Shown here: piece by piece, positions 1-42,616 of the stretch
Layout of the letters: each line of letters begins with the position of its first letter
Numbering within the stretch: the stretch's first letter is position 1
The notes under the pieces: generated by a model
Seen by the model: the letters and a program-made list of their open reading frames with translations, nothing else
Told to the model about the DNA's origin: nothing
Database searches by the model: none
NCBI GenBank assembly: GCA_020344555.1
Contig: CP070827.1
Location: forward strand, 3,159,828-3,202,443
Direction of reading: 5' to 3'
Length of the DNA: 42,616 nt
From: Phycisphaerales bacterium
GTDB lineage: Bacteria; Planctomycetota; Phycisphaerae; UBA1845
Position numbers and translations under genes: made by a program

Positions 1-36
1 GCCCTTATGACGGACTGGAAGGTCGGTCCCGGATAT

Positions 37-1317
37 TCAACGCCGGTCCAGCGCAATGCGCCCGTCCTTCAACACGATAACAACGTTACGAAGACTGGAA
101 GGGTCTTCGAGTGGATTGCCCCGCACGGCGACAATGTCGGCCAGATATCCTTCGGCGATCCGGCCCAAGTCGTCTTGCTTATTCAGGAGCCGGGCGGCGG
201 TGATGGTCGCAGCTTGCAGTGCTTGCCCCGGTGACATTCCGTAGGCAACCATCAGCTCCAACTCGCGGACGTTATCGCCGTGAGCAAACACGCCCACGTC
301 GCTGCCGCATGCGATGGCCACGCCGGACTCTAACGCCCGGGCGAACATCTCTTTGGACCGCTTTATACGTGGGGGATCGGGTGTTCCCGGCTCCCACCCG
401 GCGTACCGGGCAATCGCCTCCCCGGCAGCCAGAGTCGGACAAAGCACCACTTCGTGCTCGCGCATCAGGGTGAAGATCTCTTCCGACGCATTGGAGCCAT
501 GTTCGATGGTAGTCACCGCCGCAAGGACACTCCGGCGGATGGCTTCATCGATGGTCGCGTGGGCGGCCACGGGGAGGTCGGCACTGCGGGCCTCGTCAAC
601 AATAGCGTTGAGCTCTTCTTGTGAGTAGGTCGGCGTCGACGGGGCTCCCGGCTTGCGCCGGTAGTCGGCATAGACCTTGATCCAGTCCGCTCCGGCCGCG
701 ATCTGTTGGCGTACGGCTTTGCGCAGTCCGTCCACGCCGTCGGCCACCTGGGCACCTTTAGGTACGTCCCAGCGCGGGTCGAAACCCATTGGCCCGTAGC
801 AACCGGTGGCCACCAAGGCGCGAGTCGAGGCCAACACACGCGGGCCGGGCACAATCCCCATGGCGATGGCATCGCGGAGGGCGACGTCGGCGTAGCCGGC
901 TCCCTCGGTCCCCAAATCCCGCAGTGTGGTGAAGCCTGCTTCGAGGGTGGCCTTGGCCGCCGCCACGGCGCGCACCGTGCGCAGCTCCAAGGACTCTTTA
1001 AGAACCTGATCGTTCCATGATGTCTCGTCGTACGGGTACAGGAGCAGATGCGTGTGAGCATCGATAAGTCCGGGGACGAGCGTAAGACCGCTCAAGTCGA
1101 AAGACCGCGCTTCCGCCGATGCCGTCACCTCGGCCGCGGGGGCGACCTTTGCGATGCGCTCCCCCACGATCAAGACGCCATAACCTTCCAAAAGAGTCTG
1201 CCCGGCAGGATCAAGCACCTTCGCGCCGGTTAGAAGCAACCCGCTTTGCTTGTCCTGCGCCCATGCCAAGCTTGGCGTCAGGGCCAAAACGAATAACACC
1301 CATCGACTGAGTCTCAT
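37..1317 (-). CDS. amidohydrolase-family metal-dependent hydrolase, probably exported
   Basis: ORF 37..1416. The internal ATG at 1317 precedes a signal-peptide-like MRLSRWVLFVLALTPSLAWAQD. The LIDAHTHLLL metal-binding motif and later AHA and GSDVGVFAHGDN motifs are typical of the amidohydrolase superfamily. Confidence 0.85.
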   Translation of the reverse strand: MRLSRWVLFVLALTPSLAWAQDKQSGLLLTGAKVLDPAGQTLLEGYGVLIVGERIAKVAPAAEVTASAEARSFDLSGLTLVPGLIDAHTHLLLYPYDETSWNDQVLKESLELRTVRAVAAAKATLEAGFTTLRDLGTEGAGYADVALRDAIAMGIVPGPRVLASTRALVATGCYGPMGFDPRWDVPKGAQVADGVDGLRKAVRQQIAAGADWIKVYADYRRKPGAPSTPTYSQEELNAIVDEARSADLPVAAHATIDEAIRRSVLAAVTTIEHGSNASEEIFTLMREHEVVLCPTLAAGEAIARYAGWEPGTPDPPRIKRSKEMFARALESGVAIACGSDVGVFAHGDNVRELELMVAYGMSPGQALQAATITAARLLNKQDDLGRIAEGYLADIVAVRGNPLEDPSSLRNVVIVLKDGRIALDRR

Positions 1318-1534
1318 GGCTTGCACGCCTCTTGCTCGTGCGCAAAGAAAAAACCGAGCGGGTACCGCCTCCCGCCCGTCAAACACAACGCCTGATACAG
1401 CCTGCAAAGCAGGCAATAAGGCTCATCCTACACGAGCGCCACGTGCTCGCAAACGTTCGTACGTGATCCAGTCGAGAAAAGTGGGGCGTCCCAATGTTCT
1501 GGAGCTACTTAGACCGTCTAACAAGACCGAGCCG

Positions 1535-1552
1535 TCCCGATGTAGATCGGGA
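1535..1552. repeat. short palindrome TCCCGAT-GTAG-ATCGGGA (REP-like hairpin)
   Basis: Perfect 7-bp inverted repeat read directly. The same core recurs at 1760-1775 and inside the long hairpin at 35717-35784. Confidence 0.4.
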
Positions 1553-1580
1553 TCAGGAAGTGGTTTGACGATCAACGCTG

Positions 1581-1624
1581 GTCCGCTCCCTCACGGTCAC
1601 GGCTCCGAATATGATGCCGTTCTG
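1581..1624 (+). repeat. diverged partial copy of the dispersed repeat seen at 36075 and 37562
   Basis: Shares the core GCTCCCTCACGGTC and the 3' block GCC(A/G)TTCTG with the two ~97-bp copies. The middle part is poorly conserved. Confidence 0.3.
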
Positions 1625-1759
1625 TTAGACAATCTTAATCAAATCGACCGATTTCTCGCTCCCGAGCACCCGACGGAACTTGTCCCGATCAACTCGGGAG
1701 TCTGCGCTACCTGCCGATTGCGATTAACGCTGATTCGGAGAACGGAACGCCGCGCGGGC

Positions 1760-1775
1760 TCCCGATAGATCGGGA
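1760..1775. repeat. short palindrome TCCCGAT-AG-ATCGGGA (REP-like hairpin)
   Basis: Perfect 7-bp inverted repeat with the same core as 1535-1552, about 225 bp away in the same gene-free spacer. Confidence 0.4.
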
Positions 1776-1963
1776 TTCCATTCCGCCTGCGGCTCAGAGC
1801 TTTGCTGTCAATCGCAACGAGCCAACCAGTCGCTTTGAGTGCTTGGCAAACGGCACCTCTTGGCGCGAAGGACCGATGACAACGGTGCTCGCAGTGTCGT
1901 AAGGATGGCACCAACTTCACCCGGGAACTGATCTCCGCCTGCGGGCTTCTACTGAGCCGTTTG

Positions 1964-2380
1964 TCAAGGAGTCGGCGGCATGAGGGTGTTCAGTGACTCG
2001 ACTGAATGCGATAATGACGAGCCGATAAGAGAGATGGCCACAAAGATCCCGACCCAGCAGATCAATGTGAACGCACTGCTGACGATGCCCGTGAGGGCCC
2101 ACTTGGCGCCGCCCAGCTCGATTCCCGCTCGCCGGGCCCGGCGGATCCGCGCCAGGCTGAGCGTTCCGAAAGCCAGGCCGATAACCTGAGACACCAACGG
2201 TACGATGGCCGTGAAACCGCATATGGCTGACGCTACGGCAAACCCATCGGTCCGCTTGTGGACCTGGACGTTTCCGGCAGGGTTGACGGACGCAGCAAGG
2301 ACAGGCGTGTGCTGGGTCGAAATGCCCGTCACCATCGTGCCGGCGGGCCGTGCATAGGGAACGTGTGTCAAATCGTTCAT
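1964..2380 (-). CDS. small membrane protein, DUF4190-like
   Basis: ORF 1964..2536. The internal ATG at 2380 gives MNDLTHV... Two hydrophobic helices flank an RIRRARRAG loop (AVASAICGFTAIVPLVSQVIGLAFGTLSLARIRRARRAGIELGGAKWALTGIVSSAFTLICWVGIF), a layout typical of DUF4190. The part upstream of 2380 is only translated heptamer repeat. Confidence 0.6.
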   Translation of the reverse strand: MNDLTHVPYARPAGTMVTGISTQHTPVLAASVNPAGNVQVHKRTDGFAVASAICGFTAIVPLVSQVIGLAFGTLSLARIRRARRAGIELGGAKWALTGIVSSAFTLICWVGIFVAISLIGSSLSHSVESLNTLMPPTP

Positions 2381-2442
2381 ACTGAGACGTCCGAGATATC
2401 CGATCCTTCGGGCATGATCCCTCCCAAGTGTACGATACGCTC

Positions 2443-2498
2443 GATTGCGGATTGCGGATTGGGGATTGCGGAATGCGGAATGGGGAATGGGGATTGCG
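2443..2498. repeat. eight tandem imperfect heptamers (GATTGCG / GAWTGSG)
   Basis: Read directly: gattgcg gattgcg gattggg gattgcg gaatgcg gaatggg gaatggg gattgcg. It lies 63 bp upstream of the 2380 start on the minus strand. Confidence 0.9.
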
Positions 2499-2633
2499 CA
2501 TGTGTGTCGGCGGGTACCGCAATCGACAATCGTCAATTGACCTGGGGTCCGGCGCTTTGCCTTCGTGTGCTTGGAATTGACCAGGTGACGTGCGGACCGC
2601 TTCTTTCCCTATTCGCCATTTATCATTCCGAAT

Positions 2634-5138
2634 TCACGGCTGCTCCGGCGATTCGGGACACGGCGGGACCGGGCGGTACCACCTGGCGATACCCAAGGAT
2701 GGAACTCGTCCTGCTGAGGTGAAGGAACCACCTGCATAAAGGGCAGGACCGCTACCGTCGTCGAAAATGGCCAGCGCCTTGACGGCGCCGAGCTGGTCCA
2801 TTCCGCCTCCCACCGGCCACCACGAGCAGCCGTCCCACCTGGCGATGCTCAAGGCCACAGTGTCGCCAACGTGGGTGAAATCATTACCGACGTACAGAGC
2901 CGGGCCGCTGCCATCGTCGAAGCCGGCCAACGCGTCAACCGCGACGTTGACACCGCTCCTCAGGGCGGACCACGAAGCGCCGTCCCATCTGGCGATGCCC
3001 TCTGTTGACTCGCCATTTTCCGACTCGAAAGCCCCGCCGACATACAGGGCCGGTCCGGCACCATCATCGAAGACAGCCAGCGTACGAGCCGTGCCATCGA
3101 CGCCGCTTCCCAACGGCGACCAATCCGTCCCGTCCCACTTGGCGATACTTGCCGCTGTCACACCTCCGGCGGACGCAAACCGCCCGGCCACGTAGAGCGC
3201 CGGCCCGAACCCGTCGTCAAAAACGGTTAGGGCCTGGACCATCCCGGACTCGTCGACGCCGCCTCCCACCGGAGACCAGGAACTGCCATCCCACTTGGCA
3301 ATGCCTCTCGCCGGTTCGTCGCCGGCAAGGGTAAAGGTACCACCCACGTACAGTCCCGGGCCGGTTCCGTCGTCGAAGACGGCCATCGCCCAAACCCTGC
3401 CGCCGCCCATCCCGGCACCCAGCGGCGACCATGCCGCACCGTCCCATTCTGCGATTCGCGCCGCGGCCACGCCGCCAGCCATGGTGAACTCGCCGCCGAC
3501 ATAGAGTGCTGTCCCGGATCCATCATCGAATGTGGCCAGGCTGCGAACCTTGTCGTTCGTACCATTTCCTAACGCCGACCAGGCGCTTCCGTTCCAACGG
3601 GCGATGTTGTTCGCTGCGGTCTCTCCTGCTTTCCCGAATCCGCCACCGGCGTAGAGCCCGGGGCCATTTCCGTCGTCGTAAACGGTAAAGGCGTCGACCG
3701 AGCCGTAGATCCCGGCGCCGGGCACACCTTCCACTGACGACCAGGTCGCACCGCCCCACCGTGCTATGTTCCTAGCCCTAAGCTCTCCCGCTGTGGCGAA
3801 CCTACCACCGACATATAGGTCTGGTCCACTGCCGTTGTCGAAGGCGATCAGAGCTCGCACCCACGGCCAGCCCGAGAAGCCGGCATCGATCCCGCTCCCC
3901 AGCGGTGACCAGGAGATGCCATCCCACTTGGCGATACCATTGGCCGCAACACCGCCGGCTGAGGTGAACGACCCGGCGGCGTATAGAGCCGGGCCGCTCC
4001 CATCGTCGAACACGCTCAGGGCGAACGCCCCGAAGTATCCCGCGGTACCGCCTCCCACCGGGGACCAGGAACTGCCGTCCCATCTGGCGATGTAGTCCGC
4101 CTCGGCGCCGTCGGCCGTCGTAAAGTAGCCGCCGGCGTAGAGCGCCGGCCCACCGCCATCGTCGAAAACGGTCAGGGCTGCGACCTCCCGATTCATCCCA
4201 GTGCCCAGTGCGGACCATGAGGTGCCGTCCCACTTGGCCACCTTGTGCGCTTCCACACTCCCGGCCCAGGTAAAGTCGCCGCCGGCATACAGCGCCGGGC
4301 CGGTGCCATCATCGAACACTACCAGGGCCGAAACGTCATACTCTATCCCGCCTCCGACGGAGGACCACGAGCTGCCGTCCCACTTGGCGATGCTGTTGGC
4401 CGCTATGCCGCCGGCCACACTAAAGATGCCACCGGCATAGAGCGCCGGGCCGCTCCCGTCATCGAAAACGGCAAGGGCCTCGACATGGCCGTTCGTCCCC
4501 TGCCCCAGCGCCGACCATCTGGTGCCATCCCACCGGGCAATGTTGTCAGCAGGCAGTCCCCCGGCTTTCTTGAACATCCCGCCGACGTATAGTGCGGGCC
4601 CGGTGCCATCATCAAAGACGGCCATTGCGCTGACCAAGGGAGGATCGAAATAGGGGGAATAGGGGCCAATCCCGCTGTCCAACGGCGACCACGAAGTGCC
4701 GTCCCACTTGGCGATGCTCTGGGCTGCTGCTCCTCCGGCCAGCGAGAAACTGCCACCGGCATATAAAGCCGACCCGCCTCCATCATCGAACACACCGAAG
4801 ACCTCGACCAGCCGGTCCGTCCCGGGCAGGTGAAAGCCTTCCGCCCAGCGGGCATCGCAATCGAGATTGCCGTAATCCGTTCCGAAGGCTAACTGGAACG
4901 TCCGCCAGTCCTGCAGATCAACATCGTCGTCGGAATCAGAGTCCGCGGGAAAGCACTCCGGGGGGACCGGTTCGCCACCCGGTCCTTTCAGGCAATCGAA
5001 AAATGCCGCAAAGTCGATATGGTCGACATGCCCGTCATCGTTGAAGTCCCCGCAACGCGCGCGCACCAGGGTCGGCGCTATAAGAAGCACGGAACAAACC
5101 GCCCCCCAAACGCAGATATCTCGACAGCAGGGTCTCAC
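2634..5138 (-). CDS. secreted tandem-repeat beta-propeller-like protein (~14 units of ~50-55 aa) with N-terminal dockerin/EF-hand-like loops
   Basis: ORF 2634..5348. A GTG at 5138 is preceded by GGAGGA with a 5-nt spacer and starts a signal-like VRPCCRDICVWGAVCSVLLIAPTLVRA. Next come GDFNDDGHVDHIDFAAFF and DSDSDDDVDLQDWRTFQLAF. Then 13 repeats of the pattern A(K/R)WDGxxWSxLGxG...VxALxVFDDGSGPALYxGGxFxxAGG. Confidence 0.85.
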   Translation of the reverse strand: MRPCCRDICVWGAVCSVLLIAPTLVRARCGDFNDDGHVDHIDFAAFFDCLKGPGGEPVPPECFPADSDSDDDVDLQDWRTFQLAFGTDYGNLDCDARWAEGFHLPGTDRLVEVFGVFDDGGGSALYAGGSFSLAGGAAAQSIAKWDGTSWSPLDSGIGPYSPYFDPPLVSAMAVFDDGTGPALYVGGMFKKAGGLPADNIARWDGTRWSALGQGTNGHVEALAVFDDGSGPALYAGGIFSVAGGIAANSIAKWDGSSWSSVGGGIEYDVSALVVFDDGTGPALYAGGDFTWAGSVEAHKVAKWDGTSWSALGTGMNREVAALTVFDDGGGPALYAGGYFTTADGAEADYIARWDGSSWSPVGGGTAGYFGAFALSVFDDGSGPALYAAGSFTSAGGVAANGIAKWDGISWSPLGSGIDAGFSGWPWVRALIAFDNGSGPDLYVGGRFATAGELRARNIARWGGATWSSVEGVPGAGIYGSVDAFTVYDDGNGPGLYAGGGFGKAGETAANNIARWNGSAWSALGNGTNDKVRSLATFDDGSGTALYVGGEFTMAGGVAAARIAEWDGAAWSPLGAGMGGGRVWAMAVFDDGTGPGLYVGGTFTLAGDEPARGIAKWDGSSWSPVGGGVDESGMVQALTVFDDGFGPALYVAGRFASAGGVTAASIAKWDGTDWSPLGSGVDGTARTLAVFDDGAGPALYVGGAFESENGESTEGIARWDGASWSALRSGVNVAVDALAGFDDGSGPALYVGNDFTHVGDTVALSIARWDGCSWWPVGGGMDQLGAVKALAIFDDGSGPALYAGGSFTSAGRVPSLGIARWYRPVPPCPESPEQP

Positions 5139-5518
5139 GTTCGTCCTCCGACGTGTCAGCCCGCGCGGCCTCAGCACACGTCGAATCAAAAGCACTGCTC
5201 CCCTGAAGAGCCGTTGTAATCTGTCTTTATTTGGGACAGTCCGCCTCCCTCCTGCCAAACCGGATTGGTTCAAAGCCCCCCAGACCTTGCCCGACTTTAT
5301 TGTATGAAGGCGAAGCCACCGGGACAACGAAGACGGAAACATACCCACTGCGGGCTTGACCTATGGCGTTTCGTGGGGCAGCGTCGGATAAACGTCACGA
5401 ATCGGACAGATTAAAGGACCTATGAAGCGAACATCGGCAACACGCCTTGACGCTATCGGCGGTCGCGGGTCCAATAGATGTGCAGGCGCTTCCCATTGGC
5501 ACGAGAGTGAGCACCGCG

Positions 5519-5803
5519 ATGCCTTCTCCGGTAGCGGACAGCAGCGGCCGGTTCCCGCTCGACGACGAGCACCGAATGCTCCTTCGCATTCGCGACACGC
5601 TCTATGAGGGTTGCTGGGAGGACTTCGTGCGGGACCTGCGTGCTCGGGCACAGGGCCGACCCCACGTGTTCGAGACTGTTACCGATTCGCCGGCCATGAA
5701 AACCACTATCGAAAACCACCTGGCCATGATCGACGAGATGCAGACGTGGGAACTACAGCACGAACGTACGCTTTCCGCCGACGATCCTGCGACCATCACG
5801 TGA
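5519..5803 (+). CDS. small hypothetical protein
   Basis: ORF 5447..5803 from a TTG. The first ATG is at 5519. The non-repetitive, charged and aromatic composition (RMLLRIRDTLYEGCWEDFVRDLRARAQGRPHVFETV...) looks coding. No family was recognised. Confidence 0.5.
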   Translation: MPSPVADSSGRFPLDDEHRMLLRIRDTLYEGCWEDFVRDLRARAQGRPHVFETVTDSPAMKTTIENHLAMIDEMQTWELQHERTLSADDPATIT

Positions 5804-5949
5804 TGTAACCAACAGGTCGTGCCTCCTCCTCCGCGCGTCCGAGGTCGGGCAATGATGGGCCGGCGCTTGACGGGCAAGGCTTTTTCTCATTAAATCATGC
5901 GGAACTGCCGGTGCATTCTTCCTAAGTTCACGCACAGGAGACGTGACGC

Positions 5950-7221
5950 ATGCTATCGAGTTTGACGGTTTTGATGCTGTTTGCAGCCGCCCCCCTCGCG
6001 GAGCCGCAGTTCGATCAGGCTCCACCGTTGATCGACGACGCCAAGCTCCAGGAAGCGGGGATGTTCAGGTATTGGCAGGCCAGCCTGCCCCTCCCGCTGG
6101 GTGACTCGCCCGACAAGGCGCATCTCGTGGATGAGGTGCTATATGTTGTCACCGATGGTGGCGTCCTTTTCGCGCTGACCGCCAACACCGGCCTGGTCCG
6201 CTGGGCTGCGAAGTTGACTGAAGCTGACCATCGGATCTACTCGCCGGCGCACATCCGGACAGCCGACGGCGCCGGGCCGGTCGTTATCCCCACCAGTACG
6301 AAGGTCTTCATCCACGACCGCTTTACCGGGGATATAATCCGAAGCTTTGCGCCGGAGTCTGCTGTGGGAAGCCCGGCGGTGGGTTACGACGACGTGCTGC
6401 TTGTGGGCGGTGCGGATGGGCGGTTTTATTCGTTGCGGCTCAACCACCCGCTCGCCCGGGAGCCGTTCAAGCTATGGGCGGTAGAAGTCGATGGTCGGGT
6501 AACCGCCGCCCCGGTCCTTTACGCCCACAACATGCTCCTGTTTGCCTCGCAGGGTGGCATGGTGTATTCCTGCCGGGCGGCCGACAAGACCCTGAACTGG
6601 GTCTTCCGGGCCAACGGCCCGATCACGGGCGATCCTGCGGTCGACGAAAGCGGGGTCTATGTGGCCGGCCTCGACCGTTCCCTCTACAGGCTTCACCTTT
6701 CCAGCGGCAGGATGCTCTGGCGGGTGCGCTTTCCGCAACCTCTTGATGAAGGCCCGATCGTAACCGCCCATACAGTGTACCAGTATTGCCCGGGCCACGG
6801 ACTCAGCGCAATCGACGCAGATACCGGCCGGGAGAAGTGGCGAAGCGACAACGCCCGTGCGTTCCTCGCCCACACCAGGAACGGTGACATCGTCTTTACC
6901 GGCGATCACCGGCTTGAAGTGGTGGACCACGATAGCGGCCATGTACGCCATAGCATCGAGGCGCCTGCCGATACGCGAACCGTGTCGAACAGGAATGATG
7001 ACGCGGTATACCTTTTGGGTCGGGATGGACGCGTTCTGTGCGCCCGGCTCGACAGCGTTCCTTATCTCCGGCGCCAGCAGGTGATCGCGGCTCGCCAGCA
7101 GCTCAACCGACCGCCACGCGACGAAGCGGAAGCAGCCCGAGAGGCCCGGGAGGCGGGCGACGCCGGAGCCGACACGAGTCTGAGTGATCCGCTTCGCAGC
7201 CGGCGGGACGTCAGACCTTGA
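5950..7221 (+). CDS. PQQ-like beta-propeller repeat protein (BamB-like)
   Basis: Signal peptide MLSSLTVLMLFAAAPLAEP. Repeated blade motifs are present (DGGVLFALTANTGLVRW, DGRFYSLRL, GGMVYSCRAADKTLNW, DRSLYRLHLSSGRMLW, GLSAIDADTGREKW). Confidence 0.75.
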   Translation: MLSSLTVLMLFAAAPLAEPQFDQAPPLIDDAKLQEAGMFRYWQASLPLPLGDSPDKAHLVDEVLYVVTDGGVLFALTANTGLVRWAAKLTEADHRIYSPAHIRTADGAGPVVIPTSTKVFIHDRFTGDIIRSFAPESAVGSPAVGYDDVLLVGGADGRFYSLRLNHPLAREPFKLWAVEVDGRVTAAPVLYAHNMLLFASQGGMVYSCRAADKTLNWVFRANGPITGDPAVDESGVYVAGLDRSLYRLHLSSGRMLWRVRFPQPLDEGPIVTAHTVYQYCPGHGLSAIDADTGREKWRSDNARAFLAHTRNGDIVFTGDHRLEVVDHDSGHVRHSIEAPADTRTVSNRNDDAVYLLGRDGRVLCARLDSVPYLRRQQVIAARQQLNRPPRDEAEAAREAREAGDAGADTSLSDPLRSRRDVRP

Positions 7222-7327
7222 GCCGGTGCGCACAAAGCCACAATACCTGTCGAAGTCCCGGCCGCATGCGACGGGACAACACCGGTCAGCCTATCGCCAT
7301 GTGACATGATCGTCCGATGCGAGTACC

Positions 7328-8986
7328 ATGACTCCCATGGCCGCTAATAAGATCAAGCGTGCGCTGATTAGCGTTTACGACAAGACCGGCATCGTCGATT
7401 TCGCCCGGGCGCTGGTTGACGAATTCGGCATCGAGATCATCTCCACCGGGGGGACGGCCACGCTGCTGAAAGAAAACGGCATGCCGGTGACACTCGTCGA
7501 GGAGATCACCGGTTTCCCCGAGATGCTCGCCGGCCGAGTGAAGACTCTTCACCCCAAGATCCACGCTGCCATCCTGGCCGATCGTGACAACCCACAGCAC
7601 ATGCTCCAGCTCAAGGAGCAGGGCATCGAGCCGATCGACATGGTGGTGGTCAACCTCTATCCGTTCGAGAAGACCATCTCCGACCCGGACTGCACGTTCG
7701 AGCAGGCCGTACAGATGATCGACATCGGCGGACCTTGTCTGCTGCGGGCGGCCGCGAAGAATCATCAGCATGTACTGGTCGTTGAATCCCGAGATCAATA
7801 CCGCAATACGTTGCATTTCCTTCGAGGTGAAGGCGTACCGGTTTTTGGCCAAGACCGCGCTCTCGCCGTGTTCCGTCGTACAACAGATTACGATTCTAAA
7901 ATTACATCGTGGCTGAGTTCGAGCTGGCCTCGCCACTGGCGATCACGGCTCGAGTTTCTTGAGCTGTGGGAACTCACGGCACTGCGCTACGGCGAGAACC
8001 CCCATCAGCCGGCGAGGGTCCTGCTGAATCCCGCGGATCCCAAGGAGCTGCCTCGCGGTCTTAACAACGATCCACGCGGTTCCGCAAAGCCGATGTCGTT
8101 TAATAATTATTTGGACTCGAACGCCGCAAACGATTTGTGTAGTGAACTGGTGCAGAGCGGAAACTCGAGAGACTCTTGTGTTTTTGTGAAACACGGCAAT
8201 CCGTGCGGGGTCGGCGTCGGTGAAGACATGCTGGAGGCGTACAAGAAGGCGTATCTCGGCGACCCGAACGCTGCAATGGGCGGCATCCTCGCGGTGAGTT
8301 TTCGGATCGACACGGGCTTTGCTCGAGCCGTCCTACAGTCGCTCCAGGCGTGGGGAAAAGACGCGGGGGCCGGTGCTTTCTTTGTTGAAGTGATCATTGC
8401 GGAAGGTTTTGAGGATGAGGCGATCGAAGTCATCCGAACGGGCAAGCGGTGGGGAGCGGATGTTCGGCTTCTCGCTGTCCCAAACCGATATACGGATCCG
8501 CCGTCGCACGCCAACGAGTTGGATTACAAGGGGGTTCGTGGCGGGCTGCTTGTCCAATCAGTCGATACTGTCGGACTGGACGAAGACGAATGGAAGGTGG
8601 TCACTAAGCGGGAGCCAACCGACACCGAGATGACGGACCTACGCCTGGCCTGGCTGGTCTGCAAGCACACCAAGAGCAACGCCATTTCAATCTGTAAGGA
8701 TGGCATGCTCATCGGCAACGGGGCCGGACAGATGTCTCGGGTGATGAGCTGCCGCATTGCCACCTGGCTGGCGAAAGAGAACGGTCACGCAGACAAACTC
8801 CCTGGGTCGGTGGCTGCTTCCGATGGTTTTTTCCCCTTCTCTGACGGGCCCGACATCCTGATGGACGCGGGTGTAACGGCGATCATCCAACCCGGCGGGT
8901 CCAAGCGGGATAGCGATACGATAGCCGCTTGTGATGAACGGAACGTTGCCATGATCTTAACAGGCACGCGGCATTTCAAGCACTGA
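7328..8986 (+). CDS. purH: bifunctional AICAR formyltransferase / IMP cyclohydrolase
   Basis: The N-terminal MGS-like motif KRALISVYDKTGIVDFAR...ISTGGTA, then KTLHPKIHAAIL, LRYGENPHQ, MSFNNYLD, and the C-terminal IQPGGSKRD...MILTGTRHFKH are all canonical PurH blocks. Confidence 0.95.
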   Translation: MTPMAANKIKRALISVYDKTGIVDFARALVDEFGIEIISTGGTATLLKENGMPVTLVEEITGFPEMLAGRVKTLHPKIHAAILADRDNPQHMLQLKEQGIEPIDMVVVNLYPFEKTISDPDCTFEQAVQMIDIGGPCLLRAAAKNHQHVLVVESRDQYRNTLHFLRGEGVPVFGQDRALAVFRRTTDYDSKITSWLSSSWPRHWRSRLEFLELWELTALRYGENPHQPARVLLNPADPKELPRGLNNDPRGSAKPMSFNNYLDSNAANDLCSELVQSGNSRDSCVFVKHGNPCGVGVGEDMLEAYKKAYLGDPNAAMGGILAVSFRIDTGFARAVLQSLQAWGKDAGAGAFFVEVIIAEGFEDEAIEVIRTGKRWGADVRLLAVPNRYTDPPSHANELDYKGVRGGLLVQSVDTVGLDEDEWKVVTKREPTDTEMTDLRLAWLVCKHTKSNAISICKDGMLIGNGAGQMSRVMSCRIATWLAKENGHADKLPGSVAASDGFFPFSDGPDILMDAGVTAIIQPGGSKRDSDTIAACDERNVAMILTGTRHFKH

Positions 8987-9090
8987 CACGCCGCACTGCC
9001 CGCCGCGGGTACCACCGTGGTTCGCAGCGCCCTTGCCCTGTTCCTGCAACCACATATAATGCCACGGGTTATCATTAAGAGGCGGCGCGG

Positions 9091-9636
9091 GTGAAGCTCT
9101 ATACAAAACGTGGTGACGACGGCAGCACCGGCCTGATCGGCGGTGCGCGAGTGTCCAAGGATGATCCGCGCGTGGTTGCCTGCGGCCACGTTGATGAGAC
9201 GAACGCTGCGATCGGGATGGTCGTTGCCAACTGTAACGATGATGCCACCGTGGGCATGCTGCGGCAGATACAATCGGAGCTGTTTATCCTCGGCGCCGAA
9301 CTCGCCACACACGAAGGCGACCGTCCGGAGCTGATGATCGGTGATGCCCATGTGGCCCGGCTCGAGAAGTGGATCGACGAAGTCTCGGCTGAGGTCTCTC
9401 CGCTTAAGGGCTTCATCTTGCCGGGTGGAAGCGAGACCGCCGGTCGGCTGCACCTTGCCCGGGCCGTCTGCCGCCGGGCCGAGCGCGCCACGGTTGCCCT
9501 CGCACGGCAACAGCCCGTTGACCGGTCGGCTCTCGCCTATTTGAACCGGCTTAGTGATCTGCTGTTCGCGCTAGCCCGGCTGGCAAACGCCCAGGCGGGT
9601 GCAGCGGAGACTCCCTGGACGGCACCGAAGAGCTAG
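9091..9636 (+). CDS. PduO-type ATP:cob(I)alamin adenosyltransferase
   Basis: GTG start. The N-terminus (M)KLYTKRGDDGSTGLIGGARVSKDDPRVVACGHVDETNAAIG and the later FILPGGS and AHLARAVCRRAER blocks match the PduO-type family signature. Confidence 0.9.
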   Translation: MKLYTKRGDDGSTGLIGGARVSKDDPRVVACGHVDETNAAIGMVVANCNDDATVGMLRQIQSELFILGAELATHEGDRPELMIGDAHVARLEKWIDEVSAEVSPLKGFILPGGSETAGRLHLARAVCRRAERATVALARQQPVDRSALAYLNRLSDLLFALARLANAQAGAAETPWTAPKS

Positions 9637-9660
9637 CTTCGCTCCCCGGCCCGTTGGTGA

Positions 9661-9689
9661 TTGACTGCTGAAGCGCTGCTGTTGATACT
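9661..9689 (+). promoter_or_regulatory. candidate sigma70-type promoter (TTGACT-17-GATACT)
   Basis: Hexamers read directly, about 20 nt upstream of the ATG at 9711. No clear Shine-Dalgarno follows. Confidence 0.35.
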
Positions 9690-9710
9690 CGTAACACTCC
9701 GGTCGATTTG

Positions 9711-12700
9711 ATGCGACAAGCGATGAACGACGTGCGCAAATACGAGTCGAGCGCTACCCGTCCCCTTAATGTGGTTATGTTCTGCCTGGTGATAATGACC
9801 GTTGCGGGAGGCTCGCTGCTTCTGAGCGCCGCAAAGCCCACTGCCCCTGTGGACGGCGCTATCGAGTGGCAGGAGGAATCGCCGCTTCGCGCCGTTGTTC
9901 AGTTGCTCTGCCTCAACTATCAGGTCCCTACGATCTACGCCGGGACCGTCAAGAACTACATCTTCGGAATCGGTGCCGGCCTGGCGATCCTCGTCTTGAG
10001 CATTGCCATAGTGGGGGGGCCGAGAACACGTGCCGAAGACGTGGTCGGCGATGACGCGACCTTGATATCAGGTGCCCCGGACAGTTCCGCAACCAGCGCC
10101 GGGCCACACAAGGTGCACGTGGCCCCGCTCATCGCCGCCCAGCTACTGGTGGGACTGTATCTGTTGTGGTCATTCGCGAGCAGTCGGTGGCTGTGGGCTC
10201 CGGAGTTGGCGGTCGGCGGAAGCATCCTGCTCACGATCCATTTTCTGTGGGCCTTCGGCATCGGCAACGGGCTGGGCTCCTCCGCCGCAAGGCTGGCGTC
10301 ACGGGCGGTCGTGGTAATCGCCGTGCTCACGGCTGCCGTTGCCATCTGGTATCACTATGGGCGCAACCCCACACTTCGAGCCGACTTTCCAGTGGGTAAT
10401 CCGGCCTTTCTGGCGGCCTGTCTTATCCCCGGCATCCTCCTCGCTGCCGCGCTCATCTGCGAAAAGATCGAGAGCGCTGTCAAGAAACATGCGAGAGCCG
10501 CTGGCTTGGTGATCTCGGCCGCTGTGCTGATGGCCATTTGCCTCTGGGCTTTCCTTCTCGCCGATTCGCGTGGTGCCTACGTCGGCCTTCTGTTTGGCGC
10601 ATTGGCCATGGCGTTCTTTGGCCTGCGAGGCCGCACGAAGTGGATTCCGGTGGCCCTCGGGGTAGCGGTGGCGGCTTTCGGCTGGCTCTATTTCTCCGGG
10701 CTGGGTGACACATTGTCACAGACCGGCCGTAGCGCCACCGTCCGTTTGCGCACCTACGCCTGGGGCTATGCTTGGCGCATGTTCAACGAGAGACCCTTCA
10801 CCGGACACGGGCAAGGGGCCTTTGTGCTGGTGGGCGACTCGCACGTTGTCAACGACGTATTGGATGACCCACTCGTCTTCGAGTCGCGCATTGCCCACGC
10901 TCACAACGAATGGTTCGAGGTCATGGCCGATCTAGGGTCGGTGGGAATCGTCCTGATAGCTGCCGCGCTACTGCTGACACTTCGGGCCGGTGTGGCTGCG
11001 CTGGCGGCATCGCCACCTCGCGGCGAGCGCTGGGCGCTTGTCGGCCTGATGGGCGCGTTGGTGGGCCTTGTCGTTGAAGAGTGTTTCAGTGTGGGTCTGC
11101 GCGTCTCCGGCGTTCCAATATTGTTCTATACCGTAATCGGGTTGATCTGGGCGCTGAGCGGCCGCGGGACCCGAGGTCTTGCACACTGTCTTTCCGCAAC
11201 ACGCGGTCGACGCGCCACCACCGCATTCGTCGGCGGTCTGGTCGGACTTGGGGCGTTGGTGATGACGCAGCAGGACTTCGCAGCGGCACGAAGCGTGTTC
11301 CGTGCCAGGGATGCTTTCTTCGACGGCAACTACGATGAGGCGATTCGGTTGGCCTCACTGGCGACCAATCGGCTCAATCCGCAGCGAGCACTCACCAATC
11401 TGTACCGCTGGAGTGAGGCCCATTTGCAGGCCGCCGAGTATCTGCAACACCGCGCCGTCGATCGCGAGCGCCGGGCATATGAAACACAGCCACCGAATGC
11501 CAGACTTCTGGCCCTGGCGGAGGAGGACTACAGGCTCAGTGACAAGCATTGTGAAGAAGGGAGCGGTGCGCTCAAGGAGTTGGTCCTCCGCTCCCCCGGG
11601 TACATCAACCACGGCAGCGTGGAATACTGGCTCAACATAACCCGGGCGCGCAGTGCGACCGCCCGAAACGACGCGGAGAAGTCACGGGCTCTGCTGGATG
11701 ATGCGGTGACCGCGGTCAAACGCGAACTTCTCCGCCAGCCCTTCAGTCCGTCGCTGGCCGCCGACTACATGCGCGCCCAACGGAGCCTGGCCGGTCCGGC
11801 GCACGATCTTGCAGAGGTAATCGATGTGTTCGCCCGTCCCCTGCGACATCACCAGGTCACGGGGTCATATGTAAACATCCTGACAGAGCTGGGCGCAGAA
11901 CCCGAGTCCGACCGTCAGCTCGAGGCCCTTCTACAGGAAGCAAAGGATGCGTTGACAACGCCGCCGATCGATGATCAGACAGGCGAACCGCGCGAAACGT
12001 GGGTGCCGGAAAAGCTCCGATTGCTGGCCACCGTCCGCTTCATGCGGGGCGACTATCAGGGTGCTCGAGAGGTACTCGAACTGGCGGCATCGGCCTACGA
12101 TGTGATGGCCCCGGCAGTGCCGTTCGGAGCGGCTAGTTGTCATGCGGAGCTGGCCGACTGCCGGTTCTTCAGTGAACCCAATGACCCAACGTTGGCACTT
12201 ACCAGTGCGGTCCGGGCGATCACTCTTGCGCCCCTGTCGCGATCGGGACGCTTGTTGAAACTCAGCGTGCAAACACGGATGGTGGATTACTTCCTTGCCG
12301 CCGACGAGGAGGAGAAGGCGAAACGTCTGTTGCGAGAAACCGGGCCCAGGGCCGCTACCGACGAGGATGTGTTGCGCGAGCTGGCGGCGCGCTATGGGGG
12401 GTTGTGCGAGTCGCTGCTCGGGCGACGCGAGGCCGGCGGGCAGTTGCGGAAGCCTCCCGCGGATCTGGCACCGAAGCTGCAACGCTGGATAAAGCGGGCC
12501 ATCGAGTTGAATTCCGATGACCCGGTGGCCCACTATCTGGCCGCTGACCTGGCGTTCTACGTCGGCGATGACGAGACCACGGCAATGCATCTCCGCGACG
12601 CCCTCGACAAGGGTTTGCCTCCGGATCTGGCCGGACAGTTCCTTCAAACCGCTCGGGATATGAGGCCCAATAGTCCGGCACTGGAGGCGCTCTGGTCGAC

Positions 12701-12815
12701 CCTTGCGCCACCGCAGCCGCCAGGCCGGCCCGCGGGTGAATCCCCACCCCCGCCCGAGACGCGTTCTCCCGCGGCACCGCAGGACCGAGAGCCGTCAGGA
12801 GGCGCCGGCCGCTAA
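9711..12815 (+). CDS. O-antigen ligase (Wzy_C)-like polytopic membrane protein fused to a long alpha-helical/TPR-like C-terminal domain
   Basis: About 12 hydrophobic segments. The Wzy_C-like loop is ...RIAHAHNEWFEVMADLGSVGIVL. The C-terminal ~560 aa are helical-repeat-like (DGNYDEAIRLA..., RGDYQGAREVLELA...) with a Pro-rich tail. The ORF opens at TTG 9708 and the ATG is at 9711. Confidence 0.7.
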   Translation: MRQAMNDVRKYESSATRPLNVVMFCLVIMTVAGGSLLLSAAKPTAPVDGAIEWQEESPLRAVVQLLCLNYQVPTIYAGTVKNYIFGIGAGLAILVLSIAIVGGPRTRAEDVVGDDATLISGAPDSSATSAGPHKVHVAPLIAAQLLVGLYLLWSFASSRWLWAPELAVGGSILLTIHFLWAFGIGNGLGSSAARLASRAVVVIAVLTAAVAIWYHYGRNPTLRADFPVGNPAFLAACLIPGILLAAALICEKIESAVKKHARAAGLVISAAVLMAICLWAFLLADSRGAYVGLLFGALAMAFFGLRGRTKWIPVALGVAVAAFGWLYFSGLGDTLSQTGRSATVRLRTYAWGYAWRMFNERPFTGHGQGAFVLVGDSHVVNDVLDDPLVFESRIAHAHNEWFEVMADLGSVGIVLIAAALLLTLRAGVAALAASPPRGERWALVGLMGALVGLVVEECFSVGLRVSGVPILFYTVIGLIWALSGRGTRGLAHCLSATRGRRATTAFVGGLVGLGALVMTQQDFAAARSVFRARDAFFDGNYDEAIRLASLATNRLNPQRALTNLYRWSEAHLQAAEYLQHRAVDRERRAYETQPPNARLLALAEEDYRLSDKHCEEGSGALKELVLRSPGYINHGSVEYWLNITRARSATARNDAEKSRALLDDAVTAVKRELLRQPFSPSLAADYMRAQRSLAGPAHDLAEVIDVFARPLRHHQVTGSYVNILTELGAEPESDRQLEALLQEAKDALTTPPIDDQTGEPRETWVPEKLRLLATVRFMRGDYQGAREVLELAASAYDVMAPAVPFGAASCHAELADCRFFSEPNDPTLALTSAVRAITLAPLSRSGRLLKLSVQTRMVDYFLAADEEEKAKRLLRETGPRAATDEDVLRELAARYGGLCESLLGRREAGGQLRKPPADLAPKLQRWIKRAIELNSDDPVAHYLAADLAFYVGDDETTAMHLRDALDKGLPPDLAGQFLQTARDMRPNSPALEALWSTLAPPQPPGRPAGESPPPPETRSPAAPQDREPSGGAGR

Positions 12816-13025
12816 CCAGGGCAGTCAGCCTGTGCAAACCGTCGTGGAACTGACGTACGTCCCACACATTACCGTGTTCGGCTCGGCCGTTGGTGAATCC
12901 CGACTTGCGTCGGAGTCTGAATGTCCGTACGTTACGGACCGTTTTGGTGCGGGACCTGCGGTCGAACGACTCCTGCAGGCCGGCGAGCGACCGAGGACTC
13001 TTGATTTGCGCGGGCTGCCGGGCGT

Positions 13026-14300
13026 ATGAGCGACTTTGTGCACGAAAACCTCCCTTGTGGCATCGAGTTCGGCGTGGCCCCGTTGCCACAGCGGCACGTG
13101 GTCTCGTTTCAGATTCGGGTACTGACCGGAGCCTGCGCAGAGCCGCCCGACAAGCTCGGTCTGGCCCGCCTGATCGGTGAGACGATCGACAAGGGGACCC
13201 AACAGCGGACGGGTCGTCAGCTTTCGGACGCGTTCGATGCGATCGGTGCATCGCGCGGCAGTGCCACCGGCCGGGAGACCGCGACATTTAGCTGTACGGT
13301 CTTACCCGAGCATTTTGACAAGGCCGTTGCCCTCCATGCCGAGTTTGTGCGCGCCCCGACGTTCCCCGAGGACGCCTTCACCGCCAGCATCCAGCTCGCC
13401 AGGCAGGAGTTGCTTGCTCTTGAGGACGATGCCCACGGTCTTGCGGACAAGCTGATTGGCCAAAAGGCCTACGGGCCGCTGCTCGGTCGGCATCCGCTCG
13501 GTGAGCCGGAAACACTTGATCGCATCACCCGAGACGATCTTGAAGATCACTGGCGATCGCACTTTCATGGCGGGCGCATAGTGGTGGCGGTGGCCGGCGC
13601 GGTCGATCCGAAGCGGGTGGCTGAGATATTTCAAGAACAATTCGACGGATTCGGCAGCCCGCATCGCGATGGACGGGTGACGTTTCCGGTTGAGTTTTCA
13701 GCCGGCGCTACCCACCACCACAAGGAACTGGAACAGGAGCAGATCGGGATCTGTTGGCCCGGTGTTCAGGCCACACACGATGACTTCCCCATACAGCAAG
13801 TCATTCTGGGGGTTCTATCGGGGGGGATGAGCGGGCGACTATTTACCGAGGTTCGCGAGAAGCAGGGCCTGGTCTATTGGGTCAACGCGTGGCAGGAGAC
13901 ACCCCGCGGTACGGGCATGATTTTCCTCGGTGCCTCCACCACGCCGGATCGCTGCGACCGGACTTATGCAACGCTGCTTCGGGAAGTGGATCGGCTGGCA
14001 AACGATATTCAGCAGGACGAGCTGGATCGGGCGATCACCGGTCTCGTCGCAGCTCTGGAAACGCGCGGTGACAGCACCCGGGCACGTTGCGCGGAGCTGG
14101 CCAACGATTTGTTCTTCTTCGGCCGGCCACGCACTGATGAGGAGAGAGTTGCCAAGGTGCAAGCAGTCACCATAGAGGACGCCTGCCGGTATCTGACGAC
14201 CTATCCGCGTGATAGATTGTGTGTGGTGACCTTGGGTCCCAGGCCGCTGGCCGACAGTGCGATCGAGGATGCTCACCCAAATGACAGCGGACCGGCGTGA
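13026..14300 (+). CDS. M16 (pitrilysin) family peptidase, non-catalytic-type subunit
   Basis: M16 fold length and blocks are present, but the position of the HxxEH zinc motif reads GLARLIGETIDKGT, with no His pair. Confidence 0.8.
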   Translation: MSDFVHENLPCGIEFGVAPLPQRHVVSFQIRVLTGACAEPPDKLGLARLIGETIDKGTQQRTGRQLSDAFDAIGASRGSATGRETATFSCTVLPEHFDKAVALHAEFVRAPTFPEDAFTASIQLARQELLALEDDAHGLADKLIGQKAYGPLLGRHPLGEPETLDRITRDDLEDHWRSHFHGGRIVVAVAGAVDPKRVAEIFQEQFDGFGSPHRDGRVTFPVEFSAGATHHHKELEQEQIGICWPGVQATHDDFPIQQVILGVLSGGMSGRLFTEVREKQGLVYWVNAWQETPRGTGMIFLGASTTPDRCDRTYATLLREVDRLANDIQQDELDRAITGLVAALETRGDSTRARCAELANDLFFFGRPRTDEERVAKVQAVTIEDACRYLTTYPRDRLCVVTLGPRPLADSAIEDAHPNDSGPA

Positions 14301-14337
14301 CGCCCGTAAGCAGGCGGCAGGTACCTGAAGGAGTAAG

Positions 14338-15591
14338 ATGCAAAAAGTGACCGACGGTCCTTACACGCTCCATACCTTGGATAATGGACTGCGCGTGGTG
14401 ATCGAGCGGATGCCCCACGTGCGTAGTGCGGCGGCCGGCTTTCTCGTCCGGACCGGTGCCCGAGACGAAACCCCTCCTTTTGCAGGCGTTTCGCACTTTC
14501 TCGAACACATGATGTTCAAGGGTACGGCCAGGCGTACGTGGCGTGACATAACCGTCGACTTCGACCGCATGGGTAGTGCCTACAACGCCTATACCAGCGA
14601 GGACCGGACCATCTATTACGGGTGGGTCCGCAAGGCGGACATCGGTAAGCAGATCGAGCTGCTGGCCGACATGTTGCGCTCCACACTGCCCGCTTCGGAG
14701 TTCGAGACCGAAAAGAAGGTTGTTCTTGAAGAGATCGCCATGGCCAGGGACAACCTTGAACACCGGGCCTTCGATTTTCTGCAGGAGAAAGTCTTCGCCG
14801 GTCATCCGCTCGCTTGGCCGGTCCTGGGCTATGAGGATACCGTCGGCCCGCTCACGCGTGACCAGATGGGGGAGTACTTCGAGCAGCGTTACGCTCCGGA
14901 CAACGTGCTGTTCATCGTTGCCGGCAACGTGGATCCCGAACAGATCATCGGGTTTGCCGAAAAGCACTGCGGCTCTTGGGCGGTGTCGGGCGTGGCCGCC
15001 AAGCGGGTCCCGCCGGACATTCACGGCGGCACGGACGTGCTCACCGTGGAGCGTTTCAAGCAACAGGTTGTTGCGCTGACCTTTCCATCGATCAGCGCTT
15101 GTGACGAGCGTGCGGAAACGGCGGCGGCGGCGGCTACGATTCTCGGTGGGGACAACTCGCGGTTCTTCTGGAGCATCGTGCAGAAGGGCCTGGCCCCGCG
15201 AGCGGGTGCCTATCATCTCGAATATACCGATTGCGGACTGATGATGCTGTACGGCATTTGTCAGCCGGAGAACGCCGAATACCTCTTGGAAGCCATGCGG
15301 GTCGAGGCCGATCGCATCTGTACTGAGCGGGTCCGGGAACATGAGGTCGAGCGGGTCAAGAATAAACGTCGGACATCGCTCGCCGTCGAAAGTGAGACGC
15401 CGTATTATCGTCTTACACAGTTGATGGACGACATGGAGTACCGTGGAGCGCCGCGCACGGTCGAACAAATGTTGGCGGAGGTCGATGCGGTCACAGCCGA
15501 TACGATCTACGATTACTTTCAAGAGTACCCGGTCAACGCCGACGGCCATTTGGCAAGCGCCGGCCCGAGACGCTGGCCGGTGGTCGATTAA
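14338..15591 (+). CDS. M16 (pitrilysin) family zinc peptidase, catalytic-type subunit
   Basis: Strong RBS GAAGGAG upstream. The inverted zinc motif HFLEHMMFKGT (HxxEH) is at the expected N-terminal position. Confidence 0.88.
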   Translation: MQKVTDGPYTLHTLDNGLRVVIERMPHVRSAAAGFLVRTGARDETPPFAGVSHFLEHMMFKGTARRTWRDITVDFDRMGSAYNAYTSEDRTIYYGWVRKADIGKQIELLADMLRSTLPASEFETEKKVVLEEIAMARDNLEHRAFDFLQEKVFAGHPLAWPVLGYEDTVGPLTRDQMGEYFEQRYAPDNVLFIVAGNVDPEQIIGFAEKHCGSWAVSGVAAKRVPPDIHGGTDVLTVERFKQQVVALTFPSISACDERAETAAAAATILGGDNSRFFWSIVQKGLAPRAGAYHLEYTDCGLMMLYGICQPENAEYLLEAMRVEADRICTERVREHEVERVKNKRRTSLAVESETPYYRLTQLMDDMEYRGAPRTVEQMLAEVDAVTADTIYDYFQEYPVNADGHLASAGPRRWPVVD

Positions 15592-15707
15592 GTGTGGGTA
15601 ATGAAAGGATGGGATCCCTCTTCTCGGGGTTATGCCCGCAACCGCTCCCGGAGCGAGCTGTAGAATGTGAAGGATATACCCGCGCGGATACGCCTGCGTG
15701 CTAAGCC

Positions 15708-16601
15708 ATGAACACCCCGGCCCCCCTTGACATCAAAGTCATCTACAGTGCCACGAAGCGCCACCGGCGAGGTTGGTGGGCTTCTCGCGCCGCCGTGCCC
15801 ATCCAGGACACTGGTCTGGTGGTGCTGGGCATACTAAACGTCATCGCCGCTGGTGGATTGTACTACGCTACCTGTTGGTGGGCGGATCCTGAATTGAGGT
15901 TCAGGGTGCTCATGCATACGCCGCTTCCCGGCGTCGATCTCCGGGAGGCCAAACTCCCTAGCGCAAGTCCACCCACAGGGGAAGAGGCCCAACCAATCTG
16001 GATTATATCCGAGGTTGCCAAACAGCAGGGGCGACTACCACCGGATCTTGTCCCCGACTCCGCCGAGGCGCCCCGTGATCTGACAGCCAACGCGCGAGCT
16101 CAGACCGCACAGGCGGTCAAATTCGTGGGTACGGTAGTCGGATGGGAGGCACTGGCCACCATCGCCGCTTGCGCTTTGGCCCTGGCAGGCGGTGCTCTTG
16201 TAGGACGAGCCGGCACTGCCGGGTTGCGCCTTGCCGGTGTCGTCGTAGCGTTGGTGGGACTCGTTGCCATCGGCTGGGCGGCGTATGACCTTTGGGTCCA
16301 ATACGGAAGACTCGTACCTGATCAGTTGCGCACCGATATCGGTGGGCTGGTGCTGCTTGCGGCACTGGCCGGGCTTGTAATCGGCCGGAGGATACGAGGG
16401 CTGACTTACTTGGCCGCCATTATACTCATTCTTTCAGCCGCCGGCAGCGTTGTTGGCCTGTACGTCGGGGCACAGTTCGACGCCGTCAAACCGGAGGAAC
16501 TGCCCCTCCCGTTCTTCGCTTTCGTGGTCGTTGTTTTCGTTATCCATTCACTCTGGGGTTGGGTGTTGCTACTACTGGCCTCACGTATTCGACCGTATTA
16601 G
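15708..16601 (+). CDS. polytopic membrane protein, unknown function
   Basis: 297-aa ORF with at least six hydrophobic helices and a charged, Pro-rich loop after the first helix. No family was recognised. Confidence 0.6.
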   Translation: MNTPAPLDIKVIYSATKRHRRGWWASRAAVPIQDTGLVVLGILNVIAAGGLYYATCWWADPELRFRVLMHTPLPGVDLREAKLPSASPPTGEEAQPIWIISEVAKQQGRLPPDLVPDSAEAPRDLTANARAQTAQAVKFVGTVVGWEALATIAACALALAGGALVGRAGTAGLRLAGVVVALVGLVAIGWAAYDLWVQYGRLVPDQLRTDIGGLVLLAALAGLVIGRRIRGLTYLAAIILILSAAGSVVGLYVGAQFDAVKPEELPLPFFAFVVVVFVIHSLWGWVLLLLASRIRPY

Positions 16602-16797
16602 AGCGTTCGTGTTTTACGTGTAGCGGCAGGTCCCATGCCGGCCGTAGCCTCCCCGTCAATGACCTCGTCGTAGCGGAACCCCGACGGGCGTCCCGATGCA
16701 CGCCATGCGGAGTCGCCGTGTTGACCACATTCCTTGACTGACAGATGAGCGGAGGCAGGTGACTGTTTCGCCTGCTTTCAGGCTCTACAATGGTGGG

Positions 16798-17382
16798 ATG
16801 ACCCTCGAAGACCATTTGGCCTGCCCGAAATGTGGGTACGATCTCCACGGTATCCCTGAGGTTCGATGCCCCGAGTGTGGCTTCCGGTATGACGCGGCGG
16901 CGTTGCGTTCGATGGCGGCCTCGGCCGAATGGATACGGCTCGTCGCCGCTCGGATGCTGATTGTACGAGCCACCTTGGCAGCCGCCCTGACGATACCGGC
17001 CGTCTTGGATCATCTGGGCATCAGTGGTCTCAGCTTTTTCTGTGTGACCGCCGTAGCGTATTTGGCGGCATTCTTGACTTGGGCCGTACTCACAGATGTA
17101 TACACGGGGCCCACATCGATTCCGACCCTGCTCGTGGTGCTCCTCGGCTTTGGCGCGTTCATCAGGTGCATCGGGCACGCAGGGCCATGGGTCTCCCTTG
17201 CGGCTGGTGCAGTGTTCCTCCTCCTTGCGTGGATGGTACGCATCCGCTATTGGCCGACGTTGCCTCCTCCGAGCAACACACCATCCACTGAGCTGCGACG
17301 TTCGGTGGTTCGTCATAGCGTCGCTGGGACCGTCCTCCTCCTCGTCGCTTCGCTCCTCGTGGTGATTGTCCTCGTGCGGTAG
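16798..17382 (+). CDS. membrane protein with N-terminal zinc ribbon (CPKCGYDLHG-x6-CPECG)
   Basis: ORF 16759..17382 from a GTG. The ATG at 16798 gives MTLEDHLACPKCGYDLHGIPEVRCPECGFRYD, followed by four or five hydrophobic helices. The start choice is uncertain. Confidence 0.65.
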   Translation: MTLEDHLACPKCGYDLHGIPEVRCPECGFRYDAAALRSMAASAEWIRLVAARMLIVRATLAAALTIPAVLDHLGISGLSFFCVTAVAYLAAFLTWAVLTDVYTGPTSIPTLLVVLLGFGAFIRCIGHAGPWVSLAAGAVFLLLAWMVRIRYWPTLPPPSNTPSTELRRSVVRHSVAGTVLLLVASLLVVIVLVR

Positions 17383-17786
17383 GGCCCTCTTATTCCCACT
17401 CGGGAGGAAAGGGGGTCGGGAGTCGCGTCTTGCTGCTCGGCTGCCACGAGCGAGTCACGGAGTGACGACAGAGGCTAGTCCATAGCCGGAGCCAGGGGAG
17501 AGCAGGTTGCGCAGGCCAGGACAAAGCTCCGCACGGGCCGATACAGCCTTGTCCTCGCGAGAAGATGTGTCGTCCCTATCGGGGTCTCCCGCAAATGGAC
17601 GGGCTCGCATCCCGTGGCTTACACCAATGGGCTAAAGCCGATCGTCCCGGCGAGCCGGAACTTGAGCACACGGCATATTCCAACGGCCTGCTTGCACCAA
17701 TACCGCAGATGCGCTTACCTCGTTCCGTGACCATACACTGGCGGGGTCAACGCCGGCGGACCAGCGCGACCCCTCGTCACGAAAAA

Positions 17787-17946
17787 GTAGAATGTCCCGA
17801 ATGGCACTGCCTTAGCTCTTGGGGCCTCAGCAGGGGTCCTTGGGGTCTCTCTGGGCGCGCCCGGGGGTCGTCGTGTACGCCTAACGAGTCCCATGCCCCC
17901 CGTAACAGGGCGAAAAACCGCGGCAGTGCCATTCGTAGAATGTCCC
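17787..17946. other. composite repeat: direct GTAGAATGTCCC copies flanking a 13-bp inverted repeat that closes a ~135-nt G+C-rich segment
   Basis: GTAGAATGTCCC is at 17787-17798 and 17934-17945. GAATGGCACTGCC at 17799-17811 is the exact reverse complement of GGCAGTGCCATTC at 17921-17933. Confidence 0.6.
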
Positions 17947-18001
17947 CTTTCTCCTCTCAGGGTGATAATGCCCGGACGTGATCTGGACTGATTGAAACGA
18001 A

Positions 18002-18340
18002 AGGAGCCTGTTCGGCGAAACTGGTCCCTTAAAGACCTTCCGCTCGCCGGGGCGGCTCGTGGCCTTCTACGGGCTGGACCTGATGGTCTTTCAGACTGGG
18101 CAGTACGGCGCAGCACGACGCCGCATCAGCAAACCCGGATCGCCGGCCCTGCGGAACACGATGTGGTAGATGGCCCATCGGGCATGCTACCAAGAGGGCG
18201 ACCTGCGCGACTACCGGCTGCGCCGCAAGGGCGAGGGTCTATCCCACCGCTCAGCAGTGACCGCCCCGGGCATCAAGCTCTGCCACGCGACTTGGCGCAT
18301 CATGCCCGATCGCCGCGACTACCAGACCCAGCGGCCGACG
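18002..18340 (+). pseudogene. IS110-family transposase remnant (C-terminal third only, with an in-frame TAG)
   Basis: One frame reads ...FRSPGRLVAFYGLDLMVFQTGQYGAARRRISKPGSPALRNTMW*MAHRACYQEGDLRDYRLRRKGEGLSHRSAVTAPGIKLCHATWRIMPDRRDY. This matches the IS110 C-terminal pattern (aaYaGLxPxxxxSG...RISKxGxxxLR...yyxRlxxkGk...AxvAxaRKL). The TAG is at 18167-18169. No DEDD N-terminal domain was found upstream. Confidence 0.7.
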
Positions 18341-18430
18341 CCCAACTCCCGAGGAACCTGCAAGTGCCAAAGAGCAAACGAACGAAATTCTTCTACTTTA
18401 CCCTTGACTGCCTATAGCTGGTCTTTTCCG

Positions 18431-18898
18431 TTACGCAATCGTTGAATTCCGCACAGGCGTGCCGCACTCTGAGCAAAGGTCGGAAACGCTACCCCTGAGG
18501 TCGTAGCCGCATCGGATGCATAATCCGTGGGTCCGGCGGCGCCACCGTCGGGCTCGCCTCGCGCCAGAGATAGCCGGAAATGCTGCCGACAACCCGAAGA
18601 GCGCCCAGAACGGGACGGCGATCCAGATGATCTGGTCCCCGTCGTCCCTCTTGGGTATGTGTATTGCTGCCACTTCGAACCCCAAAAATGAGTGCAATTC
18701 CACAGGAATCTCGCCCTGGTCAAGCAGAGGCACGAAGTACGAACGAACGCACCGTGACGTCATTTGTATAGTGAGGCCCGTGGTACCGACATTGCAGCGT
18801 AGCCACCGCGGAGCAATCGAAGACGCCAGCCAAAGGGTCGAAACGACCACTAAGCACGCCGCACCCGACAGAACCTTAAGTCGGCTCAACACTCCCAA
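18431..18898 (-). CDS. small two-helix membrane protein with C-terminal zinc ribbon (CIRCGYDLRG-x5-CSECG); candidate immunity protein
   Basis: 155-aa ORF from TTG 18898, or GTG 18892 with a better-spaced GAGGG. It has an N-terminal helix, a second helix IIWIAVPFWALFGLSAAFPAI, the Arg-rich stretch RRARRWRRR, then the ribbon. It starts 77 bp downstream of the Rhs tip on the same strand. Confidence 0.6.
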   Translation of the reverse strand: MGVLSRLKVLSGAACLVVVSTLWLASSIAPRWLRCNVGTTGLTIQMTSRCVRSYFVPLLDQGEIPVELHSFLGFEVAAIHIPKRDDGDQIIWIAVPFWALFGLSAAFPAISGARRARRWRRRTHGLCIRCGYDLRGSVSDLCSECGTPVRNSTIA

Positions 18899-18974
18899 CC
18901 CTCGTGAACGAAAAGCGTAGCTTCCTTATTCCCCGTAGACTGGAAGACCTTGGGCTCCCGCGAGTCTTCAGCAT

Positions 18975-19790
18975 TCACACGGGACACAGCTCACACTCTT
19001 CTGTTGACTGTATAATAAATTGCCCCGTTGGCTCTGGTTCTTCGCGGTCGACGAACTCCCAGTCACAAACTTCTGTCCACGTAAAAAGTGTGAACGGTCG
19101 AGGACAGTCGCCACAAACACGGTGTATCTCACAATCCAATCCCCGCACTATCGCCTCCTCACACCCGTATGTGTATGTGTAGCACGGTATAGGAGAATCA
19201 TCCTCATTACAACCGGGAACGAAGCGAGTCAGGTTTCTCCGGATAAGCACGCAATTGATCAACGTCATCCACTCTTCAGGTTGGCAGTTTTGATGATGTA
19301 AGTACCCGAGGAGGAAACCCCCCTCACATTCCCGGCCTGAAGGATCCCTGGATGATAGAGGGCGTCCGCGCACATAGACATACGAGTCCATGCCATCTTG
19401 GTACGCACTCCTATCACCGTGTGTCACGTCGTACGGGTCGCGCTGCACGAACCGTCTCTTGCCGGGATCATACTGCCTGGTCCGGTTCTGGTAGCTCCTG
19501 ATCTCCGGTTCATGGAGCAGGCCCTGGTGCCCGAAGGGTTGGTCGACGGCGGTGGCGATGCGGCCGGGGTGGCGGGCTAATCCTTGAGGCAGTGGGTTGA
19601 ACAGGCCTGCATCGGTCGAGTCGTAGTCGCCATCGAAGTCCAGGTCCAGGATGCGGCACGCGCCCGACACGGTTCCTGTGCACGTGCTGCCCGGCGTGCC
19701 CTTGTCCGTGGCGTCCACGTCGCCGTCACCGTCGCGGTCCCCGTAGCCCGTTTCCTGATACACGGTCATCTCACCGTAGGGGCTGAGCAC
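18975..19790 (-). CDS. Rhs/YD-repeat core end plus Cys-rich C-terminal tip of unknown type (remaining ORF of a truncated rhs gene)
   Basis: The Rhs-associated core signature is FGHQGLLHEPEIRSYQNRTRQYDPGKRRFVQRDPY...YVYVRGRPLSSRDPSG. It is followed by ~118 aa with 14 Cys. The listed ORF begins at GTG 19790 only because the upstream frame is broken. Confidence 0.75.
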   Translation of the reverse strand: MLSPYGEMTVYQETGYGDRDGDGDVDATDKGTPGSTCTGTVSGACRILDLDFDGDYDSTDAGLFNPLPQGLARHPGRIATAVDQPFGHQGLLHEPEIRSYQNRTRQYDPGKRRFVQRDPYDVTHGDRSAYQDGMDSYVYVRGRPLSSRDPSGRECEGGFLLGYLHHQNCQPEEWMTLINCVLIRRNLTRFVPGCNEDDSPIPCYTYTYGCEEAIVRGLDCEIHRVCGDCPRPFTLFTWTEVCDWEFVDREEPEPTGQFIIQSTEECELCPV

Positions 19791-20110
19791 ATAGCACTCG
19801 ACCAGGCTGCTTCCGAGGTCGATCAGGCCGATGACGTTCCAGTTGGCATCCTGGTGGACGTAAGGTCGCCCTTGCCTTTCACCCGGATCATGACCAGCTC
19901 GTCAATATACTGCGTCCCGTGGGTGAACTGCTGATGATACGTCGTTTGCTCACCGAGACGCGTCTCCACGATCTTCTGACCATCATAATAATACCGGGTC
20001 ACGGCGTCAAAGTCGCCGGAATTTGTAACGCTTTTTTTGATCCGCCGGCCTCTCCCGTCGAATTCGGCGGTCTGGAAGGTGACGGCATCAAATGGCGGAT
20101 CTGTTGCCCC
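19791..20110 (-). pseudogene. upstream Rhs/YD-repeat fragment, frameshifted relative to 18975..19790 and truncated at its 5' end
   Basis: My minus-strand translation gives VGATDPPFDAVTFQTAEFDGRGRRIKKSVTNSGDFDAVTRYYYDGQKIVETRLGEQTTYHQQFTHGTQYIDELVMIRVKGKGD. Another frame then continues RPYVHQDANWNVIGLIDLGSSLVECYVLSPYGEMTVY. An in-frame TAG sits immediately upstream at about 20111-20113. Confidence 0.7.
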
Positions 20111-20134
20111 GACCTACTTGACTCCAGCGAGTTG

Positions 20135-20989
20135 CTAGCGCGTTTGCCGTTTCTGCGAGAGGATGACTATCAAGTCGCCCCTCGCACCGTCCGTACCGCC
20201 CTCCAGCGACGAGTAGAACTCCACTTCACCAAACCCACACTCGGCCAGCAAGGAGCGATACTGCTCATCGGTATACGCCTGCACGCTTGCCGAGTGGCGC
20301 GATACCTCGCCTGTCATCGAATCGATGACATAATAGCGTTCGATGCCTACGTTGCTCTCGGCATCCCAGAAAGGCTCCTGAAGGCACAGGTGCGGCTGAT
20401 CCGAGAACAATCCACTCTCGGCGGAGTACCACGAAGATGACCGCTCTCCCATCTTGCGGACTATCTCAAAGGTATGTGGCTCGAGAAGCAGAAGGCCGTG
20501 TGGCATCAAAGCCTCATGGGCTTTCCCGAGAATACCGCTCGCGTCCGCCGGGCGAAAGACGTTAAACTCGCCGAAGATGAGCAGGACGAGGTCATAACCG
20601 CGACCGTAGTCTGCAGTCCGAATGTCCTGCTGAACGTACGTGCATGGAAGACCGTCCTTCTCAGCCTGCCCCTTGGCGTGGGCTATCGAAGCTGGAGAGA
20701 AGTCAATGCCGACACACTGATGCCCAAGCCTCGCCAGCCGGTTGCAATACAATCCCGGGCCGCAGCCCAGATCGAGAATCCGCGACGGATTCCCCTTCAA
20801 AACCTGATTGTGAATCCACTTTACGTGGTTATCAATGGTCTTGAAACGACGACTGGCGGCGTCGCCTTCCTGGGACAAATGCTCCTCGAGCATTCGCCTA
20901 CTGAAGCTCGGATCATCCCAGGGAATCTTCTCCCCCTCCGCCCATGGTTTTGGGACACCCTTCCTGCGAACAACATCCAACAGGTTCAC
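20135..20989 (-). CDS. class I SAM-dependent methyltransferase
   Basis: Motif I ILDLGCGPGLYCNRLARLGHQCVGIDFS, then an acidic post-I residue and DLVLLIFGEFNVF (motif II/III-like). Confidence 0.85.
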   Translation of the reverse strand: MNLLDVVRRKGVPKPWAEGEKIPWDDPSFSRRMLEEHLSQEGDAASRRFKTIDNHVKWIHNQVLKGNPSRILDLGCGPGLYCNRLARLGHQCVGIDFSPASIAHAKGQAEKDGLPCTYVQQDIRTADYGRGYDLVLLIFGEFNVFRPADASGILGKAHEALMPHGLLLLEPHTFEIVRKMGERSSSWYSAESGLFSDQPHLCLQEPFWDAESNVGIERYYVIDSMTGEVSRHSASVQAYTDEQYRSLLAECGFGEVEFYSSLEGGTDGARGDLIVILSQKRQTR

Positions 20990-21221
20990 TGCAGCACTTC
21001 TCCTGATTCAACGACAAGATCTAGAGCCCAACACGCCGCGCGACCGGTACGGCCGCCACGCTGATTCAGCAGCCCATTAGCTTCGCACCCGTTGCCCACT
21101 GTCCCTGATTCTCCCGTTCTCTGCATTGCCGGTCTGTCACACGGAATGACGCGGACTATACACACGTTGTTCTGTAATGACATGACGTTGTCAGGGTGGC
21201 TCCAGATCGTTACGGCAAGCC

Positions 21222-21974
21222 TCATACTTCGGCCTTCACGGTGTGGGCACGCCAGAGACACAGCATGACGACGGAGGCACAGCCCGCGATCACGCAAATG
21301 AGCTGCGACATGGAGAAAGACCCGACGGTCAGTGAACGTTCACTCAGGTCGGCCCTCCAGAGCTCGCAAGCGGCCCGTCCCAGGCCGTAGATGGACAAAA
21401 ACCACACCAACATCGTCCCTCGCCAGCGCTCATGGTTGAAGACCTTGAAGGCCCAAAGGACACATACCAGGAACAGCACTTCGTAGGTCTGTGTCGGATG
21501 CAGCGGCACGCCCGGCGGTGCAGCGGCGGCGCCCGCAGGGAATGTGATCGCCCAGGGCATGAAACAGGGTCGTCCATAACAACAGCCATTAAAAAGACAG
21601 CCGAGTTTGGTCAGGATCATGGGGATGGGAAGCGGTAACGCAACGAGATCGAGTGCTGCGCGTCTGCGCTTCGCCAGAATCAACGCAAGCGGCACGCCCA
21701 GGACAAGATACGCCAACACCCCGCCCCAGAGCCCTCCGGCCAGGTAATGCTCGGGAGTCAGCAATGCCCACAGGCTGAATTGGTCGTGCTGAACGTCGTA
21801 CAGCAGCTTGGCTCCGGTGGTCATGCCGGCCAGATAGCTCAGGCTCAGGACGATCCAGACGCGATGCCGCACTTGGAGGCGCTTGGCGATCAAATAACTG
21901 AGCAGCGAGTAGATTAGAATACTCGTAAAGTACAGGGCGGTCCACGTCGTAAGCGGTCCAAGATGCCGCCACAT
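21222..21974 (-). CDS. lgt: prolipoprotein diacylglyceryl transferase-like
   Basis: ORF 21222..22274. The ATG at 21974 starts the hydrophobic part. Lgt-like blocks are present: LGCLFNGCCYGRP (compare GNFxNGExxG), HPTQTYEVLF (compare HPxQLYE) and YGLGRAACELWRAD (compare GRFxxExxRxD). Confidence 0.72.
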   Translation of the reverse strand: MWRHLGPLTTWTALYFTSILIYSLLSYLIAKRLQVRHRVWIVLSLSYLAGMTTGAKLLYDVQHDQFSLWALLTPEHYLAGGLWGGVLAYLVLGVPLALILAKRRRAALDLVALPLPIPMILTKLGCLFNGCCYGRPCFMPWAITFPAGAAAAPPGVPLHPTQTYEVLFLVCVLWAFKVFNHERWRGTMLVWFLSIYGLGRAACELWRADLSERSLTVGSFSMSQLICVIAGCASVVMLCLWRAHTVKAEV

Positions 21975-22255
21975 TTGTCTTATCCGCGATGATCCACCTG
22001 TTGAACGTCTGGCCGCCATTCTACCCGGACCGGCCGGCCACCCGAAAGTGCCTATCGCTAGGCCTGCCGCCCGATCGCCGGGTTCATACTGGCCGTGGCC
22101 GAGATAGCGGCACGGCGAACCACTGGAAACGCTCAAGGCTCGAGGTCGAAGATCCGAGCCAAGGTGCAATCGCAGCAACCAGCCTGCCCGGCACCACAAT
22201 CGGCCTGGCCCGGCAGGTGATCTCGGCGGCCCGGGCGGTATCGACAACTTCTTAC

Positions 22256-22284
22256 TTGACAGCCTACTAGGCATGTAGTAATAT
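22256..22284 (+). promoter_or_regulatory. near-consensus sigma70-type promoter (TTGACA-17-TAATAT) with an embedded dyad, a likely autoregulatory operator
   Basis: TTGACA is at 22256-22261 and TAATAT at 22279-22284. The spacer contains TACTA-ggcatg-TAGTA, and TAGTAATA recurs about 20 bp downstream. GGAGG at 22304-22308 precedes the ATG at 22314. Confidence 0.6.
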
Positions 22285-22313
22285 TCCTATGTCGCTAGTA
22301 ATAGGAGGCCTGA

Positions 22314-22748
22314 ATGGACGATTCGATGCCGCATATCACAGGGGCAGAGCTGAGAATCATGAAGGTGCTCTGGGAGCTCGGCCGAGGCACGGTGCGGCAG
22401 GTTCTGGACGCCCTGCCAGCGCATCAGGACGAACGACCGGCCTACACGACCGTCATGACCATAATGAAGCAGCTCGCCGAGAAAGGCGCCCTGACTGTAG
22501 ATCGGGAGCGTCAGCCGTTCGTGTACGTGCCCGCACTGCCTCGGGATCAGGTGCTCGGTTCTCGTTTGGCTCAGTTCCTGCACACGGTGTTCGACGGTCA
22601 AGTCGAGGATCTGGTCCTGCACCTGGCCAAACAGGCTCACATCTCTCCGGAGGACCTGCGCCGCATTGAAGCGAAGATCCGGGCGCGCGAGCAGGCGGAG
22701 AGGCAGCCTCGTGGTCGTCCGGCAAAGCGCAAAAAGGGAAAGCCATGA
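22314..22748 (+). CDS. BlaI/MecI/CopY-family transcriptional repressor
   Basis: The winged-helix N-terminus ITGAELRIMKVLWELGRGTVRQVLDAL...AYTTVMTIMKQLAEKGAL is typical of the family. Its stop overlaps the next start (ATGA at 22745-22748). Confidence 0.88.
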   Translation: MDDSMPHITGAELRIMKVLWELGRGTVRQVLDALPAHQDERPAYTTVMTIMKQLAEKGALTVDRERQPFVYVPALPRDQVLGSRLAQFLHTVFDGQVEDLVLHLAKQAHISPEDLRRIEAKIRAREQAERQPRGRPAKRKKGKP

Positions 22749-24589
22749 TCCCGACTACTTCCGGAATTGACATCCAATCTGTCGCCGATGCCATCCTAGG
22801 GTGGACTGCACACGCCGTGGCGTTCGGCACAATCGTGGCGGCCCTGACCTGGCTGGTGATTCGCCTGCTGGGCAAACGAGCGTCACCGACGCTGCAGGTG
22901 GCGTTGTGGTCGCTCGTTCTTGTCAAGTTCCTGGTTCCCGTGGGGCCTGGGTGGTCGCTTTCATTAGCTAGTAGCTACGAGAGACTCTCGATGCGCGCAT
23001 CGAGTCTTCGCGTTGCCGGTGCCGCTGCCGAGACCGGCCCCGTATTCGCGCCCATAGAAACGGCGAACGGAGCGGTGCAGGCGGACAAGATGGTCGCGCC
23101 GCTGTGGTTCAACTGGAAGGCGATTGCGGCAGGAGCGTACGTTCTTACCGTGGTCGGCCTGGGAGCGACGAGGATTCGAGGCTATCGTCTCTTTCGCGCC
23201 CGCTGTCTGGCGTTACCGGCGCCCGATGAATCCACACGCAGGGTGGTGAGCGGTGTCTGCCGCAGACTCGGTGTGCGCCGGCTGCCGTTGATACGGATCA
23301 GCGACGAAGCCCGGGCACCGTTCGTGACCGGGTTTGTCCGTCCTTTATTGGTACTCTCCAGTCGCCAGCTCGTGCGGCCGAACGAGCTGGAGACGGTGAT
23401 CGTGCACGAGGTCACTCATATCCGGCGGGGTGACATGTCCGTGCGTTGTCTTCAATGGGTTGCCGGAACCGTCTTGTTTTTCTGGCCGGTCGTAGCATGG
23501 GTCAACCGTCGAATCGACGGAGCCCGGGAGTTTGCCTGTGACCAATGGGCCCTGCGTCACGGGAAGCTCACAGTGTGCGAATACGCCAGGTGCCTGCTAA
23601 GCGTGCTTCAACCGCTGCAGGTGCCGAGGTTGGTCTATCAGCCCGCATGCATGGCCGGCAGTCCAAGCACGATGGAAAGGAGAATCGACATGATTCTGGC
23701 ATTGTCAAGCCGCCCGGCGCGGCGGCCGATCTGGGGCCTGTTTACGGTGGCGATTCTGGTGGCGTGGGGCGGTTTCACGCTCACCGGTGCGGCAGTCACA
23801 AATGGGGGTCCCGCAACGGGTAAAGCGAAGTATCTCCCAACCGAAAAGGACATGAGAATCCACGCCGACGCGGTGTACGCACGGGTCAACGAATACGCTG
23901 CGGGCGATCTGAACGGCGACGGTCAAACGACCAAGGACGAGTGCTGGAGCTTCGTGACGGCTGTCGTTTTGCAGCAGTCGGACGGGGTGCTAGAGGAGTA
24001 TCCGGACGCCGATCGTAACTCCGACGGCGAGCTGGATCTCGTGGAAGCGTACCAGTTCGTGCGCGGGGATTATGACATCAAAGCGGTGCACAAGTATGCC
24101 CAGTACGAGTTGGAGTCGGCCAAGAAAAGCGGAGACAAGGAACGCTTCAAGGAGCTGAAGGCCGAGGCGTTCGCCCGCGAGATGGAAGCCTGGCACTTCG
24201 TTCTCGACCGACGAGATCGGCTCATGGACATGATGAGCACGGAACCGAGTCTCGAGAAGGTCAAGAAGATCGCGGCGAAAATGGCCAAATTCGAGGAGAA
24301 GAAGAAATCGGCCGAAATGGCCGGAGGCCCGAAGCTCGCATCCGCGATGGCCGACATCTCCAAACTCAAGGCGAAAGCTGAGGACCTAAGAGCGCAGGCG
24401 GCCACTCTTTCCAGTGAAGAGGCCGAGGGCTACTACAATAAGGCTAACTACCTTGAACAGAAGGCTGCGACGCTCAGCGCCAAGTTGACTGGTGCCCTCG
24501 AAGATAACATTGCCAAGCTGGAGGCCGCCGGCAAGCATGACGAGGCCGCCGACCTCAAGGGCAAGCTGGCCGAGCTGCAGGAGCTGTAA
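22745..24589 (+). CDS. BlaR1-like M56 metallopeptidase signal transducer with a non-canonical C-terminal domain
   Basis: N-terminal helices are followed by HEVTHIRRGD (HExxH, codons at 23405-23419) and a further helix IWGLFTVAILVAWGGFTLTGAA. Then come DLNGDGQTTKDECWSFV, DADRNSDGELDLVEAYQFV and a ~165-aa Lys/Glu/Ala-rich heptad-like tail. No SxxK penicillin-binding sensor domain was seen. Confidence 0.85.
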   Translation: MIPTTSGIDIQSVADAILGWTAHAVAFGTIVAALTWLVIRLLGKRASPTLQVALWSLVLVKFLVPVGPGWSLSLASSYERLSMRASSLRVAGAAAETGPVFAPIETANGAVQADKMVAPLWFNWKAIAAGAYVLTVVGLGATRIRGYRLFRARCLALPAPDESTRRVVSGVCRRLGVRRLPLIRISDEARAPFVTGFVRPLLVLSSRQLVRPNELETVIVHEVTHIRRGDMSVRCLQWVAGTVLFFWPVVAWVNRRIDGAREFACDQWALRHGKLTVCEYARCLLSVLQPLQVPRLVYQPACMAGSPSTMERRIDMILALSSRPARRPIWGLFTVAILVAWGGFTLTGAAVTNGGPATGKAKYLPTEKDMRIHADAVYARVNEYAAGDLNGDGQTTKDECWSFVTAVVLQQSDGVLEEYPDADRNSDGELDLVEAYQFVRGDYDIKAVHKYAQYELESAKKSGDKERFKELKAEAFAREMEAWHFVLDRRDRLMDMMSTEPSLEKVKKIAAKMAKFEEKKKSAEMAGGPKLASAMADISKLKAKAEDLRAQAATLSSEEAEGYYNKANYLEQKAATLSAKLTGALEDNIAKLEAAGKHDEAADLKGKLAELQEL

Positions 24590-24672
24590 GCTGGAGCGAT
24601 CGGACCTCGGCGGCGGTTGAACAGGGGACGACTGCCTACGCTACGAATAAGGGTCCGGCGCTCGCAAGAAAC

Positions 24673-24717
24673 AAGCCCCGCCCCAACAAGCCGAAACGCT
24701 TGCGGGGGCGGGGCTTG
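24673..24717. terminator. intrinsic terminator hairpin between convergent genes
   Basis: A 13-bp perfect stem CAAGCCCCGCCCC / GGGGCGGGGCTTG encloses an inner CAAGC/GCTTG stem. On the minus strand it is followed by TTTCTTG, so it best fits termination of 24839..26647 and may work in both directions. Confidence 0.75.
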
Positions 24718-24838
24718 CCAAATGGAGCCGGTCGAATAGGCCCACCGATGTTGAAACAGCGACTAAGAAGAGCACGAGAGCGGCGACCATAGTGGTGCGC
24801 CGTAATAGCATCAGATTACCATCAGGGCCAAAGCCCGA

Positions 24839-26647
24839 TTACGGACCGGCAAGTCCCGGCAGGAAAGCGGCGTAGTCGTCAAGGTCGACATCGCCGTCGT
24901 TGTCAAAGTCGCTCACCAGGCAGCACGGATCGTTGTAGAGCGGCGGGTCGCAGGGCGGTTTGCTGCAGACGCCGGTGACGCAGTTCGCAAAGACGGCGTA
25001 GTCCGTCAGGTCGAGACCCACAGGAGGTGGGGCAGTAAGTTCAAGCTGAATTGTCCCGGGCCCGCTGCGTCCAGCGCACAGGGCGTTGGCGATTCCGGCG
25101 CACGACGAGTCCCACCGCGTCCTGTCACAGCAGGACGGGTCTACTGCGCAAACGGCTGCCTCGCACATAGAGTCACTGCAGCCTGGCGTTTCGTTTTGGA
25201 TGCCGCAGTCACCCTTAAGGAGGGCAGTGTAGCCACCCACACGAATCTTGTAACCCTGTCCTCCAGTCACCAGCAGTTCGGCCTCGGACTGTTGTGCCAG
25301 AGCGTCGCTGCATCCGTCGTCGTCGCATGCCACCGCCGCGTCACTCGGTGGACAGGCAAAGCCCTCATAGATGGCCACCTTTGTATCGAACGGGCTCTCA
25401 CACAAGCGAGCTGTCAACAAGCCGGAACACGGAGCCACATAGTCAAACCAGATATCGCGGTGTACCTGATGATCGCCCAGAGGGAAGGCGCAGCATTGCT
25501 GCGAGGGCAGGCAGTGTTCCTCCGGGCCGTCTGTCATTGCGCCAGTCGTGTCGAAGAAGGTCTCACCCTCGGAGATTGGCAGGCTGTTGATGCAGGCGTC
25601 ATTGACGGGGACTGTGTGGCACGCCTGCGGATCGTCAAGGGGCAAGTCCAGGCAGAATGCAAGATCGGCAACAAGTGCGTCCTGCGGGTCATAGCCGTCG
25701 GGTGAGGTGATACCGTTGCCATCCTGCACGGCTCGCTCGTTGTTTGCCCGCGCCGCCGTCCAATACCACGATCCGGCACCTTGCGTTTCGTTGCTGATCT
25801 CGACCCAGTAGCACATCCCGGCCACGACGGACACCGGCTCGTGGGTGGCCTTGTATTCGTATTCGGGATCCACGTCTGCCAACAACTGGTAGGTCCAAGT
25901 TGGACCTTGAACGGACAGCGTGCTCTCCGCCTGCGAGAACGGGCCGGCGAACAATGTCCCCGGTAGACCGCCGTCATCAATGTAGTAGCGTAGTTCAAAT
26001 GAGTCCGAGACGACACGCGCAGGGTCGCCCGCGTCGTTGTAGTACGTGCCCCACCAGCAGATCTCGCTGATATCGCCGTCGGCCGCTGGCGTGAAATCAT
26101 CCGCAACCACGAACTCGGCGCGATTGCTGGCCAGCGCGTTCCAGCCATCGCGGGCCTGGCAGTTCTCGGGTGCTTGCTGACAGGGGGGTACCGGAGCCGT
26201 CCCGCAGTGAATCGCGAACGTCCCACTGCCTCCGCGGACGAAGGGATGGGTGCCGATCCGAATGAGATAGTCGAGGCCGGCGACTGCGGTGAACGTCACA
26301 CTGGATTGGAACACGCAAGCATCGTCGTCTCCACCAAGCCAAGTCATTGGCGGACATTGACACCCATCATAGACGACAATAATCGTATCCACCGCCGTGC
26401 CGCCGCAGGTATCGATCGTTACATCCCCGTCGCACGGTGCCGTCCAGCAGTACCACACATCGTTGGCGATGGCATCACGTGGATCATCCAACACACCGTC
26501 ACTATCGTCGAAGGCGAACAGACCTTCACCGATGATCGGCGCGGCATCGGCACAAGTGTCGTTAGGAGGGGGGGTCCCCATGACCGAGCACGCGGAAGTG
26601 AGCAGAACACAGACTCTCGAGACCAGGAGGCCAAACATCTCTTGCAT
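24839..26647 (-). CDS. secreted modular Cys-rich protein with C-terminal dockerin/EF-hand-like motif
   Basis: Signal peptide MQEMFGLLVSRVCVLLTSACSVMG. Two modules open with NDxCxxAxPI (NDTCADAAPI, VNDACINSLPI) and end in (I/V)R(I/V)G(T/G) strands. A Cys module CSDSMCEAAVCAVDPSCCDRTRWDSSC follows. The C-terminus reads SDFDNDGDVDLDDYAAFL. Confidence 0.8.
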   Translation of the reverse strand: MQEMFGLLVSRVCVLLTSACSVMGTPPPNDTCADAAPIIGEGLFAFDDSDGVLDDPRDAIANDVWYCWTAPCDGDVTIDTCGGTAVDTIIVVYDGCQCPPMTWLGGDDDACVFQSSVTFTAVAGLDYLIRIGTHPFVRGGSGTFAIHCGTAPVPPCQQAPENCQARDGWNALASNRAEFVVADDFTPAADGDISEICWWGTYYNDAGDPARVVSDSFELRYYIDDGGLPGTLFAGPFSQAESTLSVQGPTWTYQLLADVDPEYEYKATHEPVSVVAGMCYWVEISNETQGAGSWYWTAARANNERAVQDGNGITSPDGYDPQDALVADLAFCLDLPLDDPQACHTVPVNDACINSLPISEGETFFDTTGAMTDGPEEHCLPSQQCCAFPLGDHQVHRDIWFDYVAPCSGLLTARLCESPFDTKVAIYEGFACPPSDAAVACDDDGCSDALAQQSEAELLVTGGQGYKIRVGGYTALLKGDCGIQNETPGCSDSMCEAAVCAVDPSCCDRTRWDSSCAGIANALCAGRSGPGTIQLELTAPPPVGLDLTDYAVFANCVTGVCSKPPCDPPLYNDPCCLVSDFDNDGDVDLDDYAAFLPGLAGP

Positions 26648-26732
26648 CCTTACTCGGATAAAGCTCCCACCGGACTCCCTGTCGATTCACGCAGCGCTGT
26701 TCGCAAGGTCGCCTGGTCTCTTTCGTGCATCC

Positions 26733-27869
26733 CTAGTCCTCCCGGACGCAGCCCTCATAGGAAGGCCGGCCATAGCCTCCATGGTATAGCAGCGTTGGTA
26801 TGGGCTCGTCCGGCAGTGTGTCCTTCTGCCAACCATCGCCGCGTACGATAATGCACCGGTGCTCCTGTTGGAGCGACGGGTCGTCCGGGTATACGAGTTC
26901 AACCCGGTAGTGGGTCGCGTATCCATCTGCATCTTCCGTCCCTTCGATCCACATCTTCCCCACGCCCGTGTGGCCGTCGGCATACACGTGGTTGAACGTC
27001 CAGTTTTTCCCGTGCCACCCTCGGACTGCCTTTGTGGGACCGGGGTCAATACCGAACATGAAGTCGCATGCCTCCCTGCGGCATGCCCACGCCCATCGCC
27101 CGATGTTCTCCTCGAAGTTGATTGTGCGGGCGGGATTCGGCACGCGCGACAAGGGGCGCAGATACGGAGAGTTGCTCCTCATCCAGCCGCCGCTGGATGA
27201 GGCTGTCATGAAAGTGTTTGCCGCGTAACTGTTGCCGAAGTGGTCGTAGGAAGACTGCCGGGCATGCTCAACCCAATCAGGGCAGTGGGCCCCGCCTGGC
27301 GGCCCGTCGTCCGCCGGGCATCGATACGCCGGCAGTTCCAACTTCGTGTCCTTCGTGGCGATGATCCTGTCGAACCAGGTTCCCTGCCAGGCATCTCGGA
27401 ACCCGCCGGGGTAGAGAATCTCATTCATCGGGCGCGTCGCAGGTCCGAAGCCCGCCTTCGTGCCATACTTGCTGTTCAGCGGATCACCGGGACTCCCCCA
27501 CAGGAAGTCGTCCCGCCCGACTCCACTCTTGCCGCCCCATTCGTAGGCGCCAATGAATATTGGGTTGTAGCAAGGAGTGTCACAGGGTTCGCTCGGACAC
27601 TGGCAAAACTGCAACGGGTGGACCGGAATCCCATAGCCGTTGGGGCACCATTCGGCGTACACGCCGCTGGCGATTCCTATGCTGCGGAGACGCGTGTGGC
27701 ATACTGCGTCCTTGGACCGTTGGCGTGCCACCTCGAGCGACGGGGCGACCGCCCCCACAAGCAGTCCGACGATCACGAGCACGACGAGAAGCTCGATCAA
27801 GGTGAAACCGGGCCGCGCAGCCTCGGGCACCCGTCGCTGGAAAAAACGTGTCGTTACCATGATTGCCAC
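26733..27869 (-). CDS. prepilin-type N-terminal cleavage/methylation domain protein (pseudopilin-like, DUF1559-like)
   Basis: The N-terminus ...RPGFTLIELLVVLVIVGLLVGAV is the class III signal. The body is rich in W, Y and G, as in planctomycete DUF1559 proteins. It ends 85 bp upstream of the next minus-strand gene. Confidence 0.85.
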   Translation of the reverse strand: MAIMVTTRFFQRRVPEAARPGFTLIELLVVLVIVGLLVGAVAPSLEVARQRSKDAVCHTRLRSIGIASGVYAEWCPNGYGIPVHPLQFCQCPSEPCDTPCYNPIFIGAYEWGGKSGVGRDDFLWGSPGDPLNSKYGTKAGFGPATRPMNEILYPGGFRDAWQGTWFDRIIATKDTKLELPAYRCPADDGPPGGAHCPDWVEHARQSSYDHFGNSYAANTFMTASSSGGWMRSNSPYLRPLSRVPNPARTINFEENIGRWAWACRREACDFMFGIDPGPTKAVRGWHGKNWTFNHVYADGHTGVGKMWIEGTEDADGYATHYRVELVYPDDPSLQQEHRCIIVRGDGWQKDTLPDEPIPTLLYHGGYGRPSYEGCVRED

Positions 27870-28267
27870 CCTCCTCGATTTTGAGCGTGGCCGTTACATC
27901 GGTCAGGGATTCGACCGGCAAGACGATCGCCACGCCCGCTCCGTGCTCGCAAGGTCGACGTGAAGCACGCGTTTCCACCCAGACATTTCAAGAGCCGAAT
28001 TCTAACCTGTTCCGGCTTCATTCGCAACCTCGGGTTGGCAAGCGTATCGGTTTGCAGGAATAACCGAGCAATCTGAGACGGTATCTCCGACCGGATGGCA
28101 GGTCCGAGAAAGGCGGTATGGGCAGGCGGATACCGGTTTAGTGAGGGTGGCGGCGGTTGCGCTGCGAGCCACTCCACGGCGAGGTCCACCCACCCATGTT
28201 GGCAGGACTTGACCGTGCCACCCAAGACGGGATGGGCCCGCTACGGGGATGAGGTGGGTGGGCACCC

Positions 28268-28296
28268 TTGATCTATGTGAAGCAGCTTGTTATACT
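28268..28296 (+). promoter_or_regulatory. candidate sigma70-type promoter (TTGATC-17-TATACT)
   Basis: Hexamers read directly, about 70 nt upstream of the ATG at 28368 in the ~500-bp divergent intergenic region. Confidence 0.5.
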
Positions 28297-28367
28297 GGCT
28301 CCTTATTCAGGAGCACTTTGAGTGCGCAAGTTGCTGACATAGCCCTAACAAGTGTGGAGCTCTGATC

Positions 28368-29333
28368 ATGAGGAAGAAGCTTCGAGCCGTCACGCTGATC
28401 GAGTTGGTGGTGCTCGCCGGGGTCGTTACGACGGTCTTGTCCCTGTCGTTCGTGAACCTGGCGCGATTGCGCGAATTGAGCAAGCGTCTCGTGTGCAGCG
28501 TCAACCTTAAGGGTATCGGCGCGGTCACTCAGATCTATGCGCAGGATAACGACGACCAGTGGATGGTTCCACCGTTCAGAATGTCTGCGATAGACCGGTG
28601 GGGTATCGACTACGTGAAGAATGATGAGACCTTCATCTTTCCCCCGCGCGACGAAGGTGAGGTCGGCTGGAACCGGCTGTGGGAAAGCACCTCGGAGACA
28701 CCGTCCTTCCCAAGCAAGGGCAGCACGCAAGTTTCGGTGACGCGGGCATTCTGGATGCTCGTTCGTTCTAGGGACGTGCACGTCAAGCAGTTTGTCTGCC
28801 CCAGCAACTATGACACCCCCGATGAGTCGGAGGCCCTCTCTCTCTACTACGACTTCACGGGATATACGAACATTAGCTACGGTTATCAAGTTCCGTTCGG
28901 CCCAAGAGCCACGCGGCCTCATGTCGGAGCCGATCCCGGCCGCATTCAGGCGGCGGACAAGGGCCCATTTTACCTGCGGACATACTATCCGGATTGGACT
29001 CTCCCAGATCGCAGCCCTATCGATCTGGAGGACCCGGCGATGGCTTGGCGTCCGTTCAACTCGCCCAATCACGGTGGACTCGGCAACGGGGAAGGGCAGA
29101 ACTGCTTGTTCCCCGATGCAAGTGTGTGCTTCCACTCGATACCGGCCGTGGGTGTAGACAACGATAACATTTATACGGTCATGACCGAAGAGTGGGGTAC
29201 GCTCCAAGGCTTCAACCGCATCCACGGGGACACGGTTCACACGTCTCCTATCACATACCCCTATCCGGGGCAGAACGTCTTTGGCCAGGGCCCGAACATG
29301 TTCGCTTCTACCGACACGTTGATATATCCGTAG
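28368..29333 (+). CDS. prepilin-type N-terminal cleavage/methylation domain protein (pseudopilin-like, DUF1559-like)
   Basis: The N-terminus MRKKLRAVTLIELVVLAGVVTTVLSL is followed by the conserved CxxNLKxIG block (CSVNLKGIGAV), which is common in DUF1559 proteins. Confidence 0.85.
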   Translation: MRKKLRAVTLIELVVLAGVVTTVLSLSFVNLARLRELSKRLVCSVNLKGIGAVTQIYAQDNDDQWMVPPFRMSAIDRWGIDYVKNDETFIFPPRDEGEVGWNRLWESTSETPSFPSKGSTQVSVTRAFWMLVRSRDVHVKQFVCPSNYDTPDESEALSLYYDFTGYTNISYGYQVPFGPRATRPHVGADPGRIQAADKGPFYLRTYYPDWTLPDRSPIDLEDPAMAWRPFNSPNHGGLGNGEGQNCLFPDASVCFHSIPAVGVDNDNIYTVMTEEWGTLQGFNRIHGDTVHTSPITYPYPGQNVFGQGPNMFASTDTLIYP

Positions 29334-29408
29334 CCCGATCATGCCTCGAACCATGCAAGAACAAGCCAGGCGGCAGCATCCCAGGCGGTGTGGGAAGGAG
29401 CGTCGGCC

Positions 29409-32400
29409 ATGAGGTGCAAACTGATCCAGGCCGCTCTTATCGGGCTGTTGTCCAGGGGCCAGGGCCTGGCGGGGGTGCTTTTAGCGGGTACGGTCGCCTT
29501 TGCTCACGGACAATCGTCTTCAGCATTCGCTCCGCAGGCAGCGCTGGATAGGGGTAGCAGCTCCAGCCATCCGGTCATCCCTGATGGTGGGATCTGGACG
29601 GAGCCACCCGTCCTGCTCTCTCCCGATGCTCCCGTGCACCGCGTCGTTGTCCGCGGGGGGCCCGGTGACGGTACCGTGGTCAGTAGGGTGGCCAGCAGGC
29701 TGGAGACGACCTGCGAGGGAGACCCAAGTGCGGTCTACTGCAATACGTTGGGTTCCACAACGTTCGGGCCGCCAGACAACCTGGCAGGCGCAGGGATAGG
29801 GGATGATATCGCCCTGGCGAGTGTCGGTGGATGCATCCTGGACCGCTACGTGATTCGAGTTACAGGCGATAAGGATCGCGACGGCTCCGGTGTGGCTCTT
29901 GGGGCCTACACGGTCAACTTTGGTCTTTACGAGATGTGTCCGGGTGCCGGTGCTGACCATCCGATCGAAGGAACCGCAGATCAGGTCACGGTTCCTGCTG
30001 AGGAAGCCGGCATCATTAAGGAAATCGTATTCGAGCCACCAGGCCGGGTGGAACTGCCACCCAGTCTGTACCTGGGCGTAAGCTTCAGCCGAGAGAGATG
30101 CGGCGTGGTTATGGGCTCCCCGGCCACGTTGGGCTACTCCGCTGATCGGTTCGACTTTCCAGGGTCTCCTTGTTCCTCGACACTCGGTGGTTTTCCCGAA
30201 GCTCCCCATGCCAGCTTCTATGCCGAGATTTACACCGAGGGTGACTGCCCGGATGCGTTCGTGGGCTACAAGAACACCAACCACGCCGGCGACTACTACA
30301 CCCCAGGTATTCGAGTGTGGTTTGCGGATGATGTTCGATTGGGTGTTGCCGAATGCAACATGGTGGCTTACGAGATCGCTCACAAAGGTGATGGCATCAT
30401 CGGCGTTGACCTTCGGAGCTTTCTCAGCGACACCGATCCCAGCCGCGGCGGTCTGATTCCCGGCACTCAACTGGACTGCTTCTCCAGCGGGAGCGACGTG
30501 CAGGTTTGCCGCAAGGAGTTCGACACGCCGATCCCGCTTCCCGAATCAAGTTTCTATGTCGCCTACCAGGCCAACAGCAGCTCCGTCGGTCCTCTTGTCA
30601 CCTGTAAGCAGGCAAGCGTCGGAAGCACAGAGGACTTGTGGGCCGTTTACGACGGTGGCCAGTGGCGGCTCGCTGATTTCGGCGACACGTGTTATTCCGG
30701 TTTTGAGATAACAATCACGTGTGAGGGTCCCCCACCCGCAGGCGCCTGCTGCGACATGATTCTGACTGACCACGCGGGTGAGTCCGTGTGCCGCGAGCTG
30801 CCTCAGATGAATTGCGCATTCCCTCAACTGTGGCAGGAAGGAGCACTATGCGAGTCGGCTTGCCTCGGCGGCGAGAGAGATGGGCAGCCGTGCACGCGGC
30901 AGGCCGATTGCCCGGAAGGCGACTGCCCCGGGCCGTTTGAGCACCCCTGCGGGCTCTCCGCCTGTTGCACGCCGGACCTGGACTGTTTTGATCTGACTGA
31001 GAACGAGTGCCATGACCTGCTTCCCGCTCCCGATTTGCGAATCTACCAGCGAGGACAGTATTGTGGGGACGAGTGCCAACGCTGTCCTACTGATGCCTGC
31101 CTCGGGCGGGCGGGGAATTGCACTGCAGCCTCGCAAGGTCTTTGTATCGGTGGAAGCCAGGAGGGGGAGCCGTGCGACTTCGGCTTGCCCTGCCGCGAGT
31201 CCCTGTGTTGTATCGGCGGAGGTACATGTACGGGCGAGCCGGGCTGTGGCGACCAGATTTGCTGCACCGATGTGTGCGCCGTTGACGAGTTCTGCTGTAC
31301 GGTTCATTGGGATGAGGTATGTGCGTCGCTTGCCGAGTCCGTCTGCGTGTGCAGCTACGGATCAAACGACGAGTGTTTCAGTCCGCTCCCCAACCGGGGA
31401 GCCTACTTGCTCAACGTGCCCAGCGTCACGCAGATCGATTTGACAGACGCCACCGAAGACGCCGAAGATCCCGGCTTCTGTTGCCATTTGCAGGAACCGG
31501 GCGCGCAGGGTGTTGGCACTCGATGGTACAAATTCGTGGCCCCGTCACCCGTAGGGGCGGCGGGCGAACCTCCGTCGGTCAAGTTGAGCCTGCGCAACAT
31601 CAGCGGTTCGTCGGATCGCCAGGCCGGCGACTCGCTGATGGCCGTGTTTACGGCATCCGATCCGGATCGAGGGCTGTGCTCTGACCTCTCCGTATGCAGC
31701 GTATCCGCCCAGGATTGCGCCGATGAGTCACCCTGCATGTTGGACGAAGAGACGGCCTGCGAGACGCTCATTACTACTGCCTGCAACGATGATGCGACGG
31801 CCTCGGGCGCGACCGCTCAGGCATTACAGTCAGGGAACTCCGAAGTGTGTGTCCCGGCGCTTGTACCGGGTCATACGTACTATGTCATGGTCGCAGCGAA
31901 GACCGAGGTGAATCGAGGTTATTATACGCTGACGGTCACACATCATTGCTCAGTTACGCCGTCCGACACTGTGCCTGATTGCGACGCCGATGGGCTGCCG
32001 GATGTGTGTAAGCTGCCGCCGCTCGGATCCAGTACAGACTGTAATGCAAACAGCATTCCTGACGAGTGCGATGTGGTGGTGGCCAACAACTGCTGTGAGA
32101 CCGGCCACGGAGCCGGTTGCAGCCATCCGGATATTGAAGAGTGTGTTTGTGAATACGATCCCTACTGCTGTGACACAGAGTGGATTGGTTCTTGCGTTTA
32201 CCTGGTGAACCACTACGGTTGCGGTGACTGCACTGCGCCTGCAAGCAACGATTGCAACGCCAATGAAGTTCCTGACGAATGTGATCTGGCCGACGGCACC
32301 TTGCACGACGCAGATGGCAATGGTATTGCCGACGAATGCCAACCAGGGAAACTCGCCTCCGTCAAATGCTGCATTTCTGAAAAGGATCTCATCAGGATCG

Positions 32401-33110
32401 GTTTATGCTTGTCCGGCCCGGGCGATACAAACATCCCGTCCGCCTGTGGTTCCATAGGAACCTGTGTTCTGGGGTTTGCTGAACAGGGGCTTATCATTGA
32501 GGAGGTGTGCGACCCGGAGGACCCGGAGATACCGGACGAACCGAGAGCAGTGTGCATATCGTGGGCTGCGCGGGAGGCGTCGATCAAGCAGGAGTGCGTG
32601 GCATCCCCCAACACGGATTTCAGCCTTTTTGAAACGTTGGACGCCGATCAGGATGGCGACTTGGACCTGCGGGACATGGCCGCGTTCCAGCGCACCTATG
32701 AGTCAGTACCGAAGGAGGTCCAAAGCGGCGCAAGGCTGGTGTTCGTCGAGTGCTGCGTTCCGGCAGCCGGCATGGGCGTTGGACAGAAGCGGGTCTCCGG
32801 TGCGGACGTTGCCAAGGACGCGGTCGCAGCCGGCTCCCAACCGGTTTGCACCCTTGGCTTTTCCGGGATGATCGAGCCCGGCGATTATCTGTATGAATTG
32901 TGTCGTCCCGGGACCACGCCCAAGCCCCCAGAAGGCTCGACCTGCGTCTCATGGAGCGCCGAAGATGTCCCGATTGCGTTCCTCTGCGAAGGGGCCGGCG
33001 TCTGCGAGTACAGATGCCCCACCGGGGATGACGGGAGCACCGACCCCGAAGGATGTTTCGCAGATTTTGCCGGTCTGGAAGGTCCGTCCGAAGCCCTATC
33101 ACCAGAGTAG
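29409..33110 (+). CDS. very large secreted modular Cys-rich protein with CNANxxPDECD repeats and a dockerin/EF-hand-like motif
   Basis: ORF from GTG 29388. The ATG at 29409 has AAGGAG 8 nt upstream. Signal-like MRCKLIQAALIGLLS... Motifs include GACCD, two copies of the VCxxDxxCCxxxW module, DCNANSIPDECD and DCNANEVPDECD, LDADQDGDLDLRDMAAFQ, and an NDECFSPLP module like those in 24839..26647. Confidence 0.85.
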   Translation: MRCKLIQAALIGLLSRGQGLAGVLLAGTVAFAHGQSSSAFAPQAALDRGSSSSHPVIPDGGIWTEPPVLLSPDAPVHRVVVRGGPGDGTVVSRVASRLETTCEGDPSAVYCNTLGSTTFGPPDNLAGAGIGDDIALASVGGCILDRYVIRVTGDKDRDGSGVALGAYTVNFGLYEMCPGAGADHPIEGTADQVTVPAEEAGIIKEIVFEPPGRVELPPSLYLGVSFSRERCGVVMGSPATLGYSADRFDFPGSPCSSTLGGFPEAPHASFYAEIYTEGDCPDAFVGYKNTNHAGDYYTPGIRVWFADDVRLGVAECNMVAYEIAHKGDGIIGVDLRSFLSDTDPSRGGLIPGTQLDCFSSGSDVQVCRKEFDTPIPLPESSFYVAYQANSSSVGPLVTCKQASVGSTEDLWAVYDGGQWRLADFGDTCYSGFEITITCEGPPPAGACCDMILTDHAGESVCRELPQMNCAFPQLWQEGALCESACLGGERDGQPCTRQADCPEGDCPGPFEHPCGLSACCTPDLDCFDLTENECHDLLPAPDLRIYQRGQYCGDECQRCPTDACLGRAGNCTAASQGLCIGGSQEGEPCDFGLPCRESLCCIGGGTCTGEPGCGDQICCTDVCAVDEFCCTVHWDEVCASLAESVCVCSYGSNDECFSPLPNRGAYLLNVPSVTQIDLTDATEDAEDPGFCCHLQEPGAQGVGTRWYKFVAPSPVGAAGEPPSVKLSLRNISGSSDRQAGDSLMAVFTASDPDRGLCSDLSVCSVSAQDCADESPCMLDEETACETLITTACNDDATASGATAQALQSGNSEVCVPALVPGHTYYVMVAAKTEVNRGYYTLTVTHHCSVTPSDTVPDCDADGLPDVCKLPPLGSSTDCNANSIPDECDVVVANNCCETGHGAGCSHPDIEECVCEYDPYCCDTEWIGSCVYLVNHYGCGDCTAPASNDCNANEVPDECDLADGTLHDADGNGIADECQPGKLASVKCCISEKDLIRIGLCLSGPGDTNIPSACGSIGTCVLGFAEQGLIIEEVCDPEDPEIPDEPRAVCISWAAREASIKQECVASPNTDFSLFETLDADQDGDLDLRDMAAFQRTYESVPKEVQSGARLVFVECCVPAAGMGVGQKRVSGADVAKDAVAAGSQPVCTLGFSGMIEPGDYLYELCRPGTTPKPPEGSTCVSWSAEDVPIAFLCEGAGVCEYRCPTGDDGSTDPEGCFADFAGLEGPSEALSPE

Positions 33111-33385
33111 CAGGCGGCGGATCGCTCCGACGGCGCCTCAACCCGGCTCGCCACAGGGGCCGTGCTCCGAGGGTGCTGACGCGGCCGGCCCTTCTCACGC
33201 CTAACGCCCGGTCAGTAGGCGGGTCTAAACCTCACGATTGCGAATATTTGGCCGCCTGATCCGAATCCACGGATACGTGGCTTTTTGCCTGGTTGATGTT
33301 TCTATGCGTTTGCCCCTCGGCGTAGGCCTCTTGAGAGAGGCAACGCCGACCGCATCGTCACCCTTAGCTTATTGGAGGCTTCAAG

Positions 33386-35650
33386 ATGTACTCGATGTCA
33401 GTCGTCAAGCACTTATTGGCCGGATTCCTGATTCTGCTGGTCGGCAATACGGATGTCGTCCCGGCCGGTTCGGCACGGAGCACCTTCTATCAGGCCTACT
33501 ACACCGAGCAGGCTGAGGGTGATTGGGCTGCCGCGGCTGAGCTGTACGAGCAGGTGGCCGCTGACCGCCGTGCGGATGCCGGCCTTCGTTCGCAGGCCAA
33601 GGCACGGCTGGGGGCCTGTCGCGAAGAGCTGGCCAGCACCGATTTCGCCCGGCTCATGCCCCCGGAAGCGTGGGCCTATGTGGAGATCAAGCGCCCCGGC
33701 GACCAACTGGTGAAGCTGCTCGAGCAACTCGGCCTGTTGGCACAAGCCGGTCAAGTCCCGGCCGAGGGCGAGAGACGTGTGGCCATCAGCCCCGCCCTGA
33801 TAAAGGGTCTCAGCATCGGTGGCGCGGCCGCTGCCATAACCGGGTTCAATATTCCGACCCAGACTCCGTACGGTGTCCTGGTGTTTCACCCTGGTGACCT
33901 TGAGGTCGTTCGAGGCCTGATCGAGACCGGGCTGCCGGTCGGCGGGCAGGTGGTTGAACCGATTGGAGGATTCGCCACCTATAACGTTGAGGGACAGGCC
34001 TTTGTCACGCTTACGTCTCGACTCGTGGTCGTCAGCACGCAGCGCAGTCAGATCCAGGAAGTCATCGATCGCCTCAGCGGCGCCAAGGAGCTTTCACTTG
34101 CCAGCAGCGGCGTCATGGGCGACGTGCTCAAGAACCGCGACGACTCACTGTTACTCTTTTTCGTCAATGCCAAGGCTTTCATGCCCCATCTCAAAGGCAT
34201 GATGGGCGTCGGTGCCATGGCCAACCATGAGCTGGCGATGGCCCAGGCCGTTCTGGACATCGAGAGCTTCCACTCGTTGATGGGCAATCTCGGTGTCAGT
34301 GACGACGGGCTTTTCATCGATTTCGCTTTACGTTTGGACGAGGGCCATCACAACCTGGTATATAACTTCCTCCGCACACCGGCCATCAACCCGGAGACGC
34401 TCAAATCCGTGCCCGAAGGCGTGGCCGGCGTATTCGTGGGTGCGCTGAACGAAAGCGTCTCCCGCTATGGCACTGCCTCGTCCCGCACCACTGATACACC
34501 GCCGATCGTAACAGCCCTGGATCTGGGCCGCGAGGTGTTCGCCAATATCACCACCTTCGCGGTCTTCGCTCTGCCGCCGGACGGTTCTCCGAGCAAGAGC
34601 GGCCCGCCTATACCGGATGTGGCCGCGGTGATCACCGTCAACGATCCGGCAAAGTCCGAGGCCCTTTGGACGCAAGCGCTCAGCCTGGCCGCCCTGGCAA
34701 CCGGGGTGCCTGCAGCAGCGGGATCATCCGAAGAGATTGAGGGCGTCACTGTGCACGGCTATCGATTGCCCGAGAACATCACGATCTACTTCGCCACCTC
34801 GGGCAACGATGTGCTCATTGCCACCAGCAAGAGAGCCATGGTTGACACCCTCGGGGCCAGGGGGAAAGGCAGCTCGATTCTCAACGATGAGGCATTCGCA
34901 GCAAGCGTGGGGCGGCTCACCTCGGACAGCACACAGGCAATCTTCGCCCACGCCGGCCGCTGCGCCGCCATCGCCAAGCAGTTCATGTCCGAGCGTGATC
35001 TGGCCGAGGCCGGGCCGGTCTTTGAAATCCTTTCCGACACTTCCCTCACTGTTGTGGAGGACCATTCCGGCGAGGTGTACCGCGTGTCGACTATGGTGAG
35101 CGGAATTCCCGATATCGGCGACTTCGTGGCCAAGATGCTCACCGCCGAGTACCACAAAAAGGAAGTTGACAAGCGTCTCACCGGGGCGATGCGCACAGGC
35201 AGGTGGGATGAGGCCTTGGGAACCGTCGACGCCCAACTGCGCGACGATCCAGGTAGTCGCAAGCTGATGGAGGCCAAGTTCAAAATCCTGGCAACCGGGA
35301 AGAAGGATCATGATGCGGCCCTGGCCGTCGCCGAGAAAGTCTTCGAGAAAATTCGCGATGACGCCAAGACCCTAAACACCTACGCGTGGCGCTTGCTCAC
35401 CAAAGACCAGTATGGCGACGCCTACAACAAGCTGGCCCTGAAGTTCTCCGAGAGGTCCAACGAACTCACTGACTACAAGAACTGGATGTACGTGGACACA
35501 CTGGCCCTTGCCAAATTCAAGACCGGGGACGCGCCAAGCGCCGTCGAGCTGGAGAAAAAGGCCATCGAGCTGTGCGGCGACTGCTGGGGCCTGAAGGACA
35601 TGAAGAAAGCGGTGACCCGGTTCGAGACTGGCGCAGGCGAAGAGCACTAA
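33386..35650 (+). CDS. secreted hypothetical protein with TPR-like ends
   Basis: 754-aa ORF. A GGAGG-containing RBS sits upstream. Signal/anchor VVKHLLAGFLILLVG. It has an N-terminal TPR-like helix pair (YYTEQAEGDWAAAAELYEQVAA) and a C-terminal helical-repeat region. No family was assigned. Confidence 0.7.
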   Translation: MYSMSVVKHLLAGFLILLVGNTDVVPAGSARSTFYQAYYTEQAEGDWAAAAELYEQVAADRRADAGLRSQAKARLGACREELASTDFARLMPPEAWAYVEIKRPGDQLVKLLEQLGLLAQAGQVPAEGERRVAISPALIKGLSIGGAAAAITGFNIPTQTPYGVLVFHPGDLEVVRGLIETGLPVGGQVVEPIGGFATYNVEGQAFVTLTSRLVVVSTQRSQIQEVIDRLSGAKELSLASSGVMGDVLKNRDDSLLLFFVNAKAFMPHLKGMMGVGAMANHELAMAQAVLDIESFHSLMGNLGVSDDGLFIDFALRLDEGHHNLVYNFLRTPAINPETLKSVPEGVAGVFVGALNESVSRYGTASSRTTDTPPIVTALDLGREVFANITTFAVFALPPDGSPSKSGPPIPDVAAVITVNDPAKSEALWTQALSLAALATGVPAAAGSSEEIEGVTVHGYRLPENITIYFATSGNDVLIATSKRAMVDTLGARGKGSSILNDEAFAASVGRLTSDSTQAIFAHAGRCAAIAKQFMSERDLAEAGPVFEILSDTSLTVVEDHSGEVYRVSTMVSGIPDIGDFVAKMLTAEYHKKEVDKRLTGAMRTGRWDEALGTVDAQLRDDPGSRKLMEAKFKILATGKKDHDAALAVAEKVFEKIRDDAKTLNTYAWRLLTKDQYGDAYNKLALKFSERSNELTDYKNWMYVDTLALAKFKTGDAPSAVELEKKAIELCGDCWGLKDMKKAVTRFETGAGEEH

Positions 35651-35716
35651 CACCGTCTGACACAACCTGCAGATGGTACAGGCTTTCTACATCCATCTGA
35701 AACTGGTCAGGCGTAG

Positions 35717-35784
35717 CGCAGGCTGGAAGTCCCGATGCGTCTTCGTCCCGGCTCGTCGGGATACATCGGGACTTCCAGCCTGCG
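35717..35784. repeat. long perfect hairpin (21-bp stem, 26-nt loop) carrying the TCCCGAT/ATCGGGA core
   Basis: GCAGGCTGGAAGTCCCGATG at 35718-35737 is the exact reverse complement of 35764-35783, with one further C-G pair. No U-tract follows on the plus strand. It lies 67 nt after the stop of 33386..35650. Confidence 0.7.
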
Positions 35785-36074
35785 AGCTTACGAGCAAGTG
35801 AAGACTAGGCAAGATGCCTGCGGCACACATGCACGCAACAGAGGCACGCGCGCTCCAGACGCCCGCAGCCGATCCCGGCCGGATGCCCCACTTCCTTTGC
35901 AGCTGGGGGAGGCGATGATCGTGGGCGGGCCGCATGATCAGATGATCGGCCAGCTTCCGTCCCAGTCCATTTTCAGCACCGATTCGTCCCCGGACTCGTA
36001 GTAGCGATCCCGGCGCGCCGGGACTCCAAGGCCAATGCTCAGTGCGATCACCAACTGACCCCGCTGCCCTCCGC

Positions 36075-36172
36075 AGAGGACGGCGTCGCTCCCTCACGGT
36101 CGCCGTTCGGATTCGCCACTGGCCATTCTGCATGCGTGGGCATGGGCCTGAGCGTAGATCATCGTTTCTCCT
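36075..36172 (+). repeat. dispersed ~97-bp repeat, copy A
   Basis: AGAGGACGGCGTCGCTCCCTCACGGTCGCCGTTCGGATTCGCCACTGGCCATTCTGCATGCGTGGGCATGGGCCTGAGCGTAGATCATCGTTTCTCC. By eye it is about 90 percent identical to 37562-37656, in the same orientation. Confidence 0.85.
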
Positions 36173-36387
36173 CAGTGTCCAAGGAGCATGGGACTGTCCA
36201 AGTTCGTGTGCGGTGCACAGAAGTGACAGCCCGGTGTCCTTTCTGCCACTCTCCTGACAGGGTCGGCATAGTTATGGGGCGGAGGCGAAGCCGGGTTTTG
36301 TGTCTATAACATGTGGTGTTGCTTGCCGGCGGATGGCATGCCTCAGTCGAATCATGGATGCTGGCCCGGTAACTGGGAGACCTCGTC

Positions 36388-36417
36388 TTGACAGCGAAGA
36401 CCGGCATGCGCTACACT
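36388..36417 (+). promoter_or_regulatory. candidate sigma70-type promoter (TTGACA-18-TACACT)
   Basis: Hexamers read directly. It lies about 160 nt upstream of the GTG start at 36577, which implies a long leader. Confidence 0.5.
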
Positions 36418-36576
36418 AATTAACTGGGATTCTAAGGAGGTGAGAGAGGCTCCCACTGGACGACTGAGTCGGACGGCCGACCTCAGCCCTCTCTACGTGC
36501 GCTGCGTCCGGTCGGTGACCACACGTGGGGGCCAGCACTTACCTGATGGACGAGACTGCCACTGGAGGATATAGAG

Positions 36577-37407
36577 GTGCGACTTTCCACTTGGACGACA
36601 CGCATGGCCTTGGCCATCCTGGCCAGTCTAGCTGGGGCGCTCGGCGAAACGTCGGCGCTTGCACAACCTATCCTGTATGCTTCGGACAGCCTCACGGGTT
36701 CGCTTTATACTCTTGACACGGCGAATGCATCCGCCACGCTCGTGGGCCCTTTCGTTGTCACCCAGATTATGGCTGGGCTGGGGTACGACGCCCAGCGAGA
36801 CATTCTCTTCGGTACGTCAACCGAGACAAACGACCTCTACTCCATCAATCGCTCAACAGGGTTAGCGACGTGGATAGGAGATCTTGAGGTCGAACTCATG
36901 CACGCCTTGGAATATGACGTTGCATCCGACACGTTGTTCGGTGCCTTCGGAACGTCAGCAGGCGACGGACTCTACAACATCGACACTTCCACAGGAGCGG
37001 CCACGCTGATCGGCCACATAGGCTTCTTTCACTCAGACCACGCGAATACGGTGCACGGGCTTGCTGCTCATCCTGACACGGGCGTGTTGTACGGCGCCGT
37101 TAGCGGGCCGGCGCTCGATTGGGGTGCCCTAATCGAGATCAACAAGACCACGGGCCAGGGGAGCTTGATCGGCGAGTTTACACAACACATCGGGGGCCTG
37201 GCTTTTCATCCCGAGACCAACGTCCTGTTTGCCATGGACAATTTGGCGGATGAGTTGTACACGATCGACATTACTACCGCCCAGACCACGCTTATCGGCC
37301 CTACCGGATTGGGGAAAGCTCCTGGGCTGGCGTTCACGCCCGAACCCACCAGCCTCTCGCTCCTTGCTCTCGGCGGTCTGCTTGCCATCTGCCGACGACG
37401 CCGGTAG
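36577..37407 (+). CDS. PEP-CTERM sorting-domain protein with repeated LYxxD beta-strand motifs
   Basis: GTG start with GGAGGA 7 nt upstream. Signal MALAILASLAGALGETSALA. Repeats include LYTLD, LYSIN, LYNID and LYTID. The C-terminus PEPTSLSLLALGGLLAICRRRR is the canonical PEP-CTERM layout: PEP, a hydrophobic helix, then an Arg cluster. Confidence 0.88.
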   Translation: MRLSTWTTRMALAILASLAGALGETSALAQPILYASDSLTGSLYTLDTANASATLVGPFVVTQIMAGLGYDAQRDILFGTSTETNDLYSINRSTGLATWIGDLEVELMHALEYDVASDTLFGAFGTSAGDGLYNIDTSTGAATLIGHIGFFHSDHANTVHGLAAHPDTGVLYGAVSGPALDWGALIEINKTTGQGSLIGEFTQHIGGLAFHPETNVLFAMDNLADELYTIDITTAQTTLIGPTGLGKAPGLAFTPEPTSLSLLALGGLLAICRRRR

Positions 37408-37561
37408 CCGGCGTGTCTGTACACATCCGCTCCGTCGGGCTGCTCCAGCCCGTTGCAATGACCCTCGGCCCTGCGGAAAACCTTCAAGTTGTTGAGAACT
37501 AAGAACGCCCAAAAGGACTCATGTTTGAGTCGTGGCCAACAAAACATGTTGCAGCCCAACA

Positions 37562-37656
37562 AGAGGACGGGGTCGCTCCCTCACGGTCGCGGTTTGGATT
37601 TGCTATTCGCCATTCTGCATGCGTGGGCATGGGCCTGAGCGTATATCATCGTCTCC
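37562..37656 (+). repeat. dispersed ~97-bp repeat, copy B
   Basis: AGAGGACGGGGTCGCTCCCTCACGGTCGCGGTTTGGATTTGCTATTCGCCATTCTGCATGCGTGGGCATGGGCCTGAGCGTATATCATCGTCTCC. It is a direct repeat of copy A, starting 1487 bp downstream of it. Confidence 0.85.
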
Positions 37657-37688
37657 CCCATCAAGAAAGACCGGGTCCAGGGTAGTGT

Positions 37689-38726
37689 CTATTCGAACTC
37701 GGCTACGGCTTCTACCAGGGCTCGTGTGGTTGCCGGTTCGCCTTCGCTGTGGCCGGCCTCTTCTATGATGATCAGCTTGGACTTTGGCAGACGCTTATGT
37801 AGGCGGTAGGCCGTCACCGGAGGGCAGATCATGTCGTAACGCCCGTTGATGATCGTCACCGGGATGTCCCTCAGTTTGTGCGCATCGCGCAGAAGCTGGC
37901 CTTCCTCGAGGAAGCAGCCATTGGCCATGTAGTGGCAGTCGATCCGGCACGTCGGTATCGGGTCCCAATCACCGAATCCCTGTTCAACGCGCTCGTCGGG
38001 CGTGTGCAGGCGGCCAATCTTGATCCCGTAGCGAAACCACTCCTTGGCCACCTTCAGGCTCGCCGCGCGGTCGTCGGAATTGAAGATCTTCAGCAATCCC
38101 GCGTGGGAGAACCCGCTAAAGTTGGTTGGCAGAGCAGCCTCCAAGCGTGCCACGGCCTCCGGGAAGAACAGTCGCGGGCCGCAATCACTGAAGACGTGGC
38201 CAATCTCCGCCTTTGTCGCGGTAAGCACGCCTCTCAGAACCATGCCGGAAACCTTCTCAGGGTGGGTTTCAGCGTATGCCAGGCCCAGCGTGGACCCCCA
38301 CGAGCCACCAAACAGCATGATCTTGCCGTCGATGTTCAGATGTTTGCGGAGTCGTTCGATGTCCGCCACAAGATCCTGGATGGTGTTCTGGCGCAGCTCG
38401 CCGGGTGGCCGACTCCGCCCGGAACCGCGCTGATCGTGGAGCACGATGAGAAATGTCTGGGGGTTGAAGTACTGTACGAGCCGTGGGTAGCAGCCAAAGC
38501 CCGGACCGCCGTGCAAGACGAACACCGGTTTGCCTTTCGGGTTGCCGTAGAGCGCATATCCGATCGTATGCAGGTCGCTGACTTTCAAGTGACCGGCGTC
38601 GAACCACTCGATTTCGGGAAACAACTCACCCGGCTGGTGGGCGTCGTCTGCTGATACTGCTGACGCCGTCCACGCCGTTCCCACGACGAGAAGAACACAC
38701 AGTCCGAGTATACGGCTTCGACTCAT
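37689..38726 (-). CDS. pip: proline iminopeptidase (alpha/beta hydrolase)
   Basis: ORF 37689..38951. The ATG at 38726 gives the signal peptide MSRSRILGLCVLLVVGTAWTASAVSA. HGGPG, the nucleophile elbow GGSWGSTLGLAYA and the C-terminal EEAGHS are canonical prolyl aminopeptidase blocks. Confidence 0.85.
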   Translation of the reverse strand: MSRSRILGLCVLLVVGTAWTASAVSADDAHQPGELFPEIEWFDAGHLKVSDLHTIGYALYGNPKGKPVFVLHGGPGFGCYPRLVQYFNPQTFLIVLHDQRGSGRSRPPGELRQNTIQDLVADIERLRKHLNIDGKIMLFGGSWGSTLGLAYAETHPEKVSGMVLRGVLTATKAEIGHVFSDCGPRLFFPEAVARLEAALPTNFSGFSHAGLLKIFNSDDRAASLKVAKEWFRYGIKIGRLHTPDERVEQGFGDWDPIPTCRIDCHYMANGCFLEEGQLLRDAHKLRDIPVTIINGRYDMICPPVTAYRLHKRLPKSKLIIIEEAGHSEGEPATTRALVEAVAEFE

Positions 38727-38954
38727 CGTCACACCTCGTGCAAAGGAAGATTGAAAATCGCCATAGCTTGCTGGCTCCAAAGATACTGCCATCGATTCGC
38801 CTGACAAGAGGACCGCCAAGACCATTAATCGTCCTAACTTGTATCTTCCCGTAAGCAGGTCCTGTTCCTCGCGTTTCGGCCGTTGCAGCCAACGCGCCGT
38901 CAGGCAGGACGCGGTCGGGGCAAGAAGCCCCCACATCCTCGGGATCTTCATGTG

Positions 38955-40040
38955 TCAGGGCTGCGCCGCCATGGGCTTTGCATGCGTTACGGTAAACGGA
39001 CTGGAAAGTGGCGGCAGGCTGTGCTCGGCTCGCAACTGGTTTTGAGCGGGCAGCATGTCGACCAGCTTCAACGCCTGTGCCTGTATCACCTTACCGCTGA
39101 CAAGTCCGATCGGGATCACGTCCTGTGGCTGGAGCCGTGGGTTCTGACCCGGATCCGGTGACCAGATAACAAGCCACAGGTTCGGATCGGCGCCGGGAAG
39201 ATCAACGCCGTGGTGGGTGAACACGAAGTCGCCAAGGCGATGGGCAACGGTTCGGCGTGGGAGAGCTTCGGCGGCCATTCGGACGACCGTCTCCTTTCGC
39301 TCGACCGACAGCTCGTCGAACTGTGACAGACTGATGTCAGCTAGAGGCACGGACTCCGCGCTGGTCAAGGAATCGAACGAGACGAAGTCGGCGGAGACAA
39401 GGTGGCCATCGAGTGCCATCCCTATGGCGTGATCAAGGGGGAGGCCGCTATTGCCTTGGGAATATGCAACCAGGGCGTTCAGCAATTTTCTTGTTTCAGC
39501 GGCGTAGACCGGGCGCGCTTGCGCCATGTACAGGGTCAGCCCCACGCCCAGGACGGTGCCCAGGAACAGCAACGCGGCTATGATTACGACGAGCCGGGCA
39601 TGGCGGCCGCGTCGGGCAAGGCGCTCGGTGTCTTCATCGTGTTTCGCCCGTGCGACTCGGGCCGTATCGGCCGCGCTGAACTCCAGCCCGCATTCGGGGC
39701 AACGGGGATCAACCTGACCCTGCAGATCGTAACCACAGCGATGACATCGAAACCCTCGACGTTCGAGGACACGGGCGCGCTCGAAGAGAAGAAAATACGG
39801 GACCCATACCGCCAGGAATATCAACAGCACAATGGGGAGGTCCCAGCTCAGGGGGACCCTCACGATCGATGTCACTGACAATAAGATGATAATCAACACG
39901 GCGACGCCAAGGAGGCGCCGGCGCACGTTAACGCCCAAAAGCGAGCCGCAACCGTTGCATGTCCAGCTCCCCCACGCCGTGGTGAAGAACACGCGACTCC
40001 ACGGAATCGGTTCGCGGCAGTTGGGGCATTCAATCGGCAT
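38955..40040 (-). CDS. membrane protein with two zinc ribbons (CPNC...CNGC and CHRCGYDLQG-x5-CPECG) and a C-terminal extracytoplasmic domain
   Basis: ORF 38955..40205. The ATG at 40040 gives MPIECPNCREPIPW... It has two helices, a second ribbon, a third helix LVVIIAALLFLGTVLGVGLTLY, then ~200 aa of soluble domain. Confidence 0.65.
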   Translation of the reverse strand: MPIECPNCREPIPWSRVFFTTAWGSWTCNGCGSLLGVNVRRRLLGVAVLIIILLSVTSIVRVPLSWDLPIVLLIFLAVWVPYFLLFERARVLERRGFRCHRCGYDLQGQVDPRCPECGLEFSAADTARVARAKHDEDTERLARRGRHARLVVIIAALLFLGTVLGVGLTLYMAQARPVYAAETRKLLNALVAYSQGNSGLPLDHAIGMALDGHLVSADFVSFDSLTSAESVPLADISLSQFDELSVERKETVVRMAAEALPRRTVAHRLGDFVFTHHGVDLPGADPNLWLVIWSPDPGQNPRLQPQDVIPIGLVSGKVIQAQALKLVDMLPAQNQLRAEHSLPPLSSPFTVTHAKPMAAQP

Positions 40041-40248
40041 TACTGAGTCTCCGGTGCTTCTTTGGCATTGCTCATTCTTCTCATAGGATACCTCACGCAA
40101 GTCAATCAGCCACAATGAAGACATGTTCTTACGCTGGAAGCCGCAGGTCCAAAACCGGTCAGCCATCCTCTCTTGACGCAACGACTTGACGTCGCTGCCG
40201 AACACGTGATGTGTGGTCCAGTGTCTCTAATGGAACCGCCCGAGGACG

Positions 40249-40563
40249 TCATCCAAGTAATTCGGCCCGGCTCAGTGGTGGCATGGGCGCAGTCGAGAGC
40301 AATGCCCGCCACGCCTGTTCAACTCGCTCCCGTGGTTGGCGCATCCTCCAGAATGACAATACGTCCGTGTTCTCATCACGAGCCAGCGCGAGTGTCAGGC
40401 GTTTGCGGATGCGCGTAAACACCGCCAAGGTGCCGGGCTCCATTGGATAACTGCGGATGCTCGGCTTGTCGGTCAAGAGGCGGTAGACGAGCACCTGAAT
40501 AATCCCCGGTGCCGTCCGGAGATACGTCGGTCGGATCATCCCCCTCCAGATCCACACGGCCAA
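40249..40563 (-). CDS. hypothetical protein (start uncertain; may begin inside an upstream hydrophobic helix)
   Basis: ORF from a TTG. The same frame upstream of the listed start reads SWAALGILVAGAIALAVWIW but has no ATG, GTG or TTG codon. No family was recognised. Confidence 0.3.
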   Translation of the reverse strand: MAVWIWRGMIRPTYLRTAPGIIQVLVYRLLTDKPSIRSYPMEPGTLAVFTRIRKRLTLALARDENTDVLSFWRMRQPRERVEQAWRALLSTAPMPPLSRAELLG

Positions 40564-40704
40564 TGCGATGGCCCCGGCGACCAGAATACCTAAAGCCGCC
40601 CATGAGTGCCCGGGCGTTGGGGACCCACTTCACACTAAGCCTACCGGTACCCCCTTCATCTTCCACACGTTCCGCTCCGCCTCCGGGGGGCACGTGCGAA
40701 TCTG

Positions 40705-40947
40705 TCATTCGGCCGGATACACCGGCGAAATCGTGGGCGTAGCCCTCCGAGTCTGTGCGGCATGCACCATAGTCAACAGCGTGAGCCGCAAGTAGTCGCA
40801 TATTCGCTCCGCGTCCGGGGGCGTCACCAGGCTGAGCCACGTCCGCAGGGCGGATTCCAGCGCCCATTTCGCTGTGGCCGCGCGTTCGCACGTGCCCTCG
40901 TCCGCGACAACGAGTACCCATTGACGGCGGAATGGCTCACTGCTCAA
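40705..40947 (-). CDS. hypothetical protein (TTG start; frame open upstream to about 41037)
   Basis: 80-aa ORF. The frame stays open upstream (IQILEAVARKRTRPEHGRHIHLPGSQNPVL...) without a canonical start. It is in the same frame as 40249..40563 but separated from it by two stops. Confidence 0.25.
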   Translation of the reverse strand: MSSEPFRRQWVLVVADEGTCERAATAKWALESALRTWLSLVTPPDAERICDYLRLTLLTMVHAAQTRRATPTISPVYPAE

Positions 40948-41227
40948 CAGGACCGGATTCTGTGAGCCGGGCAGATGAATGTGCCGGCCGTGCTCCGGGC
41001 GTGTCCTTTTCCGCGCGACGGCCTCGAGAATCTGAATTCATCGTTCACTCTCACTTGAGTCCGTATCTCCTCCCCCTTACGGCCCAGAAAGACGTGCCTT
41101 ACTCGGGCGCCCCCGTGGCGGGCAAGCATCACCTGAACGCAGCCGGATACCGATGATGAACGTGGCAGGCCATCAGCTTCACGGACACTCGTCCTACGTT
41201 GGGGCGCCATGCCGAGTCTTTTTTTAC

Positions 41228-41257
41228 TTGACAGCAGCCGGAGACTTCGTGTACAGT
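41228..41257 (+). promoter_or_regulatory. candidate sigma70-type promoter (TTGACA-18-TACAGT)
   Basis: Hexamers read directly and preceded by a T-run. It lies about 225 nt upstream of the ATG at 41484. Confidence 0.5.
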
Positions 41258-41483
41258 AACGCTGTTATCGGATCGGACTTGGAGGTGGTGAAGAGAAGTG
41301 CTGCGCGCTTTCTTCACAAGAAGTAGCGGAGGAAACCGAAGCAGCCTGTCTGCGCCTGTCGCGTTTTACGCCATCTTCGCGACAATGTTAGCTTGCATGC
41401 ACTAAGCGGTGACAGACTGCCGGCACGCCGGTGCGTGGCTGCCTGGGAGCGACGCCGGCTAACGCAAAGGGGAGGATAATCCA

Positions 41484-42616
41484 ATGGTAGGCACATCTAC
41501 CGAGAGAGGCGGTCCAACGCCGCAATCGATGAGATGGATGACCGCGAACACGTCCGGCCGTAACGTTCCGGTCGTAGCTGTGGGGACGTTGTCTCGTGTC
41601 CTCGCCGCGCTTGGCGGGGCTGTCATCCTGCTATCAGGAGCAACGCCTCTGCACGCGCAGATCCAAGCGTGCTGCGACCTGACCAGCGTCGACCGAACTT
41701 GCTTCAATGATGAGATCGGCGTGGGTATGGTGTGTGAAGCGCCGCGTACCGGTCTGGGCAAAGGTACAACCTGCACCGGCACCGATACGTGCGTGTGTGA
41801 CGCCGAGTGCAACGCTTGCGCAGGCAAGGAGTCCGGGAACCTGGCCTCTTTCGAGTTCAAGCTCCTGGATCCGGTCTATGACGGCAGCAGTACGACGTTC
41901 ACCTACCAGGTGTGTCAGCCGTCCGGCTCTGCACATGCGCTGAGCCACTTTGTGCTCGGCCTGTCGGAACTGTGCTGCGGCTTGATTGAGGGCACCAGCG
42001 GTGGTAGCTCAACGGGTGCATGCCAAGCCGACCCGACGAGTGGTCTGTACGGGCTCAAGTTCGAACTGCCCAGCTCGCCCCCAACATGTGACGGTACGTG
42101 TGGAACCACAGGGGATCTGTTCAGCGTGGTTCTCACGGGCAACATAGCCACCGGTTGCGTCAAGGTTGCCAACAAGGCGGACGCTTTGGAAGACATCTCC
42201 ACCGCTTGCATCAAGGGACCGGATTGCCGGCAGAGAGGCGCCTGCTGTCACGGGACTACCGGCATCTGCGATGACGGCCTGCTGGAGGATGATTGCGTCG
42301 GCGACCAGGACACGTGGTACAAGGAGACGCCGTGCAGCGCGATTACGTGCGAGGAGCACACCGGTGCCTGCTGCGACTATGACACGGGGAGCTGCACGTC
42401 GAATCTGACCGACGGACAGTGCGCCGCCCTGCAACCCGACCCGCTCCAGCGGGACTGGTTCAAGCAGGAGCTTTGCGTCGCAGACGGCGGAACCATCACC
42501 TGCCCCGAGCACACCGGGGCCTGCTGCGACTATGACACGGGGAGCTGCACGTCCCATCTGACCGAGGCACAGTGCGCCGCCTTGCAGCCCGACCCGCTTC
42601 AGCGGGATTGGTTCAA
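41484..42616 (+). CDS. secreted Cys-rich repeat protein, partial (runs off the window)
   Basis: This ORF is not in the supplied track because it has no stop in the window. My translation: MVGTSTERGGPTPQSMRWMTANTSGRNVPVVAVGTLSRVLAALGGAVILLSGATPLHAQIQACCDL...CRQRGACCHGTTGICDD...EHTGACCDYDTGSCTSNLTDGQCAALQPDPLQRDWFKQELCVADGGTITCPEHTGACCDYDTGSC... The RBS AAGGGGAGGA is at 41467-41476. Confidence 0.8.
   Translation, partial: MVGTSTERGGPTPQSMRWMTANTSGRNVPVVAVGTLSRVLAALGGAVILLSGATPLHAQIQACCDLTSVDRTCFNDEIGVGMVCEAPRTGLGKGTTCTGTDTCVCDAECNACAGKESGNLASFEFKLLDPVYDGSSTTFTYQVCQPSGSAHALSHFVLGLSELCCGLIEGTSGGSSTGACQADPTSGLYGLKFELPSSPPTCDGTCGTTGDLFSVVLTGNIATGCVKVANKADALEDISTACIKGPDCRQRGACCHGTTGICDDGLLEDDCVGDQDTWYKETPCSAITCEEHTGACCDYDTGSCTSNLTDGQCAALQPDPLQRDWFKQELCVADGGTITCPEHTGACCDYDTGSCTSHLTEAQCAALQPDPLQRDWF
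42354..42616 (+). repeat. in-frame tandem repeat, 153-bp (51-aa) unit, at least 1.7 copies before the window ends
   Basis: Copy 1 starts at 42354 and copy 2 at 42507 (GAGCACACCGG...). About 10 differences occur over the 110 nt that can be compared. A more diverged unit precedes them at about 42232. Confidence 0.9.

Follow-up and report, generated by a model that had tools for sequence, protein, structure and literature searches.

The window analysed here, a 42,616-nucleotide stretch of Phycisphaerae DNA, encodes on its minus strand, from 20086 to 18978, the C-terminal ~370 residues of an Rhs protein, followed on the same strand by a small ORF whose product we call the partner (Table 1). Methyltransferase and Lgt genes lie upstream of the Rhs fragment, again on the same strand. 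The 1 kb from 17383 to 18430 resembles none of the loci compared, and neither a tRNA nor an Rfam match was found that could mark an integration site. YD sequence, a frameshift, a core end, a tip and a small ORF had all been listed in an earlier, sequence-only reading of this DNA, and every one of these features was found. Its positions were also close: the tip, given as ~118 aa, measures 119 aa, the 155-aa ORF begins 76 nt downstream of the tip gene where 77 bp had been stated, and the frameshift, expected near 19860-19870, was located at 19862 by DNA alignment.

Table 1. Features of the Rhs locus and of the partner protein, in window coordinates
Feature	Position	Strand	Evidence or remark
Methyltransferase ORF	20135..20989	-	Methyltransf_25 at 6.7e-18; intact, full-length domain matches
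REP-like hairpin unit, degenerate	20094..20123	-	5' boundary of the Rhs fragment
Rhs core fragment, part A (frame 0)	19862..20086	-	Family-profile positions 49-123
Frameshift site	19860..19864	-	1-base deletion at 19862, from DNA alignments to L027 and L004
Rhs core fragment, part B	19335..19861	-	TIGR03696 match and family HMM
Asp-rich, Ca-binding-like insert in core part B	19742..19611	-	
RHS-associated core match	19550..19335	-	TIGR03696 Rhs_assc_core
YDPGKRRFVQRDP in core part B	19472..19434	-	
DPSG (SRDPSG) closing the core	19346..19335	-	
Variable C-terminal tip, 119 aa	18978..19334	-	Stop codon 18975-18977
Candidate immunity gene, 155-aa ORF	18431..18898	-	76 nt downstream of the tip gene
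Partner TM1 (aa 3-31)	18806..18892	-	AF2 helix 3-31, pLDDT about 85; hydropathy 1.91
Partner variable loop (aa 32-89), predicted periplasmic	18632..18805	-	Low K+R density; pLDDT below 50
Partner TM2 (VPFWALFGLSAAFP) and Arg-rich cytoplasmic linker (aa 90-126)	18521..18631	-	Linker K+R density 0.35
Partner C-terminal zinc ribbon, CIRCGYDLRGSVSDLCSEC	18464..18520	-	pLDDT about 90; sub-threshold DZR matches

The Rhs identity of the fragment is not a matter of chance, because the TIGR03696 Rhs_assc_core match, at 45.8 bits, exceeds the cut-off of 32.5, because there are 252 homologues (best non-self E ~1e-120), and because the family HMM matches both frames, at profile positions 49-123 and 120-350. 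Part A, which reads 'AVTFQTAEFDGRGRRIKK...KGKGDL', is truncated at its 5' end and does not open with a start codon; the homologues run on upstream of it with '..YDAWNRLVKV..', whereas the window fragment does not, and everything N-terminal of profile position 49 is missing. After the frameshift, the translation of part B continues as '..YVHQDANWNVIGL..YDPGKRRFVQRDPY..YVYVRGRPLSSRDPSG'. The fragment gives no match to Pfam RHS_repeat, and both the long shell-forming YD region and the N-terminal delivery region are absent from it. What the locus retains is the last ~260 core residues, the DPxG processing motif and an intact Cys-rich tip. Alignment of the relatives with the window fragment extends as far as DPxG, beyond which all similarity is lost.

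The fragment is bounded at its 5' end by a REP-like repeat. A YD-type translation can be followed from 20113 ('..DAVTFQTAEFDGRGRRIKK..TRYYYDGQK..KGKGDL'), close to the ~20110 at which the sequence-only reading had YD sequence begin, but homology to Rhs proteins starts only at ~20086. The in-frame TAG that the same reading placed immediately before its YD sequence, which it put ~22 bp past the methyltransferase stop, does exist, at 20114-20116 and 18 nt past that stop; however, it belongs to the REP-like unit and not to decayed coding sequence. The window unit reads AGTCAA-GTAG-GTCGGGGC-AACA-GATCCGCC, for a consensus of GTAG-GTCGGGTC-AACA-GACCCGAC that has exact matches in 51 metagenome contigs, as 28 inverted doublets and 34 singlets. 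The same REP-to-Rhs junction is present at L027:5964 and L004:3385. With the REP/REPIN elements (Bertels and Rainey 2011, PMC3116915; PMC3337134) the boundary unit shares a length of ~24 nt, an 8-bp stem, a 4-nt loop and an occurrence at gene ends, often as inverted doublets 8-67 nt apart; it differs in that the window holds a single, degenerate copy that is fused to a coding fragment. A reading of the repeat as an integron attC site was rejected by eye, its arms being a misfit to RYYYAAC/GTTRRRY.

At the frameshift, the window has GACCTTACGTCC where the relatives have GACCTTTACGTC or GACCTATACGTC, so that CCTTAC in the window stands against CCTTTAC or CCTATAC in all relatives and 1 base has been lost from a short T run; the homologues read KGDLYVHQDANWNV unbroken across this position. 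Programmed frameshifting was rejected by eye, there being no slippery heptamer. That a full-length rhs gene has been broken solely by an assembly error, for which only the single-base nature of the lesion speaks, is virtually out of the question. The sequence-only reading had named a full rhs continuing upstream as the outcome that would overturn it, but homology to the relatives ends at 20086, the REP-like unit and the methyltransferase ORF, which is complete, lie upstream of that point, and full-length relatives need about 2000 more residues. Since the fragment starts at profile position 49 and directly abuts these two features, repair of the frameshift would give no full rhs.

An assembly error could also matter in another way, if the Rhs fragment were expressed from an internal start and formed an intracellular toxin-antitoxin-like module with the downstream gene, as has been reported for a Salmonella orphan rhs (PMC7043789). 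A deletion in a T run is a typical long-read error, the tip frame is open for 296 codons, a sigma-70-like site lies inside the fragment at 20010..19982, and a dN/dS of ~0.09 between the window fragment and another truncated copy is odd for dead DNA. However, the single promoter match compares with 0.6 expected from shuffles, gene conversion with functional copies can also give a low dN/dS, and neither the 12 Cys of the tip nor the periplasmic placing of the partner's variable part sits well with a cytoplasmic toxin-antitoxin pair. We therefore consider this possibility quite improbable.

Neither a second Rhs core match nor a main rhs gene was found in the window when all 42.6 kb were searched with the family HMM, and a full-length rhs of the same family directly upstream of the cassette is absent at the locus. 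Relatives in Phycisphaerae MAGs include ORFs of >2400 aa with RHS_repeat matches, and the short relatives, of 300-700 aa, correspond to C-terminal portions of these long ORFs, with many different cut points and often in tandem. P0041, which is apparently on the same 5.25-Mb contig, is partial and 65% identical, and is the only other family member there among the 120 matches listed. Because the relatives include both >2400-aa proteins and many short tandem C-terminal copies, sequence comparison supports the view that the locus is an orphan Rhs module made up of a 5'-truncated core, a tip and a small same-strand ORF. An orphan cassette was also what the sequence-only reading had proposed, and the missing N-terminal part, together with the abutting REP-like unit and intact methyltransferase gene, bears this out. 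The cassette does not lie downstream of a main rhs and is therefore a stranded orphan, not a displaced one.

Orphan rhs-CT/rhsI cassettes are well known from Enterobacteria (Poole et al. 2011, PMC3150448; Koskiniemi et al. 2014, PMC3967940), and the window copy is a decayed example of such a cassette, the value of the locus lying in the partner. Common to both are a 5'-truncated piece of core, a DPxG-delimited tip and a small same-strand gene directly downstream, and relatives of the present family also occur in tandem arrays behind long rhs genes. In contrast to the enterobacterial cassettes, the window copy does not sit behind a main rhs but between housekeeping genes, starting at a REP-like unit, and it belongs to a Phycisphaerae family with an Asp-rich core insert, Cys-rich tips and a membrane zinc-ribbon partner.

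The window tip is intact and contains 12 Cys in its 119 aa. It has no Pfam match and no recognisable toxin fold, and a search of 5.8 billion proteins with the tip alone returned no detectable homologue; P0052, at 26% identity, is a weak relative. An AF2 model built without an alignment had a pLDDT of 31 and was unusable. When ten tips were compared with Pfam, a sub-threshold PLA2G12 match, a sub-threshold AMOP match, weak sub-threshold metallopeptidase matches and DUF6973 were obtained, each on tips other than that of the window.

Translation of the partner more probably starts from the GTG at 18892, which has GAGGG 6 nt before it; the resulting protein is 153 aa long, the same length as database entry P0121. 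The protein consists of TM1, a variable loop predicted to be periplasmic, TM2, an Arg-rich linker and a C-terminal CxxCGYxLxG..CxEC motif, of which AF2 models only two long helices and a confident zinc ribbon. By the positive-inside rule, the N-terminus and the zinc ribbon are predicted to be cytoplasmic and the ~60-aa loop periplasmic. Compared pairwise, partners are on average 16% identical over the loop, 21% over TM2 plus linker and 58% over the zinc ribbon, a pattern that would fit a binding loop on a constant scaffold. Searches of Pfam, NCBIfam, PADLOC and PDB sequences with the partner gave sub-threshold zinc-ribbon matches only, and no description of the partner family or of Phycisphaerae Rhs immunity was found in the literature.

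In at least 17 assemblies, members of the partner family are encoded directly 3' of an Rhs core end. Over 726 kb of loci, in which the zone after Rhs ends makes up 4.2% of the strand-space, 27 of the 43 family HMM matches fall just after Rhs ends where 1.8 would be expected, an enrichment of about 15-fold (binomial P ~1e-26). Relative to the Rhs stop, the partner starts between -51 and about +500 nt, on the same strand and often overlapping (loci L001, L002 (two copies), L004 (two copies), L006, L007, L015, L019, L022, L023, L026, L034, L035, L037, L040, L043, L047, L061, L062, L070 and L085). About a third of all cassettes are followed by a partner, as are ~45% of those with a Cys-rich tip, other downstream genes being found in about two-thirds. 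A zinc-ribbon membrane protein in this position, which the sequence-only reading had thought would be unusual, is thus common in this Rhs family. The same reading's choice of the 18431..18898 ORF as the candidate immunity gene gains support from this context, the same architecture recurring after Rhs ends in many independent MAGs.

The size of the partner family nevertheless raises the question of whether it is a general Planctomycetota membrane family, with a role for example in signalling or the envelope, whose members hitch-hike in mobile cassettes or mark a preferred insertion site and have no functional link to the tips. The family comprises about 32,000 clusters at E<=1e-10 and 70,332 at E<=1e-3, and many of its members are not beside Rhs genes. 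The window alone has three ORFs bearing the partner's motif, and the members nearest in sequence to the window protein adjoin unrelated genes (L083, L137 and L140). Against such hitch-hiking stand the ~15-fold enrichment, the tight or overlapping same-strand spacing and its recurrence across assemblies. In addition, the partner is limited almost exclusively to Cys-rich tips, being present after 21 of 46 of these and after 1 of 17 Cys-poor tips (Fisher p = 0.003). Rhs-linked members also share a subtype signature, L-x-G-N-x-S-G-x-C-P-E-C, with one more residue between the Leu and the third Cys than in the general 'LRATPERCPEC', and the window protein has the Rhs-linked spacing. We consequently think it unlikely that the association is without function.

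Alternatively, the partner may be an accessory factor for Cys-rich tips, such as a chaperone in the membrane, a helper in export or maturation, or a release factor, whose zinc ribbon would hold the tip or hand it over. The link is indeed to a general property of the tips, their Cys-richness, and no class-specific covariation was detected: neither the Mantel test of tip/partner covariation (p = 0.46) nor a comparison of the HExxH tip class with the partner (p = 0.26) gave a signal, in both cases with tips and loops too divergent for the test. The conserved part of the protein, moreover, is its cytoplasmic TM2 and zinc-ribbon module. Yet known Rhs accessory genes, those for Eag and DUF4123-type adaptors, sit upstream of rhs genes, and a helper needs no hypervariable periplasmic loop. 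The partner is also kept beside Rhs fragments that are not exportable, in the window and at L085, and in the array at L082, where family paralogues stand in tandem without any toxin gene in an arrangement that resembles an immunity island. An accessory role therefore seems unlikely to us.

On balance we favour the interpretation that an orphan cassette of Phycisphaerae Rhs toxins has been left stranded here and has degenerated, and that the gene downstream of it encodes the cognate immunity protein. Judging from its position and its variability, the zinc-ribbon membrane protein is probably a new kind of immunity protein. The stranded cassette could not make a deliverable toxin and would at most keep a tip allele in silent reserve. 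We presume that the tips are rich in disulfides and have their target in the periplasm or on the membrane, where the partner's variable loop would neutralise or exclude them, with the conserved TM2 and zinc-ribbon module as the common scaffold. In this genome, the partner gene may serve for orphan immunity, as a protection from neighbours still able to deliver this tip. The strong conservation of the cytoplasmic zinc ribbon is not accounted for by immunity. A rather doubtful extension is that the whole zinc-ribbon two-TM superfamily provides Planctomycetota with dedicated immunity against periplasm-acting Cys-rich Rhs tips, that arrays such as L082 are immunity islands, that the zinc ribbon couples the capture of a toxin in the periplasm to a cytoplasmic response, and that REP-like units are the joints by which orphan cassettes move round the genome.

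The statistical tie to Cys-rich Phycisphaerae Rhs tips offers a first contextual lead to the function of a very large family that lacks a curated description. If this is an immunity family, it would add a new membrane-anchored architecture, two TM segments with a cytoplasmic zinc ribbon, to polymorphic-toxin immunity, point to the periplasm or the membrane as the place where these planctomycete Rhs tips act, account for some of the conspicuous expansion of paralogues in Planctomycetota, and supply toxin/immunity pairs that are directly testable.

In pore-forming colicin immunity and the Tsi proteins of the T6SS, the immunity determinant resides in the inner membrane or the periplasm, at the toxin's own site of action; the partner resembles them in its proposed location but is not homologous to them. 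Immunity proteins with two TM segments are an established kind, represented by Imm17 and Imm-CdiI (Zhang et al. 2012, PMC3482391); like the partner, these are small proteins that follow polymorphic toxin tips and are thought to act at the membrane. No sequence relationship to them was found, however, and the partner differs in its inter-helix loop of 60-130 aa and in the conserved Arg-rich linker and C4 zinc ribbon that follow TM2. The term 'Zn-ribbon' occurs once in the main text of PMC3482391, where it refers to PrsW peptidase fusions and not to immunity proteins.

The orphan Rhs cassette in the window is ordinary, degenerate and of a known kind. The new element is its partner, a member of a very large, uncharacterised family of 2-TM zinc-ribbon proteins with a statistical tie to Cys-rich Rhs tips of Phycisphaerae; partner and tips together offer testable toxin/immunity pairs.

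Translation and domain searches located every feature that the sequence-only reading had described on the minus strand across 18431..20137. A second TAG at 20114-20116 is in frame with the Rhs-like sequence 3' of it, which translates from 20113 as VGATDPPFDAVTFQTAEFDGRGRRIKK...TRYYYDGQKIVETR...KGKGDL, switches frame at 19862, continues as YVHQDANWNVIGL...YDPGKRRFVQRDPY...YVYVRGRPLSSRDPSG and ends in a tip of 119 residues, 12 of them cysteines, with its stop at 18975. The RHS repeat-associated core model of NCBIfam, TIGR03696, scores 45.8 bits over 19550..19335, above its cut-off of 32.5. A protein search of 5.8 billion sequences returned 252 relatives; those with names come from Planctomycetota and Phycisphaerae MAGs, are annotated "RHS repeat-associated", and are 50-85% identical to the window sequence as far as DPxG and unrelated to it beyond. 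The frameshift region is unbroken in all relatives (...KGDLYVHQDANWNV...), and DNA alignment shows that one base was lost from a T run, the window having CCTTAC and the two closest loci CCTTTAC or CCTATAC. The core also contains an Asp-rich, Ca-binding-loop-like insert (19611-19742, minus strand; GDRDGDGDVDATD ... LDLDFDGDYDSTD) that is kept in all relatives and is not recognised by Pfam.

Features of the window and order of genes in tandem cassettes of comparison loci
Feature	Position	Strand	Detail
Zinc-ribbon ORF	16759..17382	+	CxxCGYDLxG..CPEC; Rhs fragment not adjacent
Partner ORF	18431..18898	-	
Shared leader unit, ~30 nt	20094-20123	-	AGTC(A/G)A-GTAG-GTCGGGTC-AACA-GACCCG(A/G)C
Same unit, as REP/REPIN-like hairpin at Rhs 5' edge			GTAG-GTCGGGTC-AACA-GACCCGAC
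Methyltransferase ORF	20135..20989	-	Methyltransf_25, 6.7e-18; stop codon TAG
Zinc-ribbon ORF	38955..40205	-	CxxCGYDLxG..CPEC; Rhs fragment not adjacent
L001 tandem order			Rhs482, 160 aa, Rhs490, 181 aa
L002 tandem order			Rhs491, 187 aa, Rhs392, 226 aa
L035 tandem order			long Rhs, 216 aa, Rhs716, 272 aa

By comparison with its relatives, the fragment is truncated, beyond a mere frameshift. In a core profile built from 22 of them, nothing before position 49 has a match in the window; the matched positions fall in two frames (49-123 and 120-350), and upstream of the fragment's start the relatives go on as ...YDAWNRLVKV.... The sequence itself thus excludes a mis-assembled full-length rhs, the assembly-broken gene continuing upstream that the earlier reading had named as its refutation. 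Long Rhs ORFs exceed 2360-2500 aa inside seven fetched loci (L005, L010, L016, L017, L029, L039 and L042), two of them with Pfam RHS_repeat above threshold, and the first 170 residues of a 596-aa relative correspond to residues ~1850-2023 of these ORFs. The many short forms (300-700 aa) have start points scattered over the aligned region of the long ORFs and are frequently tandem, with a small gene after each, an arrangement known for the orphan Rhs modules of enterobacteria (PMC3150448, PMC3967940). The copy in the window is stranded amid housekeeping genes, with Lgt and the methyltransferase upstream and M16 peptidases and BlaI/BlaR1 also nearby. The truncated core, the anatomy of the relatives and these neighbours bear out its description as an orphan cassette. 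The core profile found no second core fragment in the whole 42.6 kb, and the only other family member among the 120 matches listed whose contig has the matching length of 5,251,558 bp is P0041, a partial protein 65% identical to the fragment. The neighbouring Lgt ORF (21222-22274, minus strand) has an N-terminal extension of ~100 aa ahead of its LGT domain (residues 109-339), and its true start may be internal.

DNA similarity with the two closest loci, both of MAG CSMAG_2662 (L027, and L004 with a third, IS-interrupted copy), begins at 20123, 11 nt past the methyltransferase stop, and upstream of this point the flanks of the three copies are unrelated. The shared leader has an 8-bp stem and a 4-nt loop and includes the "in-frame TAG". 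An exact-match scan found it in 51 metagenome contigs (L086-L136), where it sits at gene ends as 28 inverted doublets (spacing 8-67 nt) and 34 singlets. In gene-end location and inverted doublets it resembles REP/REPIN repeats (PMC3116915), and it is a REP/REPIN-like repeat, present in the window as a single degenerate copy. The nucleotide at which Rhs sequence meets the unit is identical in all three copies (in the window, at L027:5964 and at L004:3385), from which we infer one ancestral REP-to-Rhs junction later brought into three different neighbourhoods, with recombination at REP units a possible route. In L004 a 564-aa ORF (3624-5318), transposase-like by eye, interrupts the copy ~240 nt past the junction. 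Between the window and L027 (19862-20113 against L027:5974-6492), dN/dS is 0.09 at a dS of 0.59, unexpectedly strong constraint for supposedly dead 5'-truncated copies sharing this junction; gene conversion with functional copies could account for it, or the fragments could be less dead than they appear and retain some function. A rival reading is that the fragment may be internally expressed as a toxin-antitoxin-like module, by analogy with the Salmonella orphan described as such (PMC7043789).

The probable start of the partner is GTG 18892, with a GAGGG located 6 nt before it. The protein comprises a short basic N-terminus, TM1, a ~60-residue loop, TM2 (VPFWALFGLSAAFP), a linker RRARRWRRRTHG and CIRCGYDLRGSVSDLCSEC. 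An AF2 model from an 11-sequence alignment places helices at 3-31 and 97-123, with a confident zinc ribbon (pLDDT ~90) and a loop without confident structure. Across 19 partners of the same architecture, K+R density drops from 0.20 ahead of TM1 to 0.11 in the loop and rises to 0.35 past TM2, which indicates an N-in/C-in topology with the loop in the periplasm. Mean identity among partners falls from 58% in the zinc ribbon to 21% over TM2 and the linker, and is lowest in the loop (16%). The ~1 kb downstream of the gene (17383-18430) has no convincing ORF, tRNA, Rfam match or similarity to any fetched locus.

The placing of this small ORF in the immunity position is supported by the recurrence of the adjacency. 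From 78 loci fetched with the core profile from species-representative genomes, we extracted 72 non-redundant core ends, requiring a stop codon inside the locus; 23 are followed on the same strand, at -51 to ~+500 nt from the Rhs stop, by an ORF with CxxC-x-[YFWH]..G..CxxC near its C-terminus. A family HMM gave 43 unique matches in 726 kb, 27 of which start -150 to +700 nt from a core end, a zone making up 4.2% of strand-space, where 1.8 were expected (binomial P 1e-26); several of the others are likewise close to Rhs fragments. At least 17 assemblies contribute partnered cassettes. In L001 a 160-aa protein of partner architecture follows an Rhs gene, and both L002 cassettes have a partner-type protein. 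A further case is metagenome contig L085, which carries P0052, the sole weak relative of the window tip; here too a 5'-truncated Rhs adjoins a housekeeping gene and is overlapped by a 217-aa zinc-ribbon partner. Of 46 tips in which Cys makes up 6% or more, 21 have a partner; of 17 Cys-poor tips, one does (Fisher p = 0.003).

The family extends well beyond this setting. No description of it was found in Pfam, NCBIfam, PADLOC or PDB sequences, where zinc-ribbon matches were sub-threshold only. At E<=1e-3 a profile of the window protein and its nearest relatives matches 70,332 cluster representatives, a number that drops to 31,966 at 1e-10 and to 917 at 1e-30; the best matches are mostly 170-205 aa and full-length, and the weakest may cover the zinc ribbon only. 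Many members have no neighbouring Rhs gene: L083, L137 and L140 have single genes next to unrelated enzymes, and a Tepidisphaeraceae contig without an Rhs gene (L082:1968-5994) carries at least four tandem 2-TM zinc-ribbon paralogues with 'LWVRSYF' after TM1, one paralogue lacking the ribbon, and an oppositely oriented ORF with an N-terminal ribbon. This array could be an immunity island. Rhs-linked members share L-x-G-N-x-S-G-x-C-P-E-C, the general form LRATPERCPEC having one residue fewer before the third Cys, and the window partner has the Rhs-linked spacing. The earlier remark on paralogue-like relatives in the window is confirmed by two further zinc-ribbon ORFs of other architectures, one with an N-terminal ribbon then ~4 TM helices, the other of 416 aa with its ribbon at residue 160. 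Many representatives of 330-400 aa (e.g. P0134-P0140) contain two complete 2-TM zinc-ribbon units, through either tandem fusion or the merging of gene calls.

We consider it reasonably probable that the Rhs fragment, an orphan in decay, cannot be delivered but keeps an intact tip allele, and that the 155-aa product of the downstream ORF serves as cognate immunity protein to it. On this reading the partner would sit in the inner membrane with its variable loop exposed to the periplasm, where a disulfide-rich tip would exert its toxicity and the partner would protect against it. The data show the anatomy, the truncation, the recurrent and specific adjacency and the conservation pattern; that the tip is toxic, where it acts and that the partner protects are inferences from these. 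Two-TM immunity proteins such as Imm17 and CdiI are an accepted kind (PMC3482391), whereas the conserved cytoplasmic zinc ribbon that this partner adds is not. Three observations count against immunity: the family is far bigger than its Rhs context; roughly two in three cassettes have different downstream genes, many likewise membrane proteins; and covariation between tip and loop was not detected, every pair being too divergent. The partner might instead be an accessory or maturation factor, or a general membrane family merely travelling along with cassettes.

Two signatures occur among the tips of relatives. HExxH is found in a recurrent Cys-rich class (L007, L015, L023:8078-9496, L034, L070, L003:9959-11701 and L001:3050-4534), several members of which also carry EC-x-AY-x5-CL; this class may be a zincin-like metallopeptidase, and four tested tips had no Pfam match. 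The phospholipase A2 signature CCxxHDxC(Y) occurs in tips of L048:5890-7089, which has a sub-threshold PLA2G12 match (26.8 bits, cut-off 34), L056:3-977 and L003:4482-6224, and these tips fit disulfide-rich toxins acting on the membrane or in the periplasm.

Follow-up and report, generated by a model that had tools for sequence, protein, structure and literature searches.

An orphan Rhs C-terminal cassette with a cysteine-rich tip and a candidate immunity gene in a Phycisphaerales genome

The window, by which we mean the whole 42.6-kb stretch of Phycisphaerales DNA analysed (42,616 nucleotides), carries on its minus strand, at 20113-18975, a solitary, 5'-truncated orphan Rhs C-terminal cassette of whose Rhs core just the final ~260 aa are left. 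Its 5' part (19863-20113, minus strand; VGATDPPFDAVTFQTAEFDGRGRRIKK...VKGKGD), assigned by translation, tblastn and homology to other cassettes, is read in another frame and contains the final YD-type repeats of the Rhs shell, which is nearly absent from this copy (~115 aa of terminal repeats are left). There follow, all on the minus strand, a site at 19862/19863 with one base missing, a dockerin-like insertion of ~63 aa in the core (19578-19766), the Rhs-associated core domain proper (19335-19550; AVDQPFGHQG...RQYDPGKRRFVQRDP...DPSG) and a variable C-terminal tip of 119 aa plus stop codon (18975-19334; RECEGG...ELCPV). In the map of open reading frames a 76-nt spacer (18899-18974) separates the stop codon of the tip from a partner gene of 155 aa (18431-18898, minus strand), whose frame is intact and which is a candidate for an immunity gene. 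The first-pass annotation had spoken of an Rhs tip domain; what we find is not the tip of an intact Rhs protein but a truncated orphan with a frameshift and without its YD shell.

The neighbours of the cassette are methyltransferase and lgt genes, and it lies neither downstream of a full-length rhs gene nor in an array. Homology to other cassettes begins ~11 nt past the stop codon of the methyltransferase gene, and the 5' boundary, at window position 20123, is common to two cassettes of another MAG (L025 and L009; 86-90% nucleotide identity). There is no second Rhs core module anywhere in the window, and Pfam searches with the ten large ORFs scanned returned no Rhs or YD domains. Flanking repeats and signs of mobile elements were sought around the cassette, with only chance-level repeats found, and a scan of the window for tRNA and Rfam families gave no matches.

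Three-frame translation, tblastn and comparison with relatives place the missing base within GDL|YVHQD (19862-19863): tblastn matches two frames across the site, where the relatives are continuous. Logan contigs of run X1, which were built independently, match the window exactly across it; in run X3, from a second study, a related contig has the extra base. A programmed frameshift was considered and rejected as unsupported: in comparison with all relatives the site has simply lost 1 nt.

The frame left open after the deletion, 271 aa long with a GTG start, matches TIGR03696 over aa 81-152 (E=4.9e-12; score 46.2 bits, cut-off 32.5), and a profile search of the PDB finds Rhs cores with E=3.5e-8 to 2e-3. 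Both aspartates of the autoproteolysis motif are present (QRDP and RDPSG), and D226, D257 and G260 are invariant in family alignment A1. The second conserved Asp lies in the DPSG that ends the core (19335-19346, minus strand), a motif placed by alignment A1 and by the PDB profile alignment, in which it coincides with the C-termini of Rhs cores solved in cleaved form, e.g. 8h8a and 8cp6. These solved cores end at the residue after DPSG, and by analogy cleavage of the tip is expected one residue past this motif; the tip interval of the first-pass annotation (18975-19331) comprises the stop codon and 118 residues and starts one residue later than RECEGG. With the aspartyl autoprotease plugs of Rhs and Tc toxins (8h8a, 8cp6, 7q97, 8uy4) the window core shares R-x-R-x-YDP...RF-x-x-x-DP...DPxG, but it adds ~60 dockerin-like residues upstream of the motif and has a longer linker, of 31 residues, between the two Asp.

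These additional residues hold two Asp-rich loops, GDRDGDGDVDATD (19704-19742) and LDLDFDGDYDSTD (19611-19649), both minus strand and of the DxDxDGxVDxxD type. They had been described as lying just before the core and as an uncommon insertion; in fact they are part of the Rhs core region itself, and the loop residues, together with a Cys pair between the two loops, are invariant across the family. Type I dockerins head the PDB profile matches (E 0.005-0.07), in alignments that cover both loops, while Pfam Dockerin_1 (PF00404) matches 8 of 12 members, always below the gathering score (lowest E 0.024). By their sequence, the loops appear to constitute a conserved, dockerin-like two-loop calcium module of the core. 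It resembles type I dockerins (2vn5_B, 1daq, 2mte) in having two 12-residue Asp-rich loops at dockerin spacing, but differs from them in its sub-threshold Pfam match, its location within an Rhs core and a predicted Cys-bridged stretch in place of the inter-loop helix, and no cohesin partner is known for it.

The tip itself has 12 Cys among 119 aa (10.1%), at positions 3, 17, 28, 42, 51, 58, 68, 74, 77, 90, 114 and 117; the peptide and its Cys-richness are as first described, the earlier count of 14 is not. Two CxxC pairs, C74/C77 and C114/C117, leave eight Cys outside such pairs. The tip is acidic, with 22 acidic and 8 basic residues and no Lys, and at its base composition 119 codons would stay open by chance with a probability of ~0.002. 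Cys-richness as the product of a wrong reading frame was considered and rejected, since in independent assemblies the tips continue from conserved cores without a change of frame.

No search assigned the tip, in keeping with its initial description as unassignable. Profile searches gave no Pfam family at E<=1, Tox- and Ntox- families, PLA2 and metallopeptidases included, and the best match among PDB sequences had E=0.26. A word-indexed homology search returned zero candidates, and tblastn against 61 related loci nothing below E ~1. An exhaustive phmmer search of 1.84 billion representatives retrieved the window's own protein and four tandem-repeat proteins only; three of the latter were inspected and discarded as repeat artefacts, and the fourth has the same multi-stretch pattern. 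The motifs CCxxHDxCY and HExxH are absent from the window tip, which is a singleton, alone in its own cluster among 122 family tips. AlphaFold2 gave no confident fold for the tip alone (pLDDT 30.6) or for the 260-aa core with a 14-row alignment (pLDDT 38.2), both models being too poor for fold search.

A patch of lower G+C had also been noted at the tip, and windowed G+C and codon-usage analysis confirmed it: G+C is 0.501 at 18975-19331 and 0.609 in the whole window, only 0.05% of 357-nt sliding windows (SD 0.030) are as low as the tip interval, and the lowest 357-nt stretch of all is at 18963-19319 (0.496). Within the cassette, G+C is 0.50 in the tip versus 0.64 in the core part, and the dip is mostly in codon usage, with GC1/2/3 of 0.559/0.432/0.517 for the tip and 0.658/0.493/0.770 for the core portion of this ORF; GC3 is ~0.68 in the neighbouring genes, and both tip and partner gene have low GC3 and a low codon-adaptation value. 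The patch is, however, no peculiarity of this tip. Tip GC3 is below core GC3 in all 55 of 55 related cassettes (means 0.552 versus 0.765), and a tip of lower G+C than its core is a classic hallmark of Rhs (PMC2935791). The low G+C of the window tip is an ordinary Rhs tip signature and needs no special explanation.

The core of ~260 aa is shared, at 49-85% identity, by 213 relatives, nearly all from Phycisphaerae MAGs and in places forming tandem arrays of cassettes, e.g. six in a 15-kb locus (L002). In five full-length parents of 2,386-2,534 aa this core is preceded, in frame, by 2,067-2,186 aa; all come from other MAGs, and the window core is 64-67% identical in protein sequence to four of them and 44% to the fifth (L037). 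Their N-termini look like signal peptides. These calls, and those of membrane topology below, were made by reading the sequence by eye, with a hydropathy scan and the positive-inside rule. A Pfam scan of two parents (L018 and L023) detected RHS_repeat only, or nothing. The tips are hypervariable, 122 of them falling into 82 clusters, and their Cys-richness is a family-wide trait: median Cys content is 11.5% in tips versus 0.8% in the core and reaches at least 8% in 58 of 81 tips. Three sibling tips have PLA2 matches, all sub-threshold in Pfam, and one has metallopeptidase (HExxH) matches with E~2e-4, just under the gathering cut-offs. In the literature searched we found no description of this Phycisphaerae Rhs family with its Cys-rich tips.

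The many Cys had suggested action outside the reducing cytoplasm. The family lends this idea contextual rather than direct support: the parents appear to be Sec-exported, Cys-richness extends across the sibling tips, the core has the dockerin-like module with its invariant Cys pair, a few siblings give the sub-threshold PLA2 and metallopeptidase matches, and the variable domain of the partner is predicted to face the periplasm, so that the tip may well act outside the cytoplasm. The same residues could instead belong to a zinc- or other metal-binding domain working in the reducing cytoplasm, e.g. a zinc-knuckle nucleic-acid-binding or nuclease-type toxin delivered across the target inner membrane. 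The two CxxC pairs of the tip would fit such a domain, as would the frequency of CxxC in Cys-rich sibling tips, about equal to that of CC (90 and 91 occurrences among 1,175 Cys). An odd number of Cys in 71 of 91 of these siblings speaks against purely paired disulfides and is a poor fit to a simple all-disulfide picture. Yet eight of the window Cys are outside CxxC pairs, no zinc-finger or nuclease profile matches the tip, the parents look exported with a calcium-loop module and a conserved Cys pair in their core, and the partner domain is predicted to be periplasmic and not cytoplasmic; a metal-binding role in the cytoplasm, two CxxC pairs notwithstanding, is in our view distinctly unlikely.

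From its hydropathy and sequence, the partner protein is predicted to consist of a first transmembrane segment (TM1), a variable domain of ~60 aa with 2 Cys that would face the periplasm, TM2, the Arg cluster RRARRWRRR and a C-terminal zinc ribbon (CIRCGYDLRGSVSDLCSECG), for which the Pfam matches are weak. Database homologues cover its C-terminal half only, the N-terminal half being, like the tip, without homologue. Of 58 related cassettes, 21 are followed on the same strand, at a distance of no more than 1.6 kb, by this C-terminal module. Among the 42 partner-type ORFs in 731 kb, 40 share the strand of the cassettes, and chance alone would place ~3 such ORFs next to a cassette; at one locus (L003) several paralogues are arrayed. 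Since this type of partner recurs after 21 of 58 cassettes, the 155-aa protein is likely to be the immunity protein of the tip, although just ~36% of the related cassettes have it. Co-variation of tips with downstream ORFs was underpowered, with 15 similar tip pairs only, 3 of them with similar downstream ORFs.

Small, hypervariable, Cys-rich tips in 82 clusters among 122, next to a partner that combines an outward-facing variable domain with a conserved zinc ribbon on the cytoplasmic side, from which it could signal, might also be read as polymorphic secreted ligands of kin recognition or signalling, with the TM/zinc-ribbon proteins as their receptors. We regard this as improbable: some sibling tips have enzyme-like motifs (PLA2-like and HExxH), polymorphic toxin-immunity systems have the same succession of core, tip and downstream gene and the same kind of arrays (PMC3150448, PMC2935791), and the partner paralogue arrays, as at L003, resemble poly-immunity loci.

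A more prosaic possibility is that the cassette is genomic debris, a decaying, displaced tip which, like the adjoining small ORF, has no present function. Frameshift and 5' truncation, the low GC3 and codon-adaptation value of tip and partner and the lack of homologues of the tip would all agree with this, none of the RNA runs searched for the window region contains it, and rhs loci often contain such relics (PMC2935791). But the tip frame of 119 codons (p ~0.002) is intact, as is that of the partner, the partner keeps all hallmarks of its family, and contig pieces of tip and partner recur at ~100% identity in run X3, which together make mere debris unlikely. Still less plausible, and in our estimate very improbable, is an intracellular toxin-antitoxin-like module made up of the partner and the 271-aa ORF translated from its internal start. 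It has a precedent in a Salmonella orphan Rhs (PMC7043789), and the GTG-start frame does survive the frameshift; against it, a promoter and terminator scan gave signal no higher than shuffled-sequence background, the RNA search was negative here too, and a Cys-rich tip and a membrane partner with a predicted extracytoplasmic variable domain are a misfit for a cytoplasmic pair.

We favour, with a probability of roughly 0.6, the reading of window 20113-18431 as a silent reserve toxin-immunity cassette whose tip is disulfide-rich and acts outside the cytoplasm. In the parents, the last ~260 aa close the shell; they are made up of YD repeats, the dockerin-like calcium module and an aspartyl autoprotease motif with DPxG at its end, after which the variable tip would be cut off. 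The window copy as it stands cannot make an exportable toxin, having lost shell and export signal and suffered the 1-nt frameshift, and since it is frameshifted and without export signal it may never be expressed. Its tip would be a silent reserve or displaced tip, which recombination through the ~750-nt conserved core could re-attach to a parent rhs, and the intact partner gene could still protect against neighbours deploying the same tip. The 118/119-aa tip is most likely a disulfide-stabilised toxin of new fold that acts in the target periplasm or on the membrane, where the periplasm-facing variable domain of the partner would neutralise it. Since the tip has no homologue, confident structure or catalytic motif, we infer its toxicity only from its position and from the family; site of action, disulfides, immunity and recombination are inferences too, unlike the anatomy of the cassette, its family, the frameshift, the G+C pattern, the Cys-richness and the linkage to the partner, which the sequences show.

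As such the locus is an ordinary object, a displaced, decaying Rhs tip with its putative immunity gene. Degenerate, frameshifted and dissociated tips with partial cores have been described at enterobacterial rhs loci (PMC2935791), and the window cassette is like enterobacterial orphan tips in its partial G+C-rich core, hyperconserved end motif, low-G+C tip and small downstream gene (PMC2935791, PMC3150448). Those orphans, too, form arrays of fragments, some frameshifted, that have been proposed as a reservoir for tip exchange by recombination (PMC2935791, PMC3150448). Unlike them, the window copy is solitary among housekeeping genes and not downstream of a full-length rhs, and the Phycisphaerae family has parents that look Sec-exported and not T6SS-linked, systematically Cys-rich tips, a core with the dockerin-like insertion and a two-TM zinc-ribbon partner.

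Closer to the parents are the teneurin-like proteins, described in PMC13018210 as Sec-exported YD-shell proteins that end in polymorphic domains of ~15 kDa and are followed by an immunity gene; one of these domains is toxic only on being sent to the periplasm. Like these, the Phycisphaerae parents are giant, would be exported by a signal peptide and have no obvious injection machine, and their tips are small, hypervariable C-terminal domains, mostly of unknown function, with an adjacent putative immunity gene. In contrast, the NHL propeller, FN-plug, TTR and TIP domains that precede the YD shell in teneurin-like proteins were not detected by Pfam in parents L018 and L023, where remote homology is possible. 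That paper has 0 occurrences of Planctomycetes, Cys-rich tips and orphan arrays are not among the themes of the passages considered, and how Sec-exported YD-shell proteins deliver their cargo is left open there (PMC13018210).

What is out of the ordinary is the family, with its parents with signal-peptide-like N-termini, tips that are almost all short and Cys-rich and mostly have an odd number of Cys, dockerin-like module and frequent TM/zinc-ribbon partner. A bolder and tentative proposal, which we think possible though doubtful, is that Sec-exported Phycisphaerae Rhs cocoons carry a very large, fast-turnover library of small disulfide-rich mini-proteins, of new folds (as in the window tip) and possibly of secreted-PLA2-like and metallopeptidase-like forms, which would attack the envelope of neighbours from outside the cytoplasm. 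The two-TM zinc-ribbon membrane proteins would be the dedicated matching immunity family, one unpaired Cys per tip, as the odd-number rule would have it, might tether or activate the cleaved tip, and the dockerin-like module could mount the cocoon on a surface partner. If so, bacteria would have their own counterpart of venom-peptide diversification, and Rhs toxins a route of delivery without an injection machine. Should the tips be envelope-acting, disulfide-rich toxins, they would offer new small toxin folds in a set that lends itself to study, and a test case for delivery by Sec-exported Rhs cocoons without T6SS or Tc machinery.

The Tle phospholipases of T6SS and their Tli partners pair periplasm-acting effectors with envelope-located immunity proteins. 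The logic we propose here is the same, with an envelope-acting toxin set against a periplasm-exposed immunity protein, and three sibling tips have PLA2 matches, weak and sub-threshold ones; but the delivery route in the Phycisphaerae family is another, and the window tip itself has no lipase or PLA2 motif.

The 119-residue variable tip of the Rhs cassette (18975-19334, minus strand) lies in an ORF of only 271 aa (18975-19790), residues 81-152 of which match the Rhs-associated core (NCBIfam TIGR03696) above the cut-off; a Pfam scan of this ORF gave nothing. Upstream, another frame encodes typical terminal YD repeats (VGATDPPFDAVTFQTAEFDGRGRRIKK...YYYDGQKIVE...YIDELVMIRVKGKGD) and meets that of the tip ORF at GDL/YVHQDANWNV. 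Relatives are all continuous at GDL/YVHQD, and hence the window is short of one base between 19862 and 19863, a 1-nt deletion that divides the cassette into two frames. Logan contigs of sequencing run X1, which hold 99% of the region's sampled words, are identical to the window over 19637-20200 and 18400-19568, and so agree with it across this site and place the frameshift in the reads; a diverged related contig from run X3, of a second study, has an extra base there. In one X1 contig 18428 is joined directly to 19522, a jump of 1,093 nt over the partner gene, the tip and the last part of the core; its shorter side measures only 29 nt, so a k-mer artefact or a junction with a paralogue may account for it.

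Cassette homology starts ~11 nt past the stop codon of a SAM-methyltransferase gene (20135-20989; lgt is the next gene), no second Rhs core module was found anywhere in the window, and no Rhs or YD domains were detected by Pfam in ten large window ORFs. The tip is therefore not part of a full Rhs gene but of a solitary, 5'-truncated and frameshifted orphan cassette. Its 5' boundary (20123) is common to cassettes in another metagenome-assembled genome (MAG; 86-90% nucleotide identity), one of which, at related locus L009, begins only ~25 nt beyond a partner-type gene, so that the duplicating unit appears to be the truncated module plus the partner gene. Dissociated Rhs tips with partial cores, some frameshifted, are known (Jackson et al., PMC2935791), and orphan modules have been described as reservoirs (PMC3150448, PMC2935791). 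Truncated and broken as it is, the cassette might instead be pure debris; at the tip's composition, 119 codons would stay open by chance with a probability of ~0.002, and the partner ORF is intact. The locus is a new member of an already known type, the orphan Rhs tip with a candidate immunity gene, and we regard the broken window copy as a silent displaced cassette whose active part is plausibly the latter gene only.

The tip peptide quoted in the first-pass annotation is the exact minus-strand translation of 18975-19334, but contains 12 Cys in its 119 residues, two CxxC pairs among them, and not 14; 22 residues are acidic and 8 basic, with no Lys. Its description as unassignable held in every search. 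Word-indexed homology search returned 0 candidates, the Pfam scan no family at E<=1, the PDB search a best match of only E=0.26, and comparison with related loci no match, while exhaustive phmmer against 1.84 billion representatives retrieved the tip itself and four tandem-repeat proteins only, which were rejected as homologues (three of the four were inspected and proved to be repeat artefacts). AlphaFold2 gave a pLDDT of 31, and the tip is a singleton among 122 family tips (82 blastp clusters).

The lower-G+C patch perceived by eye proved real: G+C is 0.501 at 18975-19331 versus 0.609 for the whole window (SD 0.030 for windows of the tip's length, 0.05% of which are equally low), and the lowest such window anywhere in the 42.6 kb is 18963-19319. 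Third codon positions account for most of the dip, GC3 being 0.517 for the tip, compared with 0.770 for the core portion of the 271-aa ORF and ~0.68 for neighbouring genes. The dip therefore reflects a difference in codon usage and not an effect of amino-acid composition alone. It is also ordinary. Across 55 related cassettes, mean G+C was 0.613 in the core and 0.542 in the tip, and mean GC3 0.765 and 0.552, and the tip was lower than the core in 52/55 cassettes by G+C and in all 55 by GC3. This is the normal Rhs pattern, an A+T-rich core extension on a G+C-rich core having been recognised from the earliest E. coli studies onwards (Jackson et al., PMC2935791), and the low G+C is thereby explained.

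The frameshift-corrected 260-aa conserved part, used as query, retrieved 213 proteins, the best 120 of which (147-454 aa, 49-85% identity) are attributed, where they have names, to MAGs of Planctomycetota or Phycisphaerae. P0039, which is the gene call for the window cassette itself, and P0026, a paralogue labelled Phycisphaerales bacterium, sit on a 5.25-Mb contig. Species-representative genomes, when scanned, yielded 56 loci, of which nearly all carry a Phycisphaerae or Planctomycetota label. Tandem arrays are frequent, with six cassettes within 15 kb at L002 and several each at L003, L005, L011, L016, L024, L029, L043, L048 and L050. In run X1, the conserved core (19498-19863) is up to ~13x deeper than the single-copy tip (126x vs 9.5x), which shows many core copies in that sediment community. 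Five loci have full-length genes of 2,386-2,534 aa, in which 2,067-2,186 aa precede the core in frame (64-67% identity to the window core in L018, L023, L019 and L008, 44% in L037). Their N-termini resemble signal peptides, with a hydrophobic stretch ahead of an AxA-like site and a Cys, and Pfam, run on L018 and L023, detects RHS_repeat or nothing. A distant subfamily (L048, L050, L051, L049) carries the same core at 35-38% identity in arrays of three, with tips of ~200 aa and 0-3 Cys and a very strong G+C contrast (GC3 ~0.90 in the core, ~0.45-0.55 in the tip).

Cys-richness is a family trait and not special to the window tip: the median Cys content of 81 sibling tips is 11.5% versus 0.8% in the core, and it reaches at least 8% in 58 of them. 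The number of Cys is odd in 71 of 91 non-redundant Cys-rich tips (20 even; p=7e-8), and still so with one vote per cluster (45 odd vs 16 even; p=3e-4), a regularity to which the window tip, with an even number, is an exception. The first Cys mostly lies 2-9 residues past DPxG. Three sibling tips (P0036, P0112, P0017) matched phospholipase-A2 profiles below Pfam thresholds (E 0.04-0.27), two of them with a CCxxHDxCY-type motif and one with WCGPG. Another gave metallopeptidase matches just under gathering cut-offs (E ~2e-4), a second only a weak Tox-MPTase4 match, and several more have a bare HExxH (set: P0029, P0031, P0032, P0070, P0071, P0077, P0085, P0115). We treat these resemblances as leads only.

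The Asp-rich loops, taken earlier for an uncommon insertion just before the core, are inside it, flanked by PYGE and QPFGHQG, and do not vary across the family; nor do two Cys that lie between the loops. The last 70 positions of the core profile matched solved Rhs cores (8h8a, E=3.5e-8, then 8cp6, 7q97 and 8uy4), and positions 109-169 type I dockerins (2vn5_B, E=0.005; 5lxv_B, E=0.006). With an insertion-only profile, dockerins made up 5/7 top matches (E 0.007-0.07; the other two were serine-protease chains), in an alignment covering both calcium loops, and Pfam Dockerin_1 matched 8/12 members, all sub-threshold (best E 0.024). The insertion is best called dockerin-like, not a proven dockerin.

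The partner gene (18431-18898, minus strand, 155 aa), 76 nt downstream of the tip, encodes a first TM segment, a ~60-aa variable stretch with two Cys, a second TM segment, RRARRWRRR and a C-terminal CxxCGYDLxG...CxECG zinc ribbon; the positive-inside rule would put its variable stretch on the periplasmic side. When 731 kb of related loci and the window itself were searched with an HMM built on the C-terminal TM/zinc-ribbon module, 42 partner-type ORFs emerged, 40 of them on the cassette strand, and 21 of 58 cassettes with enough sequence have one <=1.6 kb downstream (~3 expected by chance). Six paralogues and two Rhs cassettes form one array at L003 (4367-13367), which looks like a poly-immunity locus. 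Database homologues, all hypothetical, cover the C-terminal half only, so that the presumably outward-facing half equals the tip in uniqueness, as would be expected for a toxin and its immunity protein; less probably, the two might be a ligand and its receptor.

Anatomy, family, frameshift, composition, Cys pattern and partner linkage are observed; tip function we infer. Full-length members would be Sec-exported with the tip enclosed in their shell, an aspartyl motif would cleave after DPxG plus one residue, and the freed Cys-rich tip would fold with disulfides and harm the envelopes of nearby cells, while in kin it would be blocked by the periplasmic domain of the partner. One account (PMC13018210) describes a Sec-exported YD-shell protein with a small polymorphic C-terminal domain, toxic in the periplasm only, and an adjacent immunity gene. 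The CxxC pairs would also suit a cytoplasmic metal-binding toxin, a less probable reading given the signal peptide-like N-termini of the parents and the predicted orientation of the partner, which are more consistent with action outside the cytoplasm. Less probably still, the 271-aa ORF might be an internally expressed TA-like orphan (PMC7043789). We found no description in the searched literature of the systematically Cys-rich tips with odd Cys numbers, the dockerin-like core insertion, the TM/zinc-ribbon partner family or the Sec-type parents in Phycisphaerae, which together amount to a fresh twist on the Rhs polymorphic-toxin theme.

In the ~1 kb past the partner gene (17400-18430), no gene, RNA family or likeness to related loci could be recognised, and the ORFs listed there read as non-coding frames. 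Pfam gave no match at E<=0.001 for a 1,240-aa ORF (29388-33110, plus strand). The motif CxxCGYDLxG...CPECG also occurs in ORFs 16759-17382 (plus) and 38955-40205 (minus), which have other architectures (an N-terminal ribbon then TM segments; an internal module) and adjoin no Rhs module, and it seems to be common in this lineage.

What the first reader, a model, noticed from the sequence alone, without database searches (positions are those of the whole stretch)
24839..35650. Mirror-image divergent operons, each a pseudopilin-like gene followed by a modular Cys-rich dockerin-bearing secreted protein
Seen, on the minus strand: 26733..27869 (prepilin-type N-terminus), an 85-bp gap, 24839..26647 (602-aa Cys-rich), then a terminator. 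Seen, on the plus strand: a promoter at 28268, 28368..29333 (prepilin-type N-terminus), a 75-bp gap, 29409..33110 (~1230-aa Cys-rich), then 33386..35650 (754-aa secreted protein). The two operons share a ~500-bp divergent control region. The two Cys-rich proteins share modules: domains that open with NDxCxxxxPI, the VCxxDxxCCxxxW knot, and a terminal or subterminal DxDxDGDxDLxDxAAF loop. Established: DUF1559-like pseudopilin genes are hugely expanded in Planctomycetota and mostly uncharacterised. Inference: each pseudopilin may be dedicated to its neighbouring giant Cys-rich protein, for instance for display or tethering on a pilus-like fibre or for export through a T2SS-like route. That would amount to a duplicated two-component surface system. 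I know of no described function for this pairing.
Basis: partly seen in the sequence, partly recalled or inferred. Interest (0 to 1): 0.72.

Follow-up and report, generated by a model that had tools for sequence, protein, structure and literature searches.

The report
Paired pilin-like and secreted protein genes
In a group of little-studied aquatic bacteria (Phycisphaerae), a specialised pilus-type protein gene is almost always followed by a gene for one particular cysteine-rich secreted protein; this points to an undescribed pilus-linked surface or export system, whose function is still only inferred.

Summary
The gene layout is real at the stated coordinates. On the minus strand, pilin-like A1 (26733-27869) precedes Cys-rich B1 (24839-26647), followed by a strong terminator hairpin. 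On the plus strand, pilin-like A2 (28368-29333) precedes Cys-rich B2 (29409-33110).

The A1-B1 pairing is far from chance.
- In 78 loci fetched through A1 relatives (0.99 Mb), all 14 B1-family genes lie directly downstream of an A1-family gene (p about 1e-19).
- The 16 B1-linked A1 copies group together at the base of a tree of 90 copies.
- 5 of 6 loci fetched through B1 itself also have A1 upstream.
- Start/stop overlaps and a conserved sigma-70-like promoter indicate an operon.

A2-B2 is a second, different cassette seen only in close relatives. There the partner is a small 240-380 aa protein. The window's B2 is a fusion carrying about 985 extra N-terminal residues.

Three labels need correcting. 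Neither pilin family meets DUF1559 or H-X9-DG profiles. The "dockerin" is a dockerin-like EF-hand pair that Pfam does not recognise and that many unrelated secreted proteins also carry. Gene C (33386-35650) is not part of the unit.

The best mechanism is a dedicated minor pilin that presents or exports its neighbour, like CofB-CofJ or PilK-PilY1. This is inferred, not shown.

The parts
26733..27869 (-). A1: a large type-IV-pilin-like ('pseudopilin') protein. It has a class III signal peptide, a roughly 50-residue alpha-1 helix and a head of about 300 aa with an unknown fold. The likely true start is ATG 27860 (375 aa).
   Evidence: - ORF present.
- Pfam N_methyl and TIGR02532 hits.
- The family profile matches PDB type IV pilins only over alpha-1, E 1e-9.
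- AF2 model has pLDDT 71.5 with a helix at residues 24-74.
- Foldseek finds no PDB analogue of the head, best E 4.2.
- It belongs to the B1-linked group of a large Phycisphaerae family.
- A GGAGG ribosome-binding site lies before ATG 27860.
24839..26647 (-). B1: a Sec-secreted Cys-rich protein (6.3% Cys). Its order of parts is signal peptide, GBD/PPC-like beta-sandwich, DUF7901, a second GBD-like domain, the CxxDxxCC..W knot, then a C-terminal dockerin-like EF-hand module ending in ...LxGP. The likely start is ATG 26638 (599 aa).
   Evidence: - ORF present.
- Pfam DUF7901 (E 6.7e-11) and GBD_T9SS_assoc (E 4.2e-7).
- 83 homologues, all from Planctomycetota/Phycisphaerae MAGs.
- The family alignment shows a conserved architecture.
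- The C-terminal module weakly resembles the EF-hand pair of CIB1, E 0.3.
24671..24718 (-). Intrinsic-terminator-like hairpin after B1: a long GC-rich stem followed by TTCTT.
   Evidence: RNA fold of 24640-24845 on the minus strand gives z = -5.6 against shuffles. The simple scan found its inner stem at 24698-24679.
27999..28027 (-). Conserved sigma-70-like promoter of the A1-B1 operon: TTGCGA-N17-TAGAAT, about 130 nt upstream of the A1 start.
   Evidence: Consensus scan. The same -35/-10 pair with N17 spacing is conserved in L001 (TTGCGA/TATAGT), L004 (TTGCCA/TATAAT) and L005 (TTGCCA/TATGAT) within an otherwise poorly conserved intergenic alignment.
27870..28367 (.). Divergent intergenic control region of 498 bp between A1 and A2.
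   Evidence: Sequence read directly. The 28268 site is a 9-of-12 match, not above chance, and lies in sequence absent from the related loci.
28368..29333 (+). A2: a second pilin-like protein (321 aa) from a different large Phycisphaerae family. It has a diverged N-terminus (RA|VTLIELVVLAGVV...), and its H-X9-DG-like motif is degenerate (H-X14-DA).
   Evidence: - ORF present.
- No Pfam or NCBIfam hit.
- 1616 homologues, most with N_methyl.
- It falls in a 14-member clade in which every member has a diverged helix.
- That clade includes the A2-like genes next to A1-B1 in L001, L004 and L005.
29409..32348 (+). B2 N-terminal part (about 985 aa). It holds a signal peptide, uncharacterised domains, Cys-rich linkers, two knot modules, one GBD-like domain and DCNANxxPDECD repeats. 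This is a lineage-specific addition.
   Evidence: - No Pfam, NCBIfam or PDB hit.
- Absent from the orthologous partners in L001, L004 and L005.
- Homologous (E 1e-180) to part of a 2644-aa protein in L023.
- Knot copies at B2 residues 611-655 and 899-945.
32349..33110 (+). B2C: the conserved core partner of A2 (B2 residues 988-1240). It consists of 'V(K/E)CCIS...' Cys-rich modules with a DADQDGDLDLRDMAAF loop and a ...FxGLxGPS tail.
   Evidence: phmmer matches only this part of B2 to L001 820-1965 (E 2e-124), L005 5816-6769 and L004 575-1390 (E about 1e-77). Each of these lies directly downstream of an A2-like gene.
33267..33280 (+). Terminator-like hairpin with a T-run between B2 and the 754-aa gene.
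   Evidence: Consensus scan. It is weak, and the number of such sites is not above the shuffled expectation.
33386..35650 (+). The 754-aa DUF3352/TPR protein. It is a neighbour and not part of the conserved unit.
   Evidence: Pfam DUF3352 (E 8e-11) and TPR. No counterpart lies after the B2C orthologues in L001, L004 or L005.

Best explanation
What is shown.
- The window holds two back-to-back copies of one design: a specialised type-IV-pilin-like gene followed by a gene for a Sec-secreted, disulfide-rich protein. The pairs are A1 then B1, and A2 then B2.
- A1-B1 is an old, conserved two-gene operon of Phycisphaerae.
- A2-B2C is a younger companion cassette found only in the window's close relatives.

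What is inferred.
- Each pilin-like protein is a low-abundance 'minor' pilin dedicated to its neighbour.
- After Sec export and oxidative folding in the periplasm, B would bind the head of A.
- When A is incorporated at or near the tip of a type IV filament (a pilus or a T2SS-like pseudopilus) built by machinery encoded elsewhere, B would be carried through the outer membrane.
- B would then either be held on the fibre as a binding protein or be released.
- B's galactose-binding-like beta-sandwiches and dockerin-like Ca2+ module suggest binding to polysaccharides or particles.
- Known systems that work this way are CofB-CofJ, TcpB-TcpF and PilK-PilY1/PilC.
For: Pairing.
- 14 of 14 B1-family genes in 78 A1-centred loci lie directly downstream of A1 (p = 1.6e-19).
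- All 16 B1-linked A1 copies group together in an NJ tree of 90 copies, while 68 other copies are unlinked.
- 5 of 6 B1-centred loci have A1 upstream, with unrelated flanks.
- Tandem A1-B1-A1-B1 occurs in L037, and a second cassette copy (A2-like, B2C-like, A1 and the contig-truncated start of a B1-like gene) lies in one MAG (L001 and L005).

Operon.
- Gaps run from -4 to +94 bp, with ATGA-type overlaps in L013 and L037.
- The promoter is conserved in four loci, and a terminator hairpin follows B1.

Pilin nature.
- N_methyl and TIGR02532 hits, PDB pilin matches over alpha-1, and a 51-residue helix in the AF2 model.

Specialisation.
- In the linked group, alpha-1 residues 1-30 are 44% identical pairwise, against 88% in generic copies. 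The heads are equally conserved (64% against 66%).
- Two linked copies have E5 replaced by D.
- This fits a minor or tip role rather than a bulk fibre subunit. GspK-type tip pilins lack E5 (my own knowledge).
- The A2-linked clade shows the same helix divergence.

B proteins are secreted. They have signal peptides followed by a conserved 'PPND' start and contain 4-7% Cys.

Precedents for a minor pilin with a dedicated secreted or adhesin partner: PMC6048534, PMC9565799, PMC10120004, PMC13533445.
Against: - No pilus or T2SS assembly genes, major pilin or prepilin peptidase lie in the window or next to the cassette in any locus. The known analogues sit inside pilus operons.
- No physical interaction has been shown or modelled.
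- The head of A1 has no structural analogue in the PDB, so no binding function can be read from it.
- One B1 homologue (P0041, locus L097) has no A1 neighbour, and in L095/L096 the A1 gene is split by a frameshift. B can therefore exist without an intact A.
- The C-terminal dockerin-like module is shared with many proteins that have no pilin neighbour, so it cannot be the partner-specific element.
- The tree is NJ without bootstrap, genes were called with a crude ORF method, and all data come from MAGs.
Confidence: 0.45

Rival explanations
1. Co-regulated but not physically coupled. A and B are made together because both serve the same envelope process, such as capture or uptake of a polymer, but B is not bound, displayed or exported by A.
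For: Operon structure alone does not prove contact. There is no machinery in the neighbourhood. One B1 homologue is unpaired and one A1 is frameshifted. Generic A1 and A2 paralogues sit in many unrelated contexts.
Against: The linkage has been kept strictly across B1 identities down to about 36-40% and across changing flanks, and the linked pilins form their own group. The cassette is duplicated as a unit (L037; L001 and L005). This is more typical of interacting partners than of loose co-regulation.
Confidence: 0.28
2. Private membrane-anchored helper. A is not polymerised into a fibre. It stays anchored in the inner membrane by its N-terminal helix and acts in the periplasm as a dedicated chaperone, holdase or retention factor for the disulfide-rich B protein.
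For: - The alpha-1 helix of the linked groups has lost the near-invariance of the generic copies, and E5 is D in two members, so the constraint for fibre packing may be relaxed.
- B proteins have 4-7.5% Cys and would need assisted oxidative folding.
- No pilus genes are nearby.
Against: Most linked copies keep the full G/A-F-T-L-I-E motif with E5 and the long alpha-1. The head has no thioredoxin-type CxxC motif and no chaperone-like profile or fold match.
Confidence: 0.15
3. Chance adjacency caused by the high copy number of pilin-like genes.
For: The A1 and A2 families are large (1648 and 1616 hits), with several paralogues per genome, two of each... at least two A1 and one A2 paralogue in the window's own genome.
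Against: 14 of 14 B1-family genes directly downstream of A1 gives p = 1.6e-19 even within A1-enriched loci. The linked copies form one group. B1-centred look-ups give the same result.
Confidence: 0.01

Closest known systems
Type IVb pilus minor pilin with a dedicated secreted partner: CofB-CofJ (ETEC CFA/III) and TcpB-TcpF (Vibrio cholerae TCP). Sources: PMC6048534, PMC9565799, PMC10120004.
   Same: A large pilin-like protein with a bulky head is encoded in one operon with a Sec-exported soluble protein. That protein depends on the pilin for export or display. This is the same logic proposed here for A1-B1 and A2-B2C.
   Different: - Those pairs lie inside complete pilus operons with the major pilin and ATPases; the cassettes here stand alone.
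- There is no sequence or fold similarity: PDB hits cover alpha-1 only and Foldseek finds nothing.
- The partners here are Cys-rich beta-sandwich proteins with a dockerin-like C-terminus.
- The interaction is untested.
PilK/GspK-family minor pilin with a PilY1/PilC tip adhesin, joined by C-terminal beta-strand addition. Source: PMC13533445.
   Same: A pilin-like protein of about 300-400 aa is paired with a large secreted adhesin-like protein that has a conserved extreme C-terminus and Ca2+-binding loops. The B1 family ends in a nearly invariant ...LTGP, and B2C ends in ...FxGLxGPS.
   Different: No PilY1 beta-propeller or any PilY1/PilC profile is found in B1 or B2. There are no PilI/PilJ-like genes nearby. 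Whether the B C-terminus adds a strand to A is unknown.
Modular type IV pilins, such as Streptococcus sanguinis PilB and PilC. Source: PMC8179133.
   Same: A pilin module carries a large functional head, giving the fibre an extra function.
   Different: In modular pilins the functional module is fused to the pilin. Here the putative functional protein is a separate, co-transcribed gene, and the pilin head has no recognisable module.
Planctomycetal DUF1559 / H-X9-DG prepilin-type proteins (Pfam PF07596, TIGR04294).
   Same: These also have a prepilin-type N-terminus, a head of about 300 aa, many paralogues per genome and occurrence in Planctomycetota. The motif remnants are 'WHGKNWTFNHVYADGH' in A1 and 'NHGG...QNCLFPDASV' in A2.
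   Different: No PF07596 hit at E up to 10 for A1 or A2, or at E up to 1 for ten relatives. TIGR04294 reaches only 12.8 bits (cut-off 19) in one A2 relative. A1 and A2 are best described as two separate Phycisphaerae families.
Dockerin modules of cellulosomal and planctomycetal secreted proteins (Pfam PF00404).
   Same: The C-terminal position and two helix-loop segments with DxDxDGxxD Ca2+ loops. Other ORFs in the same loci show both loops intact.
   Different: Pfam Dockerin_1 is not met in B1 or B2. The first loop is degenerate in B1, and the module contains conserved cysteines. No cohesin-like partner is known.

Membership tests
Type IV pilin / pseudopilin superfamily (type IV filament subunits) | Class III signal peptide with the G/A|F-T-L-I-E motif, including E5 (Pfam PF07963, TIGR02532). 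| tested here: met
   A1 scores 28 bits for PF07963 (cut-off 21.2) and 29.2 bits for TIGR02532 (cut-off 16.3). A2 has no profile hit, but it carries 'RA|VTLIELVV' with E5, aligns to A1, and most of its relatives meet PF07963.
Type IV pilin / pseudopilin superfamily (type IV filament subunits) | A long N-terminal alpha-1 helix of about 50 residues followed by a globular head. | tested here: met
   The AF2 model has a helix at residues 24-74. The A1 profile matches solved pilins (Geobacter PilA-N, PilA, GspG) over alpha-1 only.
Type IV pilin / pseudopilin superfamily (type IV filament subunits) | Processing by a prepilin peptidase and assembly by a PilB/GspE-type machine. | not testable with these tools
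   No such genes lie in the 42.6-kb window. The rest of the 5.25-Mb genome could not be read.
DUF1559 (Pfam PF07596, SBP_bac_10) | A match to the PF07596 profile. | tested here: not met
   No hit at E up to 10 for A1 or A2, or at E up to 1 for ten family members.
H-X9-DG prepilin-associated domain (TIGR04294) | A C-terminal H-X9-DG motif reaching the model cut-off of 19 bits. | tested here: not met
   No hit for A1 or A2. The best result is 12.8 bits in A2 relative P0232. By eye the spacing is H-X11-DG in A1 and H-X14-DA in A2. JGI does name some A2 relatives H-X9-DG proteins.
Dockerin (Pfam PF00404) | Two tandem Ca2+-binding loop-helix segments that match the profile. | tested here: not met
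   No PF00404 hit in B1 or B2 at E up to 10. One B1 relative (P0051) carries PF00404. B1 has one canonical loop and one degenerate loop. The module is dockerin-like only.
GBD_T9SS_assoc (PF23759) and DUF7901 (PF25470) beta-sandwich domains | Profile matches above the gathering score. | tested here: met
   B1 scores 43 bits for DUF7901 (cut-off 24) and 30.7 bits for GBD_T9SS_assoc (cut-off 27). B2 has no hit.
T4bP minor pilin with secreted partner (CofB-CofJ, TcpB-TcpF) | The pair is encoded inside a pilus biogenesis operon together with the major pilin and the ATPase. | tested here: not met
   Flanking genes are unrelated housekeeping or other genes in the window and in all related loci.
T4bP minor pilin with secreted partner (CofB-CofJ, TcpB-TcpF) | The secreted partner binds the minor pilin head and needs it for export. 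| not testable with these tools
PilY1/PilC tip adhesins | A C-terminal beta-propeller (PilY1/PilC domain). | tested here: not met
   No such Pfam or NCBIfam hit in B1 or B2.
Verru_Chthon cassette (TIGR02596-TIGR02600) | Full-length matches to cassette proteins A-D. | tested here: not met
   Only the N-terminal roughly 30 residues match TIGR02596 and TIGR02599, far below cut-off (18.6 bits against 70; 12-14 bits against 256).

The most novel reading that the evidence does not exclude
The multi-copy A1 and A2 pilin-like families may be the missing receptors for the dockerin-like C-terminal modules carried by many Phycisphaerae secreted proteins. Type IV filaments would then act as scaffolds that display, or export, a changeable set of Cys-rich binding and degrading proteins. 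That would be a pilus-based counterpart of the cellulosome. The A1-B1 and A2-B2C cassettes would be hard-wired pairs within such a system.
Probability: 0.08. Interest if true: 0.85.

Novelty: new variant of a known kind. Interest (0 to 1): 0.55.

Why it matters
Planctomycetota carry very large numbers of prepilin-type genes whose function is unknown. This finding gives one concrete, testable handle. A defined group of pilin-like proteins is locked to one defined family of secreted binding proteins across many genomes.

If the pilin presents or exports its neighbour, two things would follow. The minor-pilin-plus-cargo principle, known so far from a few pathogens, would extend to free-living polymer-degrading bacteria. 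It would also suggest what at least some of the expanded planctomycetal pilin-like genes are for. The pair is small enough for complex prediction, heterologous expression and pull-downs.

Tried and rejected
- **First AF2 run of A1.** With a 22-sequence alignment it failed (pLDDT 44). A 134-sequence alignment of the A1 and A2 families gave pLDDT 71.5.
- **Foldseek against the PDB.** The better model found nothing (best E 4.2), so no function could be read from the fold.
- **Sequence searches of the PDB.** These gave only pilin alpha-1 matches for A1, a non-significant EF-hand match for the B1 C-terminus, and nothing for B2.
- **Metagenome scan with the B1 alignment.** It was swamped by the promiscuous DxDxDGD pattern and returned only 8 loci. 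These held distant module-sharing proteins without pilin neighbours.
- **Look-ups of the window's own proteins.** Exact look-ups found no record.
- **DUF1559, H-X9-DG, dockerin and Verru_Chthon membership.** All were tested and not met.
- **Literature.** Searches for DUF1559, H-X9-DG and Phycisphaerae pseudopilins found no functional study.
- **Lipoprotein reading of B1.** Rejected, because the family N-termini have no conserved lipobox cysteine.
- **Gene C as a third operon member.** Rejected, because it is not conserved and a terminator-like site precedes it.
- **Mirror-tree or residue co-evolution of A1 and B1.** Not attempted. About 18 pairs that also share the species phylogeny would not be informative.

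Full report
**1. Observation**

- A1: 26733-27869, minus strand, 378 aa.
- B1: 24839-26647, minus strand, 602 aa, 6.3% Cys.
- A2: 28368-29333, plus strand, 321 aa.
- B2: 29388/29409-33110, plus strand, 1240/1233 aa, 7.5% Cys.
- A 754-aa gene: 33386-35650, plus strand.

Ribosome-binding sites favour ATG 27860 for A1, ATG 26638 for B1 and ATG 29409 for B2. The first two match the database gene calls P0084 (375 aa) and P0001 (599 aa).

A1 carries a bona fide prepilin-type N-terminus (PF07963 and TIGR02532). A2 gets no profile hit at all. Even so, its N-terminus aligns to A1's (E 3e-7), the A1-family HMM detects it (E 6.5e-9), and most of its 1616 relatives carry PF07963.

B1 contains Pfam DUF7901 and GBD_T9SS_assoc domains. 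B2 matches nothing in Pfam, NCBIfam or the PDB.

The modules shared by B1 and B2 have uneven support:
- The roughly 38-aa 'CxxDxxCC..W' knot is significant (E 9e-7; hhalign probability 92%, E 5.7e-7). B2 has two copies.
- The DxDxDGDxDL loop is a short shared motif (E 0.018).
- The 'NDxC' domain similarity to B2 is not significant.

A strong hairpin followed by TTCTT lies after B1 at 24671-24718 on the minus strand (z = -5.6). The plus-strand promoter-like site at 28268 is a 9-of-12 match, and such matches are no commoner here than in shuffles.

**2. Source and families**

The window comes from a 5.25-Mb contig of a Phycisphaerales MAG. This follows from the contig length and source names attached to paralogues P0099, P0113 and P0208.

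A1 belongs to a large and strikingly conserved family:
- At least 1648 hits; the best 120 clusters are all 54-70% identical to A1.
- Mean column identity of 58% in a 22-sequence alignment.
- 76 clusters at 50% identity with E below 1e-30 among 1.84 billion representatives.

All 78 genomic loci recovered are Phycisphaerae or Planctomycetota MAGs, with several paralogues per genome.

A2 belongs to a second family of similar size (1616 hits). It is only about 20% identical to A1.

Neither family, nor ten of their members, matches DUF1559 (PF07596). H-X9-DG (TIGR04294) reaches 12.8 bits against a cut-off of 19 in one A2 relative only. 'DUF1559-like' is therefore a resemblance and not a membership.

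**3. The A1-B1 pairing is conserved and specific**

I called ORFs in all fetched loci and scanned them with HMMs of the A1 and B1 families.

- *A1-centred loci.* The 78 loci hold 0.99 Mb, about 900 gene slots, 88 A1-family genes and 14 B1-family genes. All 14 B1-family genes lie directly downstream of an A1-family gene on the same strand. Random placement gives p = 1.6e-19, even though these loci are enriched for A1.
- *Spacing.* Gaps run from -4 to +94 bp, with overlapping stop/start codons in L013 and in both pairs of L037.
- *Tree.* In an NJ tree of 90 A1-family genes, the 16 B1-linked copies group together at the root. The only other members of that part of the tree are the first copy of an A1-A1-B1 array (L024) and L023, which has a B1-like gene placed divergently. 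The 68 remaining copies are never B1-linked.
- *B1-centred loci.* Going the other way, loci fetched through B1 homologues of 36-66% identity have an A1-family gene directly upstream in 5 of 6 cases, with different flanking genes: L001, L002, L093, L099 and L095. In L095/L096 the A1 gene is split by a frameshift in two assemblies. L097 (P0041) is unpaired.
- *Distant relatives.* More distant proteins that merely share modules with B1 (L081-L085) have no pilin neighbour.

**4. Operon signals**

The intergenic regions upstream of A1 in the window, L001, L004 and L005 align poorly. The exceptions are a sigma-70-like promoter with constant N17 spacing and the ribosome-binding site. The promoter reads:
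- Window: TTGCGA-N17-TAGAAT at 28027-27999, minus strand.
- L001: TTGCGA/TATAGT.
- L004: TTGCCA/TATAAT.
- L005: TTGCCA/TATGAT.

Together with the short gaps and the terminator hairpin, this makes co-transcription of A1 and B1 very likely. It has not been measured.

**5. The A2-B2 side**

A2-like genes with the same diverged N-terminal helix sit divergently upstream of A1-B1 in L001 (two tandem copies), L004 and L005. Within the A2 family they form a 14-member clade in which every member has a diverged helix.

In those loci the next gene is a small Cys-rich secreted protein of 240-380 aa. It is homologous only to residues 988-1240 of the window's B2 (E 2e-124 to 1e-77; sequences).

The N-terminal 985 residues of B2 are therefore a lineage-specific fusion. 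They are homologous (E 1e-180) to part of a 2644-aa protein in L023.

Canonical A2 relatives sit in an unrelated, conserved context of DUF362, A2 and NUDIX genes. L001 and L005 are two contigs of one MAG, so that genome carries the cassette twice: complete in L001, and in L005 with the B1-like gene cut off by the contig end.

The two cassettes are not mirror duplicates of each other. They are two different pilin-partner pairs that travel together in one sub-lineage. The 754-aa DUF3352/TPR gene is absent from all related loci, and a terminator-like site precedes it.

**6. What the proteins look like**

*A1.* The A1 profile matches solved pilins only over alpha-1. An AF2 model built on a 134-sequence alignment of the A1 and A2 families reached pLDDT 71.5 and pTM 0.69. 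It shows a 51-residue helix and a mixed head. Foldseek finds no analogue of this head in the PDB (best E 4.2).

The B1-linked A1 copies differ from generic ones in one informative way. Their first 30 mature residues are only 44% identical pairwise, against 88% in generic copies. The heads are equally conserved (64% against 66%). Two linked copies have D instead of E5. The A2-linked clade shows the same relaxation. I read this as specialisation away from the role of a bulk fibre subunit. That reading is inference.

*B1.* The family has a conserved order of parts: signal peptide, 'PPNDxC' GBD domain, DUF7901, second GBD-like domain, an optional or duplicated knot, then a C-terminal module ending in ...LTGP.

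That C-terminal module has the pattern L.DFA.F..C.TGP...C..DFD.DGDVDL.DF..F...GP. It also occurs at the C-terminus of many unrelated secreted ORFs in the same loci, often with both Ca2+ loops intact. It weakly resembles an EF-hand pair (E 0.3). It is dockerin-like but does not meet Pfam Dockerin_1. It is also not specific to pilin-adjacent genes, so it cannot by itself encode partner specificity.

**7. Mechanism**

The best-supported reading is a dedicated minor-pilin-plus-cargo or adhesin cassette. B would be exported by Sec and folded oxidatively. It would then bind the head of its cognate pilin-like protein and be carried to, or through, the outer membrane on a type IV filament built by machinery encoded elsewhere.

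The precedents are:
- CofB-CofJ (PMC6048534).
- TcpB-TcpF (PMC9565799, PMC10120004).
- PilK-PilY1/PilC, where the last roughly 10 residues of the adhesin complete the sheet of the minor pilin (PMC13533445).

What is shown: conserved, clade-specific linkage, operon signals, the pilin nature of A, and the secreted, domain-rich nature of B. What is inferred: physical contact, incorporation into a filament, and display or export.

Evidence against the model:
- No machinery genes lie nearby in any locus.
- One B1 is unpaired and one A1 is frameshifted.
- The A head gives no structural clue.

Rivals are loose co-regulation without contact, and a membrane-anchored private periplasmic helper for a disulfide-rich client. 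Chance adjacency is excluded.

**8. Novelty and limits**

I found no paper describing these families or the pairing. The principle of a minor pilin with a dedicated partner is known. Several things appear to be new:
- A stand-alone cassette that lies outside any pilus operon.
- Pilin heads with no detectable structural analogue in the PDB (a Foldseek search with a medium-confidence model).
- The partner family itself.
- The setting in multi-paralogue pilin families of Phycisphaerae.

I therefore rate it a new variant of a known kind.

Limits of the analysis:
- All sequences come from MAGs.
- Genes were called with a simple ORF rule.
- The tree is NJ without support values.
- Only the best 80 A1 loci were sampled.
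- The source genome outside the window was not available.

Noticed in passing
window 22314-24589 (+): A BlaI/BlaR1-like pair: a Penicillinase_R repressor (144 aa) and a Peptidase_M56 sensor (614 aa). The sensor's C-terminal half is not a penicillin-binding domain. It carries EF-hand-like loops (DLNGDGQTTKDE, DADRNSDGELDL) and a long Lys/Glu-rich coiled-coil tail. It converges on the B1 terminator.
   Followed up: no
L023 3-842 (-), 954-2180 (+), 2187-10121 (-): An A1-family gene sister to the linked group is flanked by a divergently placed B1-like gene and, convergently, by a 2644-aa Cys-rich giant. The giant's middle part is homologous (E 1e-180) to the N-terminal part of the window's B2. This suggests that modules are exchanged between pilin-adjacent proteins.
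   Followed up: partly
L037 6309-13375 and L024 7563-13042: Local amplification of the cassette: a tandem A1-B1-A1-B1 array in L037 and an A1-A1-B1 array in L024, both from MAG OFTM243.
   Followed up: partly
L095 and L096, 4780-5932 (+): The A1-family gene upstream of B1 homologue P0039 is split into two ORFs by the same frameshift in two independent assemblies (GCA_016200265.1 and GCA_016178855.1). It could be a pseudogene, a programmed frameshift or a shared assembly error.
   Followed up: no
A2-family proteins P0261, P0263, P0265, P0269, P0278, P0283, P0287, P0293, P0298, P0299, P0304, P0319 (also P0243, P0254, P0268): A further set of A2-family members (whether they form one clade was not tested) has a diverged helix and D instead of E5 (for example 'AFSLVDLLVTAAVAVLL'). 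P0261 and P0293 each have a longest contig of 19,312 bp, so they may lie on the same contig.
   Followed up: no
L089-L092, about 6400-9500: Canonical A2-family genes sit in a conserved DUF362, A2, NUDIX arrangement followed by QueF, in several samples. This is a different fixed context for a pilin-like gene.
   Followed up: no
window 36577-37407 (+): A DUF4394/DUF6923 repeat protein with a PEP-CTERM sorting signal. The organism therefore probably also uses an exosortase-type surface sorting system.
   Followed up: no
window 9708-12815 (+) and 2634-5348 (-): A 1035-aa protein with a Wzy_C O-antigen-ligase domain, and a 904-aa protein with repeated Rax2/DUF6087-like matches. Both are unusually large envelope-related genes in otherwise housekeeping surroundings (PurH, two M16 peptidases, Lgt).
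   Followed up: no
L030 4487-9074 and L036 6830-10260: Tandem arrays of three generic A1-family genes with near-identical alpha-1 helices. This is the pattern expected for subunits that co-assemble.
   Followed up: no
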